A program made the position numbers and the translations under genes. A stretch of 56,832 nucleotides of DNA, filler included, from Dugesia japonica (taxonomy: Eukaryota), in NCBI GenBank assembly GCA_001938525.1. It is 6 parts of 6 records of this genome, joined end to end, with 100 filler letters (N's around TTAATTAATTAA, not from the genome) between each part and the next. Parts side by side here need not be neighbours in the genome. Positions count along the whole stretch, not along the records: positions 38,494 to 47,905 come from MQRL01629281.1; 5 more parts are not named here. One strand, written 5' to 3'. This document shows, in pieces, positions 1 to 56,832 of this stretch. Every line of letters starts with the position of its first letter. The first letter of the stretch is position 1. The notes beneath the pieces were generated by a model. The model was given only the letters and a program-made list of their open reading frames with translations, was not told the DNA's origin and searched no databases.

Positions 1-302
1 ATCTTTATAAACTAGCGAAGAGGCGATGGAAAGCGGAAACCACCACGGCCGAAGCTAAGGTAAAACGCTATAAGCGGAAATGTCTGACTTTTAAAGCGGA
101 GATGGCCGCCACCCAGAATCAGGAGAGGGTGTGGAAAACCCAAGTTGAAACTTTCGTCACAATGATTAAAACATACCAAGAACGTGAAAACCAACTCGTC
201 GAGAATATAGTGAAGTTACGAGCCACCATTCCTTTAGCCCCCCTCTTGATTGATAAGGTGCTCAGACCAATCGCTCCTGAGTTACCACCTTTGCGCCAAT
301 GA
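1..302 (+). CDS. Orphan coiled-coil 'ORF-A' family, copy 1 (5' truncated by window edge)
   Basis: Open frame LYKLAKRRWKAETTTAEAKVKRYKRKCLTFKAEM...QERENQL. Clearly homologous to 10722-11006(-) and 38684-39042(+), with many third-position differences between copies. Confidence 0.6.
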   Translation, partial: LYKLAKRRWKAETTTAEAKVKRYKRKCLTFKAEMAATQNQERVWKTQVETFVTMIKTYQERENQLVENIVKLRATIPLAPLLIDKVLRPIAPELPPLRQ

Positions 303-469
303 GTTGCCAACTCTACTCCGAAAAAGAGACATAGGATACCTAAGTAAAATTCTCATGATTTCTAATAGGTGTATTAAACTTTTCTCAGACTAACATAAAA
401 ATGTAATATTCTACCTGGAAACAACATTATTAGAAATCGAAGAAACCTATTAGTTATAATTTTAAATTA

Positions 470-1656
470 TTAGGTAGTTGCAATAATTCTCGCTGTTTGT
501 TTTAATTAAGTAACTTATTAAATATTTCAGCGATAACTTTTATCAATAGGTAAGATTTGTTAAGCATTAATATTTAAATGTTAAAATAATGGTATAATAT
601 TTAGTTAAGTTGTACAGCAAACGAAAACCGATCCATTTAATATGANNNNNNNNNNNNNNNNNNNNNNNNNNNNNNNNNNNNNNNNNNNNNNNNNNNNNNN
701 NNNNNNNNNAAGTGCTGCAAAAAGTCATAGGATGCTTTCAGAAGCTTATGGCAACCATGTTTTGTCTGAAACATGCTGTCGAGAATGGTTTCGGCAATTT
801 AAAATGTGTGACTTTGATTTGCAAGATAACCAACGTCAAAGTCAAATAAAGCGCTTTTCAGATAAAGATTTGGAAAAGGTGTTGATCAAAAAACAGAAGG
901 CCAATAAATGGTTGCCTCGAAATTTAAAGAAGCAGATATTGCAAAACAATTAGACAATTGTCAGAGGCTGCTCAGCAGACAAAGGAAAAGTCCTTTTTAC
1001 ATCGCATTGTTACTTGTGATGAAAAATGGATTTCTTTTGAAAATCCGAAACTAAAAATATCATGGGTGAAGCCTGGACAACCCGGAAAATCAACACATAA
1101 ACGAGACTTGCATGGAAACAAGGTGATGTTATCCATTTTTTGGGATCAAAGGGGAATTATTTATTTTGAATTTCTGAAAAAATGTAAAACTGATGATGGT
1201 ACGCGTTATCAATGACAATTAATAAAATTGAGGCAAGCATTGCACGAAAAATGGCCAGACTATTCCAATAGACATAAGAAGGTGTTGTCATACCATGATA
1301 ATGCTCGACCCCACACTTCGATTTGAGTGAGGAATACGATAGCAGAATTCGTATGGGATGTTTTACCTCAGCCGCCATACTCACCAGATCGCATCAAATG
1401 ATTACCACCTTTTTCTCACAATGCAACATAGCTTTTGTGAACAGCACTTCAACAATCATTATGATGTTCAGAAATGGCTTGACTATTGGGTAAATTATGA
1501 GGAAGAAAATATTTTTATCAGGGAATTCATTTGTTGCCAGAAAAGAGGGAAAATGTTGTTAGCAATAATAGATGCTACTTTGAATGAGATGTATTTGGAG
1601 TTTTTATTTACATTTCTTATTATTAAAAAACAGCGAGAATTAATGCAACTACCTAA
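470..1656 (+). mobile_element. Mariner (Tc1/mariner) DNA transposon, full length, defective
   Basis: TIRs TTAGGTAGTTGCAATAATTCTCGCTGTTT and AAACAGCGAGAATTAATGCAACTACCTAA (1 mismatch), TA on both flanks, about 1.19 kb. Confidence 0.95.
642..1587 (+). pseudogene. Mariner transposase, frameshifted
   Basis: HTH CREWFRQFK, FLHRIVTCDEKWI, KVMLSIFWD, HDNARPH and PPYSPD..SNDYHLF motifs spread over several frames. Confidence 0.93.
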
Positions 1657-1700
1657 TATAATTAAATAAATCTAAATTTTAAAAAATATAAGTAGATAGA

Positions 1701-2400
1701 TAGTGGCGCACTGGAACAGCACACATTCGATTACATCACACCCGGATTAGTGATGTAATGAAACTTAATTCTAATGCATTTAGTTGGGAATTTAAAAATT
1801 TCATCATAAATTGCATCATTAGGTAACTATAACGTTACTGTTTTTAAATTTATTTTTAAAATTATTTACTCGGTTTAGGTAATGTTGATCAATTATTTAC
1901 TCACGGTGGTTTGTTTTGGATGGTTATGGTCAATTATTAGTCAGATGTAATTAGTTGGGTGATTTAGTTAAAACTTTCCTCAGGATCAGTCAATTCGGAT
2001 CAGTTTTGAACGATTTGGTAAATTATTTACTCGGTTTAGGTGATTTGGTCAATTATTTACTCAATTTGGTTAATATTGGTCAATTATTTACTCGGTATGG
2101 ACAAACGTTGTTAAATATTTGCTCACAAGGGTAATTTATTTTAGGTGAATTCAGTCAATTATTTCTTAGGTAATGGCTAACTTGATTAATTTTTTTTAGT
2201 GAATTTGGTTAATTATTTACTCGAGTTTGGTCAATTTGGTTCAGTTTTTGGTGATTTAGTCCATCATTTACTCACAGTGGTCAGAGATTGGTTGACAGTA
2301 CTCAAATTTGCTTGTTAGTGCTGAGATTTTGGATGGTTATGGTCAATTATTTATTCACAAAGATAATTTTTCGATGATTTGGGGTAATAACTTTCTTGGT
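1701..2400 (+). repeat. Left arm of foldback-like inverted structure with degenerate tandem repeats
   Basis: Terminal TAGTG..GAACAGCACACATTC..CTAATGCAT followed by many variants of TTGGTCAATTATTTACTC(GG). The reverse complement occurs at 5300-6073. Confidence 0.65.
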
Positions 2401-2529
2401 TCATCATTACAGACTATAATTATCCAGGAGAGCAGCCCATAGTAAGTACTTGTTTTTTAATTTATTTCATCATTCATAAAGTTTAATGATTTTTATCAGT
2501 ATTAATAATTATATTTGAAAATAATTTAA

Positions 2530-4925
2530 TCACTGTATGGTCCACTGGCAATGGCAGTTCTTTTACAGTTCATCAGTACTGGTTCGATTCATTTATGTGA
2601 TAACCCGACCTGTCACATTAACCAATGCATCACACAAATCATTGTCGCGGAAAAAGGTACCATTTCTTAATTGGGCTGCAATATCACTAACTTCTACATG
2701 ACCAGTACCATTATAGCTGATGTCAATATTGCAAATAAACATTGGATCCTGTTTATGTACGATAAAATGAACAGGATTGCTTGCAATATTGACCACCTTC
2801 CAAGTAGCTATCAGGCCAAAGATAGCATTAATATATGGCGCACTTTAAACGAACAAATTGAACACGGTCCTTGATGATGATGTTGTGTTCCCTGACAAGG
2901 CGGAATTTGAAATAGAGACACAGCAGAATGTCCATGAATATGTCCCGTTTGTCTGTAGCTAAGCATTGAAGCTTTTCCTCAGGGAGCCTCTCAGAGATCT
3001 CAACATTAAAAAGGTTCGAGACTTTGTTCGTATTGTCAACAATTCTGCCATTGATAATGTTGAAGGTGGAGATTCTGACCCTACTGAATACTCTTGTGTT
3101 GATTCTTCTTTTACCAGTCTTAAAATTACAGTTGATTGACTGCCGGACTTCACAAATAGTCTCGGACTAAACAGCAACTTTCTCATCGCTGATCCTGTAC
3201 TATGTAGGGAATGCAATAGTAGGGATATAGACAATGACTATATTACTGACGAAGTTGCGTTCAGGGATTTCAAATCTGCTAAAACACTTTTCTGCCCCTT
3301 TCTTGTTTCTGAGACCAGGTGGGCTCTTTTTGTCTTTGATACTGATTGTAAGATCTCTTACCTGCTTGACTCTAAGGCTGATTGAAAAAAGGACATCTAT
3401 CAAACTTCATGCATGCATGTCTGAGTTTTGTCGGAAAAATGATATCACTCTGATTATACAAACCTTTGTACCGACCACTTACCAACGAAAAGATGAAGAG
3501 AGTGGTCTGATAGTCTGTTGCTATATCAGCTTGATCTCTAATTCCAACACTATGAAGAGATTTGACATAGTCACCTTTAAATCTAAATTTTATTAAAATC
3601 AAAAGGGGCAATAAAAAATTAGATAAAATCAAAGAGGTGAATAAAACTAACCAGGATAAAATTAGCGACATGTTTTCCACCATAGGCAGAAGTGAAATTA
3701 ATTCTGTTGTGGATTCATTCTAAAGTTTTGTTCACTCTGTTCGATGTGTGAGGCCAAAAAATCTGAAATTCAAAATTGGAGAGGGTAAAACTATGAAGCG
3801 TGCAGAACTGGATATAAATCTACGAGATAGATTCTATCACTCGCAAAACCCAGTCTTTGAGCTGATCACTAACGAAGTGACAGCTGATTGCTTTCCATCT
3901 CAGGTCGATCTCAAGGCGTATTTCCAGTCTAAAGCTAATTCTGGGCTCCTCACTAATTGGGATCTATGCCCCCTTTAAAATTTGACGATGAAGGGTTCGA
4001 ATTCCTCTGTCCAGATGCCGCTGCAATAAGACGCACACTATATAGAGTGTCTGTTTCGACTCCTGTTCTAAATAACATCACGTATCAACATCTGAAATCC
4101 GCAGAGCTAAAATGCGCTATTATACACCAAATCTTTAAGAATATTCTTTAATCTGGTTTTACTCCGGACAGTTGGAAAACTTATTCAACATTGATGATTC
4201 CAAAACCAGGCAAAGCAGGGCCATACCACGAAGTCTCGTCATGGCGACCAACAGCTTTGTTAGATTGTTTGTACAAGCTTTTCATGGCTTGTCTCACATC
4301 TCAGTTGTCGAGTTTGGCCATGAGATCAAAACTGCTTGTCAACCTCAAGAAAATTTCTGGCGAGTGAGAGGACTGTTTCAAACACAATCTTATTCTGTGA
4401 TGTTTGCTAGATGAGCAAAGTCGATATACTAAATTCAAATTACATATAGGCTTCTTAAATATCACAAATACTTTCGGCAGTATTACTATAGAGCATATCC
4501 CTGGCCTGCTCAACAGAAGGTGTGTCTATAAAAACTTCATCAATCTAATAAGAGGCCTGTACTCCGACTGCTACAGCTATTATACTTGCAATGAAACCTC
4601 CACTAATCCCATTGCAAACAAAAGAGGCGTCATACAGGGTAGTTCCTTATTTATGTTATTGTTCAGCATAGGTATTAACCCAATCATAACCGAAATAACA
4701 AAAGACTCACGATGCTGGTGGTTCATGTGCAGGCCACCCAATTTCTTGCTTGGCGTATGTGGACGACCTCGCTCATGTAGCTTCGTCAAAAGCAAGCCTA
4801 CAAGACATGATTGATTTAGCAGCAAAATTCGGAGACTGGTTCTCTCTCCCTGTCAAAAGTGATCTTGGTCAAATAACAATCAAAAGAGAACCGGTCCCTA
4901 AACTCCAGGGACCTTTTTCCTTGTG
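2530..4925 (+). mobile_element. Decayed non-LTR retrotransposon (NeSL/R2-like RLE group) with Ulp1-like protease domains and RT, 3' truncated
   Basis: RT motifs SWKTYSTLMIPKPGK..SSWRPTALLDCLYKLF, KRGVIQGSSL..LLFSIGINP and LAYVDDL (about 4750-4770). Upstream Ulp1-like motifs NKHWILFMYD...QQNVHEYVPFVC and TRWALFVFD..YLLDS...YQRKDEESGLIVCCY. Confidence 0.85.
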
Positions 4926-5299
4926 AGTAAAATAATACTAAATTTGAAACCATACGAGGTATGTATGCAGAGAAAATTGAACACCAAAATTCAAAATTTG
5001 AGATTTTTCACCACAAAACCCTATTTATTTCATTCCAGATAAATTTTGGCGATTTTAGATTTATATATTTAAAATCGGCCAAGAATTCTCTATCTAGTAG
5101 ATATAAACTATTAATGTAGATGAAAAATAATTTTTTCGAAAAATTTTTATTTGTGAAAAATAATCTCCATCGAATTCTGCATCGATTGATGTAAAAATCT
5201 CGACAAAAAAAATTTTAAAAATCTGAAAATTTAAACAAAAATTACCTAATTTCACCAATTTCCTACAAAAATATAAAATAATTTTAAAAATTTAAACAA

Positions 5300-6073
5300 A
5301 TTCTACTTTTTTCATGAATTTCCGTAAAAATTCATCTCAAACTGACCAATCCTGAGAAAACTTTCAGCCAAATCGCTCAAAAATTAACCAAAATTAACCA
5401 TTATCGAGTAAATAATTGTCCAAAACTGACCCAAATTAACCATTCCCGAGGAAATAATTTACCAAATCAACCAAAAATTATCCAAACTGAGCAGTCCCGA
5501 GGAAATATGGAACCAATTCACCTGAACCAACCAAAACTCGACATCATTCGACATCACCGAGCCACTTGTTAACCAAATTCACCTGAACCATCCAAAAATC
5601 AATCTTATTCGACCTCACCGAGGAAAATTTCATTCAATTTTACCTTAATCACCAAAAATTTCTAATCCTGAGGAAAAATTGGACCAAAACACCTAAAATT
5701 TACCCAAACTGACCAATCCCGAGGAAATAACTGACCAAATTCACCTGAACTAATCAAAAACCTACCTTATTTGACCTCATCCAGTAAATTCTTAATCAAA
5801 TCGTTCAAAAATTACCTAAAACTGATCAAATTTACCCAAACAGACCAACCAGAGGAAATAATTACCTAAAATCATCCACAAAATTAACATTCTCGAAGAA
5901 TTTCCTTATCCAATCATCCAAAAATTTGAAAATTTAAATAACTCGGTAAACATTTCAAATAATTCGGTAAACTATTTAAATAATTCGGTAAACTATTCAT
6001 GCATTAGGAAAGTTACGTAATCATTTTTTACACACGGGGGGTACTGAATGTGTGTTGTTCTTGAGCCACACTA
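5300..6073 (-). repeat. Right arm of foldback-like inverted structure with degenerate tandem repeats
   Basis: Repeats GAG(G/T)AAATAA(C/T)T(G/T)ACCAAA, the reverse complement of the left-arm unit. Terminus on - reads TAGTGTGGCTCAAGAACAACACACATTC..CTAATGCAT. Confidence 0.65.
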
Positions 6074-7973
6074 TCTCTCTACTATGTTGCCGCATCCATT
6101 CCGTGGATTATCTATTTCTACAACTTCATCTTGATCAATCTCGGAGTTATCATTGATTTGCTGTATATTTGTTTGTTTTAATAATTGCATTCTGGTTGCT
6201 ATACTTACTAGAGATTTTATAATAGCGATCTTACTAAGTTTTGGGAAATTAAATTGTANNNNNNNNNNNNNNNNNNNNNNNNNNNNNNNNNNNNNNNNGA
6301 ATGCATTATGCAAATAATGCATAACTCCAGATAGTTCTGTTCGTCTTTCATAGATCCGTTCCTTTAAAGCAATTAAAAGCTCATTGCTTAGTGTTGAATT
6401 TATTTTGCTCAGTTCTTCAAATAAAAACTTAAAATTGGTGTCTGCTGAAATTAAATTTGAATCTTTCCGACACAAGGCTTCGCCTGCAAGTTTCACTGGT
6501 TGAAGTGCGGAAATGGCTACATATGGCTTCAAATTCTTCGTCACTGAAAGAATCTAATTTTAAATCTATAATAGATTTTTGTATACAACTCTTTAGCTTA
6601 TAAAATCTTTCTAACATTGAAAATAAAATATTCCAACGTGTTTTACAATCTAAAATAATATCAGTTCCTTACCGAATTCAGCTTTCACATTAAATTGCAA
6701 TATTTTATCGTTCTTTGTTGGCGAACGACGAAATATTTTTACAATTTTTCTCAATTTTTTAATAAGTAGAGTCAGCTCAAAATGATTTATTTCTAATATA
6801 TTATTTTGTTGTCATTTAATTGTTAATCCGTTATCATTTTCAATGTCTTCATCTTCAAATTCATCCTCTGATTCACCATTAGAATCCCAGTNNNNNNNNN
6901 NNNNNNNNNNNNNNNNNNNNNNNNNNNNNNNNNNNNNNNNNNNNNNNNNNNNNNNNNNNNNNNNNNNNNNNNNNNNNNNNNNNNNNNNNNNGTGAACAAA
7001 ACATAATTGTTGGTCAGCACTGATAAGAGTGCCAACTTTCTTCATGACAGCTGCACCGTCCGTTGTTATGCATACAATGCCATTTTTTAATGATATACCA
7101 AATTGTTTTAACTTAGTATTTACAACTTCTACTTATTTAGTTGCTGGCAAACTTCCAAACATTCTAATTAATCCTAAGTTCCATACTTTTCTTTCTGAAT
7201 AAATATTTATGTTTATGTATCGGTGGTTTTTTACAGAACATCACTCGTCAAATGTCAAGCTAAATCCAATTTTATTTTCCTTCTGTTCTGCAAGCGCTTT
7301 GACATATAAATTTCGAATCTGGTTACTGTAAACAACAATATTTTTTTGAATACTGTTGGCAGATTTCGGAAGCTCGCCTATACGCAACGCTTATATTACC
7401 TTTCGAAGATATTCTGATGTAATAAATAATTTAAACGGTAAACCATCATAAGCACACATTCTCGCTAATACAACCTCTAATGAACTATTCGTTGTTTTAA
7501 AATATTTCGTTATAGTTGCACGTGGGCTTTCTACATTTGATTCAGTGTCAGTACTAGTAGCAGGAACATCACGCTTAAGAGTTTTTGGATTTTGCGTGGC
7601 CGCCTTTCTTTTCTTGTAAAAGAAACTGCAAATCGAAGATTTGTCGTCGTCTTTTGTATGTTTTACAAATTGTAAATTTTCCATTTCAGAAGATTGCATA
7701 ATGTTTATGTATTTAAAATAATTTATACTTTTAGTTTTTATCTTAATTGTAAAATTGATTATAAATTTAAAATTAAAAAATTTAAAATATTAGTTGACTA
7801 GATTTGCAAAACATACTACTATTATTTTAAATTTTATTATTTATTTCAAAATATTATTTTTTTTGTTTTCTGACAACTAAGATATTAATACAGAAATACC
7901 GCGGTATTAATGCTTTAAAACCGGTACTGAATACCGAAAAATATACTTCAGGATCCCGGTATTGCACTCCCTA
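6071..7973 (-). mobile_element. hAT DNA transposon, defective, 3' end lost
   Basis: Terminus TAGGGAGTGCAATACCGGGATCC with subterminal (A)ATACCG repeats. Transposase motifs LARMCAYDGLPF, FSLTFDE, ITTDGAAVMKKVG, QQLCFVH and LDCKTRWN..MLERF. Confidence 0.9.
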
Positions 7974-8076
7974 CTAAGAGGTCTTTAAAGATTTTCAAAA
8001 TTATTTTAAAATATGCAAAAAAACGATGGCAAATGTTTTATAAAAAATAAGTAACGACATTTAAAATAAAACTTTA

Positions 8077-8117
8077 TTGTTATATATTTCGACGGATTAA
8101 CCGTCATCATCATACAA
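8077..8117 (-). ncRNA. Minimal type I hammerhead ribozyme motif (Penelope/retrozyme-like), C3 mutated
   Basis: - strand: TTGT-ATGATGA-T-GACGG-TTAAT-CCGTC-GAAA-TATA-TA-ACAA. Stem I TTGT/ACAA, stem II GACGG/CCGTC, palindromic loop 3. Confidence 0.55.
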
Positions 8118-8924
8118 AAATGAAATAAATGATTTTATTCAGTCTGTATTATTCAAGCAAAGATTTATGCGATTATACTGATTATAAGACGGCTATAATT
8201 CTTAATTTTTTAAATTAAATTCTTCATTTTTAAAATTTTTTAACTTTTCAATAAAAAATTAATTTATATAATATTTTATTATTTTTACCTATAAAATCAA
8301 AGATGTTTTTTCAAAAAATATAATTGTTTTTTTAATTTTAGATTATATTAATATTTTTTAAAACCTATGAAAATTGAAAATTCTAACAAAAAATAAAATA
8401 GAAAACCTATGAAGTAATAAAATTTTTTAAATTTACTTAAAAAATTAAAATACAATACCTATAAAAAAATTTTGAAAATAAATTAAGATTTCAAGAAAAT
8501 TTGAAAAATTACTTTATATCCAAAAGATTTTTAAAATTTTTTTAATTAATTTAGTAGAATGAGTTGCCTGTACATTAATGCTTAGATTATGAAATTTAAT
8601 CATTAACGCCTTATACATCACTCTCTCACAGTAATTCCTTAAATAAACAGTAAATCTTCCAAATTTTAAAAATTGTATCTTCATCTTTTAAAATTATAAG
8701 TGCATTCAGTAATAAGTCTAAGACTCTTTATGAATTGGTTTCTAAACTGATTTATAAATATGAATGAAATGGGTGTAATGCCACATACATTAGAGAAACT
8801 CCCACTCATCTCTGTAATAGGATTTATAAACATAGTCGGTTAGTTAGTCGCAGTATTATTGCAGAACATAATATTCAGTGTAAATCATTTATAAATATTA
8901 ATAATTTCAAAATTTTAAAGATTA

Positions 8925-9170
8925 ATGTGCGAAGCATTGATTATTAGATCATATGATCAAAAAATTAATGTTCAAACCGGTGTTCATAAATCTTTATTGA
9001 ATGTCTTTAAGAAATTTTAATTTTATTGGGTCTGTTACATAATTGATTACATAATTCATTATTTGAGTATACATATTTTATTCATAGTTTTAAACAGTTT
9101 GTCTAAAGATGACAGATATACTGTTGAAACTTGTGGTAAATAAATATTTAACAAAATGGCATGTTAAGCT
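8925..9170 (+). repeat. Dispersed repeat of about 250 bp (Penelope-like terminal repeat), copy 1
   Basis: Colinear with 26205-26452. Both carry CT(A/G)AAGATGACAGATATACTGTTGAAA and end in AAATGGCATGTTAAG. Confidence 0.7.
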
Positions 9171-10621
9171 ATTCAGGAAAAGATTGCCATTATTCTTTAC
9201 CTTTCGAAAATATTAATAAATATAAAATTGAATATTAATATTTGTGATGAACTTTCTTAGCTGCAGCTAAAATGGTTATTTTTAGCTTGATGTTACTGCA
9301 AGCTAAACTTTTGTCATTTTTGTGGTACATTTTATTATTTTTTTGTTTTGCTGTTCAGTTGACATAGGAAAGCTATTTTCATGCAAATGTGTTGGGAATA
9401 GGTTTAAAGTTTTGAGTGCAATATTTTTTTAATTATGATATTCATTTTTGATTTTTTGCCAAAATTTGTCATTGCTTATTAACATTCTCCATAATCTCAT
9501 TTTAAATTAGAAGCTTTTCAAAACCTCAAATTTTACTGAAGTATCCTTGATAATTTTTCATATGCATCACTTTGGGAAACACTGACCAATACAACCAGAG
9601 GGCATATAAAATGTACAAATAATATAAACACAATCACAGATACATCAAGCTAACGAAATATAAGCATATCTTCAACACAAATTCGAAAATTCCAAAGAGA
9701 AGTATGATAAAAGAAATACTTTTGGAGCGACAAATATATTCTTAAATGGCAGAAATTTCAATGACAAAACGAACTTTATTTCTGAATCATATGACAATTC
9801 CGATCTCGATTTTTATGCGAGAAGTATCATTTTAACTTTCATTTTATTCCTTTTTCAATAAGTTCATTTAGAATTTATATATTTTTCTCTACGTTTAACA
9901 ATTTAAAAGAAATATTAGGTTGTTCTAGTGTCCAGATATAGCATTTGGACATGACCCACAATAGGTGCATATCATCAGATACAATAATCACTCATGTACC
10001 ACCGGTGGTACACGACGATATGAGCGTGTTAACAATGATTGAAATAAAAAAATAATTTTCGTAAAGACAATTATAATCACAAATATGTTACGGATCCTTA
10101 GAACCATTTACTAAGAAAAACTTTAGACAACTCCTAGAATACCAACAAATTATAAACGTTACAATTAAAATGTCAATCTTGAAACAGACAATAATTTTCT
10201 CCACATTATTATAATTTTTGTGGATTTCACCAAAAAAAACTTGTGAACTAACAAGGAAATATATATTTTGGCTTCGCAAACAGATGGCATTTTCTTCGAC
10301 TAATTTCCTTCTTGAAACATTCTGAAAATAGCCGACAATACTAATAAAACATTAAAGTTATTTAAAAGAAATTGATTTAATTTCAAATTTCTTTGCTGGA
10401 TTATTCTAGTTCAAAAGAAACCTGAACTATATTCAAGAAGTTATTTAACAGCAGATATATTTTCTGATAGAAAATTGATACAATTCACTATATGAAATGA
10501 AATTGTTTCCCTTAAATTTATTTTAAAAAACTAATGGTTAGATAGTCGCTATCTAAATAAATCTCAGTAAAAATCACAAAAAACATCAAGCATATACAGT
10601 AAATAAATTGTTTTCGGAAAA

Positions 10622-10721
10622 NNNNNNNNNNNNNNNNNNNNNNNNNNNNNNNNNNNNNNNNNNNNTTAATTAATTAANNNNNNNNNNNNNNNNNNNNNNN
10701 NNNNNNNNNNNNNNNNNNNNN
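10622..10721. other. Artificial contig linker (44N-TTAATTAATTAA-44N)
   Basis: Exactly 100 bp; identical at five places in the window; stop codons in all six frames. Confidence 0.98.
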
Positions 10722-11006
10722 TATTATCTAACAACTGATTTTCCCGTTCTTGATAGGACTTGATAATGTTGGCAAAAGTCTCAACTTGGGACTTCCACAC
10801 CCGCTCTTGATTCTGGATGGCATCCATCTCTGCTTTAAAGGTCAAACATTTCCGTCGATAACGTTTCACCTTAGCCTCGGCTTCGGCGCTCTCGGCTTCC
10901 CAACGCCTTTTAGCCAGTTTATAAAGATCCCAAGTGAGTTCCATATCCTCACTATCTTCTCGTAATTTCTTATTTGGCGCCTGGGATCTATTTAAAGATG
11001 AATGCA
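10722..11006 (-). CDS. Orphan 'ORF-A' family, copy 2 (starts at splice acceptor; 3' end cut by linker)
   Basis: tttcag|TGCATTCA then HSSLNRSQAPNKKLREDSEDMELTWDLYKLAKRRWEAE...QERENQLLDN, open until the linker. Confidence 0.65.
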
Positions 11007-11287
11007 CTGAAATATAAATATGCTTTTAAGGTGTTACACTTTATTCAGAGTTAACTGTTATTAGAAAAGTTGGGTCGTTTAGATTACAAATACTAATAAA
11101 TGAAATTAGTAAACCCAATCTCATTACCAATATATTTATGTTTTACGATTAACAAAAATGGAAACACTAAAATCAAAATTAAATTACTATTCCCCGAAAT
11201 CAACTCACAAGAAGATTTAGAATTGGTCATAAATATAATACTTATTTATTTTTAACAAAAACCAAACAGGTTAAGAAGGAATATTAT

Positions 11288-11622
11288 TATTTTCGGTGTT
11301 GGGGGCGGTATTTTCCGCATGTTCCCTTCCGGAAGGTTTTCTAATGCCCCATATTATGTTGGTTATAAAAGCTTGGACTATTGGTGGGGGGCTGGAAGCT
11401 GGTATTGGAATTGGGTGGCGTGGGTACGCTCGGGCCCATTCCATTGACGATAACTCAATCGCTCACCAAAATCCTGAATACGGTTGACTGCTGCTTCGAC
11501 GGGTGGCAGGTTAGTTCAATCTGTTAGTACACCGGCATCCCGGTTATAAGAATTGTGATACCGACGCAGGGTTAGTCGGTGGGTTCTCCTATGGATGACG
11601 CGTATCCATATAGAATCCATAT
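11288..11622 (-). pseudogene. Orphan GC-richer reading frame starting at a splice acceptor, with internal stops
   Basis: ttttattcgtag|AT ATG GAT TCT... (MDSIWIRVIHRRTHRLTLRRYH...). Composition contrasts with the AT-rich spacers. Confidence 0.3.
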
Positions 11623-11758
11623 CTACGAATAAAAATAAAACCAGTAACATTGGAGCAGTACCATATTAAGATATAATAGATGGATATAAGTAGGAAATAC
11701 ACAATTAATTTATGGTTTATTTAATCGCACAAAAAACGTGGGACATTAAAGAAAGGAG

Positions 11759-11941
11759 TCATTCTTCGTCCAAATCTACCTTCTCGTCCATTGGGGACAT
11801 CTCGGCGAAACAGCACAAGTCNGTTTCGTCCGGATGCTCTATTCTTCCACGGGTTATCATGTGAGCTATTAATTGTTTCAATCGAGTCTTCTGACGTTGT
11901 CTCTTGATCCCCTGGAGGGTACGACTAAATTCGGTGTTCAT
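11759..11941 (-). CDS. Orphan 60-aa ORF following a splice acceptor
   Basis: tcctttag|C ATG AAC... MNTEFSRTLQGIKRQRQKTRLKQLIAHMITRGRIEHPDE..DLDEE*. Confidence 0.35.
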   Translation of the reverse strand: MNTEFSRTLQGIKRQRQKTRLKQLIAHMITRGRIEHPDEXDLCCFAEMSPMDEKVDLDEE

Positions 11942-14061
11942 GCTAAAGGAATACAATTGTCAAATAGGAGATAGGACTTTAGACTTGAATTGACAAAAGG
12001 TGGTTCGCCGTTCTTACATAATTGGATTTCGCATGAGGTGTAGCATAAAAGCGCATTAATATTACTGGGACGCAGAAATGTCGATAATCACTATATCCTT
12101 TGAAATTATTAATTCATTTACTATTGCTATACTAGAAACGCTATGCTATTCGGTTAGGCAAAGTACCACCCAGGGACATATAATGAACATAATCATCTTG
12201 GTTAGGCTATTTAAATCATTAAGCAATTGTTTGTGTCCACTCAACTATTGTGAATCAAGAAAAAACATTAGTTAGAATTTTAATAATATTCAAGTAATAC
12301 TTCTGGGAAGCTAAATTAATCATTATCATACCGGTGATGATATCAATAACTATCAGATTTTACCTTATTAATATGGTTGATGTGATTATTATTTTCTATT
12401 AAAAAGAATACCAATCGAGAGATCAATAAAAAATAATATTACCACCGATCTCACTGGTGATAAACACGCATTTGCGAGTGTTGTCAGAATTTAATTTATG
12501 AGATAATTATTAATATAATTTACCACAAAAGGAAAAATAAGTATAAATGTTTTATAAATTTTTCTTTCTGCAAGCATTTAGTCGGTGAATTATCTTACTA
12601 ATTTAGCTACTTTACTCAAATTTTAAATCTTTTAAATTCGTGGATTAGCGTTGCTTAGCATTGCTAAACAACTTTTACCATATGCTGTAACTATTAACGA
12701 TTAGCTATAGTGTGTTTATTACTAATCACTTCCATCTACTAAGCAAGTGATTTTTTCTCTACCCCCGGTTAATACTCATCACANGAAAACTGGTAAAACA
12801 TGCTGCAGTAGGTATGTTTGGAATAAAAGACGATGTCATCATAAAAATTGACCAGGCCTAATAGATCACCTGGATCATGCGGTTATGTTCATTTTAGTGG
12901 CTCATACAAAACAAAATATAACTTCAATAATTTATTTTATATTAATAATACACATATACGTATTAACATTTAAAATTTATTTTAACTTTTAAATTACACA
13001 TTTATACTTACTATAAGAAATTTTCTTTTGACAACTATTTCTGCAACGGGTACTCAACTTTGGGTATTTTCCTAAAATTCTTGAAAATGATTGTCACTTA
13101 TTGGAATATCGATCGTTTTTTCTGTACAAAACAATTGTCTAATTAATTATTAGTCTGAAATAATTCAATTACTCTGTTGGTGAGTTTTAACAACCGATGC
13201 GCGATAATCGATAACACTTAAAAATTGTATGAATCCTGTCGTAATATTGATTTTTTTCCCACAATAAATTCCTCGAATTAAATTTCTTCTTTAGATACGT
13301 TTATAGTTGATAAAATTTTGATAAAAATTCGATTGTAGTTTTACAATGGTGTTTTTTCTTAACTTTTTCTGTTAAAAATCAGGGGTCCTTTTATATGATT
13401 TCTGAGACTTGTTCCAGATTTGCTGATATATTTAGATCAGCTTTTTTCTACTTCCATTAGTTCTGGCGCTAATTTTCTAAAATTTTCTATGAATTTTTGT
13501 GCTGCCATTGGTGGTTATTTTTATTATGACACCTGACCATCGTGTCTTTGTTCTATTTTTATTTTCAGGATTCTCATTGGCCCGATCTTCAGGACCCTTC
13601 AGCAACCTTCTGAATGATGGTAAGTTCTTCTCCTTTAGCTTCTTTGATGCGTCTTGTTATTCTCTTTTCACTTTTTCTTATCCCGATTCTTTTNNNNNNN
13701 NNNNNNNNNNNNNNNNNNNNNNNNNNNNNNNNNNNNNNNNNNNNNNNNNNNNNNNNNNNNNNNNNNNNNNNNNNNNNNNNNNNNNNNNNNNNNNNNNNNN
13801 NNNNNNNNNNNNNNNNNNNNNNNNNNNNNNNNNNNNNNNNNNNNNNNNNNNNNNNNNNNNNNNNNNNNNNNNNNNNNNNNNNNNNNNNNNNNNNNNNNNN
13901 NNNNNNNNNNNNNNNNNNNNNNNNNNNNNNNNNNNNNNNNNNNNNNNNNNNNNNAAAAAAAAGTTTTGCCAGCGGGGGAGGCTTTTTAATGAAAAATCAA
14001 AAGTGGCATCAACGATTCGCTTCCCTGGGCTTGCCAGTTTTGGCAAAACTAAAGCTCCACA

Positions 14062-14320
14062 AATAATACACTCATAAGCCCTATATTACATTGTTGCTAT
14101 GTCAATAAAACATGGTAACTATGATTTGTTATCTGACTTATATAAATGAATCTTATAATACAAGGTATCTATGCAAGTAATACCCTCATAAACCATATAT
14201 TTCATGGTTGTTATGTAAATAATACAAACATAAACCCTATAATACACGGTTACTATGTAAATAATACACTCGTAATCCTTATAATGCAAATACTATACTC
14301 ATAAACCCTATACAATCAAA
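14062..14320. repeat. Degenerate minisatellite (about 42-bp unit)
   Basis: Recurrent AATAATACACTCATAAACCCTATA...GGTTACTATGT variants. Confidence 0.6.
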
Positions 14321-17189
14321 AATATTTTCTTATAAGTTTTTATATAGACTTTTTAGTTAAATATTGAAAGGTTCCATGAATTTATGATTTTTATGAAAAA
14401 AGTTTTAGGTTTTTTATAATTTTGTACAGAAAAGCTTTTATGATTATAATTATATTTCATTTTCATTGTTTACTCAATTATTATCCAGATTCTAAATCGT
14501 GGATATTGAAAACAACATATATTTTAACAAATGACCAAAAAAAAAATTTGAAAATTGTTCGATCTGAATCAATTCACATTTAACACAGAAACAAGTTTCA
14601 TAAACCCTGATATAACACAATCTGTATTACTAAAATTCATTGTCAATCTATCGTCATGTTTTTTTAAAAATGTAAAGTCAATTTAGGTTTCGTTCAAAGT
14701 TTTTAAACAGAAATGCCAAGTNTAGTACCCAAAAGCATATTGCCAGTTATAAACTGGCTTTCCAGAGAAAGCTTGCTGTGTATATTTTTCGACTAATCAA
14801 CTCTCAAATTTAGCACTTATTCAATCGCTTATTTAATATTTATCACTATTACTTATTAACATCATTTAAATTTAATCTATTCATTAGGGGAATTTAATTA
14901 TACTTTATAATAGTAAAAATACTTAATCTAGGATTTATACATGAATAGAAAAGCTATTTATTTTCTGTTTCTAAATTACATTAAGTCAAACGTCGGTTTG
15001 GTAATTTTTACAATATGGTAATATAACATTGTCAAATGAAGATCGATTACAAAACCAAATTTTAATTAAATTTAATTATAATTCATTGATTGAATAAATA
15101 GAAAACAATGTACTCTTCGATAAAAAAAAATTTCTTTTCTTTTCGATCAAGAATTGTGGTCCTAACGAGGACCGTTTTAACATTCCCAAATAATACCTTT
15201 TCATAGTGGTATTAAAAGAAAAAAAACAAACTTTGCATTTAGCATGTGTAAATCTTCTACTGCGAATCCAAATTTTGATAAGCAGTTTGATAAGGTTTTG
15301 AAAAGGGATCAAATTATTGGTATTTGTAAGCTACCACTTTCAGCATCCTCAAAATAAAAATCTTCAAGTAAAACATTGTCATGATCTGTCCTAGGCTGTA
15401 TATACAATTATTTATTTATTTTTATAAGAATTTTACTTGTAAGTTCAGAGTTTAATTTGTATTATGTTACAAAATTGAGTAATGAATATACGTTAGACTA
15501 CTAAAACAAAGTTATTAATAAAAGAAATCGGGAATCCAAAAGAAAATTAATAAATAAATAAACTATGACTAGGAGCAAATTTAGAATATTAAGAACAAAA
15601 TATGATGAATTAAACTTGATTTGATTGAAAATAAGTTAATAAAGTTAAAATTGCATATGGGATTAAATCACACCAAGATTAATGTGAGTAAAATGGATTA
15701 GGAAAGTAAAATTAAACTAAAATAAGAGCATAAGAGCCAAATGAAAGCAAAGTTAGAATCTTGGAATGAAAATAAATTAGAAATAATAAAAGTAAAGATA
15801 TGCAAATTGAAGTAGTAAAATCGAAGCAAAATAAGAATATTAAAATGCAATTGAATCAATTTAAATTAAGAATGTTAAAGTAACTTGAGCATTTTATAAT
15901 TACAATTATTGTGAGAATAATTGTTGGACTTAACCATTGATCGGATTTGAGTTTTCTTTAAAATAAGATAAAGCTTCGATCAAAATAAAATTTATTTGTA
16001 AAAAAGTTCAAATTTTCGACAATAGTCTTCTTCAAGAACATGTTGGCTTCTTGAGATATTTTAGTAAGATTATTAAGGCTAAAACAGGCGGAGCATATTA
16101 AATTAAAGTATGCATATTGTAATTGAAGTAAAACTAAATTGAGCATACTAAGTAAAATAAATTGAAAATATTGAAACTAAAGTAAACTCAGCATCCTAAA
16201 GTAAATAAATTGAATCAAGTACAAATCCAATATATCAAAACAAATGAAGAATTTTGAAGTAATCAAAGTATGAAAACGAAAATCAAGCTTATTATGATTA
16301 AGAGTATCGAAAACCCAGCAAAACAGATTCGAAAAAGTGAATATATTATTAAGTGTATTATGGTTAAGAATGAAGCAAATTCGACATGAGTAGAGTAAGA
16401 GTATTGAAATTAATGTGAACTCCGGATCTTAGAGTAATAAGTATGAGTAAGTTAAGAATATAAAAAAATGAAGTAAATTAAGGGTTCACAGAGAGGTCCT
16501 CCTACCTCACAAGCGTGGCTAAAAACAAGGATTTACAACAGACTAAGAAAATAAGATTGAAGGCCGGAAGAGTTTGCCTGCAGTTTAAATGGTACTCCCG
16601 CATATTTTATGGATACCCGGCCGGCCATAATAGTTCGTCTGCTACTTAAATCGTACTCCCAACGCGCCTAGGAGCAGAAAATTTGACAAAATTAAATCAA
16701 CACAACCCACAGAAAGACTTAGTACAATAAGGTGCCTCAACTGTCATGCTAGCCGAGATTAGTAGTTGTGAAATTGGTCTGATCAACCAGACATCTGAGA
16801 TACGATCGGCTCAGTTGTCCACAGCAAAAGCTGCTTGAGTAGTTATGACTGTCATAAAATGAGGACAGCGACAGGATCGGAAGGGAAAGCCAGTCTCGGT
16901 GGAAAGCGATAAACCATCCACGTTTTATACATGGTTACGAATCTTAGATGTAAGTAACGGTAGTACACTTACTTCCAGGACGTACTAAGTATACTTCAGA
17001 GAACACGATCAATTCAGATCTAGGCTTATACAAGTCTCATAGTAGCCACAGCTACTGGATTTAACCAACTAACTCGTCACCAGAAATATTTAATGGGCCT
17101 GTTTAAGCAAAAACAACTCATGAAGGCAACGAACAGTATCGCCTCCCTCTGATCAAATCGACAAAATTTAACTGGTTGTTCCAAACATA

Positions 17190-17500
17190 AGCAATTTGCA
17201 AATAAATTATAAGAGTAAATTACAGAAGGATATTACGTGTTAGACAGCAAAGTTATACAAAGATTGTTACAGTTCAGAAGCAAAGTGCGAATAAATATTG
17301 TACTTCAAATGTAAATCACAAAAGGATATTACGTTTTAGACAGCAAAGTTATATAAAGATTGTTACAGTTTAGAAGCAAATTGCAAATAAGTATTGTATT
17401 TCAAGAGCAAATCACAAAGGGTTATTACGTTTCAGACAGCAAAATGATACAAAAATCATTACAGTTCATGAGCAAAATTACAAAGGATTAATACATTTTA
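17190..17500. repeat. 96-bp tandem repeat, about 3 copies, upstream of a Gypsy gag
   Basis: GG(A/T)TATTACGT..AGACAGCAAA at 17228, 17324 and about 17420. Confidence 0.85.
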
Positions 17501-17769
17501 TAAGTAAAATAAGTATTTTATCTAAAGGGTGAATTACAAAAAGTTATTATTTCTCATAAGCATATTACATAAGTAAATTACAATGGAGTGATTGTATCTC
17601 ATAAGCAAATTACTAATAAGTAATAAAGTAATTATTAAATCAAATTTAAAATTCGATATTAAATNNNNNNNNNNNNNNNNNTATTGAATCAAGGTACAAA
17701 ATTGATAATGAAATCAAATTACAAAATCAGTCAGTAACTGCAAAATAAATACGAAGGACATCATAGGCT

Positions 17770-19344
17770 TAAAATGCGACTTTAAAATGAATCCCCAGTG
17801 ATAGTAAGTTAGGAATCAGTTATCAGCAGAAAACGAGTAGATATTAATCAGCAGCCCTAATAAAGAGTTCGACGAGGACGTCGAATTTAAACAAACCGAG
17901 GGTGGGTGAAGAGATGAAAATAACTTTAACAAATGTATGACTTAGATTAAAGGGTAAATGGTAGCGGGGGTTATCTAAAAGAATAATGTGTTACAGGTAC
18001 CTAACATTCGTTGGAGCAAGCACAATCGAGTCGGAAATCTTTGTAACAATTGGCACTATCTAAGTAAATTAGTGTATAATTATATCTTTTATAGAAATAT
18101 GCAAAGAAAATCATTAGAACGTTATCGCGAACAAAAAAGTAATGGAAGAAGGAGCAGTAAAAGAACAAGAAAATAAACGTATTTGGGGACTCTATGAACA
18201 ACTTGCAGGAAGGAAACAAAGGAAAAATGAAACCTGCCAGGAGTTTGCAGCCGCAATAATAGATTTTGCAAAATTAGCGGATCTAAAAAATGAACAGATG
18301 ATAAAAAAATGTTTCAGATCCGGCCTACGAGACCCATTGGTAAGAAACCATGTAGCTTCAAGCAAACCTCTTGATTTGACTACTGCTATATTAAAATCAG
18401 AAGCAATGAATAAAGTATTAGCAGAACAACGACTAATTATCGAGAAAGAAACCGTTAGTCAATGAACAATATATAAGCAAAATAGATGCCAAAATTGTCG
18501 GAGAACTCACCACAGTACCAATCAGTGTACAATCATCTATATATTTTGCAGCATTTGTGGTCGGAAAAATCACCCCATGGATAAATGCTGGCAAAGATAT
18601 TATAGTAAATGCGGAAAGAAGGGGCACCCTGAAGAGAGATGTCTACTCAAGAGAATCAGAATAGAAGAGGATCAAAGTTCAAGAGATGATAACGAAGTTA
18701 ACACAACTCATAGCTAACAAAGTGTGAACCAAAGTAAAGAATCAACTAAATTGCACATGCTAAGAACCAAAGTACCTGAGAGCCTAGGAATTAATGAGGT
18801 ATTACCAAAGACTCAGCGAGTACAAAAATGTTACAATTGTAACAAACAAAAGCACTAAGCTAAAGATTGATAAATAAAAAATAAAGTGTGTTATATCTGT
18901 GGAAAACAGGGCCATATCGCAAGACTATGTCGACACAGAATAGACNNNNNNNNNNNNNNNNNNNNNNNNNNNNNNNNNNNNNNNNNNNNNNNNNNTCGGA
19001 GAACTCACCACAGTACCAATCAGTGTACAATCATCTATATATTTTGCAGCATTTGTGGTCGGAAAAATCACCCCATGGATAAATGCTGGCAAAGATATTA
19101 TAGTAAATGCGGAAAGAAGGGGCACCCTGAAGAGAGATGTCTACTCAAGAGAATCAGAATAGAAGAGGATCAAAGTTCAAGAGATGATAACGAAATTAAC
19201 ACAACTCATAGCTAACAAAGTGTGAACCAAAGTAAAGAATCAACTAAATTGCATACAGAACAACATACAAACAACATACAGAAGCAGATTTCCAAATCCC
19301 AACAAACAAATCAACCAAACCAATTCAATTCAAATTCAAGAAGA
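17770..19344 (+). mobile_element. Ty3/Gypsy-like LTR retrotransposon gag remnant with several zinc knuckles
   Basis: RKQRKNETCQEFAAAI...IKKCFRSGLRD capsid-like segment. CCHC knuckles CYICGKQGHIARLC and CSICGRKNHPMDKC, plus a degenerate one, SKCGKKGHPEERC. Confidence 0.8.
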
Positions 19345-19444
19345 NNNNNNNNNNNNNNNNNNNNNNNNNNNNNNNNNNNNNNNNNNNNTTAATTAATTAA
19401 NNNNNNNNNNNNNNNNNNNNNNNNNNNNNNNNNNNNNNNNNNNN
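19345..19444. other. Artificial contig linker
   Basis: 44N-TTAATTAATTAA-44N. Confidence 0.98.
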
Positions 19445-20395
19445 TATATATATATATATATACAACAAAGATAATGAAAATTCTCTACCAAATGCAGAAT
19501 ACAAAGTATTGTCAATCGTCAATCAAACCTATAGTATAGGACAATCGAAATAGGTGTATAGTAAATAAAACAGAGAGAATAAAAGGAGAATACAATTTGG
19601 AGCCCTTTATCAATTCAATGACAGAAATATCCAACAACGAAATTTTGTTGTATAGATATAATTTTGAGAAGAGACTACAAAAAGGTCTTCATGCTTTAAT
19701 AGAAATTCAATTTCTTTATAGTTTGGTGGTAATATTATTATTAATATTAATACAATAATTATTATTATTTAATTAGTTATTAAGAAAAGAAGAAAGCACT
19801 TAAAAACTTCAATTCGATCCTAAGGTTCTTAAAAACATTTCATTTTTGATGAAAAACTTGGTAACGATTTTTGAACTTGATGCGCCAACAGCAGCTATCG
19901 AGATTTATAAGGAAGAAAAAGTAAACATTACTAATAAATTGAACATGGAAATACAATATCAGAGTCCAGAAATAATTAAAATAAACAGAACAAATGTTAA
20001 AATGCAAACTCTATCCATGGCATTTGGTAAGCAAAGGCAGTGTCGTGTGGATAGGAAGAAAAATAACGGTAATATATTTTTTATTTATGTAAACTTATTA
20101 ATTATTAGTTTAGATCTAGTATGCAATGTCAAACAATCACACCAATATCTTGTTTCTTGGTTGCAAAATACATTATTTTGTTGTTTATTGTTATACTTTT
20201 ATGTGTTATTTTTTCAATGTATTAATAAACTTTATTTAATCAAAGGCTTTTTTTTAAACATAGAGTTTTTAATTAAATAATAATTTTTTGAATTACCTTC
20301 TTGAATTGTTGGTNATATTTTTAATTCGGATATGAAATAATTTCTTTCAATATTTTCCAGCATTTCATTTATAATTAGGTCCAAATTCATTATTA

Positions 20396-20680
20396 ATGGA
20401 CAAATCATTCAAATAATCACGAATTTCTGCTGGAATCACCAAGTAGTGTGTATCCATATAGCAATGAATCTAGATTTGCATTCTTACACTCTTCCAAAAC
20501 CCTATATAATCCATCATAGACCCACTCAAAATTTCAAAGAGCAACTTTTGACTAAGTGCCCAATCATATAGGTTATTAACATCTATATACAAAAGGTCAA
20601 CATTTTTACTGGTGACAACATGTTGCTTGTTAACGAATGTTAACGCTCCTCTTATACCTCCTTTAAAAAAGGTATCATAT
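20396..20680 (-). pseudogene. Protein-primed family B DNA polymerase fragment (Polinton/adintovirus type)
   Basis: Manual translation FFKGGIRGALTFVNKQH...LLYIDVNNLYDWALSQKL/NFEW...GYTL/IPAEIRDYLNDL matches the GIRGG...YxDANNLYGWAMSQxLP...GY...LHDxxND pattern. Confidence 0.8.
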
Positions 20681-21119
20681 TATTATTATTGGATTATTAC
20701 GTAATAAGACAAGCATATATTAATAAGTTATGGTTTATTTTATTGCATAAAGGATTTTCATATTTTCATAGAACTTACTTCACTAATCTTTAAAAGGTGT
20801 CATATATTAATAAAAGAAGACAATAAGACTGAGTAAGGTCTAGTATGATATGCTTTTTATTTAAAATATTAGTTTATTTAAAAACTATTTCAGCATATTT
20901 TAATCATCTGATTATCCTTCATCCTCTTTGCTTGCTTCTTGGTTCCCTGCTTGCTTAATGGTTTCTTACTTGTGCTTTGGTTTTATGGGTTTACTTTTCT
21001 TTTAAATACTTAATATTCGAATACATTGTTAAAGAATAATAGTCCAACATATAAAATACTGATCTTATCATTAGATATATTGATCTCATAATTGCAAATA
21101 TTAGTTTCATTAGACAAAA

Positions 21120-21320
21120 AGTACGGTTTCATCATAAAACACAGGGGTTATCATGAAACTACTGGTTTGGTGGTGATAAATACAGGACTTATTATGGAAA
21201 AAATGGTTTTATCATGAAAATATAGGTTTAATAGAAAACAGTGGTTTTATAGTGAAAATACTGGTTTTATAATAAACATACAGGTTTTATAATGAAAATA
21301 TTTGTTTTATCATTGAAAAT
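21120..21320. repeat. Degenerate minisatellite (about 21-bp unit)
   Basis: Repeated ATCATGAAAATACAGGTTTT variants. Confidence 0.65.
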
Positions 21321-22020
21321 AAGACTATTAAATAAGATATGTTCAATAGACTAAATCTGGATTTATTAATATTTTCAAACACCTAGATCAACACAGGGAC
21401 AAGTAAGTAATACTTATTCAATTATTTCTTATTCAAATTAGATTTTGCTCCATTCTCATTAAGTTTCTTGGCTTTAAGTTAGAAAAATGATAAGTAAGGA
21501 CAAGAGTGAGAAGGATCAAATTTACTAGATCTAATCTGAAATTTTATAGTAGTCGATAAAGATTTTTATGAATTTGCATAGTAGTCGATAATTCTTTCAA
21601 AATCCTATGTAAAGGAATGGGAAACAAATTTTAAAAGGAACTAGAAGTCTCTAAATATTTGATGAAGTTTCACAGTAGTCACATATTATTTTATGAAATT
21701 GCATAGTAGTCACAAATTAATCTATGAAATTGTAAAGAAGTATTTAAACATTTTTTGAAATTTACATGAAGTATGCAAGATGAATGAATAATATTTTGCA
21801 TTACATACATAGTTTGAGTACAGTATGAGTACAATGCAGTTGTGTGAATATTGCAATATAAATGTCACTCACATGACATTCTATTACTACTCAAGAAAAG
21901 GAATACGTTAAATTAAATCAAAAGTCTTAATTTCCATAACAATTTTATTCAATACGTTCAAAATATCACTCAATCTTAAAAACCAATATTTAAACAAATA
22001 TTCAGTTTTTTAATATTCAA

Positions 22021-23625
22021 CTTCTCCCTCTCTTTCTAGAATTTGCATCTCTTTAACCACTCGATTCTTCTAAATCTTGAACCTTGTGGAGTTGTGAACT
22101 GAACTTGGTGAGGTATTAGAAAGTCATCAATTTTATAAGGTCATGCATAGAGTAAATCATTATTCTTCCGTTTTTGAGGGTCTTTCCTTATTAATAGATC
22201 TGAACATACTTCTAATTTGCGACTTACACGGTTTTTTCTTTGATTTATCATTGTCTGCGATGCTCGCTTTATATTATCGTAGCTTTATTTATAATTTCTT
22301 TCACTCCAAAATTGTGTTCTCTATTTGTGTGAATATTTTTGTCTTTCTCCTATATATGATTTCCATTGGTGAGAATCTCGCTGATTTTGATACAGTACAA
22401 TTGAATGCAAACTTTTCTATAGGAATAGGCTCATCTAAGGACTTTTTCTCCTCTCAGCTTTCAATGAAATCAATTTCAGGTCTCGAACTGTTCTGATTGC
22501 TTGTTCAACTAATCCATTAAATTTATGTTCATATGGAGACGTAAAGATACATGAAATATTAAGCTTACTTGCTAGATTTTGTAATAATTTCCCTTTAAAT
22601 ACTTTATCAAGGTATGACACTAATTTTTGTGGTTTTCCAAATTCATAAATTCAGTGGTATAGTAGAGTACTTTTACAGTGGTTTCATGTTGATTGTTTGT
22701 TGCAGTGCGACTAATCATTTTACTAAATTGATAGATAATACCAATCATATATCTTTTATTTGATTGATCGGTATCCATATATGCTATATCCATAATGATT
22801 TGTTTCATAGGATTACTAACTTCCGCGGAATAAATTTCTCTTGAAACTTTTCACTACTTGTTTTTCTGTGCATGAAATATTAACATTGTCGTATTATATT
22901 TTAAATATTTCTTATCATATTTGGTCAGAAGAAATAACCTGATACATATTTTATAGTTTTCTTCATTTCAACACGACATAAATCCTTGTATACTTTATTA
23001 ACAAGGTGGTTTATTTCATTGGGTGGTACCGCAATGTTACGAGCTCCATCGCGTTCAATGCTTTTCAAATCGTCTTCTTCAAATAAATGATTCAACTGTT
23101 TTTTGTTAATTGATTCGTTTAGATCTTTAAGAATCTCTTTGTCTTCTCCAGAAAGATATTTTTCACTTTAATAAAAAATTTATTGCTCTTAAATCTGTTA
23201 ATATAGCTATCCACATTGCCTAGAAAATCACCTTAAACACTCCAATAGTTTACTTTGACATCTTGACTTTAGCATTTACATGTTTGCTTTGACATTGAGT
23301 ACAATAACTTGAAAGAATACGAGACATACCATCTACGTTTGCGTGCTGCTCACCTTTCTTATATTAAAGCTCAAAATCATATTTTGTCAATTCAGTTATT
23401 CAGGTTTGAAACTGAGGTGTAATTGGTTTAAATGAACGCCTAATAAATTCCAATGCCTTGTGTTCGGCTCGTGCTACAAAGTTTTTCCCATATAAATGAC
23501 AAAAATGTCTGATGAATTCATATAATCTTAGTAATTCTTTAAGTGTCACACAATAACCTTTTTCATGAATATTTAATAGTCTTGACCCGTATGAAATTAC
23601 GACTTCACGACCGTTAGATAAGCTC
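22021..23625 (-). mobile_element. Ty3/Gypsy pol remnant (RNase H followed by integrase) with probable polypurine tract
   Basis: VISYGSRLLNIHEKGYCVTLKELL..., YDFEL.YKKGEQHANVDGMSR, IIMDIAYM and TSPYEHKFNGLVEQAIRTVRD. Purine tract AGAAAGAGAGGGAGAAG at about 22021-22037. Confidence 0.9.
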
Positions 23626-23658
23626 TATATATCAAATTTATAAAGATAAAAATAATAT

Positions 23659-24215
23659 TAATTGGTGTAGAAGTGTGACTCTTTTTTTGACTGAATTTTT
23701 TGTTTTAAAAAATCAATGATAATGAAAAAAGTCAAGGTCATTTTTTATTACAAATAATTTCCATCATTTATAACATTCTCCAAATTTTGAGAAAAGTTTA
23801 TCAATTTTATCATAGAAGAAATTATCTACTTGAGGCACTTTAATTAACTAGTCATTATCTGACCTCTTTAAAATTTTCGAAGCTCTCTTCTTACAGGCCG
23901 TGTGCCATCAACCAGGAAAAATTGGTGATGCGACGGAGCAAGATTTGGTGAATATGGCGAGAGAAGTAAGACTTCAAATTTTTGCACTTTAAATCTGACT
24001 TTTACAGGTCTTGCGAGATGAGACGTGATTTTTTCATATACCAAATCACTTTCACACAACTGGCCGCACATTCTGGGTATTTTTCAGTGAGTTCATGATT
24101 AAATTTCATAAATTGAAGTCCGTAACGATTGTCAGTAACTGTTGCTTCTGAATTCAGTAGCTCAAAATTCAGAATAACTTTGTGATTTCACCATACACAC
24201 AATAACACTTTTTTC
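23659..24215 (-). mobile_element. Mariner 3' fragment
   Basis: KKVLLCVW, HLARPVK and FEVLLLSPYSPNLAPSHHQFF. TIR-like ATTGGTGTAGAAGTGTGACTCT; a related end lies at about 30031-30170. Confidence 0.8.
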
Positions 24216-25432
24216 ATATAACAAATATTTAAATCAATTTACATTTAAAAATTGTTTTCTATTTTAAAAATTTGTAATGTACTTTTTTTACTATAAATAT
24301 TTGAAATAATTTTAAAATATTTCAAGAATAAATTTTAATATAATATAATATAATATAATATAATTGTAAAAAAATGCTTGAAATTTAGCCTATTAAATAA
24401 TAAAATAAATATTATGTCATCATTACGTAACATTTGTTTTAATGTGTTCAGAATGTCCAATGAGCAATTCAAAGAAAAATAATTTTAGAAAGAAAATTTT
24501 TAATTCTAAAAATTTTTTCCAATTAGATTTGAAATAAAAAATGAAAAATAAATTATAAAAATCTAATAGATAAACTAAAATATTATTTTATAAGAAACTT
24601 TATAAAAAAATTATTTACTTCACAAAAGCAAATAGTAACATTATTGTAAATATTTACTTCACTTTTCCAAATTTTTTTCCTTTTTTTCAGTTGAACNNNN
24701 NNNNNNNNNNNNNNNNNNNNNNNNNNNNNNNNNNNNNNNNNNNNNNNNNNNNNNNNNNNNNNNNNNNNNNNNNNNNNNNNNNNNNNNNNNAATTTTGTTT
24801 TAATTTACAATAATGAATATTTTATTGTTTGAATAAAACTGATAATAAAAAATAATATATTTTCAATCTGACTTTTAATTATATATTAATAATCACTATT
24901 CAAATCATATATTATATATGATTTAATTTATGATACCAACTTGATATAACATTATCTGGTGTAGAATACCAAGAAGTTGTTAAAAATTGGCGAGACAAGT
25001 TGCGTGATCTGGAATTGGCTTTGATTATTTCAAAAAATAAATTTTTATTTAAGTTAATGGAACAATTTCTGTAAAAAATGTTTTTCAGTTTCTAAAATAA
25101 AACTATAATATTAAAATTTTCGAGTTGTTAATTCTATTTTTATTTTTGAATTTCAGATTATATATTTGTAAATAAAAAAATAGATTGTTTCTTTAAAATC
25201 TTTGTTTAAAATTTTTTTTTTTGAATATTTGTTTAATATTACAATTTTTAAAAATTCATTATTATTTTAAAAACCATTTTTAAAATGATTTTTCTTAAAA
25301 ATTTTGATAGAGATTTTAAATGGAGTTAACCTAAAAATTTTTTGACTAAAAATAATTTTTAAAGTTAAAAATCAATGGCCATTTTTCATAAATAACTTAA
25401 CATGCCACTTAATTAAATATTTATTCATTATA

Positions 25433-25836
25433 CAGGGTTTTTCTAAATGTTTCATTATCAAGTGAAAAGTTTTAATCATTTTACCAAAATATTTAATCAT
25501 TGATAATTTATAATTAGTTAAATTAATTATATTATAACTCCAAAATCTACAAGGATATAACTGGCAACGATCAAAACAGCATTGAAAATATAGAAATCCT
25601 TCCAGAAAGTATTTCTACCAAAAGCAATGACAGAATACTTCGGAGAACCAGGAATTTAGATAATTCTTTAAGACAACTCATTGGTCAAAAATATGTTATT
25701 GTTATTATTTATTATAAATGTATTATTAATTAGCATATTTGTAGACATATTACCATAATTTTTTCTTAGTAATAGTAAATCTTACTTGAGTACAATTTTC
25801 TAAAGAAATTATAAAAAGAAATTTAGAAAAACCCTG
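25433..25836 (+). mobile_element. Tc1/mariner-derived MITE or deletion derivative (404 bp)
   Basis: Perfect 16-bp TIR CAGGGTTTTTCTAAAT with TA on both flanks. Confidence 0.85.
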
Positions 25837-26204
25837 TATAAATATAAAATTAAATCTTTTTAAAATTACGAAAATAAACTAAGGCTTAGATCAAAAAAAG
25901 TTTCAAAAAAAGGTTTTTTTTTATTTTTATTAAAGTTATAAAAAGTTTTTCCAAAGCATGTTTTTATTTTTTCCATAATTTTTGATTTTATTTTCTTCAG
26001 GAGTTGTTATCAAAAAGATTAAATCCATAACTTTGGAAAAAATAAAAACTATTTTTGAAAAATTTTTTGTAACTTTAATAAAAATTTTAAAAAAGTGAAA
26101 AAAGTTACTCAAAATGTAATTTTCACATTAAACAAAAAAATTTAAATATTAATATAGTAATTTCAAATTTTTTTTGTAGAAATGTTAAAGATAATTGTCA
26201 AAGA

Positions 26205-26452
26205 ATCATGCGCAAAGCATTGATGATTAGATCACATACTTAAATAATTATTGTTCAGGCTGGTCTTTCTAAATCTTTATTATTTTTTTTATTAATTTGA
26301 ATTNGATTGAGATTTTTACATAATCGATTTCATAATGCGGGACTTTAGTACATATATTTTATTCATAGTTTTAAGCAGTTTGCCTGAAGATGACAGATAT
26401 ACTGTTGAAAGTTGTTGCAATGAATAAATATTTAATTAAATGGCATGTTAAG
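26205..26452 (+). repeat. Dispersed repeat of about 250 bp, copy 2, containing a hammerhead-like core at 26380-26420
   Basis: Homologous to 8925-9170. TTGC-CTGAAGA-T-GACAG-ATATA-CTGTT-GAAA-GTTG-TT-GCAA. Confidence 0.7.
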
Positions 26453-27089
26453 TTCTTTATAAAAACAATTTTAAACAAATTTAAACTTTTAGTAGAAATA
26501 ATATGAAATAAATATTAAAAATTCGTAATTATAAATAATTAGGATTATGTATTTTTTTACAAATTGATATGTTATAAAATATTGCAAAAAATAAATAACG
26601 TAAAAATTGAATTATTTATTTAAATTACAATTTTATAAAATTGAACTGTTGTAAAATGTTTTTATTAATTATGATTTTAAATAAATACAAAACTTTGTTT
26701 TAGAATAGAACAATCTGAAAATATTAAATTTTAGCTGAAACATACTGAATGTATTCGGTCAATGCTCTGTGATTAAACGAATTTAAACTAAAATTTAAAA
26801 TTTAAATTAAACCATTTAATACGAAATGGTTATTGTAAATAAACGCCGATTTCAATATTAAATGTAAAAAAATAAACTTTATCTCATTAAATTTGTATAA
26901 CATGAACATATACGTCTCGGTCATCGAAAACGATTTCATCGAAAATATATAATTTTTTTATCAACTTAAAAAAACAAGTTTAAAATATTATTCTTAAATA
27001 ATCACAAACAGGTTCATCAAAAATATATTATATTTTTAGTAGCTGGTGTGCAAATTTTTATTAATAAAAAAAACAAACTTTTTACGTTA

Positions 27090-27640
27090 GATTATTTGCT
27101 ATTGATATTAAATAATCACAAACATTCACATCTGCATCCCAACGACTGACGATACGTAAACATTTTGCTTCAATATCACAATATTTATTTTTCTTTTGAG
27201 AAGGTTTCTCTACGCTTTAGTATTAATCTAATAGTAATTTATTTAAACTTTGTACCTGCTTTATAACCTTAATAAATGTACAAATGGCTGGATGAAGAAA
27301 GTTTATCAATTGCTGAAAACAAAATTTTAACCATACTCTGGATTATTTTTGTACTGATGTCTTAGTCTACTTGATTGTATATCACGCAAAATACATGGAC
27401 TTAAATGAAATTAACAGCCGAAATGTCTTGTTAACGGAAACTCTCTTTCAAATGCATTAATCATTGAAACCTCGAAATCAGTCAAAATAGTTTGAAGATT
27501 GCATTGGCCAGTTAATTCCATTATCTCCTTTAAAAAACGAACATAAGTTTCCTCGCATTTGTTGGAGAGTAAACCAAAGACTAATGGAATTGCCTGGAAT
27601 ACGTCTTATAATGACATACGTCTCACGAAGAGATAGTCAA
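27090..27640 (-). pseudogene. MULE/Mutator transposase fragment
   Basis: AIPLVFGLLSNKCEETY...TILTDFEVSMINAFEREFPLTRHFGC*FHLSPCILRDIQ (DFE and GCxFH motifs). Confidence 0.85.
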
Positions 27641-28999
27641 ACGCATGCATTCTTTTCTCATAACAATAATTAATAAATTTGTTTTAGAAAATATAAATAA
27701 ATTTTGCTTTTATGTTATCGTAAAAAATGATAATATAAAATCATTATTTAAAACTGTTAAAATTAAGCATAAAAATTCTTTTTTAATATAATTACAAAAT
27801 TAATTAGATGCATGTTTGAATTAATAACTTGACATAGTTGTCCGTAGAAAATTATTTAGAATTTAAAATAAATTGAAAAAATATTTGGAAATGTACAAAA
27901 TTAGTATAAATTTTATTTTCAACTTTAAATTTTTATTATAGATTTTTTACAAAGTTATTTTAATTATAATTAATTTTAATAATTATAACGTTATTTTTTG
28001 TTTAATTTTGTTGATAGAAATAATCACGTTAATTATAAAATCATCAAGAGTTGATCAAATAAATTTGTTCAGTAGGTAGAAAATGTCAAATCACCGGAAA
28101 ATCACCCCCCTCTCGGAGATAAATTTTTTTAGAAAAGTTGGTGTAAGAATTTTACATGTAATTAGCGGGAACGATTTAATTATATATTTTTGCTAGTATT
28201 TTTTGTGTGTGCCTAGTTCAACTTATTTTTTTAATGATTTTATTTTATTTTTTTGGATCTAATTTTAGAGGAAAAATTTTTGTCGGAAAATTTTAATGAT
28301 TATTTATATTTGTTTAATTATTTAAACTATATTTATTTTTATGGTTTATTTTTAAATAAACGTAACCATTGAGTAATCATCTGAAATTAACTTTTTGTTT
28401 AAATTAACCAACATTTTCAAATTTTTAAGTAGTTAAGCAAATTTCCTCCTAAGCAATATCAGACTCTCTCTGTCAATATTATTTTTAAGAGCTCCTTTGG
28501 CAAGATTAACATTAGCAATAGTTGCTTCTCGGGTAATTTTTTCCAGATTTCCATAAAATATCATTTAAAAAGTAAAATAATTTAAGTTATTTAAAGAAAT
28601 TGAATTTTTTGCCTGAATTTTCGAAAAAAATAATATAAAAAAGTTTTTCCGCATAAAATGCTTGAAAAACGTTTTGCTAACTAAAAACAGGAAAAATTTA
28701 AAAATACTTACTCCGATTACATAAAATCTCGATAATGAAATTAATCCAATTGCATAATTTGTGTGCAAAATATTTTTCTCAAATAAAAACACAGGAACAA
28801 TGTAAAAACAGTTAAGTAATATGACGTAATATGAGGTCGTAAAAAAGTCTCAACTAAAAACACAGGGATTAAATTATGACATCACTAGACCTAGGGGAGG
28901 TGTGCTGCTCTACTGGTTACCCTGATTACAATAGAACTTTTCATTCAAATGAAATAAATGTAAATTAGTATTTACTTAGTACCGGTAAACAATTTTTTT

Positions 29000-29099
29000 N
29001 NNNNNNNNNNNNNNNNNNNNNNNNNNNNNNNNNNNNNNNNNNNTTAATTAATTAANNNNNNNNNNNNNNNNNNNNNNNNNNNNNNNNNNNNNNNNNNNN
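29000..29099. other. Artificial contig linker
   Basis: 44N-TTAATTAATTAA-44N. Confidence 0.98.
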
Positions 29100-29225
29100 T
29101 AATAATAATAATAATCAGCGAATAAAGTAAGAAAAACAATTTTCATATAACAATTATTTTGTTTTTTTATTATTTAAGTGGATAACCTTTTATTAGGCAC
29201 TTTTTTCAAAACTTAATTTGATGGA

Positions 29226-29446
29226 ATTTTTACAATTTATAATTTTGTATCGTTCAAAAATATTCGAAACTTTTTACCAAATATTCGAATATCAAATAGT
29301 AAATTAACACACACGAATCTATTTGAATATCAAGTATTCGGATATTCAGTTTGGAATCTCTAATTCGCATAAAAAATGAAATTTTTTTTCNNACGCCAGG
29401 GGGGGTTTTAACCCCCTAAATCCCCCCACTTTTGGCTACGTCGCTG
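29226..29446 (-). mobile_element. hAT-type MITE, partial copy, inserted in a mariner
   Basis: Reverse complement of 36959-37135; terminus CAGCGACGTAGCCAA with G/C runs. Confidence 0.75.
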
Positions 29447-29869
29447 GGCAACATCATTGATTTTGACACAGATCTACATCCACAGATGCTTCCAGATTTT
29501 GTTTATCAAACCATTTATTTAGTACAGGACACTCATTATCTTCCACCGAAAAATCATCCATTCTGAAGCTTTCAAACAATATTTTGCAAGTTGCTATTAA
29601 GCCTCCACTAGTATTATATAAATTTCTACAACAGAATTTTTTGATGTTAAAGTGAAACAGCATCACTTCGCACAAATGGTGCTTATTTGGCCGGTACTTC
29701 TCCATCCATAACTATGTGGAAAACATTGTTAAAAATAACAGAAAATATTTTACTGAATATTTTTGAAAAATGCTTAGCATAAATAACAACAGTTAGTTCC
29801 GTCAAATAAATCAATTTTTTTATTAGTACAGCTATTTAGAAAAGGCTCACTTTCAAAGCACACACCTAA
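29447..29869 (-). mobile_element. Mariner 5' fragment
   Basis: TA-TTAGGTGTGTGCTTTGAAAG terminus. N-terminal HTH HHLCEVMLFHFNIKK...FESFRMDDFSVEDNECP. Confidence 0.8.
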
Positions 29870-30829
29870 TATTAAACCTAATTATATTATTGAACATTAT
29901 CATTGGTCTGAAATATTTATTTAATTAAAAATATTTATCAAATTTGTTTGTTATTATTTGATTTTACTAATTTAATGAAAATAATTAATAATTAAATTAA
30001 TTTATTAATTAATTAATTACAGAAAAAATATTAGGCGTACAAGTATGACTCTGCAGATTTTTACGATTTAGAAAATCAATGATAACGGTAAAAGTCAAGA
30101 TAAATATTTTTTACAAATAGTTTCCATCATTAATATCAACATTTCCCCAAATTTTGGGCATTTTATGAATTCAAAATTTCTTTACTGCAAAATGATTATA
30201 AAGTATTATAAATTTATTATAATTAATTTTTACTATCCAATATTATTATCCACTTCAGTGTATATTTTAAAATTTGGACATAGACGTCCCTTAATTAGGA
30301 TGAATGTTTAAATTAATTTTATTTGATTGTGCGATTCTTGCGTTGTGTACATATGCACGTATAATAAGAATAGTATTGCGTTAATATAATAAGTATCGAA
30401 AATAATTTTTTAATATAATAATTATTATAATATTATGATGATGAAAATTCGCATTTGGACAGTGAAACCAGAGATATGATGATTGTTCGGAGACTTGTTA
30501 GACAGATTATTATCAGATGTGGTGTTTCTGAAGTTAAAAATTTGTACAGAATCTTAAAGAACTTCATTGAGTATGAAAAGAAAGATGAAAAATACATTGA
30601 AACAAAAAATTAAAAACTTGGGTAATTAATCTATGCCTAAGTTGGTTTTGTGATTAGCAAATTATTGTTGAAAGTTTTTCAAAAACTATTCGAAAATAGC
30701 TGAATACATCATGTACTGAATAATNNNNNNNNNNNNNNNNNNNNNNNNNNNNNNNNNNNNNNNNNNNNNNNNNNNNNNNNNNNNNNNNNNNNNNNNNNNN
30801 NNNNNNNNNNNNNNTTATTATCAGTACTG

Positions 30830-31290
30830 AAGAAGAAGATAAAACATTTGCAAAAAATAGATAATTTAGCCACTATACATTGTTTCTCAGGATAGTCTAG
30901 AATAACTCCACAGGTTTTGGAAAGATTAGGAATTAAATCGCCAGTTTGGATATTTTATATGAAGAACTCAGCGATGATTTTTGGCATATGTTAACATCTG
31001 AAACTAATCGATATCGCAAACTAACAATCAAAGATAAAAAATTTCGCTGCAAGAAATTTGATGATAAGTGAAAGAAATAAAATGAAAGCATTTTTTGCGT
31101 TTTGTGTATTAATGTCTCAAATATAGAAATCAACAATAAATCAAGCTACTGGCCAAAACGTAGATCAATTGAAACTCCAATATTTCCTAAAACAAAGGAT
31201 TTACACTCAACTTGAACTACTGGTACTCTTCACCACAACTTCAAAAAGTAGCGCAGGATCCTGGTTCAAAGAAAACAGAACTTTCAAATC
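30830..31290 (+). pseudogene. piggyBac transposase fragment
   Basis: LSDDFWHMLTSETNRY...MKAFFAFCVLMSQI...YWPKRRSIETPIFPKT matches the piggyBac ETNxYA...YWS..TPxF region. Confidence 0.7.
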
Positions 31291-32293
31291 GTTAGGTTTC
31301 AGAAGTTAGGTTTCTGAAGTTAAAAATTTGTACAGAATCTTAAAGAACTTCATTGAGTATGAAAAGAAAGATGAAAAATACATTTAAACAAAAAGAAATG
31401 AAATAGAAGAAAGATTTAATAGAATCAAGCTTATAGGTAGCCGATCGCGATCTATACTGCAGGTAACACCTGCACCCGCGGAGTCAGTGTCAGGTCGTCA
31501 AGGATCTGTTCAACTGTGTTTTTTTGCATAAATAAACGTTACATTTTGAGAAAATTTTTTTGATTTTTCCCATCAATTAATCCATATTTAAAACTTAATC
31601 AATATAACAATAACAAAGCTAGTATTACTGAACTGATAATGAAAATAGATTGTATTTCTAATAATAGTTTAAAAGAATTTAGAAAAATGTGGAATTAGTA
31701 AACGAATTTGTTAATAACGAATATTTACTATTAGAAATTGAAAATTATTGAATTAGAATACACAATGGTTTTGCATTTCAGCAGAATTTCATTTATTTAA
31801 TAAACCAATTAAATTTTAATTATAAATTCCAAATAATTTTCAATGTGATGTCCAAATACAACCCCTTCAATACCGAGTAATTTTGTTTGCTTTACTTAAA
31901 TTATGAAATAAAATTTAAACTGCAATCGAATTCTTGAAATACTTCTGAAAATAGTCAAAATAGTATAATATTACTTAAAATTAAGAGTTAATACCATACG
32001 CTTCTAAATTTAGAATTTTAAGAAATTTAGAAAGTTTTTATTCATAATACTTGCTATATTAGTTATAATTTTTACTTTGTTAATTTTTTTAATAATTAAC
32101 AGTGCAAGATTTTATTAATTATTTACTGTANNNNNNNNNNNNNNNNNNNNNNNNNNNNNNNNNNNNNNNNGAACAAAATATGAATATTAAATTAATTACA
32201 TTAACCGCAAGATTTTTAAACATTTAATTTTCAATTATCAACATATTTTTATTTGAAAAATATAATAACTGAATGTTAAAAAATTAAATATAC

Positions 32294-32858
32294 CCATAAT
32301 CCAACAGAGAATAAAGAAAATACAATGGCACTTCTAATATTGTTTATTTGCCAAGGCTTAACATTGTGCAGAATTCCAGTATGGGTGTTTGACCAGCGAT
32401 TTGTAAGATAACAAAACGAAACAAACCATAAAAATGTCCAAAGCCCTACAAATTATAATTATAATGATTACTTTTTTTTAATAAAACCTGAAAATCCAAC
32501 ATCTCCTAGTATTATATGTTTTCTACGTTTAATATTCGAAACATTATCAAAAACTATATCACTAATAATAAAACAAATTGCTCCCAAAAAAGCTATAACA
32601 CCAATGCCAGTTCCAAAACTACACGCACTATTATCTTTATTGTATAAGCATATGTTATTTGAACGACCACCAGATGAAATGCAACCGAAAACAATAATAG
32701 AGAAGAACTTAATGATAATAAATAAATATATACAATGAATCAATTATATAACTAACAAGGCTAATAATCCTACAGATCAGTTGTGGTTTTAATAAAACGG
32801 AAGCGAAATCAAATCGTAAACTAGCTTTAGCAGCTGACATCAAATTTGCAGGATCCAT
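32294..32858 (-). CDS. SYNGR: Synaptogyrin (MARVEL domain). Exons 32858-32757, 32707-32488, 32445-32294; 3' exon(s) not resolved
   Basis: Spliced product MDPANLMSAAKASLRFDFASVLLKPQLICRIISL|FFSIIVFGCISSGG..CLYNKDNSACSFGTGIGVIAFL..SNIKRRKHIILGDVGFS|GLWTFLWFVSFCYLTNRW..RSAIVFSLFSVGLW. GT-AG introns of 49 and 42 bp. Confidence 0.92.
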
Positions 32859-34429
32859 TTGCGCCAAATAATTAATGAACAATATACTTAGTACATAAAA
32901 ACAAACCACTTTTTATAATTAAATTTATTTGAATAATTTTTAATGGAAATTATGCATAACTGCTGTCTTTCAATTTTATTTTAATGAATTAATTATGTAA
33001 TCACAATACATCGAAATCATTTTAAATATGTCTTGTAGAAATCAAAATAAGACCTGAAAATTCATTTTTTTATGTGAATAAATTCATTTGTGGTAATTGA
33101 AACCTGGAATTTCAAATACACAAAGTAATACTGCGAATACAATAAATATAAATTGTATTATAACAAAAATTTATTTGTTTATTTTTGTGGTTTTCTGCTA
33201 GTTTTCTATTTATCGGGAATTAATAATTGTAAACATAATCAACTTTCTTATTCAATGTTTTAATTGATGTTACAAGGATCGATGATAATTTACATAAGAC
33301 TCCATTACTGTTTGAAACAATTTTAAGACTAATAAATTGTGAAAGATTATAAAATCGTTTAAGAATTACTCAATTTTGTGTGGTATTAAGTAGACAGTGG
33401 GAAAAAAATTACTTTCAACCACAAATTACAAGGGTAGCTAAATTTAATAGAGTTTAAATTTCTTGATTTCCTCTAAAATTTATCAGTATCGTTTATTTTA
33501 GTAATGGCGCTAGAGTTTTGATATTTTTCACTTTTAATAATTTTATAAATTTACTTAATTTTGATTTTTCCTGTTGTGTCATATAAAGTGACTAATATTG
33601 ATTGAATGTTATCAAAAATTGTGTTATTTTAAATGAATATTTGAATTTATTGAAATCTGATTTTCAAAATAAATTTATAAAAGAGATTCAATGTGAGTAG
33701 AGCCGGATGATCTGATGTGGAAGATTTCAATTATGTTTTCTAAACTTTCCCTCCATTTAATTGCGCCGTCTTCTTATTTCTTCTACTTTTGTTTTGTTTG
33801 GCAGCGTTACTCTAGCCGAGCTAAGACATGATTAAACTTGAGGAGGATTTTCTAGCCTGCAAGATGGCTTTGTTTATCGTTGCGTGTTAAATATGTATAG
33901 TCCCACTGGCAACCAAATAAAAAATGTCAATCACAAAGAAAATTAATTAAGCCTTATCTAAAAAACTTAAGAGTTAATAATTTTAAATATACAAAATATG
34001 GTGAAAAAGATGCTGCAGAAGATTCTGTGTTGGTGAAAGAAATCGAAGAATGGCTCATCTTTAATGATTTAAACTTAATTGGAATTTCCGAAGCTAGAGT
34101 TTTGTCTAAAACTTTTAAGTGGTAGTTGTTTTTGTTGATACTTTTCCAATAAAAATCAATCAGAAATTATAATAGAGCTCGCTGTCAATAGTTATAGTTT
34201 TTAATGTTTTTAAATNTGACGTCTATCCAATTGCCTAATGCTGGAAATTTTGTTTCAATTTGTTTGTTTAATTTGTATAAACGTAAGGATGACTTTTTGG
34301 AATTTATTGCCTAGTTATGTGGAAGAAGCTCTTTAAAAACTTCTTGCCAGTTCCCCAAGACGCTTAGTGCAACTTTTGTTCTACAAAGACTGACTTTAGA
34401 GACAATTAATAGTGGTCCTATTAGCTTTT

Positions 34430-35092
34430 CCCATGGTTTTTTCACTAAACATCATAAATTGTCGACGTTTTAACTTCTGTCACTATTTATTTCCAAAGTT
34501 GTTGCGCATTGTTGCGTTTATCGAGTGAGTCACGTATCTTGAATTGATCCTTCAAAATATTTTCACTTGACTTATGTGTAATCCATATATCTAAACGGTT
34601 TGTGTATCCAACCTTCAATAAATGGTCATCAATGGTGGTTTTTGGTATATTTAGTATGTCTGATAATTCCCGTGTTGTATGGTGTGGATTATTTTCGACA
34701 AATGTTTTGATCTTATTTTCATCAGTGGTGCTGAGTCAATCAAGATGTTCCTAATCGTCAAGGTTAAAATCACTACTTTCAAACCTAGCAAACCATTTCC
34801 AAGATAAAACACTTTTACTATAAAAAGCGTATATTTTGTTTACTTTTTGAGTGGCATTTTTATTTTTTCGGTAAAAGAAAAACTTCAAATGTCTGGAATG
34901 AATTTTTTTTGGTGTAATACTTTTGATGATTATTTAAACCAATTATTTTATCTTTATTAATTAACATATTTCATTTACCTTTAGAATAGGTATACATGTG
35001 ACTTGTTTTCAATCATTCATATATTAAAACCTATTTTAATTTCACATGTTTAAAATCGACACAAACTTTTCAGGCAGATTTATAATTATAAT
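34430..35092 (-). mobile_element. Mariner 5' fragment, decayed
   Basis: KWFARFESSDFNLDD...FVENNPHHTTRELSDILNIPKTTIDDHL; TIR-like end at about 35055-35092. Confidence 0.75.
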
Positions 35093-35793
35093 TAGTTATT
35101 TCATACCACAATGAGTTTCTTTACCACGCATACACATAATTGATAATAACGATAAATAAGAATAAGTTTATTTCTTTTAAAGTTCTAAAAATATTTTTCA
35201 CTTATAAAATGGCTTTCTAATGTTATATAAGCTCTCAGATAGCTTTGTGCTCTTTTCGTTAAGGACCACGTTAGAATCCATGGTTAAAAGAAATTTAATG
35301 ATTACGTAAGATTTTTTCTAGAATATTTTGATTAAAATGTTCAAAAAATTGTCTATATAAAAAATTTAATATACAAAAGAAAACAGACTGATCAGATCAA
35401 ATGGGAATGCTTTGTATGTAAGAAATGAAAGTTATACATAAAATAAAACGTCATTGAGGTTTAAAAAATATAAGACAAAATTTATTTTCAGTTATTGTTT
35501 TTTTAACATCTATGTCTATATAATACGCATCTAAGAGATCTCACACTTCTCATACTATAGATTATCCTCGCATATGGTTCATTTTTCTTTTAATGTGCTT
35601 ATTTGTATGGATAACACGCACATTATCAATGGAAAAATACGGTTAAACTAGCTAGTTAGTCATAATTAATTATTTATTTATATGTAACATACAATACTAA
35701 ATTATATTTAAAATCAAGCTATAATGATAATTAAAAATTAAACTTAACAAAATTATGAATCCTATAATTTTGTAAACGAATTCTTTTAAAGTA

Positions 35794-36007
35794 CACTAAT
35801 GCCTCGCTTTACGGCCTAGATATGTTCCGGGAAAGTTGGCCGCAAATCGAAAAGCCTTATGACGAATCAATTATTTTGATACAAACCTGTACAAATTCTA
35901 TATGATCTGTTCTAATTTTTTCTAAAATAACGAAGTTTTTAGTTTAAAATGCACATTTTTTTATTTTTATTTCGTTTAAAAAGCGGCCATATAGCAAGGT
36001 ATGAGTG
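35794..36007 (+). mobile_element. Pogo/Tigger-like MITE, diverged
   Basis: TA-CACTAATGCCTCGCTTTACGG ... CCATATAGCAAGGTATGAGTG; same family as 51353-51512. Confidence 0.7.
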
Positions 36008-36958
36008 GATTGCAATTCAAATTTCGAATGTAATATTAACAGTATTATTTAAAATAACCGAAAAAATCTTATAAAACATTATATTTCAATAATCTTTTTC
36101 AAAAATAACTTGAAAAGTAAATGGTANTATGGGAAATATTTTTAATGTATATAATTTATTTAAAATACCAAAATTATTCTCAAATTTTTATTGAATGATT
36201 ATTTTGTTTTATATAACTAATTTAATCAATTTAAAAGAAGGCAATTATATAAACGAATTAAAATTTTTAACTATAATTTATTATTAAACAAATTTTGTAT
36301 ATTTAGTATTTATAAAATACAACGGCGTTATGAGCGAATTTAGATGTTCCACATCACAGTCGTTAAATAATTTGGGACAGAAACTATGTCATCATGGTTA
36401 TTGTATTTGGACACAGGCTTCANNNNNNNNNNNNNNNNNNNNNNNNNNNNNNNNNNNNNNNNNNNNNNNNNNNNNNNNNNNNNNNNNNNNNCGGTTTTTA
36501 GGTGTAACTTAAACTGGTATGGTGAAAGATGCACACATTTTGATGGGCGTTATAATTAACTTTCTTTTAAATTTATTATTTACATTTTTTTAGTTAGCTT
36601 AGCGAGTATATCTAAATATACAATATTGACTATATTCATTCTATTAGTTTTGTTACTTTTAGTAACTTTTGCTACGAAAGTTTTGTAAGTAGGAAATCAT
36701 TTTTAGAAATTTATATATCTATTTTCAATTAATATATAATTTAATAATTTTTAATTTTAACCCATTGATTATGTATAAATATTAGCCATGAAAATATCAA
36801 AAATTATTGATTATATTTTATAAAATTATTTAAAAATGTATATTTAGAATAATTATTTCTATAATTATCGATTTTTAAAAATCTAATAAATGAAACAAAA
36901 TCATAAACCACATAATTTTTATTATGAAATAAAAAAATATGATCTGATCTCCAAATAG

Positions 36959-37332
36959 TAGTGGCGTAGCCAAGGGGGGTTAGGGGGGTTAACCCCCCCT
37001 GGTTTATGAAAAAAGATTCATTTTTTTATGCGACTTAGAGATTCCAAACTGAATAATCGAATATATTTGTGTGTTAATTGACTATTTGATATTCGAATAT
37101 TTTCGAACGATACAAAATTATAAATTGTAAAAATTTAATCTGTACTCTCAGTATATTATAATTATTTATTTATTTTGATGTCTTATACGTTGTCTCCGTA
37201 CTTTAAAAAATCAGCTAATTACGTCATTGTTTAATACTTGGCGTCTTTGTTGTTTTATGTTAGTAAACAAATACAAAAATTTNNACAAAAATTTAATAGC
37301 CCCCCTTTCATATATTCCTGGCTACGCTACTG
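36959..37332 (+). mobile_element. hAT-type MITE
   Basis: TIRs TAGTGGCGTAGCCA and TGGCTACGCTACTG. Second copy at 29226-29446. The 8-bp flanks only partly match. Confidence 0.8.
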
Positions 37333-38393
37333 CACAATAAAAATATAATAATATAAAATTGTGTGAAACCTGGGACTTATTTTGTTTTTTTGCGGATCTC
37401 ATCACAATTTTGATATATTTGTAATGTAAATAGATTCATTTAGCTTTATTTTTCAAAGATAAAAAATTTTTCATTTTTTTAAACTTACGAAATAAATTTT
37501 TAAATTTATGATGAAGCACTTTAATAAATACTGATTAATTTAATTTAAAACCTGAAAAACTATTGATATTTTACACATTTTTTGTTTCATACGACTAATG
37601 GTGAAGTACAAAATTTGAGCAGCGACTCCAGCACGAAAATAAGTTGCACATTCTTGATATAAATAAAGAAGTTTAAGAAAAAAGTATATCCTCAAAAATT
37701 TGAAGAAATTTTCGGCGAAACTGATACTAAGATAATTCATAGATATTTTTTTATGTTTTTTAGTTTGGATTTTAATATTTATTTAAATTATAAAAATATA
37801 ATTTAAAACAGTGATACTCAAAAATAATATAAATTTTTTAAAATCTTTGTGTTTATATTATTATTTAAATTAAATAATTAAAAACTATTATTTAAACAAA
37901 TTTGCTTTTTTAATTTTTTTATTTTATATTTATTTTAATTAAAATCCTAAACCAATTTTTAAAAATTTATAACTTTCTTTATGATAATATTAATCAATTT
38001 AATGTATAAAGTAGAGGCATATGTTTGTTTGTATAAAATTTTATTTGGATACTTTGGTGAAATTAGTGTCGGTTGATTGTGATGCCCTTTATCACGATAT
38101 TACTGAATGCACTCAATATAATGTAATTTTATGTTTTATAAAAAGAATAAAGAAAAATTTTGAGTAAAATACCTTTATTAAAAAATTCAAATCTCTCCAG
38201 AGTTGNCTTATTGCTTTGCCAATTAACTAAAATACTATGCGACTAGCTTTGTATACAAAATATAAATGAAATGCTCGACTCATTATTTACAACACAATAT
38301 TTCTCTATGATAGATTTTAATGATTATAAAGTAGAATTAAAAGAAGAATTCAAAGTGTAAACTACATTTCCAAATCCTTACGAATAATACTAT

Positions 38394-38493
38394 NNNNNNN
38401 NNNNNNNNNNNNNNNNNNNNNNNNNNNNNNNNNNNNNTTAATTAATTAANNNNNNNNNNNNNNNNNNNNNNNNNNNNNNNNNNNNNNNNNNNN
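38394..38493. other. Artificial contig linker
   Basis: 44N-TTAATTAATTAA-44N. Confidence 0.98.
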
Positions 38494-38683
38494 TGACATT
38501 ACTCTGAATCCACAATAAAATGTTTTTCTTGTTGTTTGTGTATTTAAAACAATAAATAAGTGACTCTGTTATCTTAATTTGATTCATTTCAATGTGTATT
38601 GTTCAGTGAAAACTTCTATTCTACATTAATATGAGGATGTATTTTCTAAGCATATTCTATTGATTATAATTATAAACTTTTAG

Positions 38684-39042
38684 TGCATTCTTCTTTGAAT
38701 CGACCTGCAATTCCCACGAAGAAATTGAGAGACACCAGTGAGGAAATGGAGCTCACTTGGGACCTATATTGACTGGCAAAACGTCGATGAGAGGCCGAGA
38801 TGGCCACCGCTAACAGTAAGGTGACTCGTTATAAGAAAAATTGTATCGCTTTCAAGATGGAAGCCGAGGCCTCCCACTTGCAGGAGCGAACTTGGAAGAA
38901 ACAGGTTGAGTCTTTTGCGGAAGTTATCCGATTCAGCCATGACCGAGAGAATAAACTAGTTAATGATATTTTACTTCTCCGAGAAAGAATACCTCTCGAA
39001 CCGTTGATGATCGAGAAGGGGACCCAAACTCATCGGAACTAA
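38684..39042 (+). pseudogene. Orphan 'ORF-A' family, copy 3 (two in-frame TGA)
   Basis: ttttag|TGCATTCT HSSLNRPAIPTKKLRDTSEEMELTWDLY*LAKRR*EAEM...QERTWKKQVESF..DRENKLV. Confidence 0.65.
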
Positions 39043-39164
39043 TTCACATAGTTTTTGTAAATAAAATTGCCGTTCAACTTTTGTTACGAATTTAGTTATT
39101 CATCTTAATGTTTTACTTGGATTTTGCTGTCAGGTTGTTTATATATTAATTTAATTTCTTTCAG

Positions 39165-39547
39165 TGCCTCGCATCGCCTTCCCCAATAACATCCGCAGGT
39201 GCCACCGCATAATGCGCCGTCTGCTGGTTGAGCCCCATCTAAAGCGGAAAACCGATAAAGCTCTGCTTAGACATTTGAACCAACAGGATCGTCTAATTAA
39301 GAAGCTTGACTACATTGTGATAAAACAAAATAACCTAGCAGCGCAGACAAAGGTCTTGGAGAATGAAAATAAAATGTTATTGCAAAGGAAAATAGATTTC
39401 CTCAAGCAATACATTTTTGACCTTTCTCGTCAATTAGGAAAGCCTACCTGGGTCCAATGGGACGACAACGACGACGTCGCCGCCTTCAATTTTTCGATAA
39501 CTCATCCGGACCAGTGGTTAGACCCTGGCGTACTAGACGAGTTATAA
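39165..39547 (+). CDS. Orphan 'ORF-B', coiled-coil-like, starts at a splice acceptor
   Basis: tttctttcag|TG CCT CGC... 127-codon open frame, GC-richer than flanks, no ATG at its start, AATAAA about 12 bp after the stop. Confidence 0.55.
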
Positions 39548-39726
39548 ATGTTATGTTAATAAATGTTTTCAAGTGTCATTGGGTTAAATTTAGGTGTAGG
39601 TAAGGGAAAATAGTGAACCCGAATAAAAAGGCTTATGGGCGCGTACTTCCCATTAAGAGTGAGGTTAACCACCATATGCTGAATACCTAACTTAGGGGCA
39701 TTAAGTTAAATTCTTGAAAGGGTCCC

Positions 39727-41357
39727 CTAAGGGCTGTTTTTTCGCCAGCCGCACTTTTCTTCATCTAACTCAGGTGGAACCCCAACACTTCTTAACCCGA
39801 TAAATAAATGGCGGGGAATATTTTGCATGATATCGAAGACAAGGGTTGTTATTACCGGTTCGATTGCTACATTCAATTGAATTTTCGATTGACAGTTTTC
39901 AGTAGTAATATTTGTACAGGTTACTTTGGTAGCTGAGTGATATATTTTAACAGCTGGATTTTGTTTTCTTATTCGGTCCGTTAACTCTTGGCTTATGACA
40001 TAAAGGTCAGCACTTGTATCGAACATAATTTTGATTGTTAAACCTGCTCCTTGACATTCTACAATCAGTTTGTTTCTTTCTTTTTCTGGTCTGGAGTAAG
40101 AGATGACTATTGATTCGTATCTTTTTAACTTTTGTTTTGATTTTGCTGCTTGGCCGTATATGAAGTTCACGTATTTTTTCTTCTATTGAAGGTTTTAGAT
40201 TTTTTATAATCTCTTTCAATTTTTCTTTATTCCATTTTTTCTGTAACACTAATTGGTTTGTTTGAGTCTCTTGGTTGTCCTCTCGTTCTGTTATACTGAT
40301 TGAATTATATTCACATTTTTCCTCATTATTTTTGCTATAGAACATTAATTTATTGTTTTCTTGGAAAAATCAGGCTATATGACCTCTTCGCCCACATTCA
40401 AAACATTGTTTATTTCAGCAAAATTGCGCGATGTGTCCTTCTTTTCCACACTTGAAACATTTCTTATTGATTTTTTTCTCTTTTCTATGGGTTATATGTT
40501 GGTTTTTTTTCTTGTTTTGATTTGTTGTTTGGATAAGCCCTTTTAGGGTTTTCAGTTACTTTCAATTCTTCTATTTCTCTCCTGAGTTTCTCTATTTCTA
40601 ATTTTAAGGCTTTAGCCGTGATTTTTTGTATCTCTTATTGAAAATTAAATTTTCTTCTTTGTCATTAGGTTTCTCATCTTTAATAGTTTCCACAGCCTTA
40701 TCTAGCGTTTTAGGTTTAAACAGTTCTAATACTATCGCCATTCACCCGTTAATCAACTCATTCACAAATGCTTTTACTAGGATTTATTCCTTCATTTCAT
40801 TAATGTTAAGACATTGCATTCTCAGCTTCTTGGCGTAATACGTTAAAAATTCGCTATTTTTCTGTCTTATCTCAAAGACGGTCATTTTCAAGCTTATCTT
40901 TGTCTTTTTGACTTCGCATAAGTTTATTAAAAATTCTTCGTAGCTTTCCATGGTTTCTTTAGATTCGCCAAATTTTTGATTGCATCTAATTTCTCTTAAA
41001 AGATCCTCGTCATAGGATTTTAAGAAAATTGCCTTCTTCTCACTTTCGATGATGCCAGAATCATCAGATGGTTTCACGAATTCTTCCACGGCATTTGGGT
41101 GTTTTTTGATCGTTGTAGGGCTCTCCCTATTTTTCTAGAGGATGAATAGTTTAGAATCCTGTTCATTAAATATGAACTTTTGTAGGATTGCGTGCTGCTC
41201 ATGTAACGCCATATTAGATTCTAAACTCGATTTTATTAAAAGATACGTTTAATAGATAAGTAAAAATATATATTTCATAACAAACTTTGTTTTAATATTT
41301 TTGGTTTTTTAGTTTTTTAATTTCAATATAAATTGAAATTAATTTCACTTTATATCA
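39727..41357 (-). mobile_element. Ty3/Gypsy-like LTR element: putative 5' LTR (41357-41212), PBS, gag, aspartic protease; RT/RH/IN deleted
   Basis: TG...CTAATA followed by TGGCG (PBS-like). Gag segment FEIRQKNSEFLTYYAKKLR and protease IKIMFDTSADLYVIS. Interrupts the Polinton protease gene. Confidence 0.7.
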
Positions 41358-41556
41358 TAATCGAATACCGGTATATTTTCTGGCTTATTGTACATTGCTA
41401 ACCAATGTTCTCCAACGAGATTTGATGATTGAGTATGGATGATTATGACCTTATTAACTCGAAAAAATAGTAGCTTGTTCAATGGATAGACATAAACAAA
41501 CTCGGATCCAAACTATTTTGTAGCAATTTTATTTATCTGAATTGAACTACTAAAGT
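41358..41556 (-). pseudogene. Adenain-like cysteine protease of Polinton/Maverick (N-terminal part)
   Basis: SSIQINKI...FVYVYPLNKL...IIIHTQSSNLVGEHWLAMYNKPENIPVFD matches NTxxSxxPGEHWVA...FDS. Confidence 0.8.
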
Positions 41557-41619
41557 AATATCAAAGAATAATCAAAACTTACTTCATTTTGGAAAACTAC
41601 TTTCATGATATTGAAATTG

Positions 41620-42400
41620 TTTTCATTAGTATTACTGTCTCATGTAATTTGAATTTCACTTTAGAATACTCCATAAACTTTTATATTTGCTGGTGTAATC
41701 AAAGCACTTCCAAACCTGATATCCAATCTTATCTTTCTTTGTTAAGGCAATTGACTCTGATTAATATCAAAATCCAGAGCAAGTACAAAGGTAAAGAATG
41801 GATATTTGTTTTTAAATTCCTCTAAAGTTATTCCACAATTCATATTCTTGTTCAGATATACCATATTTATTATTACTGATTGCATGTATGATGTGCTATA
41901 ATTATCATTTTCAAAGTCTTGGGTATATGTTACTCGAAAATCACCGTTTTTCGATAGAGTTAATGATTTGACATTGAAATTATCAAAATTTGATGTTTTA
42001 AAGTGTCTATTATATCTATCTCGTCTTTGAAATGTACCAAAAATAAGTTGGGCAATTGACAATTTCTAAAGATTTGCTACTTAAAAAAGATTGCACTATC
42101 TTTACTGATTGCATTAGCTACAATTTCCTTGGTCCTTATTGGATGCATTGCATTTTTGCTTCTTTTATCCGATTTGATGACCTGTTAGTACTGATGATTC
42201 AACTCAAACGTTTCTAACGATTAATTTTGCATCAAGCAATACAAATTTAGATTCTTCAGTTGACGTTTCTAAACCCATTCTATTGGCTGCTCTCTTCATT
42301 CGAATGTGAAAATTGACACCTGGAATAAGATATTTTGGTTGATCCGTGAAATTCAGTTGCAAAGAATTAGATAATGACAAGGCTTTGATGATTTAGTTGA
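41620..42400 (-). pseudogene. Polinton/adintovirus major capsid protein (C-terminal part)
   Basis: LQLNFTDQPKYLIPGVNFHIRMKR..KFVLLDAKLIVRNV.VESSVLTGH..HPI..; FDNFNVKSLTLSKNG..DFENDNYSTSY..GITLEEFKNKYPFFTFVL..IRLDIRFGSAL...IKVY. Confidence 0.8.
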
Positions 42401-42429
42401 CTTTGTTTATACACGATATGAAAATTGCC

Positions 42430-43000
42430 AATTGAATTTCCAGCAATTATTTGGACAACTTTATCACCTTCATACTTTTCTAGTTATATAGATTTCAATA
42501 GAGGAATACTAACATCGCCAACAATAACAGGTTCAGCAATGCTACTATAGATGAATATTTGCTAACGATGGTTCAACCACTTAGGTTTTTTGGGTGCAGT
42601 GAATTCAATAGCTTCTTGAGTTTCAATTATACCGCCTCTGAAATATGTTTGTTTGACTAATACAAGTGTTTTGTTAGGATTCCATCAAATTTAACACTTT
42701 TAACATTATTTAACAGCAAAAATCTGAATGGTTCATCCATTTTTAGATAAAGAGTTTTAAATATATTAAAGTAATTTTCCGCAAAATATTTATTTAACTG
42801 GTCCATTTCTATAATGTACAAATCATCTTTAAACTTAATTACATTGACAGTTTCTATCGAATAAAATAACTTTAATTTTATAGTTTCTAACGAATCATCA
42901 TTTTTAAACGTCTGAAAGAAAATAAACGTGAATGTAAATTCAATGTCGTTATTTACATGGTCAAAGCCAACTCGTTTTGCTTCTTCAAGTTTTCAAATTT
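42430..43000 (-). pseudogene. Polinton/adintovirus minor capsid (penton) remnant
   Basis: IFIYSSIAEPVIVGDVSIPLLKSI matches the conserved YxDIVEPQxVGDxxxPLLRxV motif; located immediately upstream of the major capsid remnant. Confidence 0.75.
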
Positions 43001-43017
43001 TAAATCATAATCATGAT

Positions 43018-44619
43018 TATTAGATAAATTCAAAACCTCACAACTCTCTGTAAGTTTTTATTTATTATGACAAGTTTTTTGATTAAAGCTAAAATGATGA
43101 AGAACAATCCATAGTATTCAAACAAATAATCTGAGAAGTTTTTAATAAAATATTTTAAAAATAAGTAAATGGTTACCTTGCCTAAATTCCATAACCATAT
43201 CTAGGCTACTTAGAAAATGCATCCAAGTCTGAAATTGCGGAGTAATTGGCTTCTTTGTCTTTTTCATAACAAACTTGTAAACCTTTTCTTTTACATCATT
43301 GTAATCCTCTTCTCGTTTATCTACGTTTTTTTATTTGTATAATTATTGATACTACTTTTACTATAATTAACAATACTGCAATTTTTTGAGATACTTAACT
43401 CAACGCTTCAACAATCTAGACTTCGATCGGAGCTTGACTATTTGGGTATTCATCTTGATAAATATTTGACCCTTCATTACAATAGTGACATATGGCTTCT
43501 CTACATGCACAATTTTTCCTATTTTCTTCAATTGAATTAACGTGACTTCCATTCCTTCTTGTGGAATTATTCGTATTGTTCGAATAATATCTTTGTTTAC
43601 CATTTCCGAATACTTTTCGGGTCTGTTCACTTTTGTTTTGATAACTAAACTTACTATTCATATTTGTGTAACAGTCTTCTGTGAGGTGTGCTTTCTTGTT
43701 TCATCTTGAGCAACTAACTTTGGTATAGTTTCTTCTTAAGTGTTGTTCAGATCCACAAGCATAGCACTTTTTTTTCTTTCTTGACAAGTTCTGCTTACAT
43801 AACCTATTTTGTTACAGATCAAACATGTGATTTATCGTATTTCGTTGTTTCTGTTCTGCTTTATTCTTTCATTACGACTCTTGTTGAAATTTCTTTGTTC
43901 TGGACCTCTGCGGGCTGTATCTTTGTAGTTAAGAACTACATTTATTCTTCAGTTTTTACTTCGTGTTTTGTGTCTTCCCACTCTTATATTGTTTTAAATA
44001 CATCTTCTAGATTTTCTATTTTTCCTGATTCGATCATATGTTTATTCTTTCTGTCATTGCAACTATTCATTATTAGCTACTTTGTTATGTCATCTTTGTT
44101 CCATTTATGAGCCATTAACTTCTCTACCATTTCTTCTATCTTCTTCTTATTGATACTCACATGCTCTCCATTCCTTCGATAATTTGGGGCTTTCTCCATA
44201 TCTTTAAAGATTATTGATGGTCTAAAGAAAGCCTTTCTGAATCTTTCTTCAAATCCCAATGATTCGTCTTCATTTTCAAAGATTTTACGTAGTTCTTTAT
44301 CTATAAAAGCAACTACAAACAAACTTCTATGGCCTTTCTTTATTTCGGCTATATAAAAACATTTCGCTGTCTTTAGAATACATTTTTCGACATCATCGCC
44401 TATTTTGAAAATTCATGGGTGCATTGCTTTTTTTTATAAAATCCAATGATGCGTTGGTCGCATATTAGTTAAATTCAAAACTTCACAACTATCCATAAGT
44501 TTTTATTTATTATCACACGTTTTTGGATTAAAGTAAAAAGGATGAAGAACAATCCATAGTATTCAAACAAATAATCTGAGAAATTTTTAATAAAATATTT
44601 TAAAAGTCTCTTAAGTACA
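43018..44619 (-). mobile_element. Gag-only LTR retroelement with about 150-bp direct repeats, nested in the Polinton
   Basis: Direct repeats 43018-43169 and 44463-44619 share GATGAAGAACAATCCATAGTATTCAAACAAATAATCTGAGAA. Degenerate PBS TGCGACCA. Gag with knuckle remnants CYACGSEQH and HLTEDC. Confidence 0.75.
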
Positions 44620-44659
44620 TTTTTTACAATAATATTTGAAAGTAAAATTTAATATAATA

Positions 44660-45937
44660 CAGGGTGTTCCAATTTAAGGTTACGTTTTAAATTTAATTCC
44701 ATTTATTTCTGTTTTGTTTTATTAAATCAATAATTGTTGAATAAGCAATAGTAATTCATGCGGTTTTTAAAAATCAATCGTTATATCATTGAACAAAGAG
44801 TATTTATGGTAAAAATTATTTTAAATACGACGAAAATTATGCCGAAGTTCGCAGTTTGAATAGGGAAAAAGAAAGTTGTCCGTCACATGTGACAATTCAA
44901 AAAGTTATAAAATGTGGCTCGATAAAAGATGAACGACGCCAAGAATATCATAAANNNNNNNNNNNNNNNNNNNNNNNNNNNNNNNNNNNNNNNNNNNNNN
45001 NNNNNNNNNNNNNNNNNNNNNNNNNNNNNNNNNNNNNNNNACAACTATCCATTCCAAGAACGACGTTATTCAGAATTTTGCATGAGGATCTTTATTTTAA
45101 GGCATTCAAGATTCCAATAACTCAACAAATAAAGCCGGTAGACTTTGAAATACGCCGTAAATTCAGTAAATTGAAAATATGCATGAAAATGAAACATTTN
45201 TCCAAAAAGTGATCTTTAGCGACGAAGCATATTTTGAACTAGGAGGATTTGTGAACACACAGAATTGTAGAATTTGGGGTAATGAAAACCCACATGAATC
45301 ACTACAAAAGCAATTCCATTCACCAAAGGTAAATGTTTGGTGTAGTTTTTGGGCGAGTGGTGTTATCGGTCCTAATTTTTTGAGAATGAAGCTTAGAATT
45401 CTGTAACAGTTACCGGAGCTCGATATCGAAATGTGACTGGAAAAGTTTTGTTTCATAAATTGAAAGGTATGGATACCCAGAACATGTGGTTTCAGCAGNA
45501 TGGTGCCACATCTCATACGGCAAAAGAAACAATTACCCTTTTAAGAAAACGATTTGGTGAAAGATTAATTTCTCGAAATGCAAACATCAATTGGCTACCC
45601 AGATCCTGCGATTTAACGCCTCTAGACTTTTTCTTTTGAGGTTATGTAAAGGAAAAGGTGTATATTAGTGATCCTCAAACAATTGTTGATCTTAAGGAGA
45701 ACATCATCTGTGAAATTGGTGAAATTAAGCTCTAGTTGTGCCAAAATGTCGTAGAAAAATTTTGTAATAGAATGGGTTCTTACTATGCAGCAGCAGGAGG
45801 TCACTTGCATGACATTATTTTTCATAGTTAAACCGGAATATATGTACTATGATTGAAAATAAATATATTGCAACATATCATACTTTTAGCTTCTTTTATT
45901 GAAAATTTAAAATGTAACCTTAAATTAATACACCCTG
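44660..45937 (+). mobile_element. rosa (DD41D) Tc1/mariner transposon, full length, defective
   Basis: About 35-bp TIRs CAGGGTGT..AATTTAAGGTTAC.TTTTAAATTT with TA flanks. VIFSDEAYF and WFQQxGATSH...WLPRSCDLTPLD, with 41 residues between the second (N-masked) and third acidic positions. Confidence 0.93.
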
Positions 45938-45989
45938 TATATATAAAAATTAAAAAATTTCACAGATATTTAAAATTTATTAATCATTC

Positions 45990-46416
45990 TTATAATGATG
46001 TAGTAATTTGATATGCAAGTTCCTTTTTTATATATTTTATAACATCTTCATATTCTTGACTTTAGAGTTGTAAAATTTCTTTCCCAAGTTAGTTTGTTAA
46101 TTATCAGGATGTTCATCTTCGAAACTTTACTTGATTGCAGCTTTCATTTCATTTGCTGATTTTGACTTGAATGGAACAGCTCTCGTAAATTTGCTAAATA
46201 GATCAAATAATGTATCATTTCCATCGAAAACATTTGTCATAAATCGTCAATACCAAATGTTTTATACGATCTTGTTGGAAATCTTTTCAACATTGGTTTG
46301 TTTAGACTATACAATAATTGATCCAATAGCCACTTTCGCGACTCGTCTTTTGAATTCACTCCTTTCAAACCTGCTGGATTTTTTAGGTCTCTCCAAATCG
46401 TCTTGGTTTTGGCCAT
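45990..46416 (-). pseudogene. Polinton retroviral-like integrase, N-terminal half
   Basis: WRDLKNPAGLKGV..KWLLDQLLYSLNKPMLKRFPTRSYKTFGIDDL*QM..FDLFSKFTRAVPFKSKSANEM..QTNLGKKFYN. Confidence 0.88.
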
Positions 46417-46504
46417 TACAACAATTTGATGCAAATCTTAGATTAATTCTTGGTAATGATTCTAAATTTCACATTGTTTTATATCACATTGAATATGTAT
46501 TGTT

Positions 46505-46825
46505 TTATGCAAAATTTGCTAGACCTAATATTGCTAATGCAATAGGTAGTAATGCGGCGATAAAACCACCATGTTGTTTGTACAATATTTTCTTCATTAA
46601 TTTCTTATTCTTGGTATGCACAAGCGATAGCAATGACTTTTTATGTTTTTCTAATGTTTGTTTTCTAACTTTACTTATAACTACATTACCACGAACTATG
46701 TTTACAATAATTTCTAATAAATCATCAACAACAAATGATGGAAATGATTGCAACATTTTTGATCTAGACTCTTTTGGAGCCTTGAGTAATATATTAAAAT
46801 ATGGAAGACTTTGTTGATATTTCAT
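46505..46825 (-). CDS. Small basic Polinton/adintovirus virion protein (adenovirus pX-like C-terminus), intact ORF
   Basis: 106 aa; EIIVNIVRGNV and KKILYKQHGG/FIAALLPIALAIL (GG protease-site-like motif followed by a hydrophobic helix). Lies between the ATPase and the integrase. Confidence 0.75.
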   Translation of the reverse strand: MKYQQSLPYFNILLKAPKESRSKMLQSFPSFVVDDLLEIIVNIVRGNVVISKVRKQTLEKHKKSLLSLVHTKNKKLMKKILYKQHGGFIAALLPIALAILGLANFA

Positions 46826-47115
46826 AACTTTCTATTAAAAACACACACACACACAAAGTTATTTGTTTATAACTTTATCCATTTTCCATTTACATTTGAT
46901 AACTTATTTCCAAAGTGTTTTGCTAATTTCTTAAACTGATTTAACGGCTTTGATTGTTCTTCTTTGTTGACTTATTTTTAATAACAATCTCTGTTGTCTT
47001 CTTTATTGCTTTGATATCTTTTGTAATGTTATCTTGTTTAATTTTTTTATTCTTGAGTTAATTAACTATAACTTTAATAAATTTTGCAATTTGTAAATAA
47101 AATAAAAAATTACAT

Positions 47116-47711
47116 TTATTGTTTATATGCGGTAACACTGTTTGGATTGAAAAAATCAGTTCTCATTCTAGGTTGATCTGAACATTGTTGTACAAAGTCC
47201 GTAAGAGATATCCATATGGATTTACTGTTGCGTATTTGAATGAATCCAAAAGAAATTGTCTATTGTTTGTACATGCCAGAAAATCAAAAACTGTTTGCTC
47301 TCTTGGATTTTTAAATAAAACCAAATATTGTACATTTAAATTACGAGTTTAATGCCCACCTTCTTGATGTAATAGATTCTGAGTAATAAATATTACAGTC
47401 ACAATACAGTGTCTTGATATCTTGATGAATAGATTGTTAAAGTCATTTTCCTTGTTTTTTTATTGGTATAAATCATCAACAACAATCATATCACATTTAG
47501 ACAATCTCTTGCTCCGGTTTTCATCTAAACCATTTATAATTTTCATGTTTTTATCACAGAATTCGGATTGAGTTAATACATGATCCTCATCAGCTTCTCT
47601 ATACCAATATATATTGTTTAATTTTGATTTTAATAGTTTATACACAAAAAGAGTTTTTCCACTTTCATTTGGACCGACAATTTGATAAACGGCATCATTT
47701 CTTAATTCCAT
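47116..47711 (-). pseudogene. Polinton packaging ATPase (A32/FtsK-like)
   Basis: Walker A GPNESGKT, Walker B IVVDDL, then ISRH..TVIFITQNL, LNVQYLVLFKNPRE and ATVNPYGYLL/D..RMRTDFF. Two stops and one frameshift. Confidence 0.92.
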
Positions 47712-47905
47712 TATTGTTTGCTTTAATGTATCAATTAAATTATTGTTTATGTATATGTATATATTCTTTTTTTAAAACTTTATTGACATAATTATGATTT
47801 CAAATATTAATTACGGAGGTAAAGTTTAACAGGAAGTTACTAGAAGTTACTAGAAAACCATTACAATGCAAAACATGAACAAAGAAGATGACTCATACAT
47901 ATTTT

Positions 47906-48005
47906 NNNNNNNNNNNNNNNNNNNNNNNNNNNNNNNNNNNNNNNNNNNNTTAATTAATTAANNNNNNNNNNNNNNNNNNNNNNNNNNNNNNNNNNNNNNN
48001 NNNNN
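47906..48005. other. Artificial contig linker
   Basis: 44N-TTAATTAATTAA-44N. Confidence 0.98.
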
Positions 48006-48302
48006 TAATGAAATTTAATTTAAAAAATGAAAAAAACCGGAAAGAATATCTCAATAATTCCTCAAAAATAAAAATATGATGAAATATAATTTATCAAATA
48101 ATTCATTTGGAGCCTCTAAAGTCGTAGCTCTTGGTACAAACACTCCATCCGCTTCTCCATTAGCTACGGCATTGCATATGTTTGAAAACTTATTGATTAA
48201 ACCGGTATTCATTTCCGTTAAATATCAATTCACGAATATTACATAAACATTACGCAATATGTGGATATTTAAACTTTAAAAAACTAAAAAATTATATTAA
48301 TA

Positions 48303-48998
48303 ATGCAATTAGCAGAAAATTCAGGAAATTCAATCGAAAATTGTAACCTTTGCAACAAGTTAGCTACATCTCATTTATTATATTTAAATTGTCCACATGG
48401 ATACCATCATACTTGTCTATTCAATTATTTTATTCGAACTGGTAATTCATGCTGCCGAATTTGTTTAATTCCGGTAAAACGTTTTTCAACTCTTCTAGAC
48501 AATTCGCTGCTATGTGGATTATATTATAAAAATGAGCCTCGGTTATTTCAAGTTGGTTATAGTTATATACGAAATCTTAACAGTGTAGGGTATGCGTGTT
48601 TAATAGGTTTGTATAGAATCCAAACACCTTTGGGATTGAAAATAAAATTAATCAACACACCATTTAAAGAATATATTTATTTGTCAAATGAAAACGATCG
48701 TTTCAATATTTCTAAAGAAGCTTTCGAAATTTTAAAGTGTAAGAAGATAGAAATCAACATTCCGTACTCAAAGAACGAAAAAGCCCCTGAAAAAATGTAT
48801 GTTGATGTATTATGTCAACATAAATTCCTTTCTCTTCTTTGTAGAATTCCAATTAAAAACGGTCTACAAATAGATAAATTTCCAATAATTGATGAAATTC
48901 AATATATTGGAAAGAGACTTAATATGTCAGATGTCGGTTTGACGAAAACTGATAAACCCAAATTGAAAATTTCTTTAAGTAATAATTTATGGGCTTAA
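48303..48998 (+). CDS. Intronless RING-H2 finger protein with unrecognised C-terminal domain, paralogue 1
   Basis: Intact 231-aa ORF. C-x2-C-x12-C-x-H-x2-H-x2-C-x12-C-x2-C. Full-length similarity to 53144-53860. Confidence 0.85.
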   Translation: MQLAENSGNSIENCNLCNKLATSHLLYLNCPHGYHHTCLFNYFIRTGNSCCRICLIPVKRFSTLLDNSLLCGLYYKNEPRLFQVGYSYIRNLNSVGYACLIGLYRIQTPLGLKIKLINTPFKEYIYLSNENDRFNISKEAFEILKCKKIEINIPYSKNEKAPEKMYVDVLCQHKFLSLLCRIPIKNGLQIDKFPIIDEIQYIGKRLNMSDVGLTKTDKPKLKISLSNNLWA

Positions 48999-49958
48999 AA
49001 TTATTTTAAATAAAATTTTTTTGATTTATTAAATTACGCATTTTAATTTTTAATTAATTTTTTGTATACTTTTCAAAGTTTATTTAATATATTTATTTGT
49101 TATATTTTTTTAATGTTAACTTTGTAATTAAATAAAACTATAACAAAAATTTCAAAAAATTTTTTTAAAATATTGTAGTGAATTTTTCTATTGAAATCAA
49201 AATGAAAATTTTATCTAAATCAATTTAATAATTGTTTTAAGTTAAATAATATTTCAAATAAAAATTATTAAAAATTTAATAAAGTTAAGTTAAAGTTAAT
49301 GAATAAAAATTCTAAAATAAAAAGTAAAAACCATGTAAATTTTGAAAAAGAATAATAATTTAATAATAAATAATATAAATAAATATTATAAAATGAAAAT
49401 ATGTGAAGTAAATCTATTTTAAAATTATCAGTGATTATTATAATTTTTATTTATGTTTATATTTGACGACGATACAAATTTTAATTACGAATATATTTGA
49501 TTTAACTCGATTTTGTTTATTAGATAATATAATTTGGATAATTCACTCTATATATTGGATTTTATAAACTTTTGAAAATTTTTAAATACTTTATTTTTGA
49601 TTTATATTTTGATTTATTATGTATTCTGACTTTTTATCACCATTTTTAAACTCTCAAAAAGCGGTCTAATACGTCTCTAGTAACAGATCCTGATAAAAAA
49701 AACGTGTAAACTATATTATTCACAGTACTTGTTTAATTGATTTAAATAAATTTTTCTAAAAAGTAATTTTTTAACAATTAAGGAATACTATATAGTGTAC
49801 TTATACATATTATTTTATTTTTACTAAACATATTAAGGACCAAGGTAACATGTATAATATTAAGTTATCAGTTGGATTTCAATCTTCTTAAAAAATCAAA
49901 CTAAACTCACGATCTTGTTGACATCCCAAAGGCATCTCAACACAATCAGTACTTATAC

Positions 49959-50401
49959 CAGTGTTTCTAAATGTGGAGCCTACGCTCCACAGGTGGGCAA
50001 TTCGATTGCTCAAGGGGCAATTGAAAAACGAATTTTTAAAGAATGCAAATTTAACCATATGGCGACTCTAATTCATGTCTCAGGCTTAGTAAACAACCCG
50101 TATGGCGTGCAAATAACCTTTAGCCGCCATTTCAGTACTTCGGTCCAATTTTACTGAATATCTTACAGCGAATGACTCATCTTATAAGAGCAATGAAAGG
50201 ACATTATGAGGTGGCCGAGATGCATTCAGATAACTTCGATTTGCGATTTGCACATTTATCTGTCACTTCATCGTTTAGTTCTATAACTGATTTGATGCTT
50301 AAAAAAAGAAATCGTCTGGAAATAACAGACCGAAGTTAACAAAATTGGAGCCTAATATAAAATCTCTTTGAAACGAGCATCAAATGCAAGGATCTCACTA
50401 A
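49959..50401 (+). mobile_element. Buster/Charlie-type hAT deletion derivative
   Basis: Terminus CAGTGTTTCTAAA. Transposase C-terminus FSSITDLMLKKRNRLEI..LTKLEPNIKSL..HQMQGSH*. Confidence 0.7.
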
Positions 50402-51352
50402 AATAAATTAAAATAAATTCTTCTAATAATTACTAACAATTAAAATAATATTAAAAAATCTTACTTCTAAATGTTTTTGTACTTGATTACTTAAATATAT
50501 TGCGTTTGATTGAATTTTTATGTTTGTTTAATTACTTCCTTGTTATTTCGGTTGCTATTTTAATTAATAAAGTTTAGTTGTCTTTGAGTTATTTTAGTTT
50601 AAAATTGAAAGTCAAAAACGGACATAAAATTTTTGATCAATTAATAGCCTTTATTTAACAAGAAGTGGATTTTTTATGCCGAAAGAACTGTCATTGATGC
50701 TAAGATAGTTTTAAATATGCTATTCTTTCTCTTAACAATATGTATATGAGTGTTACAGTCAAAGTACGAATTCGGTAAATTCATAAATTTGTGTTTGTAT
50801 ATATTTATTTAAAGTATTAAATAAATGATAAAATGGAAAGAATGAGTAAATCAGGAATTTAAGGAAATATATCAGTGTATATATTTGTTAAAAACTTGTT
50901 TTATTCTGATTAGATCTAATTATTTTAATAAAAGTAATTCATAAAATTATTTATGAAACAGAGCTCTATTAGAATAAAAGTATGGATTAAAGTAAGCTTA
51001 AAATATAAATTTATAATATTCTTATTAAAATTTGAAAAATTCAAATTTAGAATACAGAGTCCGGACATAGGTTCTTAAAGTTATAACAAATATCACAATT
51101 TATGGCCTGTTTAATTATTTCTATTTTAAACATTTAAATGAATAAAATATAATTTGCAACTATGTTGTTTTAGATTTTGATCTTTTAAAGTGTAAAAAAT
51201 GTTTTTAGAACGAACTTTATATTTACTTTTAAAACAAATTTATTTTAGAAAATATTTCTTTATATACAGTAATTCCATCGTTCACGTTACCTTACAAATG
51301 AATTGAAATAGTAATTATTTGATTCAAGAAAGAAATTATAATTATGTAGCTA

Positions 51353-51512
51353 CACTCATCCCTCGCTTTACGAAATGGTTCCGTTCCCGAAAAGTTGTCC
51401 CTAAATCCAATTTTTTACGTACATAAAAACCATTTTATATGTACTATAGCAGAAACAATGGTTTTATTTTTCAATTCCGTATAAAGAGTTCCCGTAAAGC
51501 GAGGGATGAGTG
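51353..51512 (+). mobile_element. Pogo/Tigger-like MITE (160 bp)
   Basis: Perfect 20-bp TIR CACTCATCCCTCGCTTTACG with TA on both flanks. Confidence 0.92.
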
Positions 51513-53143
51513 TACTTATAAATTATAAAGAATACGATATATTGTATTATTCTAGTTTATTTATAATGTGTTAAATAAGAAAATAAATCCATCTATAACA
51601 ATATGTTGAGATTACAGATACACAAAAAAACAAAACATACACATACATAAATCATTGTTAATCAAATCATCAACGAGCAAATACGACCAATTATTCTCAA
51701 TATCAACCCTCAAATGGATCCTTCAACCACAATTTAACCGACATTTAGTTTATCAGACAATTATTTGTTTTAGACTTCATAATTGATATTTCGACTTCAT
51801 TATTGATATTTTAATTTATTTCATTTCATTTTCATTAATTATGTATAAAGTTATTTTGAAGGAATTTTTAGTTAATATTGCTATGTATTGATTTTATTTT
51901 AATTGAGTTTATTTTTATGTTGACTTTATTTTATCAAGAAATATTGCAATCTGTTTGCAATCTGTTTAATAAATCGATTAATCTGTTCAATTTATGCACA
52001 TACTTGGGAATTATTATATAGTTTGGATTATTGATTATGGAAAATTAAATTATTTGAAAAAGTAAATTTTANTTATTTTTGTATGGTGTTGTTATTTTTA
52101 TTGGTTAAAGATGTTCTGCATGCGAGTGAAATCAGTATAAATACTGACTGATTTCACTCAGTTTTCAGACTTTCAATTAGCACCCAACCTCTTTGGATGG
52201 CATCGCTAATCTGAATTAAAATTTTGCTAATAAGTTTTTATAGTTTTTAGTAACCTGTAGTTATTATCTGTTATACATAAAAAATAAACTATTAAAAGGT
52301 AGTTATTGGTTATTTATATAAGACAAATACACTATATAACTATATCTATAATTTTCGATAAAATATCATCTATATAATATCGTATTGACATATCAAAGGA
52401 AAATCAACACCAATAAATTTACTAACGTACTTTAAGTCAATAGTTTTAAAATAACGAACCGTAAATTAACTTGTTGAGTAGAAATACCCAACAAATATTA
52501 TATAGATACTAGTCAATCTATACATGAAAAGTAAGAATTCAATGTGTATATTATTAATATATAATTATTATTATTATTATGTGATACACGAAATTTGATA
52601 ATTTGTTATGAAAATAATGAAAAGTTTTTTTAATATATACGATGTAAAAAATTAAAAAACATTGGCAAATTTTTCAGAAAAATAAGAGAAAGCCATTTAA
52701 CAAAATATTTATTTGCAATTAATACCGAATGGGTGCAATGTCACATAGATTGAAGAACTTCTTGTCATCTCTACAGAAGAGTCGAAATAGTTATATTGTT
52801 GAACATCGTAGAAAATGTATAAATTCAATAGGGTTTATGATTTAAAATTGTGTGAAGTGGATTTAATAATTATTGGGAGAAAGTGATGTGTNNNNNNNNN
52901 NNNNNNNNNNNNNNNNNNNNNNNNNNNNNNNNNNNNNNNNNNNNNNNNNNNNNNCTCTTAAAATTATTTTATTGATTATTTATTGGGATTGCACAATTGA
53001 AGTTGAGTAATCATTTTTAACTTTATAAATAGTATTTTTTAATTATTTTTTAGATGACGGTTATTCCGTCGAAATTAATTAAAACTAATTAATTCTCTTA
53101 TTTTTATTAATATATTTCTAATTTTAACATATCATAATAACAA

Positions 53144-53860
53144 TCAGCTGTAAATATCTCGACAAAATAATTTACTTTTCAAAACTATATTTGATTTCAT
53201 GGTTTTGTAATTTGTAGTCGAAGAAAACCAATAAAGTTTTCTACCAAATTCTCTAATTTCATTGAAAAATGGGAAATCATTGTAGCAAAATCCGTTCCTA
53301 GTTAAAATCGTACAACACACCACGAGTACATTCAATTTATTTATAATTTCTACTTTCATGTCTGTAATATGACCATTCGATATTGATGATCGAGACAAAT
53401 TCATTGGAATGAACACTTTTAATTTCTTACAGGATAAATCTCTGCATTGTTTCTTTGTGATTTGCATATGATTATTTTCATTTGGTATTGTGACAAACTT
53501 TTTTATTAGACTACCTTTCAGTGTAATTTTTAATGCTACAGGAAAATTTATTTCATATAAGCCTATTAAACAAATAAAACCGTCAACACGACATTTGTCT
53601 ATGTAAGAATATCCAATTTGAAATAGGGTTTTTTGATTACTACAAAATATTTTGCAGAGTTTATTGTCTACAAATAAATGCAATTTTCTCCACAGAGATG
53701 CACATATAGGGCAATTTTGTGATTTGTGTTCAATTGTGTAATTGATAAGACAAACATGGTGGAATTTATGCTCACACGAAATCTCTGCTAACTTCTCATT
53801 ACCTAGTAAACAAATTGAACATTTTTCAGACTTTCTCAACGAATTTTTCAGTCTTTCCAT
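53144..53860 (-). CDS. Intronless RING-H2 finger protein with unrecognised C-terminal domain, paralogue 2
   Basis: Intact 238-aa ORF. C-x2-C-x11-C-x-H-x2-H-x2-C-x12-C-x2-C. Shares LFQ(V/I)GYSYI, CLIGLY, NEN, CKK and FPxxxEIxxxGxxL with paralogue 1. Confidence 0.85.
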   Translation of the reverse strand: MERLKNSLRKSEKCSICLLGNEKLAEISCEHKFHHVCLINYTIEHKSQNCPICASLWRKLHLFVDNKLCKIFCSNQKTLFQIGYSYIDKCRVDGFICLIGLYEINFPVALKITLKGSLIKKFVTIPNENNHMQITKKQCRDLSCKKLKVFIPMNLSRSSISNGHITDMKVEIINKLNVLVVCCTILTRNGFCYNDFPFFNEIREFGRKLYWFSSTTNYKTMKSNIVLKSKLFCRDIYS

Positions 53861-54089
53861 ATTGTTAACAAAAATTATGTTTAAATAATTTAAATGTGGC
53901 TTATAATTAATGAGATTATGTAATTATCACGTAAGATTAGGTAACTTAATGTAGGAAAATTTACACAAATTTTATTTTATCTGTTTACAATTTCATAAAA
54001 TTAAAATTTTGCAAAATTAAAAATTTTAATTGCAAAATTAAAAATTATTTCAATAATAATATAAACTTAATTTAAAAAAAAAAATCTTC

Positions 54090-54185
54090 GATCAAAATTT
54101 GTTTTTTTGGTTGTTGATAGTCAATTCTTGACGAAGACAAAGTCGAAATATAGAATTATCAAAAGCCAAAAAACAAATTTTGATC
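54090..54185 (+). ncRNA. Long hairpin whose loop is a hammerhead-ribozyme-like core
   Basis: Arms GATCAAAATTTGTTTTTTTGG..TTGATA..AATTC and GAATTATCAA..CCAAAAAACAAATTTTGATC enclose TTGACGA-A-GAC-AAA-GTC-GAAA-TA-TA. Confidence 0.5.
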
Positions 54186-56796
54186 AAAGCATTTATTTTA
54201 AATGAATTCTGAAAAACGATCAATGGTTATGTCCAACAATTATTCTCGCAATAATTGCAATTCTGAAACAATATAAACTTCATTAAAAACATTTGAAATT
54301 TGGCAAATTTTGAAATCTCGGAAATAATTTTAAAACTCATAATAGTGAAATTGACGATTTGATTTTGAAGTTCAATAATAATAACAAAAAAATTTTAATT
54401 TTTTTAATAGATAAAATCCAGGAAAATTTCAAAATTTAAAAGATCTATATTTGAATGAATTTAAATTAGTTAAAAAGTTAAAAAACCAACAAAATCTCAA
54501 AAAACTAAGAAATAATCGAGAAATAAATTAAATATAATTTTCTACATCTATATGTAGGTGAATTTGTCTGTAACGTTCGAGTTAAAAAGGTTAATAATAA
54601 ATATTACAGAGTGCATACAAAGTTAATTTCATGCAAATTTTAATTTATATAAAAAATTAATGCTGTTGGGCTCCAAGGTCTTTTCTGCTATCTTTCTTTC
54701 TTTTAATACTCTTGTCATCTTTCTGTCTTGATGATTGATTTCGCGTCTGGTGTATGATACCGAGGAACCGCAAAAATTTTATGTTTTCTAGAACAATAAC
54801 TCCCATCATTACCGGATTCAGCGGGACTACGCGGTATCTCGTCTTATGAATCTCAGTTTGTTATTCGACTTCACTTAGTAGATCCTCTACTCATTATTTT
54901 CACTCAATAACACTACGATATTACCTTTCAAGTAATGAGAACTCGGGTGGATTTTATAGATTTATTAACATAAAATTCTTTTCGTTCATTGATTTCACTT
55001 TTTAATCTAACACATCAACTTTCCATGATGGCACTATCTTCTTCAGGTGCCGACTTCTTGAGGTTGTAAACCTATACAAGCACTTCAAATTTGCCAATAC
55101 TGATGCTTTTCGTTCCGATTATCCACGAATAAATCCGCTAGAATATCCAAAAAATCCGGTTTATCTGGAATTATGCGAATTCTCGCTCTCAGCTTATATT
55201 TTTCTATACAGTTTATATACATTTCCTCATTTTTGTTTAATTTAATTGCCGCATTATTTTCTTTTGTTATTATTAATACTTTTGTTTCAATTTTAGCTTT
55301 ATCCGTTTCCGCCCTACAATGCAATTAAAATTTTTGAAGATATGACTGAGTAAAAATGTCATTAACACTTTTTGTGTAAATTAAGCTTTTATAAATTATA
55401 TATAAATTATATAAATTATATATCGAAAATTTTTATAAATTTAACCGAGCTTCCAATTCGTATTAAAAATAGTGCACCGACAAATAAACTGGTGCTAGTT
55501 TAAAAATTTGGCTCACTTGGCACAACCCTTATATATAGTGGTGAAACAACCGAATAAGAACCAAGAAACCCGAGGGCCCCAGAAATAGATCAACCAGCGT
55601 ATCCAATTAGAAATAATCATAAGATTAATTAATGAGGAAATAAATTTAAATTATTAATAACTAAAATTAGGTCAGAAATAAATCGGAAGTAATAGAATTA
55701 CAAGAAGAAATAATGGAATCAGAAAGAAAAATACCTGTCAGAATGAAATAGTTAATTAATTAACAAATTAATTAAGATATAAAATATTTTATAACAATAT
55801 TGAAATAATTGATTATTAGCGGAAATGGAATTAATTAGTTTAAAAACTCACAAAGGCTTTAACTTTTAATGAAAACACCAAAAAATCAAACGGTAAGAAA
55901 ATTCAAATAGTTAAAATGAAAAAAAACATTTTGGTCTAAAAAACAACATCAAAATCCTTGATAAGAAGGAACAAAGAGCAAGCAAAGATGAACCAGTGAG
56001 AAACATCAGGTGACATCATGCGATATCAAGCCACATAAGCTGATATATAAAGAACCAAACAGGCGAGGATGCAAAAATAATCCCAGATAAACATAGAGAA
56101 ATGATCGAAAGATACCAATGGGCCAAGTAGAAATGCGGTGGTCTTAAGATGAAATATTATAAAAACCCAGAAAATTTTAGATAATTTTGATTTTATATCA
56201 AAACAAATTTAGAAATTAGTTAATCATAGCAAATTAATACAAATCTTTGCGGAAAATCCTTATGTTACAGATAATTACAAGTAAATGCATTTCGATTTCA
56301 CATATGGAACTGTATATATTTTATAATATACATAATATATTTTCTCAATATTTTTGTTACTTTTATTAACATTGGGTGATGGTTTAAATTATTTTATTTT
56401 ATCTAGAAATTTTATTTAGTAGTTGACCCTAATGTAATAAACTAAACTCCTCAACCAACTCAAACTATATCTAATAAGAAAGGTGAGATATAAATAAATA
56501 ACATACCAGAAAAAAAATATTTATTTCTACTACAAAAAGAGAAATATCTTTAGGTGATCCACGGTAAACTTTCCACAAAGCATCGATAAAATTACTGACG
56601 AAAACGATTAATTTCATAATATAAAAGTTCAATAATATTTTGCTGAAATTTTACCCAGAATAAGAAATTACAAACTTAATTTACAGCAATCCACATCACT
56701 GGCATGTAAGCACAACTCCCCCCTGAGTAGTTACAGTAAAGAAAAATTAATTAATCGAGAAATATAATCAACCATAATTAATTATTAACCGTTATT

Positions 56797-56799
56797 ATG

Positions 56800-56832
<33 letters not shown>
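56797..56832. repeat. (TTA)n microsatellite
   Basis: Run of ATT units to the window end. Confidence 0.9.

Follow-up and report, generated by a model that had tools for sequence, protein, structure and literature searches.

What is the short reading frame, here called ORF-A, that recurs within a 56,832-nucleotide stretch of DNA from Dugesia japonica (the window): a gene, part of a gene, or the remains of something mobile? The window is made of six scaffolds joined by spacers (N44-12mer-N44) at 10622, 19345, 29000, 38394, and 47906, and has a GC content of about 28% over its whole length. A sequence-only reading had reported three copies of ORF-A on independent contigs, and tblastx indeed finds them on three different scaffolds (1, 2, and 5). 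Copy 1, a predicted coiled-coil exon at 3..302 (+), has lost its 5' part at the window edge and ends at a TGA stop codon (GC3 0.51). Copy 2 is an open frame at 10722..11006 (-), starting in phase 1 directly after a TTTCAG acceptor-like site, with its 3' part lost at the scaffold end. Copy 3, at 38684..39042 (+), follows a TTTTAG acceptor-like site and carries two in-frame TGA codons (38770-72 and 38788-90); it is a pseudogene. The earlier reading missed these two stops, which leave copy 3 without an open frame. Copies 1 and 2 are both truncated, the first by the edge of the window and the second by the end of its scaffold. What opens the frame is an AG acceptor-like site, with no start codon there. 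The short motifs picked out in that reading, LAKRRW, PNKKLR/PTKKLR, and PKKRHR beyond the TGA of copy 1, are all present, the last within a basic tail (303..347, +) that stays in frame past the stop and has no counterpart in copy 3.

By tblastx, copies 1 and 2 are 79% identical over 68 aa (54/68, E 2e-39), copies 1 and 3 are 54% identical over 85 aa (46/85), and copies 2 and 3 are 59% identical over 95 aa (56/95). Nucleotide identity is 77%, 58%, and 64% for the same pairs. Since protein and nucleotide identities are this low, the three copies cannot be alleles or duplicates made by the assembly.

The differences between the copies lie chiefly at third codon positions, as had been noticed, with 10/7/30 differences at codon positions 1/2/3 between copies 1 and 2, 30/20/58 between copies 1 and 3, and 31/20/53 between copies 2 and 3. 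The third-position excess is significant for each pair (30/47, p 2e-5; 58/108, p 1e-5; 53/104, p 2e-4). The dN/dS ratio (NG86) is 0.072 between copies 1 and 2 and 0.195 between copies 2 and 3, rather than near 1; dS is saturated between copies 1 and 3. Bootstrap 95% ranges of pN/pS are 0.09-0.28, 0.28-0.55, and 0.29-0.57 for the pairs 1v2, 1v3, and 2v3. The reported reading frame is the best of the six. The frame on the opposite strand is not the more strongly conserved one: this antisense shadow is 67% identical where the reported frame is 79% identical, and it has between 1 and 6 stops in each copy. In the remaining four frames the ratios are at least 0.7. The proposal of a protein-coding family under purifying selection is thus upheld by dN/dS, by the bootstrap of pN/pS, and by the weaker antisense frame. 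This selection is that of an active lineage and not of the present copies, because copy 3 is a pseudogene and the exon-like blocks upstream of copy 2 contain stops.

Gene structure and the repeated unit

ORF-A is probably one internal exon of a larger gene, carried by a repeat of at least 3 kb, and is unlikely to be a whole gene. This reading comes from the likeness of copies 2 and 3, which begins at a T-rich tract ending in AG. Ungapped identity between them drops from 17/20 just inside the exon to 4-10/20 in five blocks upstream. It could instead be proposed that ORF-A is a small intronless gene starting from the Met of MELTW, with the acceptor-like sites there by chance. That Met is present in copies 2 and 3, and none of the reads from the four runs aligned joins a splice at the ORF-A acceptor (11007), which the contigs of run X8 cross unspliced. 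Against this, acceptor-like sites are scarce (0.0028 per base in the whole window), copies 2 and 3 agree at every one of the first 7 residues behind the AG, which lie well upstream of the Met, and identity falls at the AG itself. One X8 variant has Arg for the Met of MELTW (with another Met two codons on), and another loses its likeness immediately before the AG, where a different T-rich tract takes over. An intronless ORF-A is therefore very improbable. As an internal exon, ORF-A would be spliced to exons upstream and perhaps also to a second frame, ORF-B, downstream of copy 3.

Upstream of ORF-A at the copy 2 locus is a predicted AT-rich intron (11007..11275, -), which is repeated in other copies and less conserved (depth in DNA run X1 of 1403 and 681). 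Next come one or more GC-rich exon-like blocks (11276..11622, -), with an acceptor-like site before 11622 and a donor-like GTGAGC at 11466, which have no stop-free frame at this locus. A predicted first exon follows at 11780..11941 (-), with an ATG, 54 open codons, and a donor-like GTAGAT at 11779. Further upstream, a GT...AG intron of 51 nt (13122..13172, -) is exactly missing from one X8 contig, and a second X8 contig has the same net loss; X8 is taken as an RNA run by guess only, and none of the listed X1 joints removes this segment. Beyond it is a decayed coding region on the same strand (13173..13690, -), in which the block 13395-13620 is the most repeated and the frame is that around KIGPMRILKIKIE. 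This region has no Pfam match. At 13580-13590 there are loose ends where, by eye, four variants are open in one minus-strand frame in which the window copy has a stop, which suggests a second orphan coding region here. Nine poly(A) reads at 13395-13620 (-) come from a distant relative, and this unrecognised coding region may be the better handle on what the element is. Likenesses to GIY-YIG, a BED finger, and an integrase GPY/F module, noticed by eye in frames of 13000-13690, were dropped for want of Pfam support.

ORF-B is an exon-like frame of 126 open codons at 39165..39547 (+), with GC3 of 0.54 and an AATAAA at 39558. It begins after TTTCAG in phase 1, the same phase in which the ORF-A exon begins after its AG. 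The putative link between ORF-B and ORF-A comes from position, strand, and composition only; in a direct comparison the two sequences are unrelated. An apparent echo of the ORF-B C-terminal motif near 1735 was likewise rejected, the DNA match being no better than shuffles and the site lying within a separate inverted-repeat element (1690-6085).

In composition, the blocks of the ORF-A/ORF-B family have GC3 values of 0.45-0.54 against 0.15 in an exon of the synaptogyrin-like host gene; the frames of four neighbours (gag 0.25, protease 0.32, Polinton-like 0.19, and a RING frame) range over 0.19-0.32. Seven of the 12 islands in the window with at least 45% GC are blocks of this family. The host baseline is taken from a synaptogyrin-like gene at 32340-32860 (-), which matches Pfam MARVEL (E 8e-7), has predicted introns of 49 and 42 nt, and has the GC3 of 0.15 given above.

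Four of the 24 sequencing runs listed were aligned on 10722-13690 at 80% likeness. The DNA run X1 gave 2271 contigs, of which 186 are at least 99% alike, 420 are 95-99%, 793 are 90-95%, and 872 are below 90%. They cover all 30 bins of the region, and at least 63 of them overlap a single ORF-A position. Summed depth per bin ranges from 142 to 16666 (10-148 for the eight single contigs listed), is 13011, 4343, and 12864 on the bins of ORF-A copy 2, and peaks on GC-rich exon-like blocks, with 11772 at 11415-11513 and 16666 at 13494-13592; the lows are 681 in the predicted intron and 142 in spacer. Joints at 11940-12923 and 12984-13145 connect the blocks into one unit, and at the contig joints 11634-11786 and 11632-11745 homology breaks across the predicted intron. 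Contigs fall in all bins, exons, introns, and spacer are all repeated, and the blocks are connected by joints, which gives the unit a length of 3 kb or more. Three loose ends inside ORF-A are further variants, in frame and, by eye, free of stops. The high copy number that had been predicted is supported by this alignment. There are many divergent copies, plausibly hundreds, although summed depth is not copy number, has no single-copy baseline, and comes from a run that may be the assembly's own source, so that no exact count can be given.

The repeat is near-silent in the two poly(A) samples. With about a quarter of each run read, 45 of 13,591,480 and 5 of 11,583,297 records match 10722-13690, all of them partially and none at 95% or more, and some are probably there by chance. 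Reads of X13 and X16 at 12902-12938 were taken as chance, having unlike ends on both sides and lying in an AT-rich spot, and are still within the 45 and the 5. One of the three further ORF-A variants, from three poly(A) reads, agrees with copy 3 at 8/10 residues and with copy 2 at 5/10. A search of sequencing runs found no RNA run among the carriers listed. Run X11, labelled as a second organism, contains 7% of the sampled words of 10722-12000, a lead that the repeat family may exist in another species.

The predicted proteins and their relatives

The sequence-only reading described the protein as a charged helix and asked for a coiled-coil check, and the prediction is of a single helix with a conserved heptad core. 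With an alignment of the three sequences, AF2 models ORF-A as one helix over residues 12-94 (pLDDT 90, pTM 0.50), high confidence of this kind being usual for single helices. The heptad a/d score is exceeded by 3, 0, and 25 of 1000 shuffles for copies 1, 2, and 3, and a/d positions are invariant at 14/18 against 19/48 elsewhere (p 0.012). The core has many aromatic residues. The modelled protein therefore fits the coiled-coil structural class, as a continuous heptad repeat on a long helix. A homodimer prediction scored 0.19 against a mark of 0.32. ORF-B is also predicted to be helical and leucine-zipper-like, with an L-x6-L-x6-L zipper, and its heptad score is not above shuffles (565/1000 higher).

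A bZIP protein has a basic region with the signature N-x7-R/K placed 9 residues from its leucine zipper. ORF-B has no such basic region and no Pfam bZIP match; what it shares with bZIP proteins such as MafB, to which Foldseek gave one weak row (E 1.8), is the zipper. ORF-A was tried as a bZIP protein and rejected: copies 2 and 3 fit a relaxed form of this signature at residue 6, followed by an acidic spacer and no third leucine. The NLS-like motifs of ORF-A fit the pattern K-K/R-x-K/R, and KKLR, kept in copies 2 and 3, is a candidate signal that fits the monopartite NLS consensus as given in PMC10309623.

No homologue had been recognised from the sequence, and this holds for Pfam, large protein collections, the PDB, and viral contigs. 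Among 31 ORFs and 18 read-through frames searched against Pfam, ORF-A and ORF-B gave only coiled-coil noise below threshold. In a search of 5.8 billion proteins, ORF-A had no match among 151 candidates of near length or 3760 longer ones, and ORF-B had none among 11; a set of 1.84 billion representatives gave none at E<=0.001. The best Atlas score was 0.90, to unnamed clusters and with low recognition. Sequences of the PDB returned a single generic coiled coil (E 0.043), and Foldseek found no match at E<=0.001 to the PDB for ORF-B or to BFVD for ORF-A. IMG/VR had nothing matching ORF-A, ORF-B, or exon 1, and searches of viral, metagenome, and prokaryote contigs were also blank. These blank searches do not prove novelty, because the collections are thin for spliced eukaryotic repeats, and the family may already bear a name in Repbase or Dfam; supplementary repeat libraries could also bear on its novelty. 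A word search of the open-access literature, which an unnamed repeat escapes, found no description of the family. Abundant planarian elements repressed by PIWI are treated in PMC8532177, PMC11410931, and PMC13524379, in passages that do not describe the ORF-A family.

A probable transposable element

On balance we favour, with some reserve, the view that a large, intron-bearing transposable element encodes a nuclear accessory protein and that ORF-A makes up its self-associating rod. This is suggested by the selection, the heptad core, the many-copy unit, the foreign GC3, the dead copies, and the near-silence, taken together; the signs of dead copies are the two stops in copy 3 and a mariner insertion just downstream of copy 1. 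Such an element would be at least 3 kb long, with several exons and probably two or more genes. The coiled-coil rod would let the protein self-associate into a scaffold and the basic patches would bring it to the nucleus, where it might aid replication of the element through packaging or trafficking of nucleic acid or through assembly of a transposition complex. If spread were limited to copies with a working protein, dN/dS between subfamilies would be low, while inserted copies would decay and be silenced by the host. The introns have been kept, which means that the element would move as DNA or else be a retroelement with the gene antisense or on unspliced genomic RNA. Movement as DNA, by cut-and-paste or by a rolling circle, is put forward tentatively; a retroelement is rather doubtful.

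As for the claim of mobility, it remains likely, though the search turned up no transposase, RT, or element terminus. In 18 frames around copies 2 and 3, Pfam found no transposase, RepHel, RT, or integrase, only the zinc knuckle of a neighbouring gag. Neither was there a DDE transposase, RepHel, RT/IN, or PLE reverse transcriptase in 11000-13690, 13956-17660, or 38494-41500, where the repeated unit is incomplete. No terminal repeats, hairpin ends, or target-site duplications were found around the copies; all three are interrupted, whether by the edge of the window, a scaffold end, or an insertion, so that the true ends of the element are outside the view. The putative 3' side of copy 3 has no significant inverted-repeat match to the far side of copy 2. 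A Helitron ends in a 3' hairpin plus CTRR; on the 3' side of copy 3 the sequence is no more prone to fold than its shuffled versions are (z -0.43, 1.58). A Helitron-like hairpin at 1730-1759 was rejected, being inside the separate inverted-repeat element at 1690-6085. For hammerhead ribozymes, Rfam on the whole window at E<=1 gave two weak unrelated rows, and divergent motifs could escape such a search.

Next to copy 3, on the other strand, is a decayed gag-protease; copy 2 has a second gag some 7 kb away, again on the other strand. Such a placement would be expected of a cassette lying antisense within an LTR element. Nested insertion is at least as likely, because the two gags match each other only at their zinc knuckles and their composition is unlike that of ORF-A.

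Several known systems bear comparison. Terminons, giant Penelope-like elements, are large mobile units with putatively structural coiled-coil ORFs (PMC6431247), as may be the case here, but the ORF-A unit has no RT, hammerhead ribozyme, or telomeric repeats in the parts searched, and no sequence link is in evidence. CERV, of the Ty3/gypsy element Cer1 in C. elegans, is described as a multi-exon, lineage-restricted accessory protein that has both a leucine zipper and a candidate NLS of the form K-K/R-x-K/R, features to which those of ORF-A can be likened, and is required for export of Cer1 RNA (PMC10309623). It is the best functional model for a possible role of ORF-A, although CERV shares exons and strand with gag, whereas ORF-A is antisense to the nearest gags. 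Burro, the giant gypsy-like elements of planarians, reach copy numbers in the thousands and carry accessory ORFs within an AT-rich genome (PMC6431247), a setting like that proposed here, but their extra domains are mainly in one huge polyprotein (MATH, BIR, BCL2, RING, env) and none match ORF-A or its flanks. Helitrons, which are mobile as DNA, retain introns and can bring along additional pieces of genes (PMC6431247), yet the ORF-A unit lacks RepHel and a convincing terminal hairpin in what was scanned, and strong selection with non-host codon usage would not be expected of captured host fragments. At best ORF-A would work in the manner of CERV or of the coiled-coil ORFs of Terminons, and membership in the Terminon, Cer1, Burro, or Helitron families is not established.

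A lineage-specific host multigene family of coiled-coil proteins, subject to birth and death and spread by segmental duplication with many pseudogenes, would also explain purifying selection on ORF-A. Such a family would fit the short, AT-rich GT-AG intron, which at 51 nt is close to the 42 and 49 nt of the host gene, as well as the few poly(A) reads from relatives and the failure to find a mobility enzyme in the scanned frames. It fits less well with a repeated intergenic spacer, with at least 63 contigs at one exon position and three copies on just six small scaffolds, with GC3 about three times that of the single host exon measured, and with near-silence in two poly(A) runs, and is considered unlikely. 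The foreign-looking codon composition and the several orphan genes on the same strand with no cellular homologue could also be those of an endogenous DNA virus or virus-transposon hybrid, Teratorn-like or Polinton-like in its way of life, whose spliced orphan genes would have multiplied in the germ line, and Polinton-like remnants with an ATP-binding frame are indeed also present on scaffold 5. That frame, however, has a GC3 of 0.19, unlike ORF-A, the searches of IMG/VR (ORF-A, ORF-B, exon 1) and BFVD (ORF-A) were blank, and no capsid, packaging ATPase, polymerase, or helicase gene is seen within the repeated 3 kb, all of which makes a viral origin quite improbable.

There is some room, if not much, for a reading in which ORF-A marks an undescribed class, either of mobile elements or of endogenous DNA viruses. 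Its members would be large and rich in introns, with several orphan genes, non-host codon usage, many subfamilies under strong protein-level selection, and movement by an enzyme that Pfam does not recognise. A full element without a known mobility enzyme would be a new kind of element, while one with such an enzyme would be ordinary and a useful annotation. Orphan accessory proteins are the means by which large transposons export, package, or protect their genomes, and few are characterised, CERV being one. With its many divergent copies, clear selection, and lack of a homologue in the collections searched, the ORF-A family is also a handle on an unannotated part of an animal genome rich in repeats, both for its classification and for tests of how it is silenced.

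Other repeats and genes in the window

Decayed mobile elements crowd the window. The mariner downstream of copy 1 (466-1666) is decayed, with TIRs at 461-506 and 1666-1622 that are 89% alike and a Transposase_1 match (E 6e-18). The separate element at 1690-6085 is bounded by terminal inverted repeats of 38 nt (79% alike). Its minisatellite arrays, at 1850-2350 and 5300-5900, are subterminal and inverted to each other, and it has a 10-bp hairpin at 1730-1759. Inside are the remains of a non-LTR element, weakly similar to RT (E 0.13), and a frame that is presumably an Ulp1-like protease. Fragments at 6071-7790 (-), with no Pfam match above threshold, are taken by us to be like hAT transposase. 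An LTR-like block of higher GC content covers 16480-19344 (+). It includes a tandem repeat of 96 bp, a decayed gag that has some five CCHC knuckles, and, at 17959, the PBS-like sequence TGGTAGC; within the block, 18498-18755 is duplicated across an N gap, probably as an assembly artefact.

The Polinton/Maverick-like remnants at 41350-47900 (-), with the ATP-binding frame at 47460-47771, are broken by gag fragments and a Tc1/mariner-like element, and the protease, capsid, and small-ORF labels within them are our presumption. Two intronless RING-finger proteins of about 240-260 aa and similar layout face each other on one scaffold (48288-48998, +; 53144-53923, -), and both are possibly element- or virus-borne ligases. 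Short dispersed repeats, 72-94% alike, are found across scaffolds at 8917-9214, 25351-25429, and 26200-26465, with other such pairs, also 72-94% alike, at 15892-16038 and 54077-54268 (palindromic over 54077-54199) and at 29225-29440 and 36965-37135. These short repeats are probably non-autonomous transposons.

Follow-up and report, generated by a model that had tools for sequence, protein, structure and literature searches.

Two open reading frames in the Dugesia japonica genome (assembly GCA_001938525.1), ORF-A and ORF-B, lie in tandem on the + strand beside a Ty3/Gypsy gag-protease unit on the - strand. This locus raises the question of which element the two frames belong to, and how frames that begin at a splice acceptor would be expressed. 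The window analysed here is a stretch of 56,832 nucleotides (28% GC) made of six contigs joined by spacers, and the locus lies in the contig that starts at 38494.

Acceptor-led reading frames

The features of the two frames are as follows (positions are those of the window; a slash marks the splice junction).

38661 to 38683, +: T-rich 3' splice acceptor of module A, ag/TG, read from the sequence; position kept in the copy at 11006
38684 to 39042, +: ORF-A last exon, 118 codons; a dead copy with stops at 38770 and 38788; C-terminal KGTQT
39060 to 39065, +: AATAAA, 18 nt after the ORF-A stop
39142 to 39164, +: T-rich 3' splice acceptor of module B, ag/TG, read from the sequence
39165 to 39547, +: ORF-B last exon, 126 open codons, read from the sequence
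39558 to 39563, +: AATAAA, 11 nt after the ORF-B stop

The original prediction placed T-rich ag/TG acceptors at 38684 and 39165 on the + strand, and these were borne out: each opens a phase-1 frame that has no ATG at the junction and ends in its own stop. For ORF-A the predicted terminal stop is present (39040-42) but the frame is not intact, as the two internal stops precede it. Scanning the whole window on both strands for a T-rich YAG/TG followed by 90 codons with at most two stops returned 38684, 39165 and 11006 only, under criteria fixed post hoc when the sites were already known. The site at 11006 heads one of the two other ORF-A copies found in the window.

10722 to 11006, -: second ORF-A copy; acceptor likewise ag/TG CAT; open to the contig end
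3 to 302, +: third ORF-A copy; truncated at the contig start; final codons match in a different frame

We found purifying selection on ORF-A in all three copy pairs (Fisher P < 1e-8 in each), with dN/dS of 0.18 and 0.07 in two pairs and saturated dS in the third. Of the 20 residues that precede the first ATG, 13 are conserved, six of them through synonymous change; neither of the remaining two frames is open there in either copy. At the acceptor of the copy at 11006, identity is 40% in the 60 nt upstream and 67% downstream. Thus, ORF-A codes for a protein that is under purifying selection right up to its acceptor and, because selection reaches that far, we read it as an acceptor-led last exon that needs an upstream exon. 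Decoding of TGA as Trp was considered for the internal stops and rejected, one of the two lying opposite Lys in both homologues.

When the bases of ORF-B were shuffled 20,000 times, only 19 of the shuffled sequences kept an open frame. Six sites within ORF-B are among the differences listed (40 of 511), three of them synonymous and three non-synonymous. From its open frame we read ORF-B as a probable coding last exon.

A repeated module plan

Two further modules and a candidate splice donor were found in contig 2, which also carries the second ORF-A copy.

11290 to 11622, -: module C, located 5' of the second ORF-A copy; acceptor ag/AT ATG; GC-rich, decayed; AATAAA at 11250
11762 to 11942, -: module D; acceptor ag/C ATG; ORF of 59 codons with a basic part before an acidic one; AATAAA at 11721
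13006 to 13011, -: candidate splice donor A/GTAAGT, the sole GTAAGT on the minus strand within 10722-14400

The modules repeat one plan of acceptor, ORF, stop and AATAAA. The distance from stop to AATAAA is 18 nt in A, 11 nt in B and 41 nt in D, and successive AATAAA-to-acceptor spacings are 105, 133, 99 and 244 nt. In a window-wide scan, acceptors at an AT-to-GC step occurred at seven sites, all within cassette regions. A tally made after the fact finds TG or ATG at the junction in all four of the unrelated modules A-D; across the window, 49 of 472 T-rich YAG sites have one. By sequence comparison A and B are unrelated to each other, as are D and B. Module order varies among copies: no B-like sequence follows the third ORF-A copy, and contig 5 gave no match to module C or D. 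Modules C and D are known from one decayed copy each. As module D is in phase 2, a single coding leader cannot serve all of A-D. The donor at 13011 is ambiguous, since the same bases can be read as two consecutive stops with AATAAA after them; a long ORF that ends there was rejected, as it has nine stops and no codon pattern. A candidate fifth acceptor at 12244 has no start at its junction.

The spacings between modules lie within the 300 bp used for flatworm operon candidates (PMC12582326), as would be expected of an operon-like array that is resolved by spliced-leader trans-splicing and not by a cis leader. However, flatworm leaders are described in the same paper as ending in ATG, which here would give phase-0 frames of 4-16 codons, and a leader without ATG would leave the conserved pre-ATG codons of ORF-A untranslated. 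We therefore regard trans-splicing as distinctly improbable. Canonical acceptors and purifying selection would also suit exons of a host gene family caught among transposons, but a stop and an AATAAA close every module, module order differs among copies, some of these are decayed, and the array adjoins a repeated element end. Homologues of ORF-A are likewise absent among 1.84 billion representatives, save a repeat-driven bacterial match, and a host origin seems to us extremely improbable.

The neighbouring Gypsy element

The unit on the - strand consists of two features.

39788 to 41212, -: decayed gag-protease of a compact Ty3/Gypsy element, cut about 35 residues before the protease end
41212 to 41359, -: its 5' LTR, about 146 bp, with a PBS-like TGG after it, at 41211

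The LTR-PBS-gag-protease order originally described is thus present, but the unit is broken by stops and frameshifts. Read matches are lost left of 41360, the outer border of the LTR, and the last A of the LTR joins a following TG to form the gag ATG, likewise in two complete relatives (L001 and L002). The 517-residue protein of the closest relative, P0001, has zf-CCHC and aspartyl protease Pfam domains and matched by tblastn over residues 1-352 (59%) and 350-482 (75%). The LTR, PBS-like site, CCHC gag and aspartic protease assign the unit to Ty3/Gypsy, the RT-RH-IN order being seen only in the relative L001. The contig holds no pol, and the protease is cut at 39788, so that the cassette does not lie between the pol and 3' LTR of one Gypsy element.

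The 180-bp gap originally described between the cassette and the gag-protease is not a neutral spacer, and an element end lies at 39787. Loose ends occur behind 39787 in six reads and behind 39788 in two contigs (agreement 0.73-0.75), and beyond these positions reads and contigs continue into flanks that differ from one another. Contig depths add up to 90-1160 over 38688-39851 but to 4-16 over 39852-40142. This TG..CA-type terminus with variable flanks is characteristic of an LTR retroelement; its tRNA-Gln-like look was set aside as the flanks vary. Protease similarity ends at about 39788, and the last ~60 nt of the protease ORF as first listed are other DNA. From these observations, the cassette is most likely part of a second, unclassified element nested in the protease.

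The earlier reading made the cassette the antisense post-pol region of the compact Gypsy; an internal deletion of pol would then have brought it next to the protease. Given such a deletion, position and orientation fit, and maize Grande, rice RIRE2, Silene Retand and Botrytis Boty are described as having additional antisense ORFs in the interval from pol to the 3' LTR (PMC7264820). The complete relatives L001 and L002 (circular, ~5.1 kb, with LTRs of 161 and 117 bp directly after integrase) are also distant, at only 43-46% identity to P0001. However, the depth step and the element end with its heterogeneous flanks fall exactly at the junction, and extra ORFs or a match to A or B were found in neither of these two relatives. 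Furthermore, the P0001 contig, at 5208 nt, is in the same size class as L001 and L002, and the gag-pro family of the neighbour is not beside the other two ORF-A copies. We consider this reading very improbable; membership of the cassette in the adjacent Gypsy is not supported by these observations, nor is its placement antisense to its own element, the neighbour being probably another element. Whether or not the modules form a spliced array, the apparent antisense layout with gag-pro is most likely due to nesting.

The end at 39787 and the nature of the carrier

Two candidate features precede the element end.

39602 to 39613, +: candidate polypurine tract, 11 of 12 purines, directly before TG
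39614 to 39787, +: candidate 3' LTR of the carrier, 174 bp; right end (..CCAACA) supported by reads, left end inferred

The purine run and the TG after it suggest that 39614-39787 may be the 3' LTR of a + strand element, and in six contigs the match is lost left of 39603. Runs of 11 purines in 12 precede 36 of the 6096 TG sites in the window, so that among the 11 TG sites tested here such a run has a roughly 6% chance of occurring. Related ends match only right of 39706, as a conserved R-U5 would give. The termini of the candidate LTR match at three of eight nucleotides, and an AATAAA lies just 8 nt from the LTR start. Among the reads listed, none connects 39787 with a constant PBS. Folding of the terminal 130 nt is no more stable than that of shuffled sequence (z = -0.7 and -1.1).

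Read on the minus strand, the sequence starting at 39787 is TGTTG, which fits TGTNR. The carrier and its spliced array could accordingly be separate from the compact Gypsy but lie on the minus strand, with TGTTG opening a very long, Burro-sized LTR that contains the cassette in antisense. TGTNR is a described Gypsy-end pattern (PMC2836005), antisense placement would avoid a conflict with internal poly(A) signals, and ORF-A was found in three of the six contigs, each time at or near a contig end, as LTR-borne sequence would be. Giant Gypsy elements with accessory ORFs and thousands of copies are, moreover, described from an AT-rich animal group (PMC6431247), and this window is likewise AT-rich. 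Against this, contig 2 was searched for a far LTR end with PBS and none was found, and this reading accounts for neither the purine run nor the loss of match at 39603; we regard a long minus-strand LTR as unlikely.

Alternatively, position 39787 could be where a terminal inverted repeat (TIR) ends on its outer side. The carrier would then be a Ginger-like or unclassified DNA transposon that has TGT termini, and the modules would be its spliced cargo genes. Ginger elements are described as having TGTNR ends, TIRs of 40-270 bp and possible introns (PMC2836005). In addition, the flanks listed at 39787 all vary, and depth is higher over the terminal block than over the cassette. However, the 4-nt flank just beyond the end is CTTC, as opposed to the Ginger1 target CCGG/CCGT, the window contains no inverted copy of the end, and no transposase is linked to the cassette. 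We consider a DNA transposon improbable.

In the reading we favour, a second element, likely an LTR element, is nested in the dead Gypsy protease and carries near its end a row of small accessory exons, of which A and B are the final two; each module is likely spliced to a leader and has its own poly(A) signal. We give this reading a probability of roughly 0.45. Under this nested-element reading the cassette would occupy the env position, in sense to its own carrier, and one upstream leader would be spliced to alternative last exons that each terminate at a separate poly(A) signal. The start codon A/UG of modules A and B would be completed by a non-coding leader whose last base is A, and modules C and D would each bring in an ATG no more than 2 nt from the junction. 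Counting against this reading, sense-strand poly(A) signals inside the element would put its full-length genomic RNA at risk. No gag, pol or integrase of a carrier is linked to the cassette in the window; the gag in contig 2 (18118 onwards) is set off from the cassette by a gap and an unrelated repeat. What stands of the original proposal of novel spliced proteins is that these are acceptor-led coding last exons of a multicopy mobile element; Gypsy membership and the antisense arrangement are not supported.

RNA reads and loose ends

Three RNA runs were searched (6-25% of the reads in each), placing 23, 112 and 18 reads at near-zero depth; almost none lie at the acceptors, and none is spliced. 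Among the 19 loose ends listed (215 more lie outside the listing), none falls at 38684 or 39165. Two contigs cross the acceptors unspliced, although their source run may be DNA. The exact junctions given here can be tested by RT-PCR.

Predicted products and homologue searches

The intact ORF-A copy was modelled as one helix (residues 10-94, pLDDT 91), and the product is predicted to be a coiled coil with an LC8-type TQT anchor at its C-terminus, an anchor that is whole in one ORF-A copy only. ORF-B has a basic N-terminal half (net +12), a leucine heptad (L44-I51-L58-L65-L72) and an acidic tail (net -7), and its predicted product would combine these three parts. The heptad is present but a Pfam bZIP match is absent at E up to 0.1; the only PDB fold match is the MafB bZIP (E = 1.8, not significant), and no fold search of ORF-B gave a match at E < 1. 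Neither protein appears to be an envelope: the maximum 19-residue hydropathy is 0.85, below that of a membrane anchor, the models are all-helical, no family matches at the curated cut-off and there is no env similarity. The products are predicted to be soluble and helical, and would likely serve the element as dimeric regulators or adaptors.

Neither A nor B had a significant match in Pfam, PHROGs or PDB sequence searches, a word-index protein search restricted to near lengths found nothing for either, and Rfam returned no family. HMMER with the ORF-A alignment against 1.84 billion representatives found no true homologue, its sole match, a bacterial MucBP repeat protein (E = 7.6e-4), being repeat-driven and rejected. 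Viral contigs, metagenome contigs and prokaryote genomes held no relative, and in the ESM Atlas ORF-A matched only unnamed clusters at low recognition and ORF-B had no usable match. Exons without a start escape ordinary ORF callers, which may be why the protein libraries searched contain no relative.

Comparison with known systems

To our knowledge, animal retrotransposon accessory genes are mostly single ORFs in the env position. If the nested-element reading is true, a small repertoire of regulators would be encoded by a high-copy element of an animal. In its boldest form, which we consider doubtful, this would be a very abundant animal LTR lineage with a virus-like late unit: one short, non-coding, A-ending leader, an AUG made by splicing, and at least four swappable, unrelated last exons encoding host-cell regulators (an LC8-anchored coiled coil; a basic zipper with an acidic tail). 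Joining a leader to alternative last exons is better known from viruses. The adenovirus major late unit joins one leader to many alternative acceptors and has several poly(A) sites; it is a DNA virus unit with no sequence relation to the cassette, and the analogy is one of architecture only. The literature searched describes no such array, though Repbase, the primary Burro paper or bioRxiv supplements may already depict one.

Among Ty3/Gypsy elements, the spliced ORF3 or env genes of errantiviruses, springer and bdelloid elements resemble the cassette in having an extra ORF near the 3' end and a spliced message, whereas the present array strings together at least four small, unrelated modules that each have a poly(A) signal. 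In the springer subclade, env is described as splicing to the AU dinucleotide of its start codon, AU/G (bioRxiv 10.1101/2023.08.03.551782); the split here would be A/UG, in a carrier with no observed pol. Rotifer ORF3s are reported to be diverse and to include small coiled-coil types (PMC5408684), and splicing coupled to early termination is described in Ty1/copia (PMC5580714).

The antisense ORFs of Grande, RIRE2, Retand and Boty are also orphan mobile-element ORFs, conserved like other element proteins and of unknown function (PMC7264820), and ORF-A shows the same protein-level conservation (dN/dS 0.07-0.18). They differ in that the modules here have no start of their own and depend on splicing, and are antisense only relative to a neighbouring, different element. 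Burro/GYPSM1 of dugesiid planarians is described as high-copy, with accessory ORFs, in an AT-rich genome (PMC6431247; PMC11410931), but its accessory functions are, by that description only, domains of a huge polyprotein or upstream ORFs, and the excerpted account (PMC6431247) mentions no spliced array of small exons.

HBZ of HTLV-1 is a spliced accessory protein whose translation starts in the first exon (PMC1459196). It differs from the present case in being a single one, against several exons here, and in its antisense orientation, so far a property of HBZ only, and ORF-B has no Pfam bZIP match; the likeness lies in the basic stretch and leucine heptad of ORF-B.

Coding capacity of ORF-A and ORF-B

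The explanation that we prefer, to which as a whole we assign a probability of roughly 45%, is that an element separate from the neighbouring compact Ty3/Gypsy gag-pro carries coding, splice-dependent modules with a shared leader, and that the splice completes the start codon as A|UG. The cassette lies at the start of the fifth (38494-47905) of six spacer-joined contigs of 8.6-10.6 kb each, in a window of 28% GC with many transposon fragments. Its linkage was examined within the window itself, in public reads and in two relatives of the neighbour from metagenomes. The following parts of the cassette are considered here.

38684-39042, +: ORF-A (module A), 118 codons
39165-39547, +: ORF-B (module B), 126 open codons
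11006-10722, -: second ORF-A copy, by protein comparison, with the ag|TG CAT acceptor of the 38684 copy
3-302, +: third ORF-A copy, by protein comparison
Acceptor 11622 (ag|AT ATG), -: module C, GC-rich, T-rich acceptor, upstream of the second ORF-A copy
Acceptor 11942 (ag|C ATG), -: module D, 59 codons, GC-rich, T-rich acceptor, likewise upstream
Acceptor 12244, -: weaker candidate module, T-rich acceptor, likewise upstream

The acceptors of the original prediction are present at 38684 and 39165; both are T-rich, end in ag|TG and coincide with a step in GC content from about 20% to about 50%. Of the two tandem ORFs described there, ORF-B stands, its frame staying open in 19 of 20,000 shuffles, but the ORF-A copy at 38684 is dead because it contains internal stops at 38770 and 38788. 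The second and third copies are 54-59% identical to it in protein sequence and 79% identical to each other. Third codon positions account for 52/101, 57/106 and 30/47 of the differences (P < 1e-8 in all three pairs, by Fisher's exact test), with dN/dS of 0.18 and 0.07 in two pairs and saturated dS in the third. Between the 38684 and 11006 copies, identity is 40% in the 60 nt before the acceptor and 67% in the 60 nt after it. Over the 20 codons from acceptor to first ATG, 13 residues are kept, six of them by synonymous change, and the remaining two frames are closed in both copies; translation of ORF-A would therefore enter from an upstream exon. Judged by these substitution patterns, ORF-A is a real coding exon. 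ORF-B has a single copy in the window, and the six read differences listed inside it (three synonymous, three not) are too few for a selection test. That the cassette exons are coding and splice-dependent is, in our assessment, very probable.

The module array and its leader

When the whole window was scanned for acceptors that coincide with a change from AT-rich to GC-rich sequence, seven sites emerged, all seven in cassette regions. The stop codon is followed by AATAAA after 18 nt in A, 11 nt in B and 41 nt in D, and the next acceptor lies 99-244 nt beyond AATAAA across modules. The late unit of viruses has an architecture analogous to this array. No match to C or D was found in the fifth contig, and nothing resembling B after the third ORF-A copy; going by sequence, module content varies between copies.

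TG or ATG stands at the junction in all four modules A-D, against 49 of 472 background sites, as counted after the fact. Module D is in phase 2 and the other three are in phase 1, so a coding phase-1 leader fails for D; a non-coding leader ending in A, spliced to each module, would account for all four. A candidate donor, A|GTAAGT at 13011, is ambiguous. We consider one leader common to all modules probable, and completion of the start codon as A|UG an even bet. A precedent for the latter is the env gene of the springer subclade, where splicing is to an AU dinucleotide of the env start codon (bioRxiv 10.1101/2023.08.03.551782).

Relation to the neighbouring Gypsy element

Among proteins, the neighbour (39788-41359, -) is most closely related to P0001 (517 aa), with 75% identity in the protease; the alignment runs from 41212 to about 39788, where it ends at residue 482, and no pol was found in the fifth contig. 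Of 142 pattern matches in a metagenome scan for relatives of the neighbour, two were confirmed (L001 and L002). These are circular Gypsy elements of about 5.1 kb with LTRs of 161 or 117 bp, in the order LTR, PBS, gag-pro, RT-RH-IN, with a purine tract and LTR immediately past integrase; neither matches ORF-A or ORF-B. The source contig of P0001, at 5208 nt, is of the same size class.

On the + strand, the sequence up to the break is ..CCCCAACA, ending at 39787. Six RNA reads and two contigs lose their match at 39787/39788 (agreement 0.73-0.75), with flanks beyond it unlike the window and unlike one another. Summed contig depth, a rough measure at 80% likeness, is 90-1160 to the left of this junction and 4-16 to the right. 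Varied flanks together with such a depth step are characteristic of the place where an inserted element ends. None of the 19 loose ends listed (there are 215 more) is a read of an intact Gypsy copy through the protease. The carrier of the cassette is in all likelihood an element separate from the neighbouring Gypsy, and the earlier attribution of the cassette to that neighbour, whose protease breaks at an element end at about 39788 and whose relatives L001 and L002 lack A and B, is very probably wrong.

The neighbour and its relatives share a gag ATG at the LTR/PBS border, to which the LTR contributes its final A and the PBS its TG (41212-41209 on the - strand; 3421 in L001; 2509 in L002). In both relatives, pol is in a different frame from gag-pro, whose end it overlaps (4980-5227 in L001, 4053-4200 in L002), so that a frameshift is probably required. 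The two contigs are circularly permuted, and their ends overlap by 120 and 99 nt.

Identity of the carrier

The TG at 39614 is preceded by 11 purines in 12 positions, as are 36 of the 6096 TG sites in the window (11 TG sites were tested), and six contigs have no match left of 39603, where the purine run starts. Related ends diverge left of 39706, and the right part of 39614-39787 is best conserved. The interval 39602-39787 fits a polypurine tract followed by a 174-bp 3' LTR on the + strand, in which case the cassette would be sense to its carrier, in env position. The purine run and the match border are compatible with such a + strand LTR element; however, the symmetry of the candidate LTR ends is weak (3/8 nt), AATAAA lies just inside the candidate LTR, no PBS-linked end is among the rows listed, and the poly(A) signals are internal to the genomic strand. 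A coupling of splicing with early termination is known from Ty1/copia (PMC5580714). Alternatively, the terminus may belong to a long LTR that reads on the minus strand, or to a TGT-ended DNA transposon (PMC2836005). Burro elements (PMC6431247) would be a candidate carrier only if the host is a dugesiid planarian.

RNA evidence

Three of seven raw RNA runs (6-25% of each) and one contig set were mapped to 38494-41400, placing 23, 112 and 18 reads, mostly less than 90% alike. These reads contain no splice joints, and none of nine contig joints uses the acceptors at 38684 or 39165; at such low read numbers, the data speak neither for nor against splicing of the modules. In one poly(A) library (run X2), about a dozen reads, their strand being indeterminate, cover 38785-38978 and derive from a diverged ORF-A relative. 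The terminal block 39658-39787, with a handful of reads (depth about 6 in X2), is the best-covered part of the cassette element in poly(A) RNA, and in the contig set (X9) its depth is about four times that of the adjacent cassette.

Predicted proteins and comparison with known systems

No homologue of either protein was found in any library tried (protein, viral, metagenome, prokaryote, ESM Atlas, Pfam, PHROGs, PDB sequences), nor any membrane segment in A or B. The sole HMMER match to the ORF-A alignment, a bacterial repeat protein, was rejected. A is modelled as a single helix of 85 residues, and the 38684 copy ends in KGTQT. The K-x-TQT form of the LC8 anchor occurs four times in a six-frame translation of the window (113,660 residues); the third ORF-A copy has the related GAQT at the matching position, in a different frame. 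TQT is the canonical LC8 anchor (PMC8615749). B combines a basic N-terminal half, an L-I-L-L-L heptad on a helix of 60 residues, and an acidic tail; its fold search against PDB gave one match, the MafB bZIP, which is not significant (E 1.8), and Pfam found no bZIP. The products are predicted to act most likely as dimeric adaptors or regulators for the element.

The cassette likely works in the manner of the accessory genes that Gypsy elements express by splicing from the env position (bioRxiv 10.1101/2023.08.03.551782; PMC5408684). The evidence does not establish it as an antisense aORF of the plant type (PMC7264820) or as a gene like HBZ (PMC1459196). We regard it as a real array of probably spliced accessory exons, carried by an animal mobile element of high copy number, and as probably undescribed: no description of such a multi-exon array was found in the literature searched, Repbase and some supplements being outside this scope.

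Other elements in the window

A host exon and several further repeats were also seen.

32468-32743, -: MARVEL-domain host exon (domain match E 1e-6), which we take to be synaptogyrin-like and which identifies the host as an animal
41400-42400, 46505-46831 and 47460-47771, -: fragments resembling genes of Polinton/Maverick elements for the capsid, the small core protein and the packaging ATPase

For these fragments the domain search gave a weak AAA match only, and other searches were blank. The compact Gypsy appears to sit inside this Polinton/Maverick-like element, giving three nesting levels. Direct repeats of 143 nt, 92% identical (43018-43160 and 44463-44605), flank a decayed gag-like region of 1.3 kb; the whole is a small, internally deleted LTR element. 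Two intronless ORFs, at 48288-48998 (+, 236 codons) and 53144-53923 (-, 259 codons), have an N-terminal RING finger and otherwise look related by eye, possibly as a mobile or expanded family. The region 16041-19344 (+) is similar in layout to the 5' portion of a large Gypsy element: an LTR may start at about 16041 (TGTTGG), and a long leader, richer in GC and containing 96-bp tandem repeats, precedes a decayed gag in which several zinc knuckles are present. Inverted long arms of repeats of about 31-42 bp (1844-2280 and 5359-5874) around non-LTR retroelement fragments form a foldback-type element.

What the first reader, a model, noticed from the sequence alone, without database searches (positions are those of the whole stretch)
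41358..47711. Endogenous Polinton/Maverick (adintovirus-like) virion module, mostly invisible in the ORF track
Seen: all on -, in order, packaging ATPase, a small ORF remnant, pX-like protein, integrase, minor capsid, major capsid and adenain protease, recovered by translating through stops and frameshifts. Established: this gene set is diagnostic of Polintons/adintoviruses. The module is broken by three insertions (rosa, a gag-only LTR element, and a Gypsy LTR in the protease) and by a deletion joining penton to mid-capsid sequence near 42.4 kb. Inference: it records a dsDNA virus lineage in this host that may be undescribed.
Basis: partly seen in the sequence, partly recalled or inferred. 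Interest (0 to 1): 0.72.

Follow-up and report, generated by a model that had tools for sequence, protein, structure and literature searches.

The report
Decayed Polinton virus-gene cluster
This is a broken, transposon-riddled fossil of the capsid-building half of a Polinton (a virus-like DNA element common in animal genomes), one of many related copies in its host, so it is real but of a well-known kind.

Summary
On the minus strand lie, in order, a packaging ATPase, a lysine-rich small ORF remnant, an intact 106-aa pX-like ORF, an integrase, a penton, a major capsid and an adenain. Profiles from 39 metagenomic loci score six of them far above shuffles; the lysine-rich remnant rests on position and a short motif. 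Intact homologues of the two capsid genes fold as double and single jelly rolls. Seven relatives share the gene order.

Corrections: a second deletion removed the integrase C-half and the penton N-third. rosa is nested inside the LTR element rather than being a separate hit on the module. The Gypsy insertion is seen from one side only. No linked polymerase, TIR or target duplication could be shown.

Two DNA runs hold over 23,000 related contigs each, so this is one dead copy of a multicopy family. Decayed copies are the norm for Mavericks (PMC8097293). The best protein relatives are 63-73% identical and unnamed. Repbase could not be searched and the host is unidentified, so 'undescribed' is untested. 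A small Met-Gly/Cys-Cys ORF overlapping the integrase start is conserved in 8 of 8 relatives.

The parts
47116..47711 (-). A32/FtsK-type packaging ATPase, broken (two in-frame stops, a short deletion, one frameshift near 47200)
   Evidence: 138 homologues among 154 candidates, best 73% identical, most carrying PF04665; profile 217 bits; stops counted
46867..47057 (-). Remnant of a lysine-rich small ORF, putative DNA-condensing core protein (function inferred)
   Evidence: 5 of 6 relatives examined have a 50-70 aa Lys-rich ORF at this position, 4 ending in a Lys-Trp-x-x-Leu motif that the window also shows; low-complexity, so alignment E-values are weak evidence
46505..46825 (-). Intact 106-aa pX-like ORF (position of Maverick PZ)
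   Evidence: 47-61% identical to relatives; profile 126 bits. The pX label is weak: nearest Atlas cluster with a family scored 0.78, with PF05829 in 20% of members; no Pfam hit of note
46307..46474 (-). Broken remnant of a small ORF overlapping the integrase start in another frame; relatives begin Met-Gly and carry a Cys pair (candidate acylated membrane-active protein, inferred).
   Evidence: Profile 17.5 bits vs 4.6 in shuffles; present in 8 of 8 loci holding an integrase start, always in the same frame offset, two pairs being near-duplicates
46040..46416 (-). Integrase, N-terminal part only, with stops and a frame change
   Evidence: Profile positions 13-89 and 101-161 of 357; the L003 homologue hits Pfam rve at E 1.1e-12
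43018..46044 (-). Internally deleted LTR-retrotransposon-like element: putative 5' LTR (start at 46044 inferred, end 44463), gag-like region with degenerate zinc knuckles, 3' half of a second LTR (43018-43160). It occupies the site of the deleted integrase C-half and penton N-third
   Evidence: 143-nt direct repeat, 92%; mixed loose ends at 44463 in RNA reads; no target-site duplication seen; no Pfam hit for the gag region, so gag rests on reading the sequence
44658..45939 (+). rosa (DD41D Tc1/mariner) transposon, 1,282 bp, broken, nested in the putative 5' LTR; contains an 86-N gap
   Evidence: 50-bp terminal inverted repeat at 86%; TA at both ends and 41 residues between the second and third Asp positions, counted by hand, the second being an N-containing codon; joint 44657-45938 lacking it in 3 contigs of X1 and 2 of X2
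42436..43017 (-). Minor capsid (penton), middle part only, with stops and frame changes
   Evidence: Matches residues 115-301 of 346-aa P0176 at 42-48%; the P0176 model matches mavirus penton (Foldseek E 3.3e-7; Z 11.4, rmsd 7.9, 242 aligned)
42386..42436 (.). Deletion junction: penton tail, the ~110-aa ORF found here in relatives (position of Maverick PW) and the first ~150 capsid residues are missing
   Evidence: The 25-member profile of that ORF has no window hit; contig of X2 spans the junction
41625..42386 (-). Double jelly-roll major capsid protein, C-terminal ~250 residues, with stops and a stretch in another frame
   Evidence: 63% over 252 aa to P0121, 73% for the last piece; the P0121 model (pLDDT 82.5) matches iridovirus, PBCV-1, Sputnik and mavirus capsids (best E 2.8e-17)
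41357..41551 (-). Adenain-like protease, N-terminal part with the His motif; the remainder is not in the window
   Evidence: Profile positions 3-65 of 115, 50.5 bits; homologue from L008 hits Peptidase_C5 at E 0.0022, below cut-off
39730..41357 (-). Ty3/Gypsy-like element abutting the protease: LTR-like 41212-41357, primer-site-like motif, gag with zinc knuckle, aspartic protease remnant
   Evidence: zf-CCHC E 1.9e-7; gag-asp_proteas E 0.02; no second LTR on the contig

Best explanation
This is a dead chromosomal copy of the morphogenesis-plus-integrase module of a Polinton/Maverick (adintovirus-type) element that is multicopy in an AT-rich invertebrate genome. How the intact kind is thought to work (established knowledge and inference, not shown here): the rve integrase inserts the linear dsDNA into the host chromosome; after excision a protein-primed polymerase copies it; hexon and penton build an icosahedral shell; the A32-type ATPase packages the DNA; adenain matures small basic and membrane-active core proteins. 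Shown here: gene identities, order and breakage. Inferred history of this copy: it was inactivated and decayed neutrally; an LTR element came to lie at a junction where about 0.9 kb of integrase and penton is missing (recombination between two LTR insertions, or a deletion beside one); a rosa transposon entered that LTR; a separate deletion joined penton to mid-capsid; a Gypsy element cut the protease. The locus cannot make virions or transpose.
For: Profile scores far above shuffles. Capsid folds of unaltered homologues. Same order ATPase-pX-like-integrase-penton-small ORF-capsid in 7 of the 10 loci printed (L001, L003, L005, L010, L012, L013, L019), with a convergent long ORF in L003 that hits a DNA polymerase family at E 4.8e-20. 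The integrase-penton-PW-capsid-protease order is that of vertebrate Mavericks (PMC8097293). The window capsid piece has an end branch of 0.38 against 0.075 for its sister P0121 (support 99/93, 34 rows), as expected of decay. 23,511 and 24,097 contigs laid from DNA runs X1 and X2, mostly 90-95% or under 90% alike, plus near-identical single pieces of this locus in both. A host MARVEL/synaptogyrin-like gene with an intron lies 9 kb away, on another contig of the scaffold.
Against: No polymerase, terminal inverted repeat or target duplication is linked: the contig ends 194 bp upstream of the ATPase, and the only polymerase scrap (20383-20688) is 21 kb away across two linker gaps. An 86-N gap inside rosa could hide a mis-join, and no laid piece spans the whole stretch. 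Summed contig depth is not a copy number (tool note). The order of the insertions and deletions is inferred. L018's long ORF hit only endonuclease VII families, and L003's had no hit among solved structures.
Confidence: 0.9

Rival explanations
1. The stretch is a chimeric assembly: two separate Polinton fragments joined through the rosa repeat at the 86-N gap, so the apparent second deletion is an artefact.
For: The gap lies inside a high-copy transposon; no laid contig bridges the region; the LTR element shows no target-site duplication.
Against: Both halves keep the strand and order of intact relatives. The rosa halves are collinear, with matching TIRs and TA ends and a length of 1,282 bp. 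Each Polinton/LTR junction lies in gap-free sequence.
Confidence: 0.08
2. The remnant comes from a polymerase-less Polinton-like virus or virophage-type element rather than a canonical Polinton.
For: No linked polymerase in the window; capsid folds match virophage and giant-virus proteins only at about 10% identity and do not discriminate.
Against: rve integrase plus adenain in the Maverick order; five related loci carry pieces of a long convergent polymerase-like ORF (cluster 9); a scrap of the same polymerase type is in the window (36-37% to L003 and L018).
Confidence: 0.05
3. The intact pX-like ORF has been kept by selection (host co-option) while the rest decayed.
For: It is the only unbroken gene of the module.
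Against: At 106 codons it is short enough to survive by chance (inference); of 1,925 RNA reads laid from X22 on the whole 9.4 kb only 11 were 99% or more alike, and depth over this ORF is among the lowest of the module.
Confidence: 0.04

Closest known systems
Vertebrate Mavericks (Barreat and Katzourakis 2021, PMC8097293; parts 1-2 of 8 read)
   Same: Integrase, minor capsid, PW-position ORF, major capsid, protease in that order; ATPase, a small ORF and a PZ-position ORF in that order; most copies are degraded fossils.
   Different: There the two modules usually lie on opposite strands; here and in the relatives ATPase to protease run on one strand, with the polymerase-like ORF convergent downstream in relatives. 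Equating the small ORFs with PM, PZ and PW rests on position only.
Adintoviruses, Alpha and Beta classes (Starrett et al. 2021, PMC8502044; part 2 of 6 and passages read)
   Same: Hexon, penton, adenain, packaging ATPase, rve integrase and a pX-like membrane-active candidate.
   Different: Class not tested against the reference sequences. The 106-aa pX-like ORF shows no phospholipase domain, which leans to the Beta-type virion module (inference). The polymerase OTU domain and integrase chromodomain are not testable in this remnant.
Unnamed metagenomic relatives (P0001, P0121, P0176; loci L001-L039)
   Same: ATPase 73%, capsid 63-73%, penton 42-48% identical; same compact gene order, Lys-rich ORF and Met-Gly ORF.
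   Different: They have open reading frames; none of the 10 looked up carries an informative name. L001, L003 and L025 carry a TBP-like ORF that has no counterpart in the window.
R9XLG5, uncharacterised protein of Cotesia sesamiae Mombasa bracovirus
   Same: Best match of the capsid model among predicted viral structures (E 4.5e-25); that bracoviruses carry Maverick insertions is recalled, not from a call.
   Different: Only 25% identical, TM-score 0.40.

Membership tests
Polinton/Maverick (adintovirus) | A32/FtsK-type packaging ATPase | tested here: met
Polinton/Maverick (adintovirus) | Double jelly-roll major capsid protein | tested here: met
   Window piece 63% to P0121, whose model matches solved DJR capsids; the fold was tested on the homologue
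Polinton/Maverick (adintovirus) | Single jelly-roll minor capsid (penton) | tested here: met
   Window pieces match P0176 (E 6e-29), whose model matches mavirus, PBCV-1, Sputnik and adenovirus pentons
Polinton/Maverick (adintovirus) | Retrovirus-like (rve) integrase | tested here: met
   N-terminal part only; homologue hits PF00665 at E 1.1e-12
Polinton/Maverick (adintovirus) | Adenain (C5) protease | tested here: met
   63 of 115 profile positions with the His motif; the family label is weak: PF00770 E 0.0022, below cut-off, in 1 of 2 homologues scanned
Polinton/Maverick (adintovirus) | Linked protein-primed family B polymerase | tested here: inconclusive
   None on this contig; unlinked scrap at 20383-20688; polymerase-like ORF linked in relative L003
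Polinton/Maverick (adintovirus) | [quoted passage not shown] | tested here: inconclusive
   Contig ends at linker gaps 38394-38493 and 47906-48005; no repeat better than E 0.07 between the two ends; no genome held
Adintovirus Alpha or Beta class | Clustering of hexon/penton/PolB with the Mayetiola or Terrapene references; OTU domain on PolB | not tested
   Reference sequences were not fetched; the tree holds unnamed rows only
Catalogued Repbase/Dfam Polinton family | Near identity to a library consensus | not testable with these tools
   No such library is offered
rosa (DD41D Tc1/mariner) | TIRs, TA duplication, DD41D spacing | tested here: met
   the DD41D definition is recalled; Pfam gave no hit in 2 of 2 frames scanned
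Ty3/Gypsy LTR retrotransposon (element at 39730-41357) | Paired LTRs, gag-protease-RT-RNase H-integrase | tested here: inconclusive
   Zinc knuckle and weak aspartic protease only; no second LTR; RT and integrase not seen

The most novel reading that the evidence does not exclude
The remnant marks an uncatalogued, compact, one-strand Polinton clade that has amplified to hundreds of copies or more in an invertebrate, is still transcribed from other copies, and encodes an undescribed small N-myristoylated, Cys-acylated protein overprinted on the integrase start as its membrane-entry factor, next to a lysine-rich DNA-packing protein. Such a host would be a good place to look for natural Polinton particles.
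Probability: 0.2. Interest if true: 0.55.

Novelty: new member of a known kind. Interest (0 to 1): 0.24.

Why it matters
Taken alone, a decayed Polinton module is ordinary. It has two modest uses. It points to a multicopy family with intact, unnamed relatives, in a host with public RNA data; Maverick particles had not been observed as of PMC8097293 (2021), and a host with many copies is where they could be sought by observation. It also exposes a conserved Met-Gly/Cys-pair ORF overlapping the integrase start. Membrane-active core proteins are a recognised category for these viruses (Macc class, PMC11071296 passages), but one search on Polinton + myristoyl + integrase + capsid (3 papers) showed no description of this ORF.

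Tried and rejected
No genome is held for this window, so intact copies, TIRs and target duplications could not be sought. IMG/VR scans gave nothing: 0 of 223 stretches for the ATPase and 0 of 14 for the capsid. Pfam did not recognise the capsid, penton, integrase or protease pieces, nor 6 of 6 intact capsid homologues. The capsid profile found 0 solved structures by sequence. The Atlas gave no usable hit for the Met-Gly ORF. Cluster look-up of 10 homologues gave no informative name. Three look-ups of earlier scan notes returned nothing. No RNA holder was listed among indexed runs. RNA reads laid were mostly under 95% alike and on both strands (X21: 103 reads, X22: 1,925), so they say nothing firm about strand or about expression of this locus. 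P0177 among the 6 penton hits is a chance match (profile E 0.11). My first idea that the penton remnant included its N-terminus was dropped: it starts near profile position 110. The two RING ORFs and the gag-like ORF have no match in the 39 loci, so they were not counted as cargo. Host: the synaptogyrin-like exon gave one unnamed 91% match and arthropod matches of 46-58%; a planarian host is my guess from recall and was not tested. The one supplement file of PMC8502044 held had no flatworm or myristoyl term; supplements of the bioRxiv survey 10.1101/2025.04.19.649669 were not seen and may list this family.
Full report
Verdict. The finding is real and the family call is right: 41357-47711 is a decayed virion-and-integrase module of a Polinton/Maverick (adintovirus-type) element. 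It is a new or uncatalogued member at most, not a new kind, and whether it is already in a repeat library could not be tested.

Setting. The window is about 18-40% GC and consists of contigs joined by 100-base linker gaps. The module lies on the contig 38494-47905, which ends 194 bp upstream of the ATPase. Transposon remnants are frequent, and a MARVEL/synaptogyrin-like host gene with an intron of about 55 nt lies near 32.3-32.9 kb. Its named homologues are arthropod proteins at 46-58%, so the host is an animal, probably a non-arthropod invertebrate (inference). It was not identified, and no genome is held.

Checking the genes. Pfam alone saw only the ATPase, weakly. Homologue searches gave 138 ATPases among 154 candidates, best 73% identical; 24 proteins among 143 candidates for the capsid piece, mostly 400-420 aa, best 73%; and 6 hits for the penton piece, 5 of them real pentons. 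A capsid alignment retrieved 39 loci from 42 candidate stretches in metagenomes. Profiles built from their ORFs and run on the window with stops as X gave ATPase 217 bits, pX-like 126, integrase 64 and 54, penton 41 and 24, capsid 236 and adenain 50.5. The best scores in 50 shuffles were 3.5-15 bits. The unaltered homologue P0121 folded at pLDDT 82.5 and matched iridovirus, PBCV-1, Sputnik and mavirus major capsids (best E 2.8e-17). P0176 matched mavirus, PBCV-1, Sputnik and adenovirus pentons. The L003 integrase hits rve at E 1.1e-12; the adenain label is weaker, at E 0.0022 and below cut-off in 1 of 2 homologues. The pX label is a lead only.

Gene order. Seven of the 10 loci printed run ATPase, pX-like, integrase, penton, a ~110-aa ORF and capsid on one strand. 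Adenain follows the capsid in others, and a long convergent ORF in L003 hits a DNA polymerase family at E 4.8e-20. The order integrase, minor capsid, PW, major capsid, protease is that of vertebrate Mavericks, where ATPase, PM and PZ usually sit on the other strand (PMC8097293, parts 1-2 of 8 read).

Breakage. The penton-to-capsid deletion removes the penton tail, the ~110-aa ORF and about 150 capsid residues; a contig of run X2 spans the junction with 3 differences in 352 nt. That element has a 143-nt repeat at 92%, no visible target duplication and a truncated second LTR; its gag rests on degenerate zinc knuckles read by eye, with no Pfam support. rosa (44658-45939; 50-bp TIRs, TA ends, 41-residue spacing) is nested in the first LTR, and the form without it is seen in 3 contigs of X1 and 2 of X2. 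The Gypsy-like element begins just after the protease His motif; its far end and the rest of the protease were not found. In a 34-row tree the window capsid piece has an end branch of 0.38 against 0.075 for its sister P0121, as expected of neutral decay.

Copy number and expression. Twenty of 24 listed runs hold part of the stretch, none half of it. DNA runs X1 and X2, of two studies, gave 23,511 and 24,097 contigs on 9.4 kb, mostly under 95% alike, with summed depths of 60,000-110,000 in the best ATPase, integrase and capsid bins against 8-11 for near-identical single pieces. The tool warns that this is no copy number, and either run may be the source of the window; a multicopy family is nonetheless the plain reading. 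Of 1,925 RNA reads from X22, 11 were 99% or more alike; of 103 from X21, 3. RNA therefore comes mainly from related copies, on both strands and at low depth, which does not show virion-gene expression.

How it works. The intact kind is thought to integrate through rve, replicate with a protein-primed polymerase, and build an icosahedral particle from hexon and penton, filled by the A32-type ATPase and matured by adenain (established knowledge; PMC8097293, PMC8502044). None of this is shown for this locus, which has lost large parts of four genes. Confidence in the fossil reading is 0.9. Rivals are a mis-join at the 86-N gap (0.08), a polymerase-less relative (0.05) and co-option of the intact pX-like ORF (0.04).

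Membership. Five of seven defining features are met, in part through homologues. Linked polymerase and TIR/target duplication are inconclusive because the contig ends. A polymerase scrap at 20383-20688 (57 bits; 36-37% to L003 and L018) lies on another contig and cannot be tied to this copy. Alpha or Beta class was not tested.

Novelty. Degraded copies make up 96% of 3,511 vertebrate Maverick loci. A survey counted 20,702 integrase-linked pPolB1 genes in 960 genomes, in 17 of 23 invertebrate phyla (PMC10748475 passages), including 748 in 8 of 73 flatworm genomes (supplement row). A preprint reports 781,111 viral regions in 7,103 assemblies, many assigned to Orthopolintovirales (10.1101/2025.04.19.649669, passages; supplements not seen). 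In planarians, Polintons are known piRNA targets (PMC8532177 passages); that this host is a planarian is a guess only. Against 'already known': the closest proteins are unnamed and 63-73% identical, and IMG/VR held no relative. The one fresh detail is a small ORF starting Met-Gly with a Cys pair, overlapping the integrase start in a fixed frame in 8 of 8 loci that hold that start (two near-duplicate pairs), with a broken remnant in the window (17.5 bits vs 4.6). An acylated membrane-entry protein is the likely role (inference). The general category is in print (PMC11071296 passages); one search found no account of this ORF. PMC6431247 and PMC10680173 were seen as passages and added nothing specific.

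Score. Interest 0.24; new member of a known kind. The boldest reading not excluded, an uncatalogued high-copy clade with an overprinted acylated protein and still-transcribed copies, has probability about 0.2 and would merit about 0.55.

Noticed in passing
window 20383-20688 (-): Isolated ~300-bp scrap of a Polinton-type DNA polymerase on another contig of the scaffold, 36-37% identical to the long ORFs of L003 and L018.
   Followed up: partly
window 48288-48998 (+) and 53144-53923 (-): Two uninterrupted paralogous ORFs (34% identical over 211 aa) with an N-terminal RING finger and an unrecognised C-terminal domain; no match in the 39 Polinton loci.
   Followed up: partly
window 3-299 (+), 10723-11025 (-), 38683-39018 (+): Three copies (54-79% identical) of a coiled-coil-like ORF with no Pfam hit for the one copy scanned; one bin over the third copy has high summed depth, suggesting an unrecognised repeat family.
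   Followed up: partly
L003:2175-2618, L001:430-726, L025:2435-2914: Related Polinton loci carry a TBP-like ORF (PF00352, E 2.3e-17 for L003). TBP-like genes are mentioned in a figure legend of PMC8502044.
   Followed up: partly
L003:9125-12391, L018:2818-6474: The long polymerase-like ORFs carry an endonuclease VII/HNH-like insert, recalling the HNH domain described for nematode and oomycete pPolB2 (PMC10748475).
   Followed up: no
L010:952-1260: ORF with a dual-specificity-phosphatase-like His-Cys motif upstream of the ATPase in one relative, read by eye; possible cargo.
   Followed up: no
window 32279-32858 (-): Host synaptogyrin-like (MARVEL) gene with a short intron.
   Followed up: partly
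window 609-1669 (+), 4139-4814 (+), 6071-7789 (-), 18118-19215 (+): Other transposon remnants: mariner (Transposase_1, E 6e-18), gag with zinc knuckles, and by eye a non-LTR reverse-transcriptase-like and a hAT-like piece.
   Followed up: no
window 10622-10721, 19345-19444, 29000-29099, 38394-38493, 47906-48005: Artificial 100-base gaps with a central stop-in-all-frames linker; they produce false repeats and break physical linkage.
   Followed up: yes
window 43200-43300 (-): A short stretch before the truncated second LTR reads by eye like the end of a Gypsy RNase H, so the 'gag-only' element may hold pol scraps; no Pfam hit.
   Followed up: partly

What the first reader, a model, noticed from the sequence alone, without database searches (positions are those of the whole stretch)
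48303..53860. Pair of intact, intronless, diverged RING-H2 genes with a shared unknown domain of about 170 aa
Seen: two convergent ORFs about 4.1 kb apart (231 and 238 aa) are the only long intact ORFs I can support in this transposon-rich window. Both have an N-terminal RING-H2 and conserved blocks LFQ(V/I)GYSYI, G(Y/F)xCLIGLY, LKIxL, NEN, CKK, NG and FPxxxEIxxxGxxL. They have no introns, whereas the synaptogyrin gene has frequent tiny ones. Established: RING-H2 domains are usually E3 ubiquitin ligases. Inference: a lineage-specific, possibly retroposed or virus-derived, fast-evolving E3 family with a novel substrate-binding domain, perhaps acting in defence or as an effector.
Basis: partly seen in the sequence, partly recalled or inferred. 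Interest (0 to 1): 0.72.

Follow-up and report, generated by a model that had tools for sequence, protein, structure and literature searches.

The report
Orphan RING-H2 gene pair, unknown C-domain
Two intact, intronless, highly diverged sister genes encode small zinc-finger (RING-H2) proteins, probably ubiquitin ligases, whose 170-residue second half matches no known protein domain or fold; the family is tiny and unannotated, and no transcripts were seen.

Summary
ORF1 (48303-48998, +, 231 aa) and ORF2 (53144-53860, -, 238 aa) are convergent and by far the longest ORFs in the piece. Shuffled sequence gave at most 143 aa. They are 34% identical (E 1e-39). The assembly gap at 52892-52954 lies 189 nt beyond ORF2's stop, so it touches neither frame.

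Both carry a complete C3H2C3 RING-H2. A family profile of it matches solved E3 RINGs (Arkadia, E 3e-8).

The C-terminal ~170 aa is a real conserved domain. A profile search of 1.84 billion representative proteins found only five relatives. All come from unannotated metagenome or SRA contigs, and every complete one carries an N-terminal RING-H2 ahead of the domain. Some sit in head-to-tail tandem units of 2.4-2.75 kb.

Retroposed or viral origin has no support. Three RNA-seq runs gave essentially no reads on either ORF.

Best reading: a lineage-restricted family of soluble single-subunit RING E3 ligases with a new substrate-binding module. E3 activity and biological role are inferred.

The parts
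48303..48998 (+). ORF1: complete single-exon CDS, 231 aa, stop TAA. Predicted soluble basic protein (pI 9.1) with no signal peptide or TM segment.
   Evidence: GC 0.29 against 0.23 in the intergenic DNA
48342..48464 (+). ORF1 RING-H2, residues 14-54. Ligands are C14, C17, C30, H32, H35, C38, C51 and C54. The usual Pro of the last CPxC pair is Arg here (CRIC).
   Evidence: Pfam scores are below cutoff for ORF1 alone (zf-C3HC4 17.4 bits against a cutoff of 21). The family profile matches solved RING E3s.
48474..48995 (+). ORF1 C-terminal conserved domain, residues 58-231, of unknown family
53144..53860 (-). ORF2: complete single-exon CDS, 238 aa, stop TGA. Predicted soluble basic protein (pI 9.4).
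53702..53821 (-). ORF2 RING-H2, residues 14-53. Ligands are C14, C17, C29, H31, H34, C37, C50 and C53. It keeps Ile16, Tyr41 (at the usual Trp position) and Pro51 at the usual E2-contact positions.
   Evidence: (zf-RING_2 27.3 bits, equal to the cutoff; zf-C3HC4 23.6 bits against 21)
53147..53692 (-). ORF2 C-terminal conserved domain, residues 57-238. The AlphaFold model has about 11 beta strands and a C-terminal helix (model residues 141-156). The last ~25 residues are unmodelled but carry a conserved PK..I.L.K.LF-like tail motif.
   Evidence: (pLDDT 73.2, pTM 0.71)
52892..52954 (.). Assembly gap (N, length estimated) in the intergenic region, 189 nt 3' of ORF2's stop. It is not part of either gene and was left unfilled.

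Best explanation
ORF1 and ORF2 are two functional, single-exon, anciently duplicated paralogues. They belong to a small, lineage-restricted and so far unannotated eukaryotic gene family, probably from an arthropod-like invertebrate. Each encodes a soluble, basic protein of about 27 kDa with two modules: an N-terminal RING-H2 zinc finger and a beta-rich C-terminal domain of about 170 residues that has no detectable relative.

The most likely mechanism is that of a single-subunit RING E3 ubiquitin ligase. The RING would dock a ubiquitin-charged E2, and the C-terminal domain would bind the substrate and present it for ubiquitin transfer.

What is shown: the ORFs are intact, all eight zinc ligands are conserved in every member, the RING is homologous to active E3 RINGs, the C-domain is conserved, the family is tiny, and relatives show tandem amplification.

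What is inferred: E3 activity, substrate binding by the C-domain, and the organismal role. Expression, if any, must be restricted, because bulk RNA-seq showed none.
For: ORF length is far beyond chance: 231 and 238 aa, against a maximum of 143 aa in 300 shuffles.

The two proteins are 34% identical, E 1e-39. Synonymous sites are saturated, yet all six full-length family members keep open frames with aligned starts and stops, and pN is below pS in all 15 pairs. Neutral decay would have broken these frames.

All eight RING-H2 ligands are invariant across seven RING copies. The family RING profile hits Arkadia (E 3.3e-8), RING1B, synoviolin, RNF165, RLIM, AMFR and RNF38, all E3 ligases. ORF2 reaches the Pfam zf-RING_2 and zf-C3HC4 cutoffs.

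The exhaustive profile search with the C-domain returned five true relatives (E 2.5e-28 to 3e-4). Every complete one has an N-terminal RING-H2 followed by this domain. The two modules are therefore a conserved architecture.

The C-domain folds to a confident core: pLDDT 73, pTM 0.71, with blocks at 82-94.

There is no TM segment or signal peptide.

Relatives occur as tandem units. In L003 the second copy starts 2398 nt after the first, with 96.8% identity over the 283-nt overlap. L001 and L002 are rotations of one 2752-nt unit. None of the 12 differences between L001 and L002 fall in the ORF.
Against: No expression was seen. Three raw RNA-seq runs, sampled at 6-25% of each, and one probable-RNA contig set gave essentially zero depth on both ORFs, while intergenic repeats were covered.

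ORF1's RING scores below Pfam cutoffs on its own and has Arg in place of the Pro in the last CPxC pair. The aromatic residue at the canonical Trp position is not conserved across the family, and no member has the linchpin Arg after the last Cys. Some or all members could therefore be weak or inactive E3s.

The role of the C-domain is inferred only from architecture. The model rests on a seven-sequence alignment.

The source organism is coded, so family size in this genome is unknown.
Confidence: 0.6

Rival explanations
1. The genes derive from, or are carried by, a large DNA virus or another mobile element (an endogenous viral element or transposon cargo). The RING protein would originally have acted to manipulate host ubiquitination.
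For: The genes are intronless and AT-rich, and no expression was seen. The nearest ESM-Atlas neighbours of ORF2 are RING-protein clusters of Nucleocytoviricota, but at 0.86, below the 0.9 level the tool treats as meaningful, and they reflect only the RING. One relative assembles as a 2752-nt circle-like unit.
Against: The C-domain has no viral homologue among 1.84 billion representative proteins, in IMG/VR, or by fold in BFVD. There are no other viral or transposon genes in the piece: ten other stop-free segments gave no significant Pfam hit (best E 0.03, below the cutoff). No TIRs, LTRs or shared flanks surround the two ORFs. Coding density is low, with 2 genes in 8.8 kb. In L003 the unit is clearly a head-to-tail tandem with diverged copies, not a circle. 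L001 carries no Rep-like ORF.
Confidence: 0.12
2. The genes are real and conserved, but the RING is a structural zinc module or protein-interaction domain without ligase activity (a pseudo-E3). The protein would act as an adaptor, inhibitor or nucleic-acid binder through its basic C-domain.
For: Several E2-contact features are only partly kept. The Trp-position residue varies (Y, Y, F, A, V, D, N), no member has a linchpin Arg, and ORF1 has CRIC instead of CPxC. The proteins are basic, pI 9.1-9.4.
Against: All eight ligands and the hydrophobic residue after the first Cys are kept, and CPxC is present in 6 of 7 RING copies. The best profile matches are to catalytically active RING-H2 domains. 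Many active RINGs lack the linchpin.
Confidence: 0.18
3. The ORFs are recently dead or never-functional sequence (pseudogenes or chance ORFs), and the family resemblance is a relic.
For: RNA-seq gave no support. Neither protein is present in the 15-billion-protein collection. One relative, L007, carries a frameshift in an A-run compared with the otherwise 99.9% identical L004.
Against: ORF length is far beyond chance. Six intact full-length members persist despite saturated synonymous divergence, with pN below pS and invariant zinc ligands. The L007 frameshift sits in an A7/A6 homopolymer, which is consistent with an assembly error.
Confidence: 0.07

Closest known systems
RING-H2 E3 ubiquitin ligases of the Arkadia/RNF165/RNF38/RLIM type (Pfam zf-RING_2, PF13639)
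   Same: They share the C3H2C3 ligand pattern and spacing, the CxHxFHxxC core, the hydrophobic residue after the first Cys, and mostly the CPxC pair. The family profile matches them at E 3e-8 to 1e-4.
   Different: Here the RING is N-terminal, in a protein of about 235 aa. In those proteins it is C-terminal, in large proteins. The linchpin Arg is absent and the Trp position is not conserved. Nothing outside the RING is shared.
SIAH / TRAF-type E3s (N-terminal RING followed by a beta-sandwich substrate-binding domain)
   Same: The overall logic is the same: a small N-terminal RING followed by a beta-rich C-terminal recognition domain. The TRAF6 RING is a weak sequence hit (E 7e-4).
   Different: There are no intervening zinc fingers or coiled coil. 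No MATH/TRAF-C or SIAH domain appeared among the listed top fold matches (top 50 shown per search) in PDB or in Pfam.
RING-finger proteins of large DNA viruses (Nucleocytoviricota, baculovirus and entomopox RING proteins)
   Same: They are also small, intronless, AT-rich RING proteins with otherwise unannotated remainders. They are the nearest language-model neighbours (0.86).
   Different: The similarity is limited to the generic RING and falls below the tool's trust level. The C-domain was absent from the viral collections searched.

Membership tests
RING-H2 zinc finger (C3H2C3) | Eight zinc ligands in the order C-C-C-H-H-C-C-C with spacing C-x2-C-x(9-39)-C-x(1-3)-H-x(2-3)-H-x2-C-x(4-48)-C-x2-C | tested here: met
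   ORF2 has C14, C17, C29, H31, H34, C37, C50 and C53. ORF1 has C14, C17, C30, H32, H35, C38, C51 and C54. These positions are invariant in all 7 RING copies of the family.
RING-H2 zinc finger (C3H2C3) | Score at or above the curated Pfam cutoff for a RING model | tested here: inconclusive
   ORF2 scores 27.3 bits on zf-RING_2 (equal to the cutoff) and 23.6 bits on zf-C3HC4 (cutoff 21). ORF1 scores 17.4 and 11.7 bits, below the cutoffs. The family profile hits solved RING E3s at E 3.3e-8.
Active RING E3 ubiquitin ligase | E2-contact residues: a hydrophobic residue after Cys1, an aromatic or Trp on the central helix, and the Pro of the last CPxC pair; plus a linchpin Arg/Lys after the last Cys | tested here: inconclusive
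   The hydrophobic residue after Cys1 is kept in all copies. CPxC is present in 6 of 7 copies, with ORF1 having CRIC. The Trp-position residue is Y, Y, F, A, V, D or N. No copy has a linchpin Arg.
Active RING E3 ubiquitin ligase | E2-dependent ubiquitin transfer | not testable with these tools
   This needs an in vitro ubiquitination assay.
Retrogene / endogenous viral element | Hallmarks of insertion (poly-A tail, target-site duplications) or linked viral or transposon genes, and a parental or viral homologue | tested here: not met
   No flanking direct or inverted repeats rise above AT-rich chance matches. Neighbouring segments have no significant Pfam domains (best E 0.03, below cutoff). 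No viral homologue was found. No intron-bearing parent gene is known. A whole-genome search was not possible.

The most novel reading that the evidence does not exclude
The C-terminal domain is a new protein fold that serves as the target-recognition module of a tandemly amplifying, rapidly diversifying family of small RING E3 ligases. The family would be confined to one invertebrate (arthropod-like) lineage and engaged in a genetic conflict. Candidates are restriction of viruses or transposons in the manner of TRIM5, or germline or meiotic-drive ampliconic genes in the manner of Stellate. The second case would explain both the near-identical head-to-tail arrays in relatives and the absence of transcripts from bulk RNA-seq.
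Probability: 0.15. Interest if true: 0.65.

Novelty: new variant of a known kind. Interest (0 to 1): 0.4.

Why it matters
RING E3 ligases get their specificity from the domain attached to the RING. Here that domain is conserved in a handful of proteins, absent from every annotated proteome searched (1.84 billion representatives), and has no recognisable fold. If the proteins are active, this is a new substrate-recognition module. The tandem amplification in relatives also hints at a conflict-driven gene family.

In practice, these are unannotated single-exon genes that standard pipelines have missed in an AT-rich genome. The significance is limited by three things: no evidence of expression, no evidence of activity, and the fact that lineage-specific 'RING plus unknown' orphans are common in eukaryotic genomes.

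Tried and rejected
- Word-indexed protein searches added no new members. ORF2 alone gave none. The family alignment gave only P0004 and P0006 again.
- The JGI metagenome scan returned only generic RING matches to residues about 1-67, with no C-domain. The IMG/VR scan gave nothing.
- P0005 (1154 aa) from the exhaustive search is spurious. It is a short motif in a 10-fold tandem-repeat translation.
- The first AlphaFold run, on a 2-sequence alignment, was useless (pLDDT 31). Only the 7-sequence C-domain run was usable.
- hhalign between thirds of the C-domain showed no internal repeat. The only 'hits' were the 7 overlapping columns I had included.
- Rfam and tRNA scans of the piece were empty.
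- The other stop-free segments of the piece gave no significant Pfam match (best E 0.03, below the cutoff). I had guessed that 48054-48224(-) might be an isocitrate-lyase/PEP-mutase-like exon. That guess was not supported.
- A paper search for the four sample accessions found nothing.
- The organism stayed coded, so I could not name the species.
- Read laying printed letters from repeat-derived contigs that bridge the assembly gap. I did not use them, and the gap is left as N.
- I sent no complex-prediction job, because no specific binding pair is claimed.
Full report
**1. The observation**

Only window 48006-56832 is real sequence. It is very AT-rich, with GC between 0.11 and 0.35 and mostly near 0.25.

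The ORF listing finds two outstanding ORFs:
- ORF1: 48303-48998, + strand, 231 aa.
- ORF2: 53144-53860, - strand, 238 aa.

The next longest ORF is 80 aa. In 300 shuffles of the piece, the longest ATG-ORF had a median of 65 aa and never exceeded 143 aa. Two ORFs above 230 aa are therefore not chance.

The ORFs are convergent (tail to tail). ORF1 stops with TAA and ORF2 with TGA.

The flagged assembly gap at 52892-52954 lies in the intergenic region, 189 nt beyond ORF2's stop. A single N stands at 52072. Neither touches a reading frame. The only consequence is that the 4.1-kb spacing is approximate. I left the gap unfilled.

**2. Paralogy and gene integrity**

BLASTP between the two proteins gives 34% identity over 211 residues, E 1e-39.

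At the DNA level the two loci share nothing outside the coding sequence. No LTRs, TIRs or direct repeats frame either ORF; only AT-rich chance matches appear.

The ORFs are slightly more GC-rich (0.29) than the intergenic DNA (0.23).

A Nei-Gojobori count shows pS of 0.63 to 0.83, which is saturated. pN is lower in all 15 pairs among six full-length family members. All six keep open frames, and their start Met and stop align. This is hard to reconcile with neutral decay, so I take both ORFs as genes that have been under protein-level constraint. They are complete in one exon.

**3. The RING**

Both proteins carry the full C3H2C3 pattern.
- ORF2 ligands: C14, C17, C29, H31, H34, C37, C50, C53.
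- ORF1 ligands: C14, C17, C30, H32, H35, C38, C51, C54.

In Pfam, ORF2 reaches zf-RING_2 (27.3 bits, equal to the cutoff) and zf-C3HC4 (23.6 bits against a cutoff of 21). ORF1 alone is sub-threshold.

A profile of seven RING copies from the family has all eight ligands invariant. It matches solved E3 RING domains:
- Arkadia at E 3.3e-8
- RING1B
- synoviolin
- RNF165
- RLIM
- AMFR
- ZNRF3
- RNF38

The E2-contact features are only partly kept:
- The hydrophobic residue after Cys1 is always present.
- CPxC is present in 6 of 7 copies. ORF1 has CRIC.
- The Trp-position residue varies.
- There is no linchpin Arg.

RING homology is therefore solid. E3 activity is probable but unproven.

**4. The C-terminal domain and the family**

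I ran an exhaustive HMMER search with the ORF1/ORF2 C-domain profile against 1.84 billion representative proteins. It returned six hits. One, P0005, is a tandem-repeat artefact.

The five true relatives are:

| Protein | Length | E-value |
|---|---|---|
| P0001 | 310 aa | 2.5e-28 |
| P0002 (its 232-aa cluster mate is P0007) | 151 aa | 4.8e-17 |
| P0003 (fragment) | 124 aa | 1.9e-14 |
| P0004 | 227 aa | 3.5e-09 |
| P0006 | 238 aa | 3.1e-04 |

All come from unnamed Logan or ENA metagenome-type assemblies. Every complete one has an N-terminal RING-H2 followed by this domain. P0001 has two RINGs, from an internal 221-nt duplication at 83% identity.

Neither ORF1 nor ORF2 is itself in the 15-billion-protein collection. 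They are unannotated there.

Other searches found no further members:
- Word-based searches added none.
- JGI metagenomes gave only generic RING hits.
- IMG/VR gave nothing.

Pfam on all seven C-domains gave only three unrelated single-member hits at E 0.05-0.1. A PDB profile search gave nothing, with a best E of 0.31.

**5. Fold**

With only two sequences AlphaFold failed (pLDDT 31). With the seven-sequence C-domain alignment it gave a usable model, with mean pLDDT 73.2 and pTM 0.71. Core blocks score 82-94. The model has about eleven beta strands, two short helices and a C-terminal helix. The last ~25 residues are disordered, although they carry a conserved PK..I.L.K.LF-like motif.

| Search | Best result |
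|---|---|
| Foldseek vs PDB | E 0.17 |
| ESM Atlas | TM 0.39 or less |
| BFVD viral models | E 0.047, TM 0.32 or less |

I do not claim a new fold. The model rests on seven sequences, and the tools warn that weak matches do not prove novelty.

No internal repeat was detected. There is no TM segment or signal peptide, and pI is 9.1-9.4.

**6. Context in relatives**

- L001 (2893 nt, megahit k141) has a 141-nt terminal overlap and is a rotation of L002 (2751 nt, another assembly). Together they imply a 2752-nt circular path with one ORF.
- L003 runs from one copy into the next, 2398 nt later, with 96.8% identity over the 283-nt overlap. Head-to-tail tandem arrays are therefore the simpler reading.
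- The 12 differences between L001 and L002 all lie outside the ORF. The chance of that is about 0.03, from my own arithmetic.
- Single samples hold at least two diverged paralogues. P0004 and P0006 come from one sample, and P0001 and P0003 from another.
- Downstream of the gene in L004 and L007 is a fragment whose nearest ESM-Atlas clusters are arthropod mariner/SETMAR/DDE_3-like fragments (score 0.92, 180 shared features). Pfam did not confirm this. It is a lead that the family lives in arthropod-like genomes, not a finding.
- L007 differs from L004 only by an A7/A6 run that breaks the frame. This could be an assembly error or a null allele.

**7. Expression**

The species has RNA runs. I laid three raw RNA-seq runs from three studies, sampled at 6-25% of each, plus one probable-RNA contig set on 48200-53950. 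Depth on both ORFs was essentially nil.

The only exceptions were a few partial reads, and low coverage (depth about 3) of ORF1's 3' end in the contig set. That set's RNA status is itself a guess.

Several intergenic stretches were covered at 95-99% identity, at contig depths up to 1852. These were 49928-50311, 50504-50695, 52040-52231 and 52808-53191, and they behave as dispersed repeats.

Expression in those samples is therefore very low or absent. This does not prove silence, because the tissues and stages are unknown.

**8. Interpretation**

Best reading (0.6): a lineage-restricted family of soluble, single-subunit RING-H2 E3 ligases. The RING recruits E2~Ub, and the new beta-rich domain selects the substrate.

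| Rival | Weight |
|---|---|
| RING retained as a non-catalytic module | 0.18 |
| Viral or mobile-element origin | 0.12 |
| Dead or never-functional sequence | 0.07 |

The viral or retroposed idea has no positive evidence beyond the lack of introns and a sub-threshold language-model resemblance of the RING to giant-virus RING proteins.

**9. Novelty and score**

The RING is ordinary. The architecture, a small N-terminal RING-H2 plus this conserved unassigned domain, is not in Pfam, PDB or any annotated proteome searched. I rate it a new variant of a known kind.

Orphan 'RING plus unknown' families are common in eukaryotes, and expression is unproven. Interest is therefore moderate (0.4).

The most novel reading still allowed is a new recognition fold in a conflict-driven, tandemly amplifying E3 family. 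I give it about 0.15.

Noticed in passing
window 49928-50311, 50504-50695, 52040-52231, 52808-53191: These intergenic stretches are covered by RNA reads and contigs at 95-99% identity, with very high contig depth (up to 1852), while the ORFs are not. They behave as transcribed dispersed repeats. The assembly gap at 52892-52954 sits inside the most abundant one. No Pfam or Rfam match was found.
   Followed up: partly
L001 1-2893 and L002 1-2751: Two independent assemblies give rotated versions of the same 2752-nt unit carrying one family gene (P0006). L001 has a 141-nt terminal overlap equal to the assembler's k. This is either a tandem array of identical units or a small circular DNA. No Rep-like ORF is present.
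   Followed up: partly
L003 1-283 vs 2399-2681: Head-to-tail tandem duplication of the P0004 gene with a 2398-nt period. The neighbouring copies are 96.8% identical over the 283-nt overlap and differ by one amino acid in the first 38 codons.
   Followed up: yes
L005 102-322 vs 336-556: P0001 carries two RING-H2 domains, produced by an internal 221-nt duplication at 83% identity.
   Followed up: yes
L004 1084-1251 (= L007 845-1012): About 55 nt downstream of the family gene lies a fragment resembling the C-terminal end of a mariner/DDE_3-type transposase. Its nearest ESM-Atlas clusters are arthropod (0.92), and there is no Pfam hit. This is a taxonomic lead for the relatives.
   Followed up: partly
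L007 about 542 vs L004 about 780: The L007 copy differs from L004 (otherwise 99.9% identical) by one A in an A7/A6 run, which splits the gene into 151-aa and 86-aa calls. This is either a null allele or a homopolymer assembly error.
   Followed up: yes
window 56792-56832 and 52549-52580; L003 1130-1180 and 2219-2257: (TTA)n-type microsatellites, one running into the end of the piece. They account for all of the DNA 'similarity' between the window and L003.
   Followed up: yes
window 48054-48243: At the left edge of the piece both strands are open for about 57-62 codons, with raised GC (0.31). This may be an exon of a neighbouring gene cut by the piece's edge. No Pfam match was found on either strand.
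   Followed up: partly
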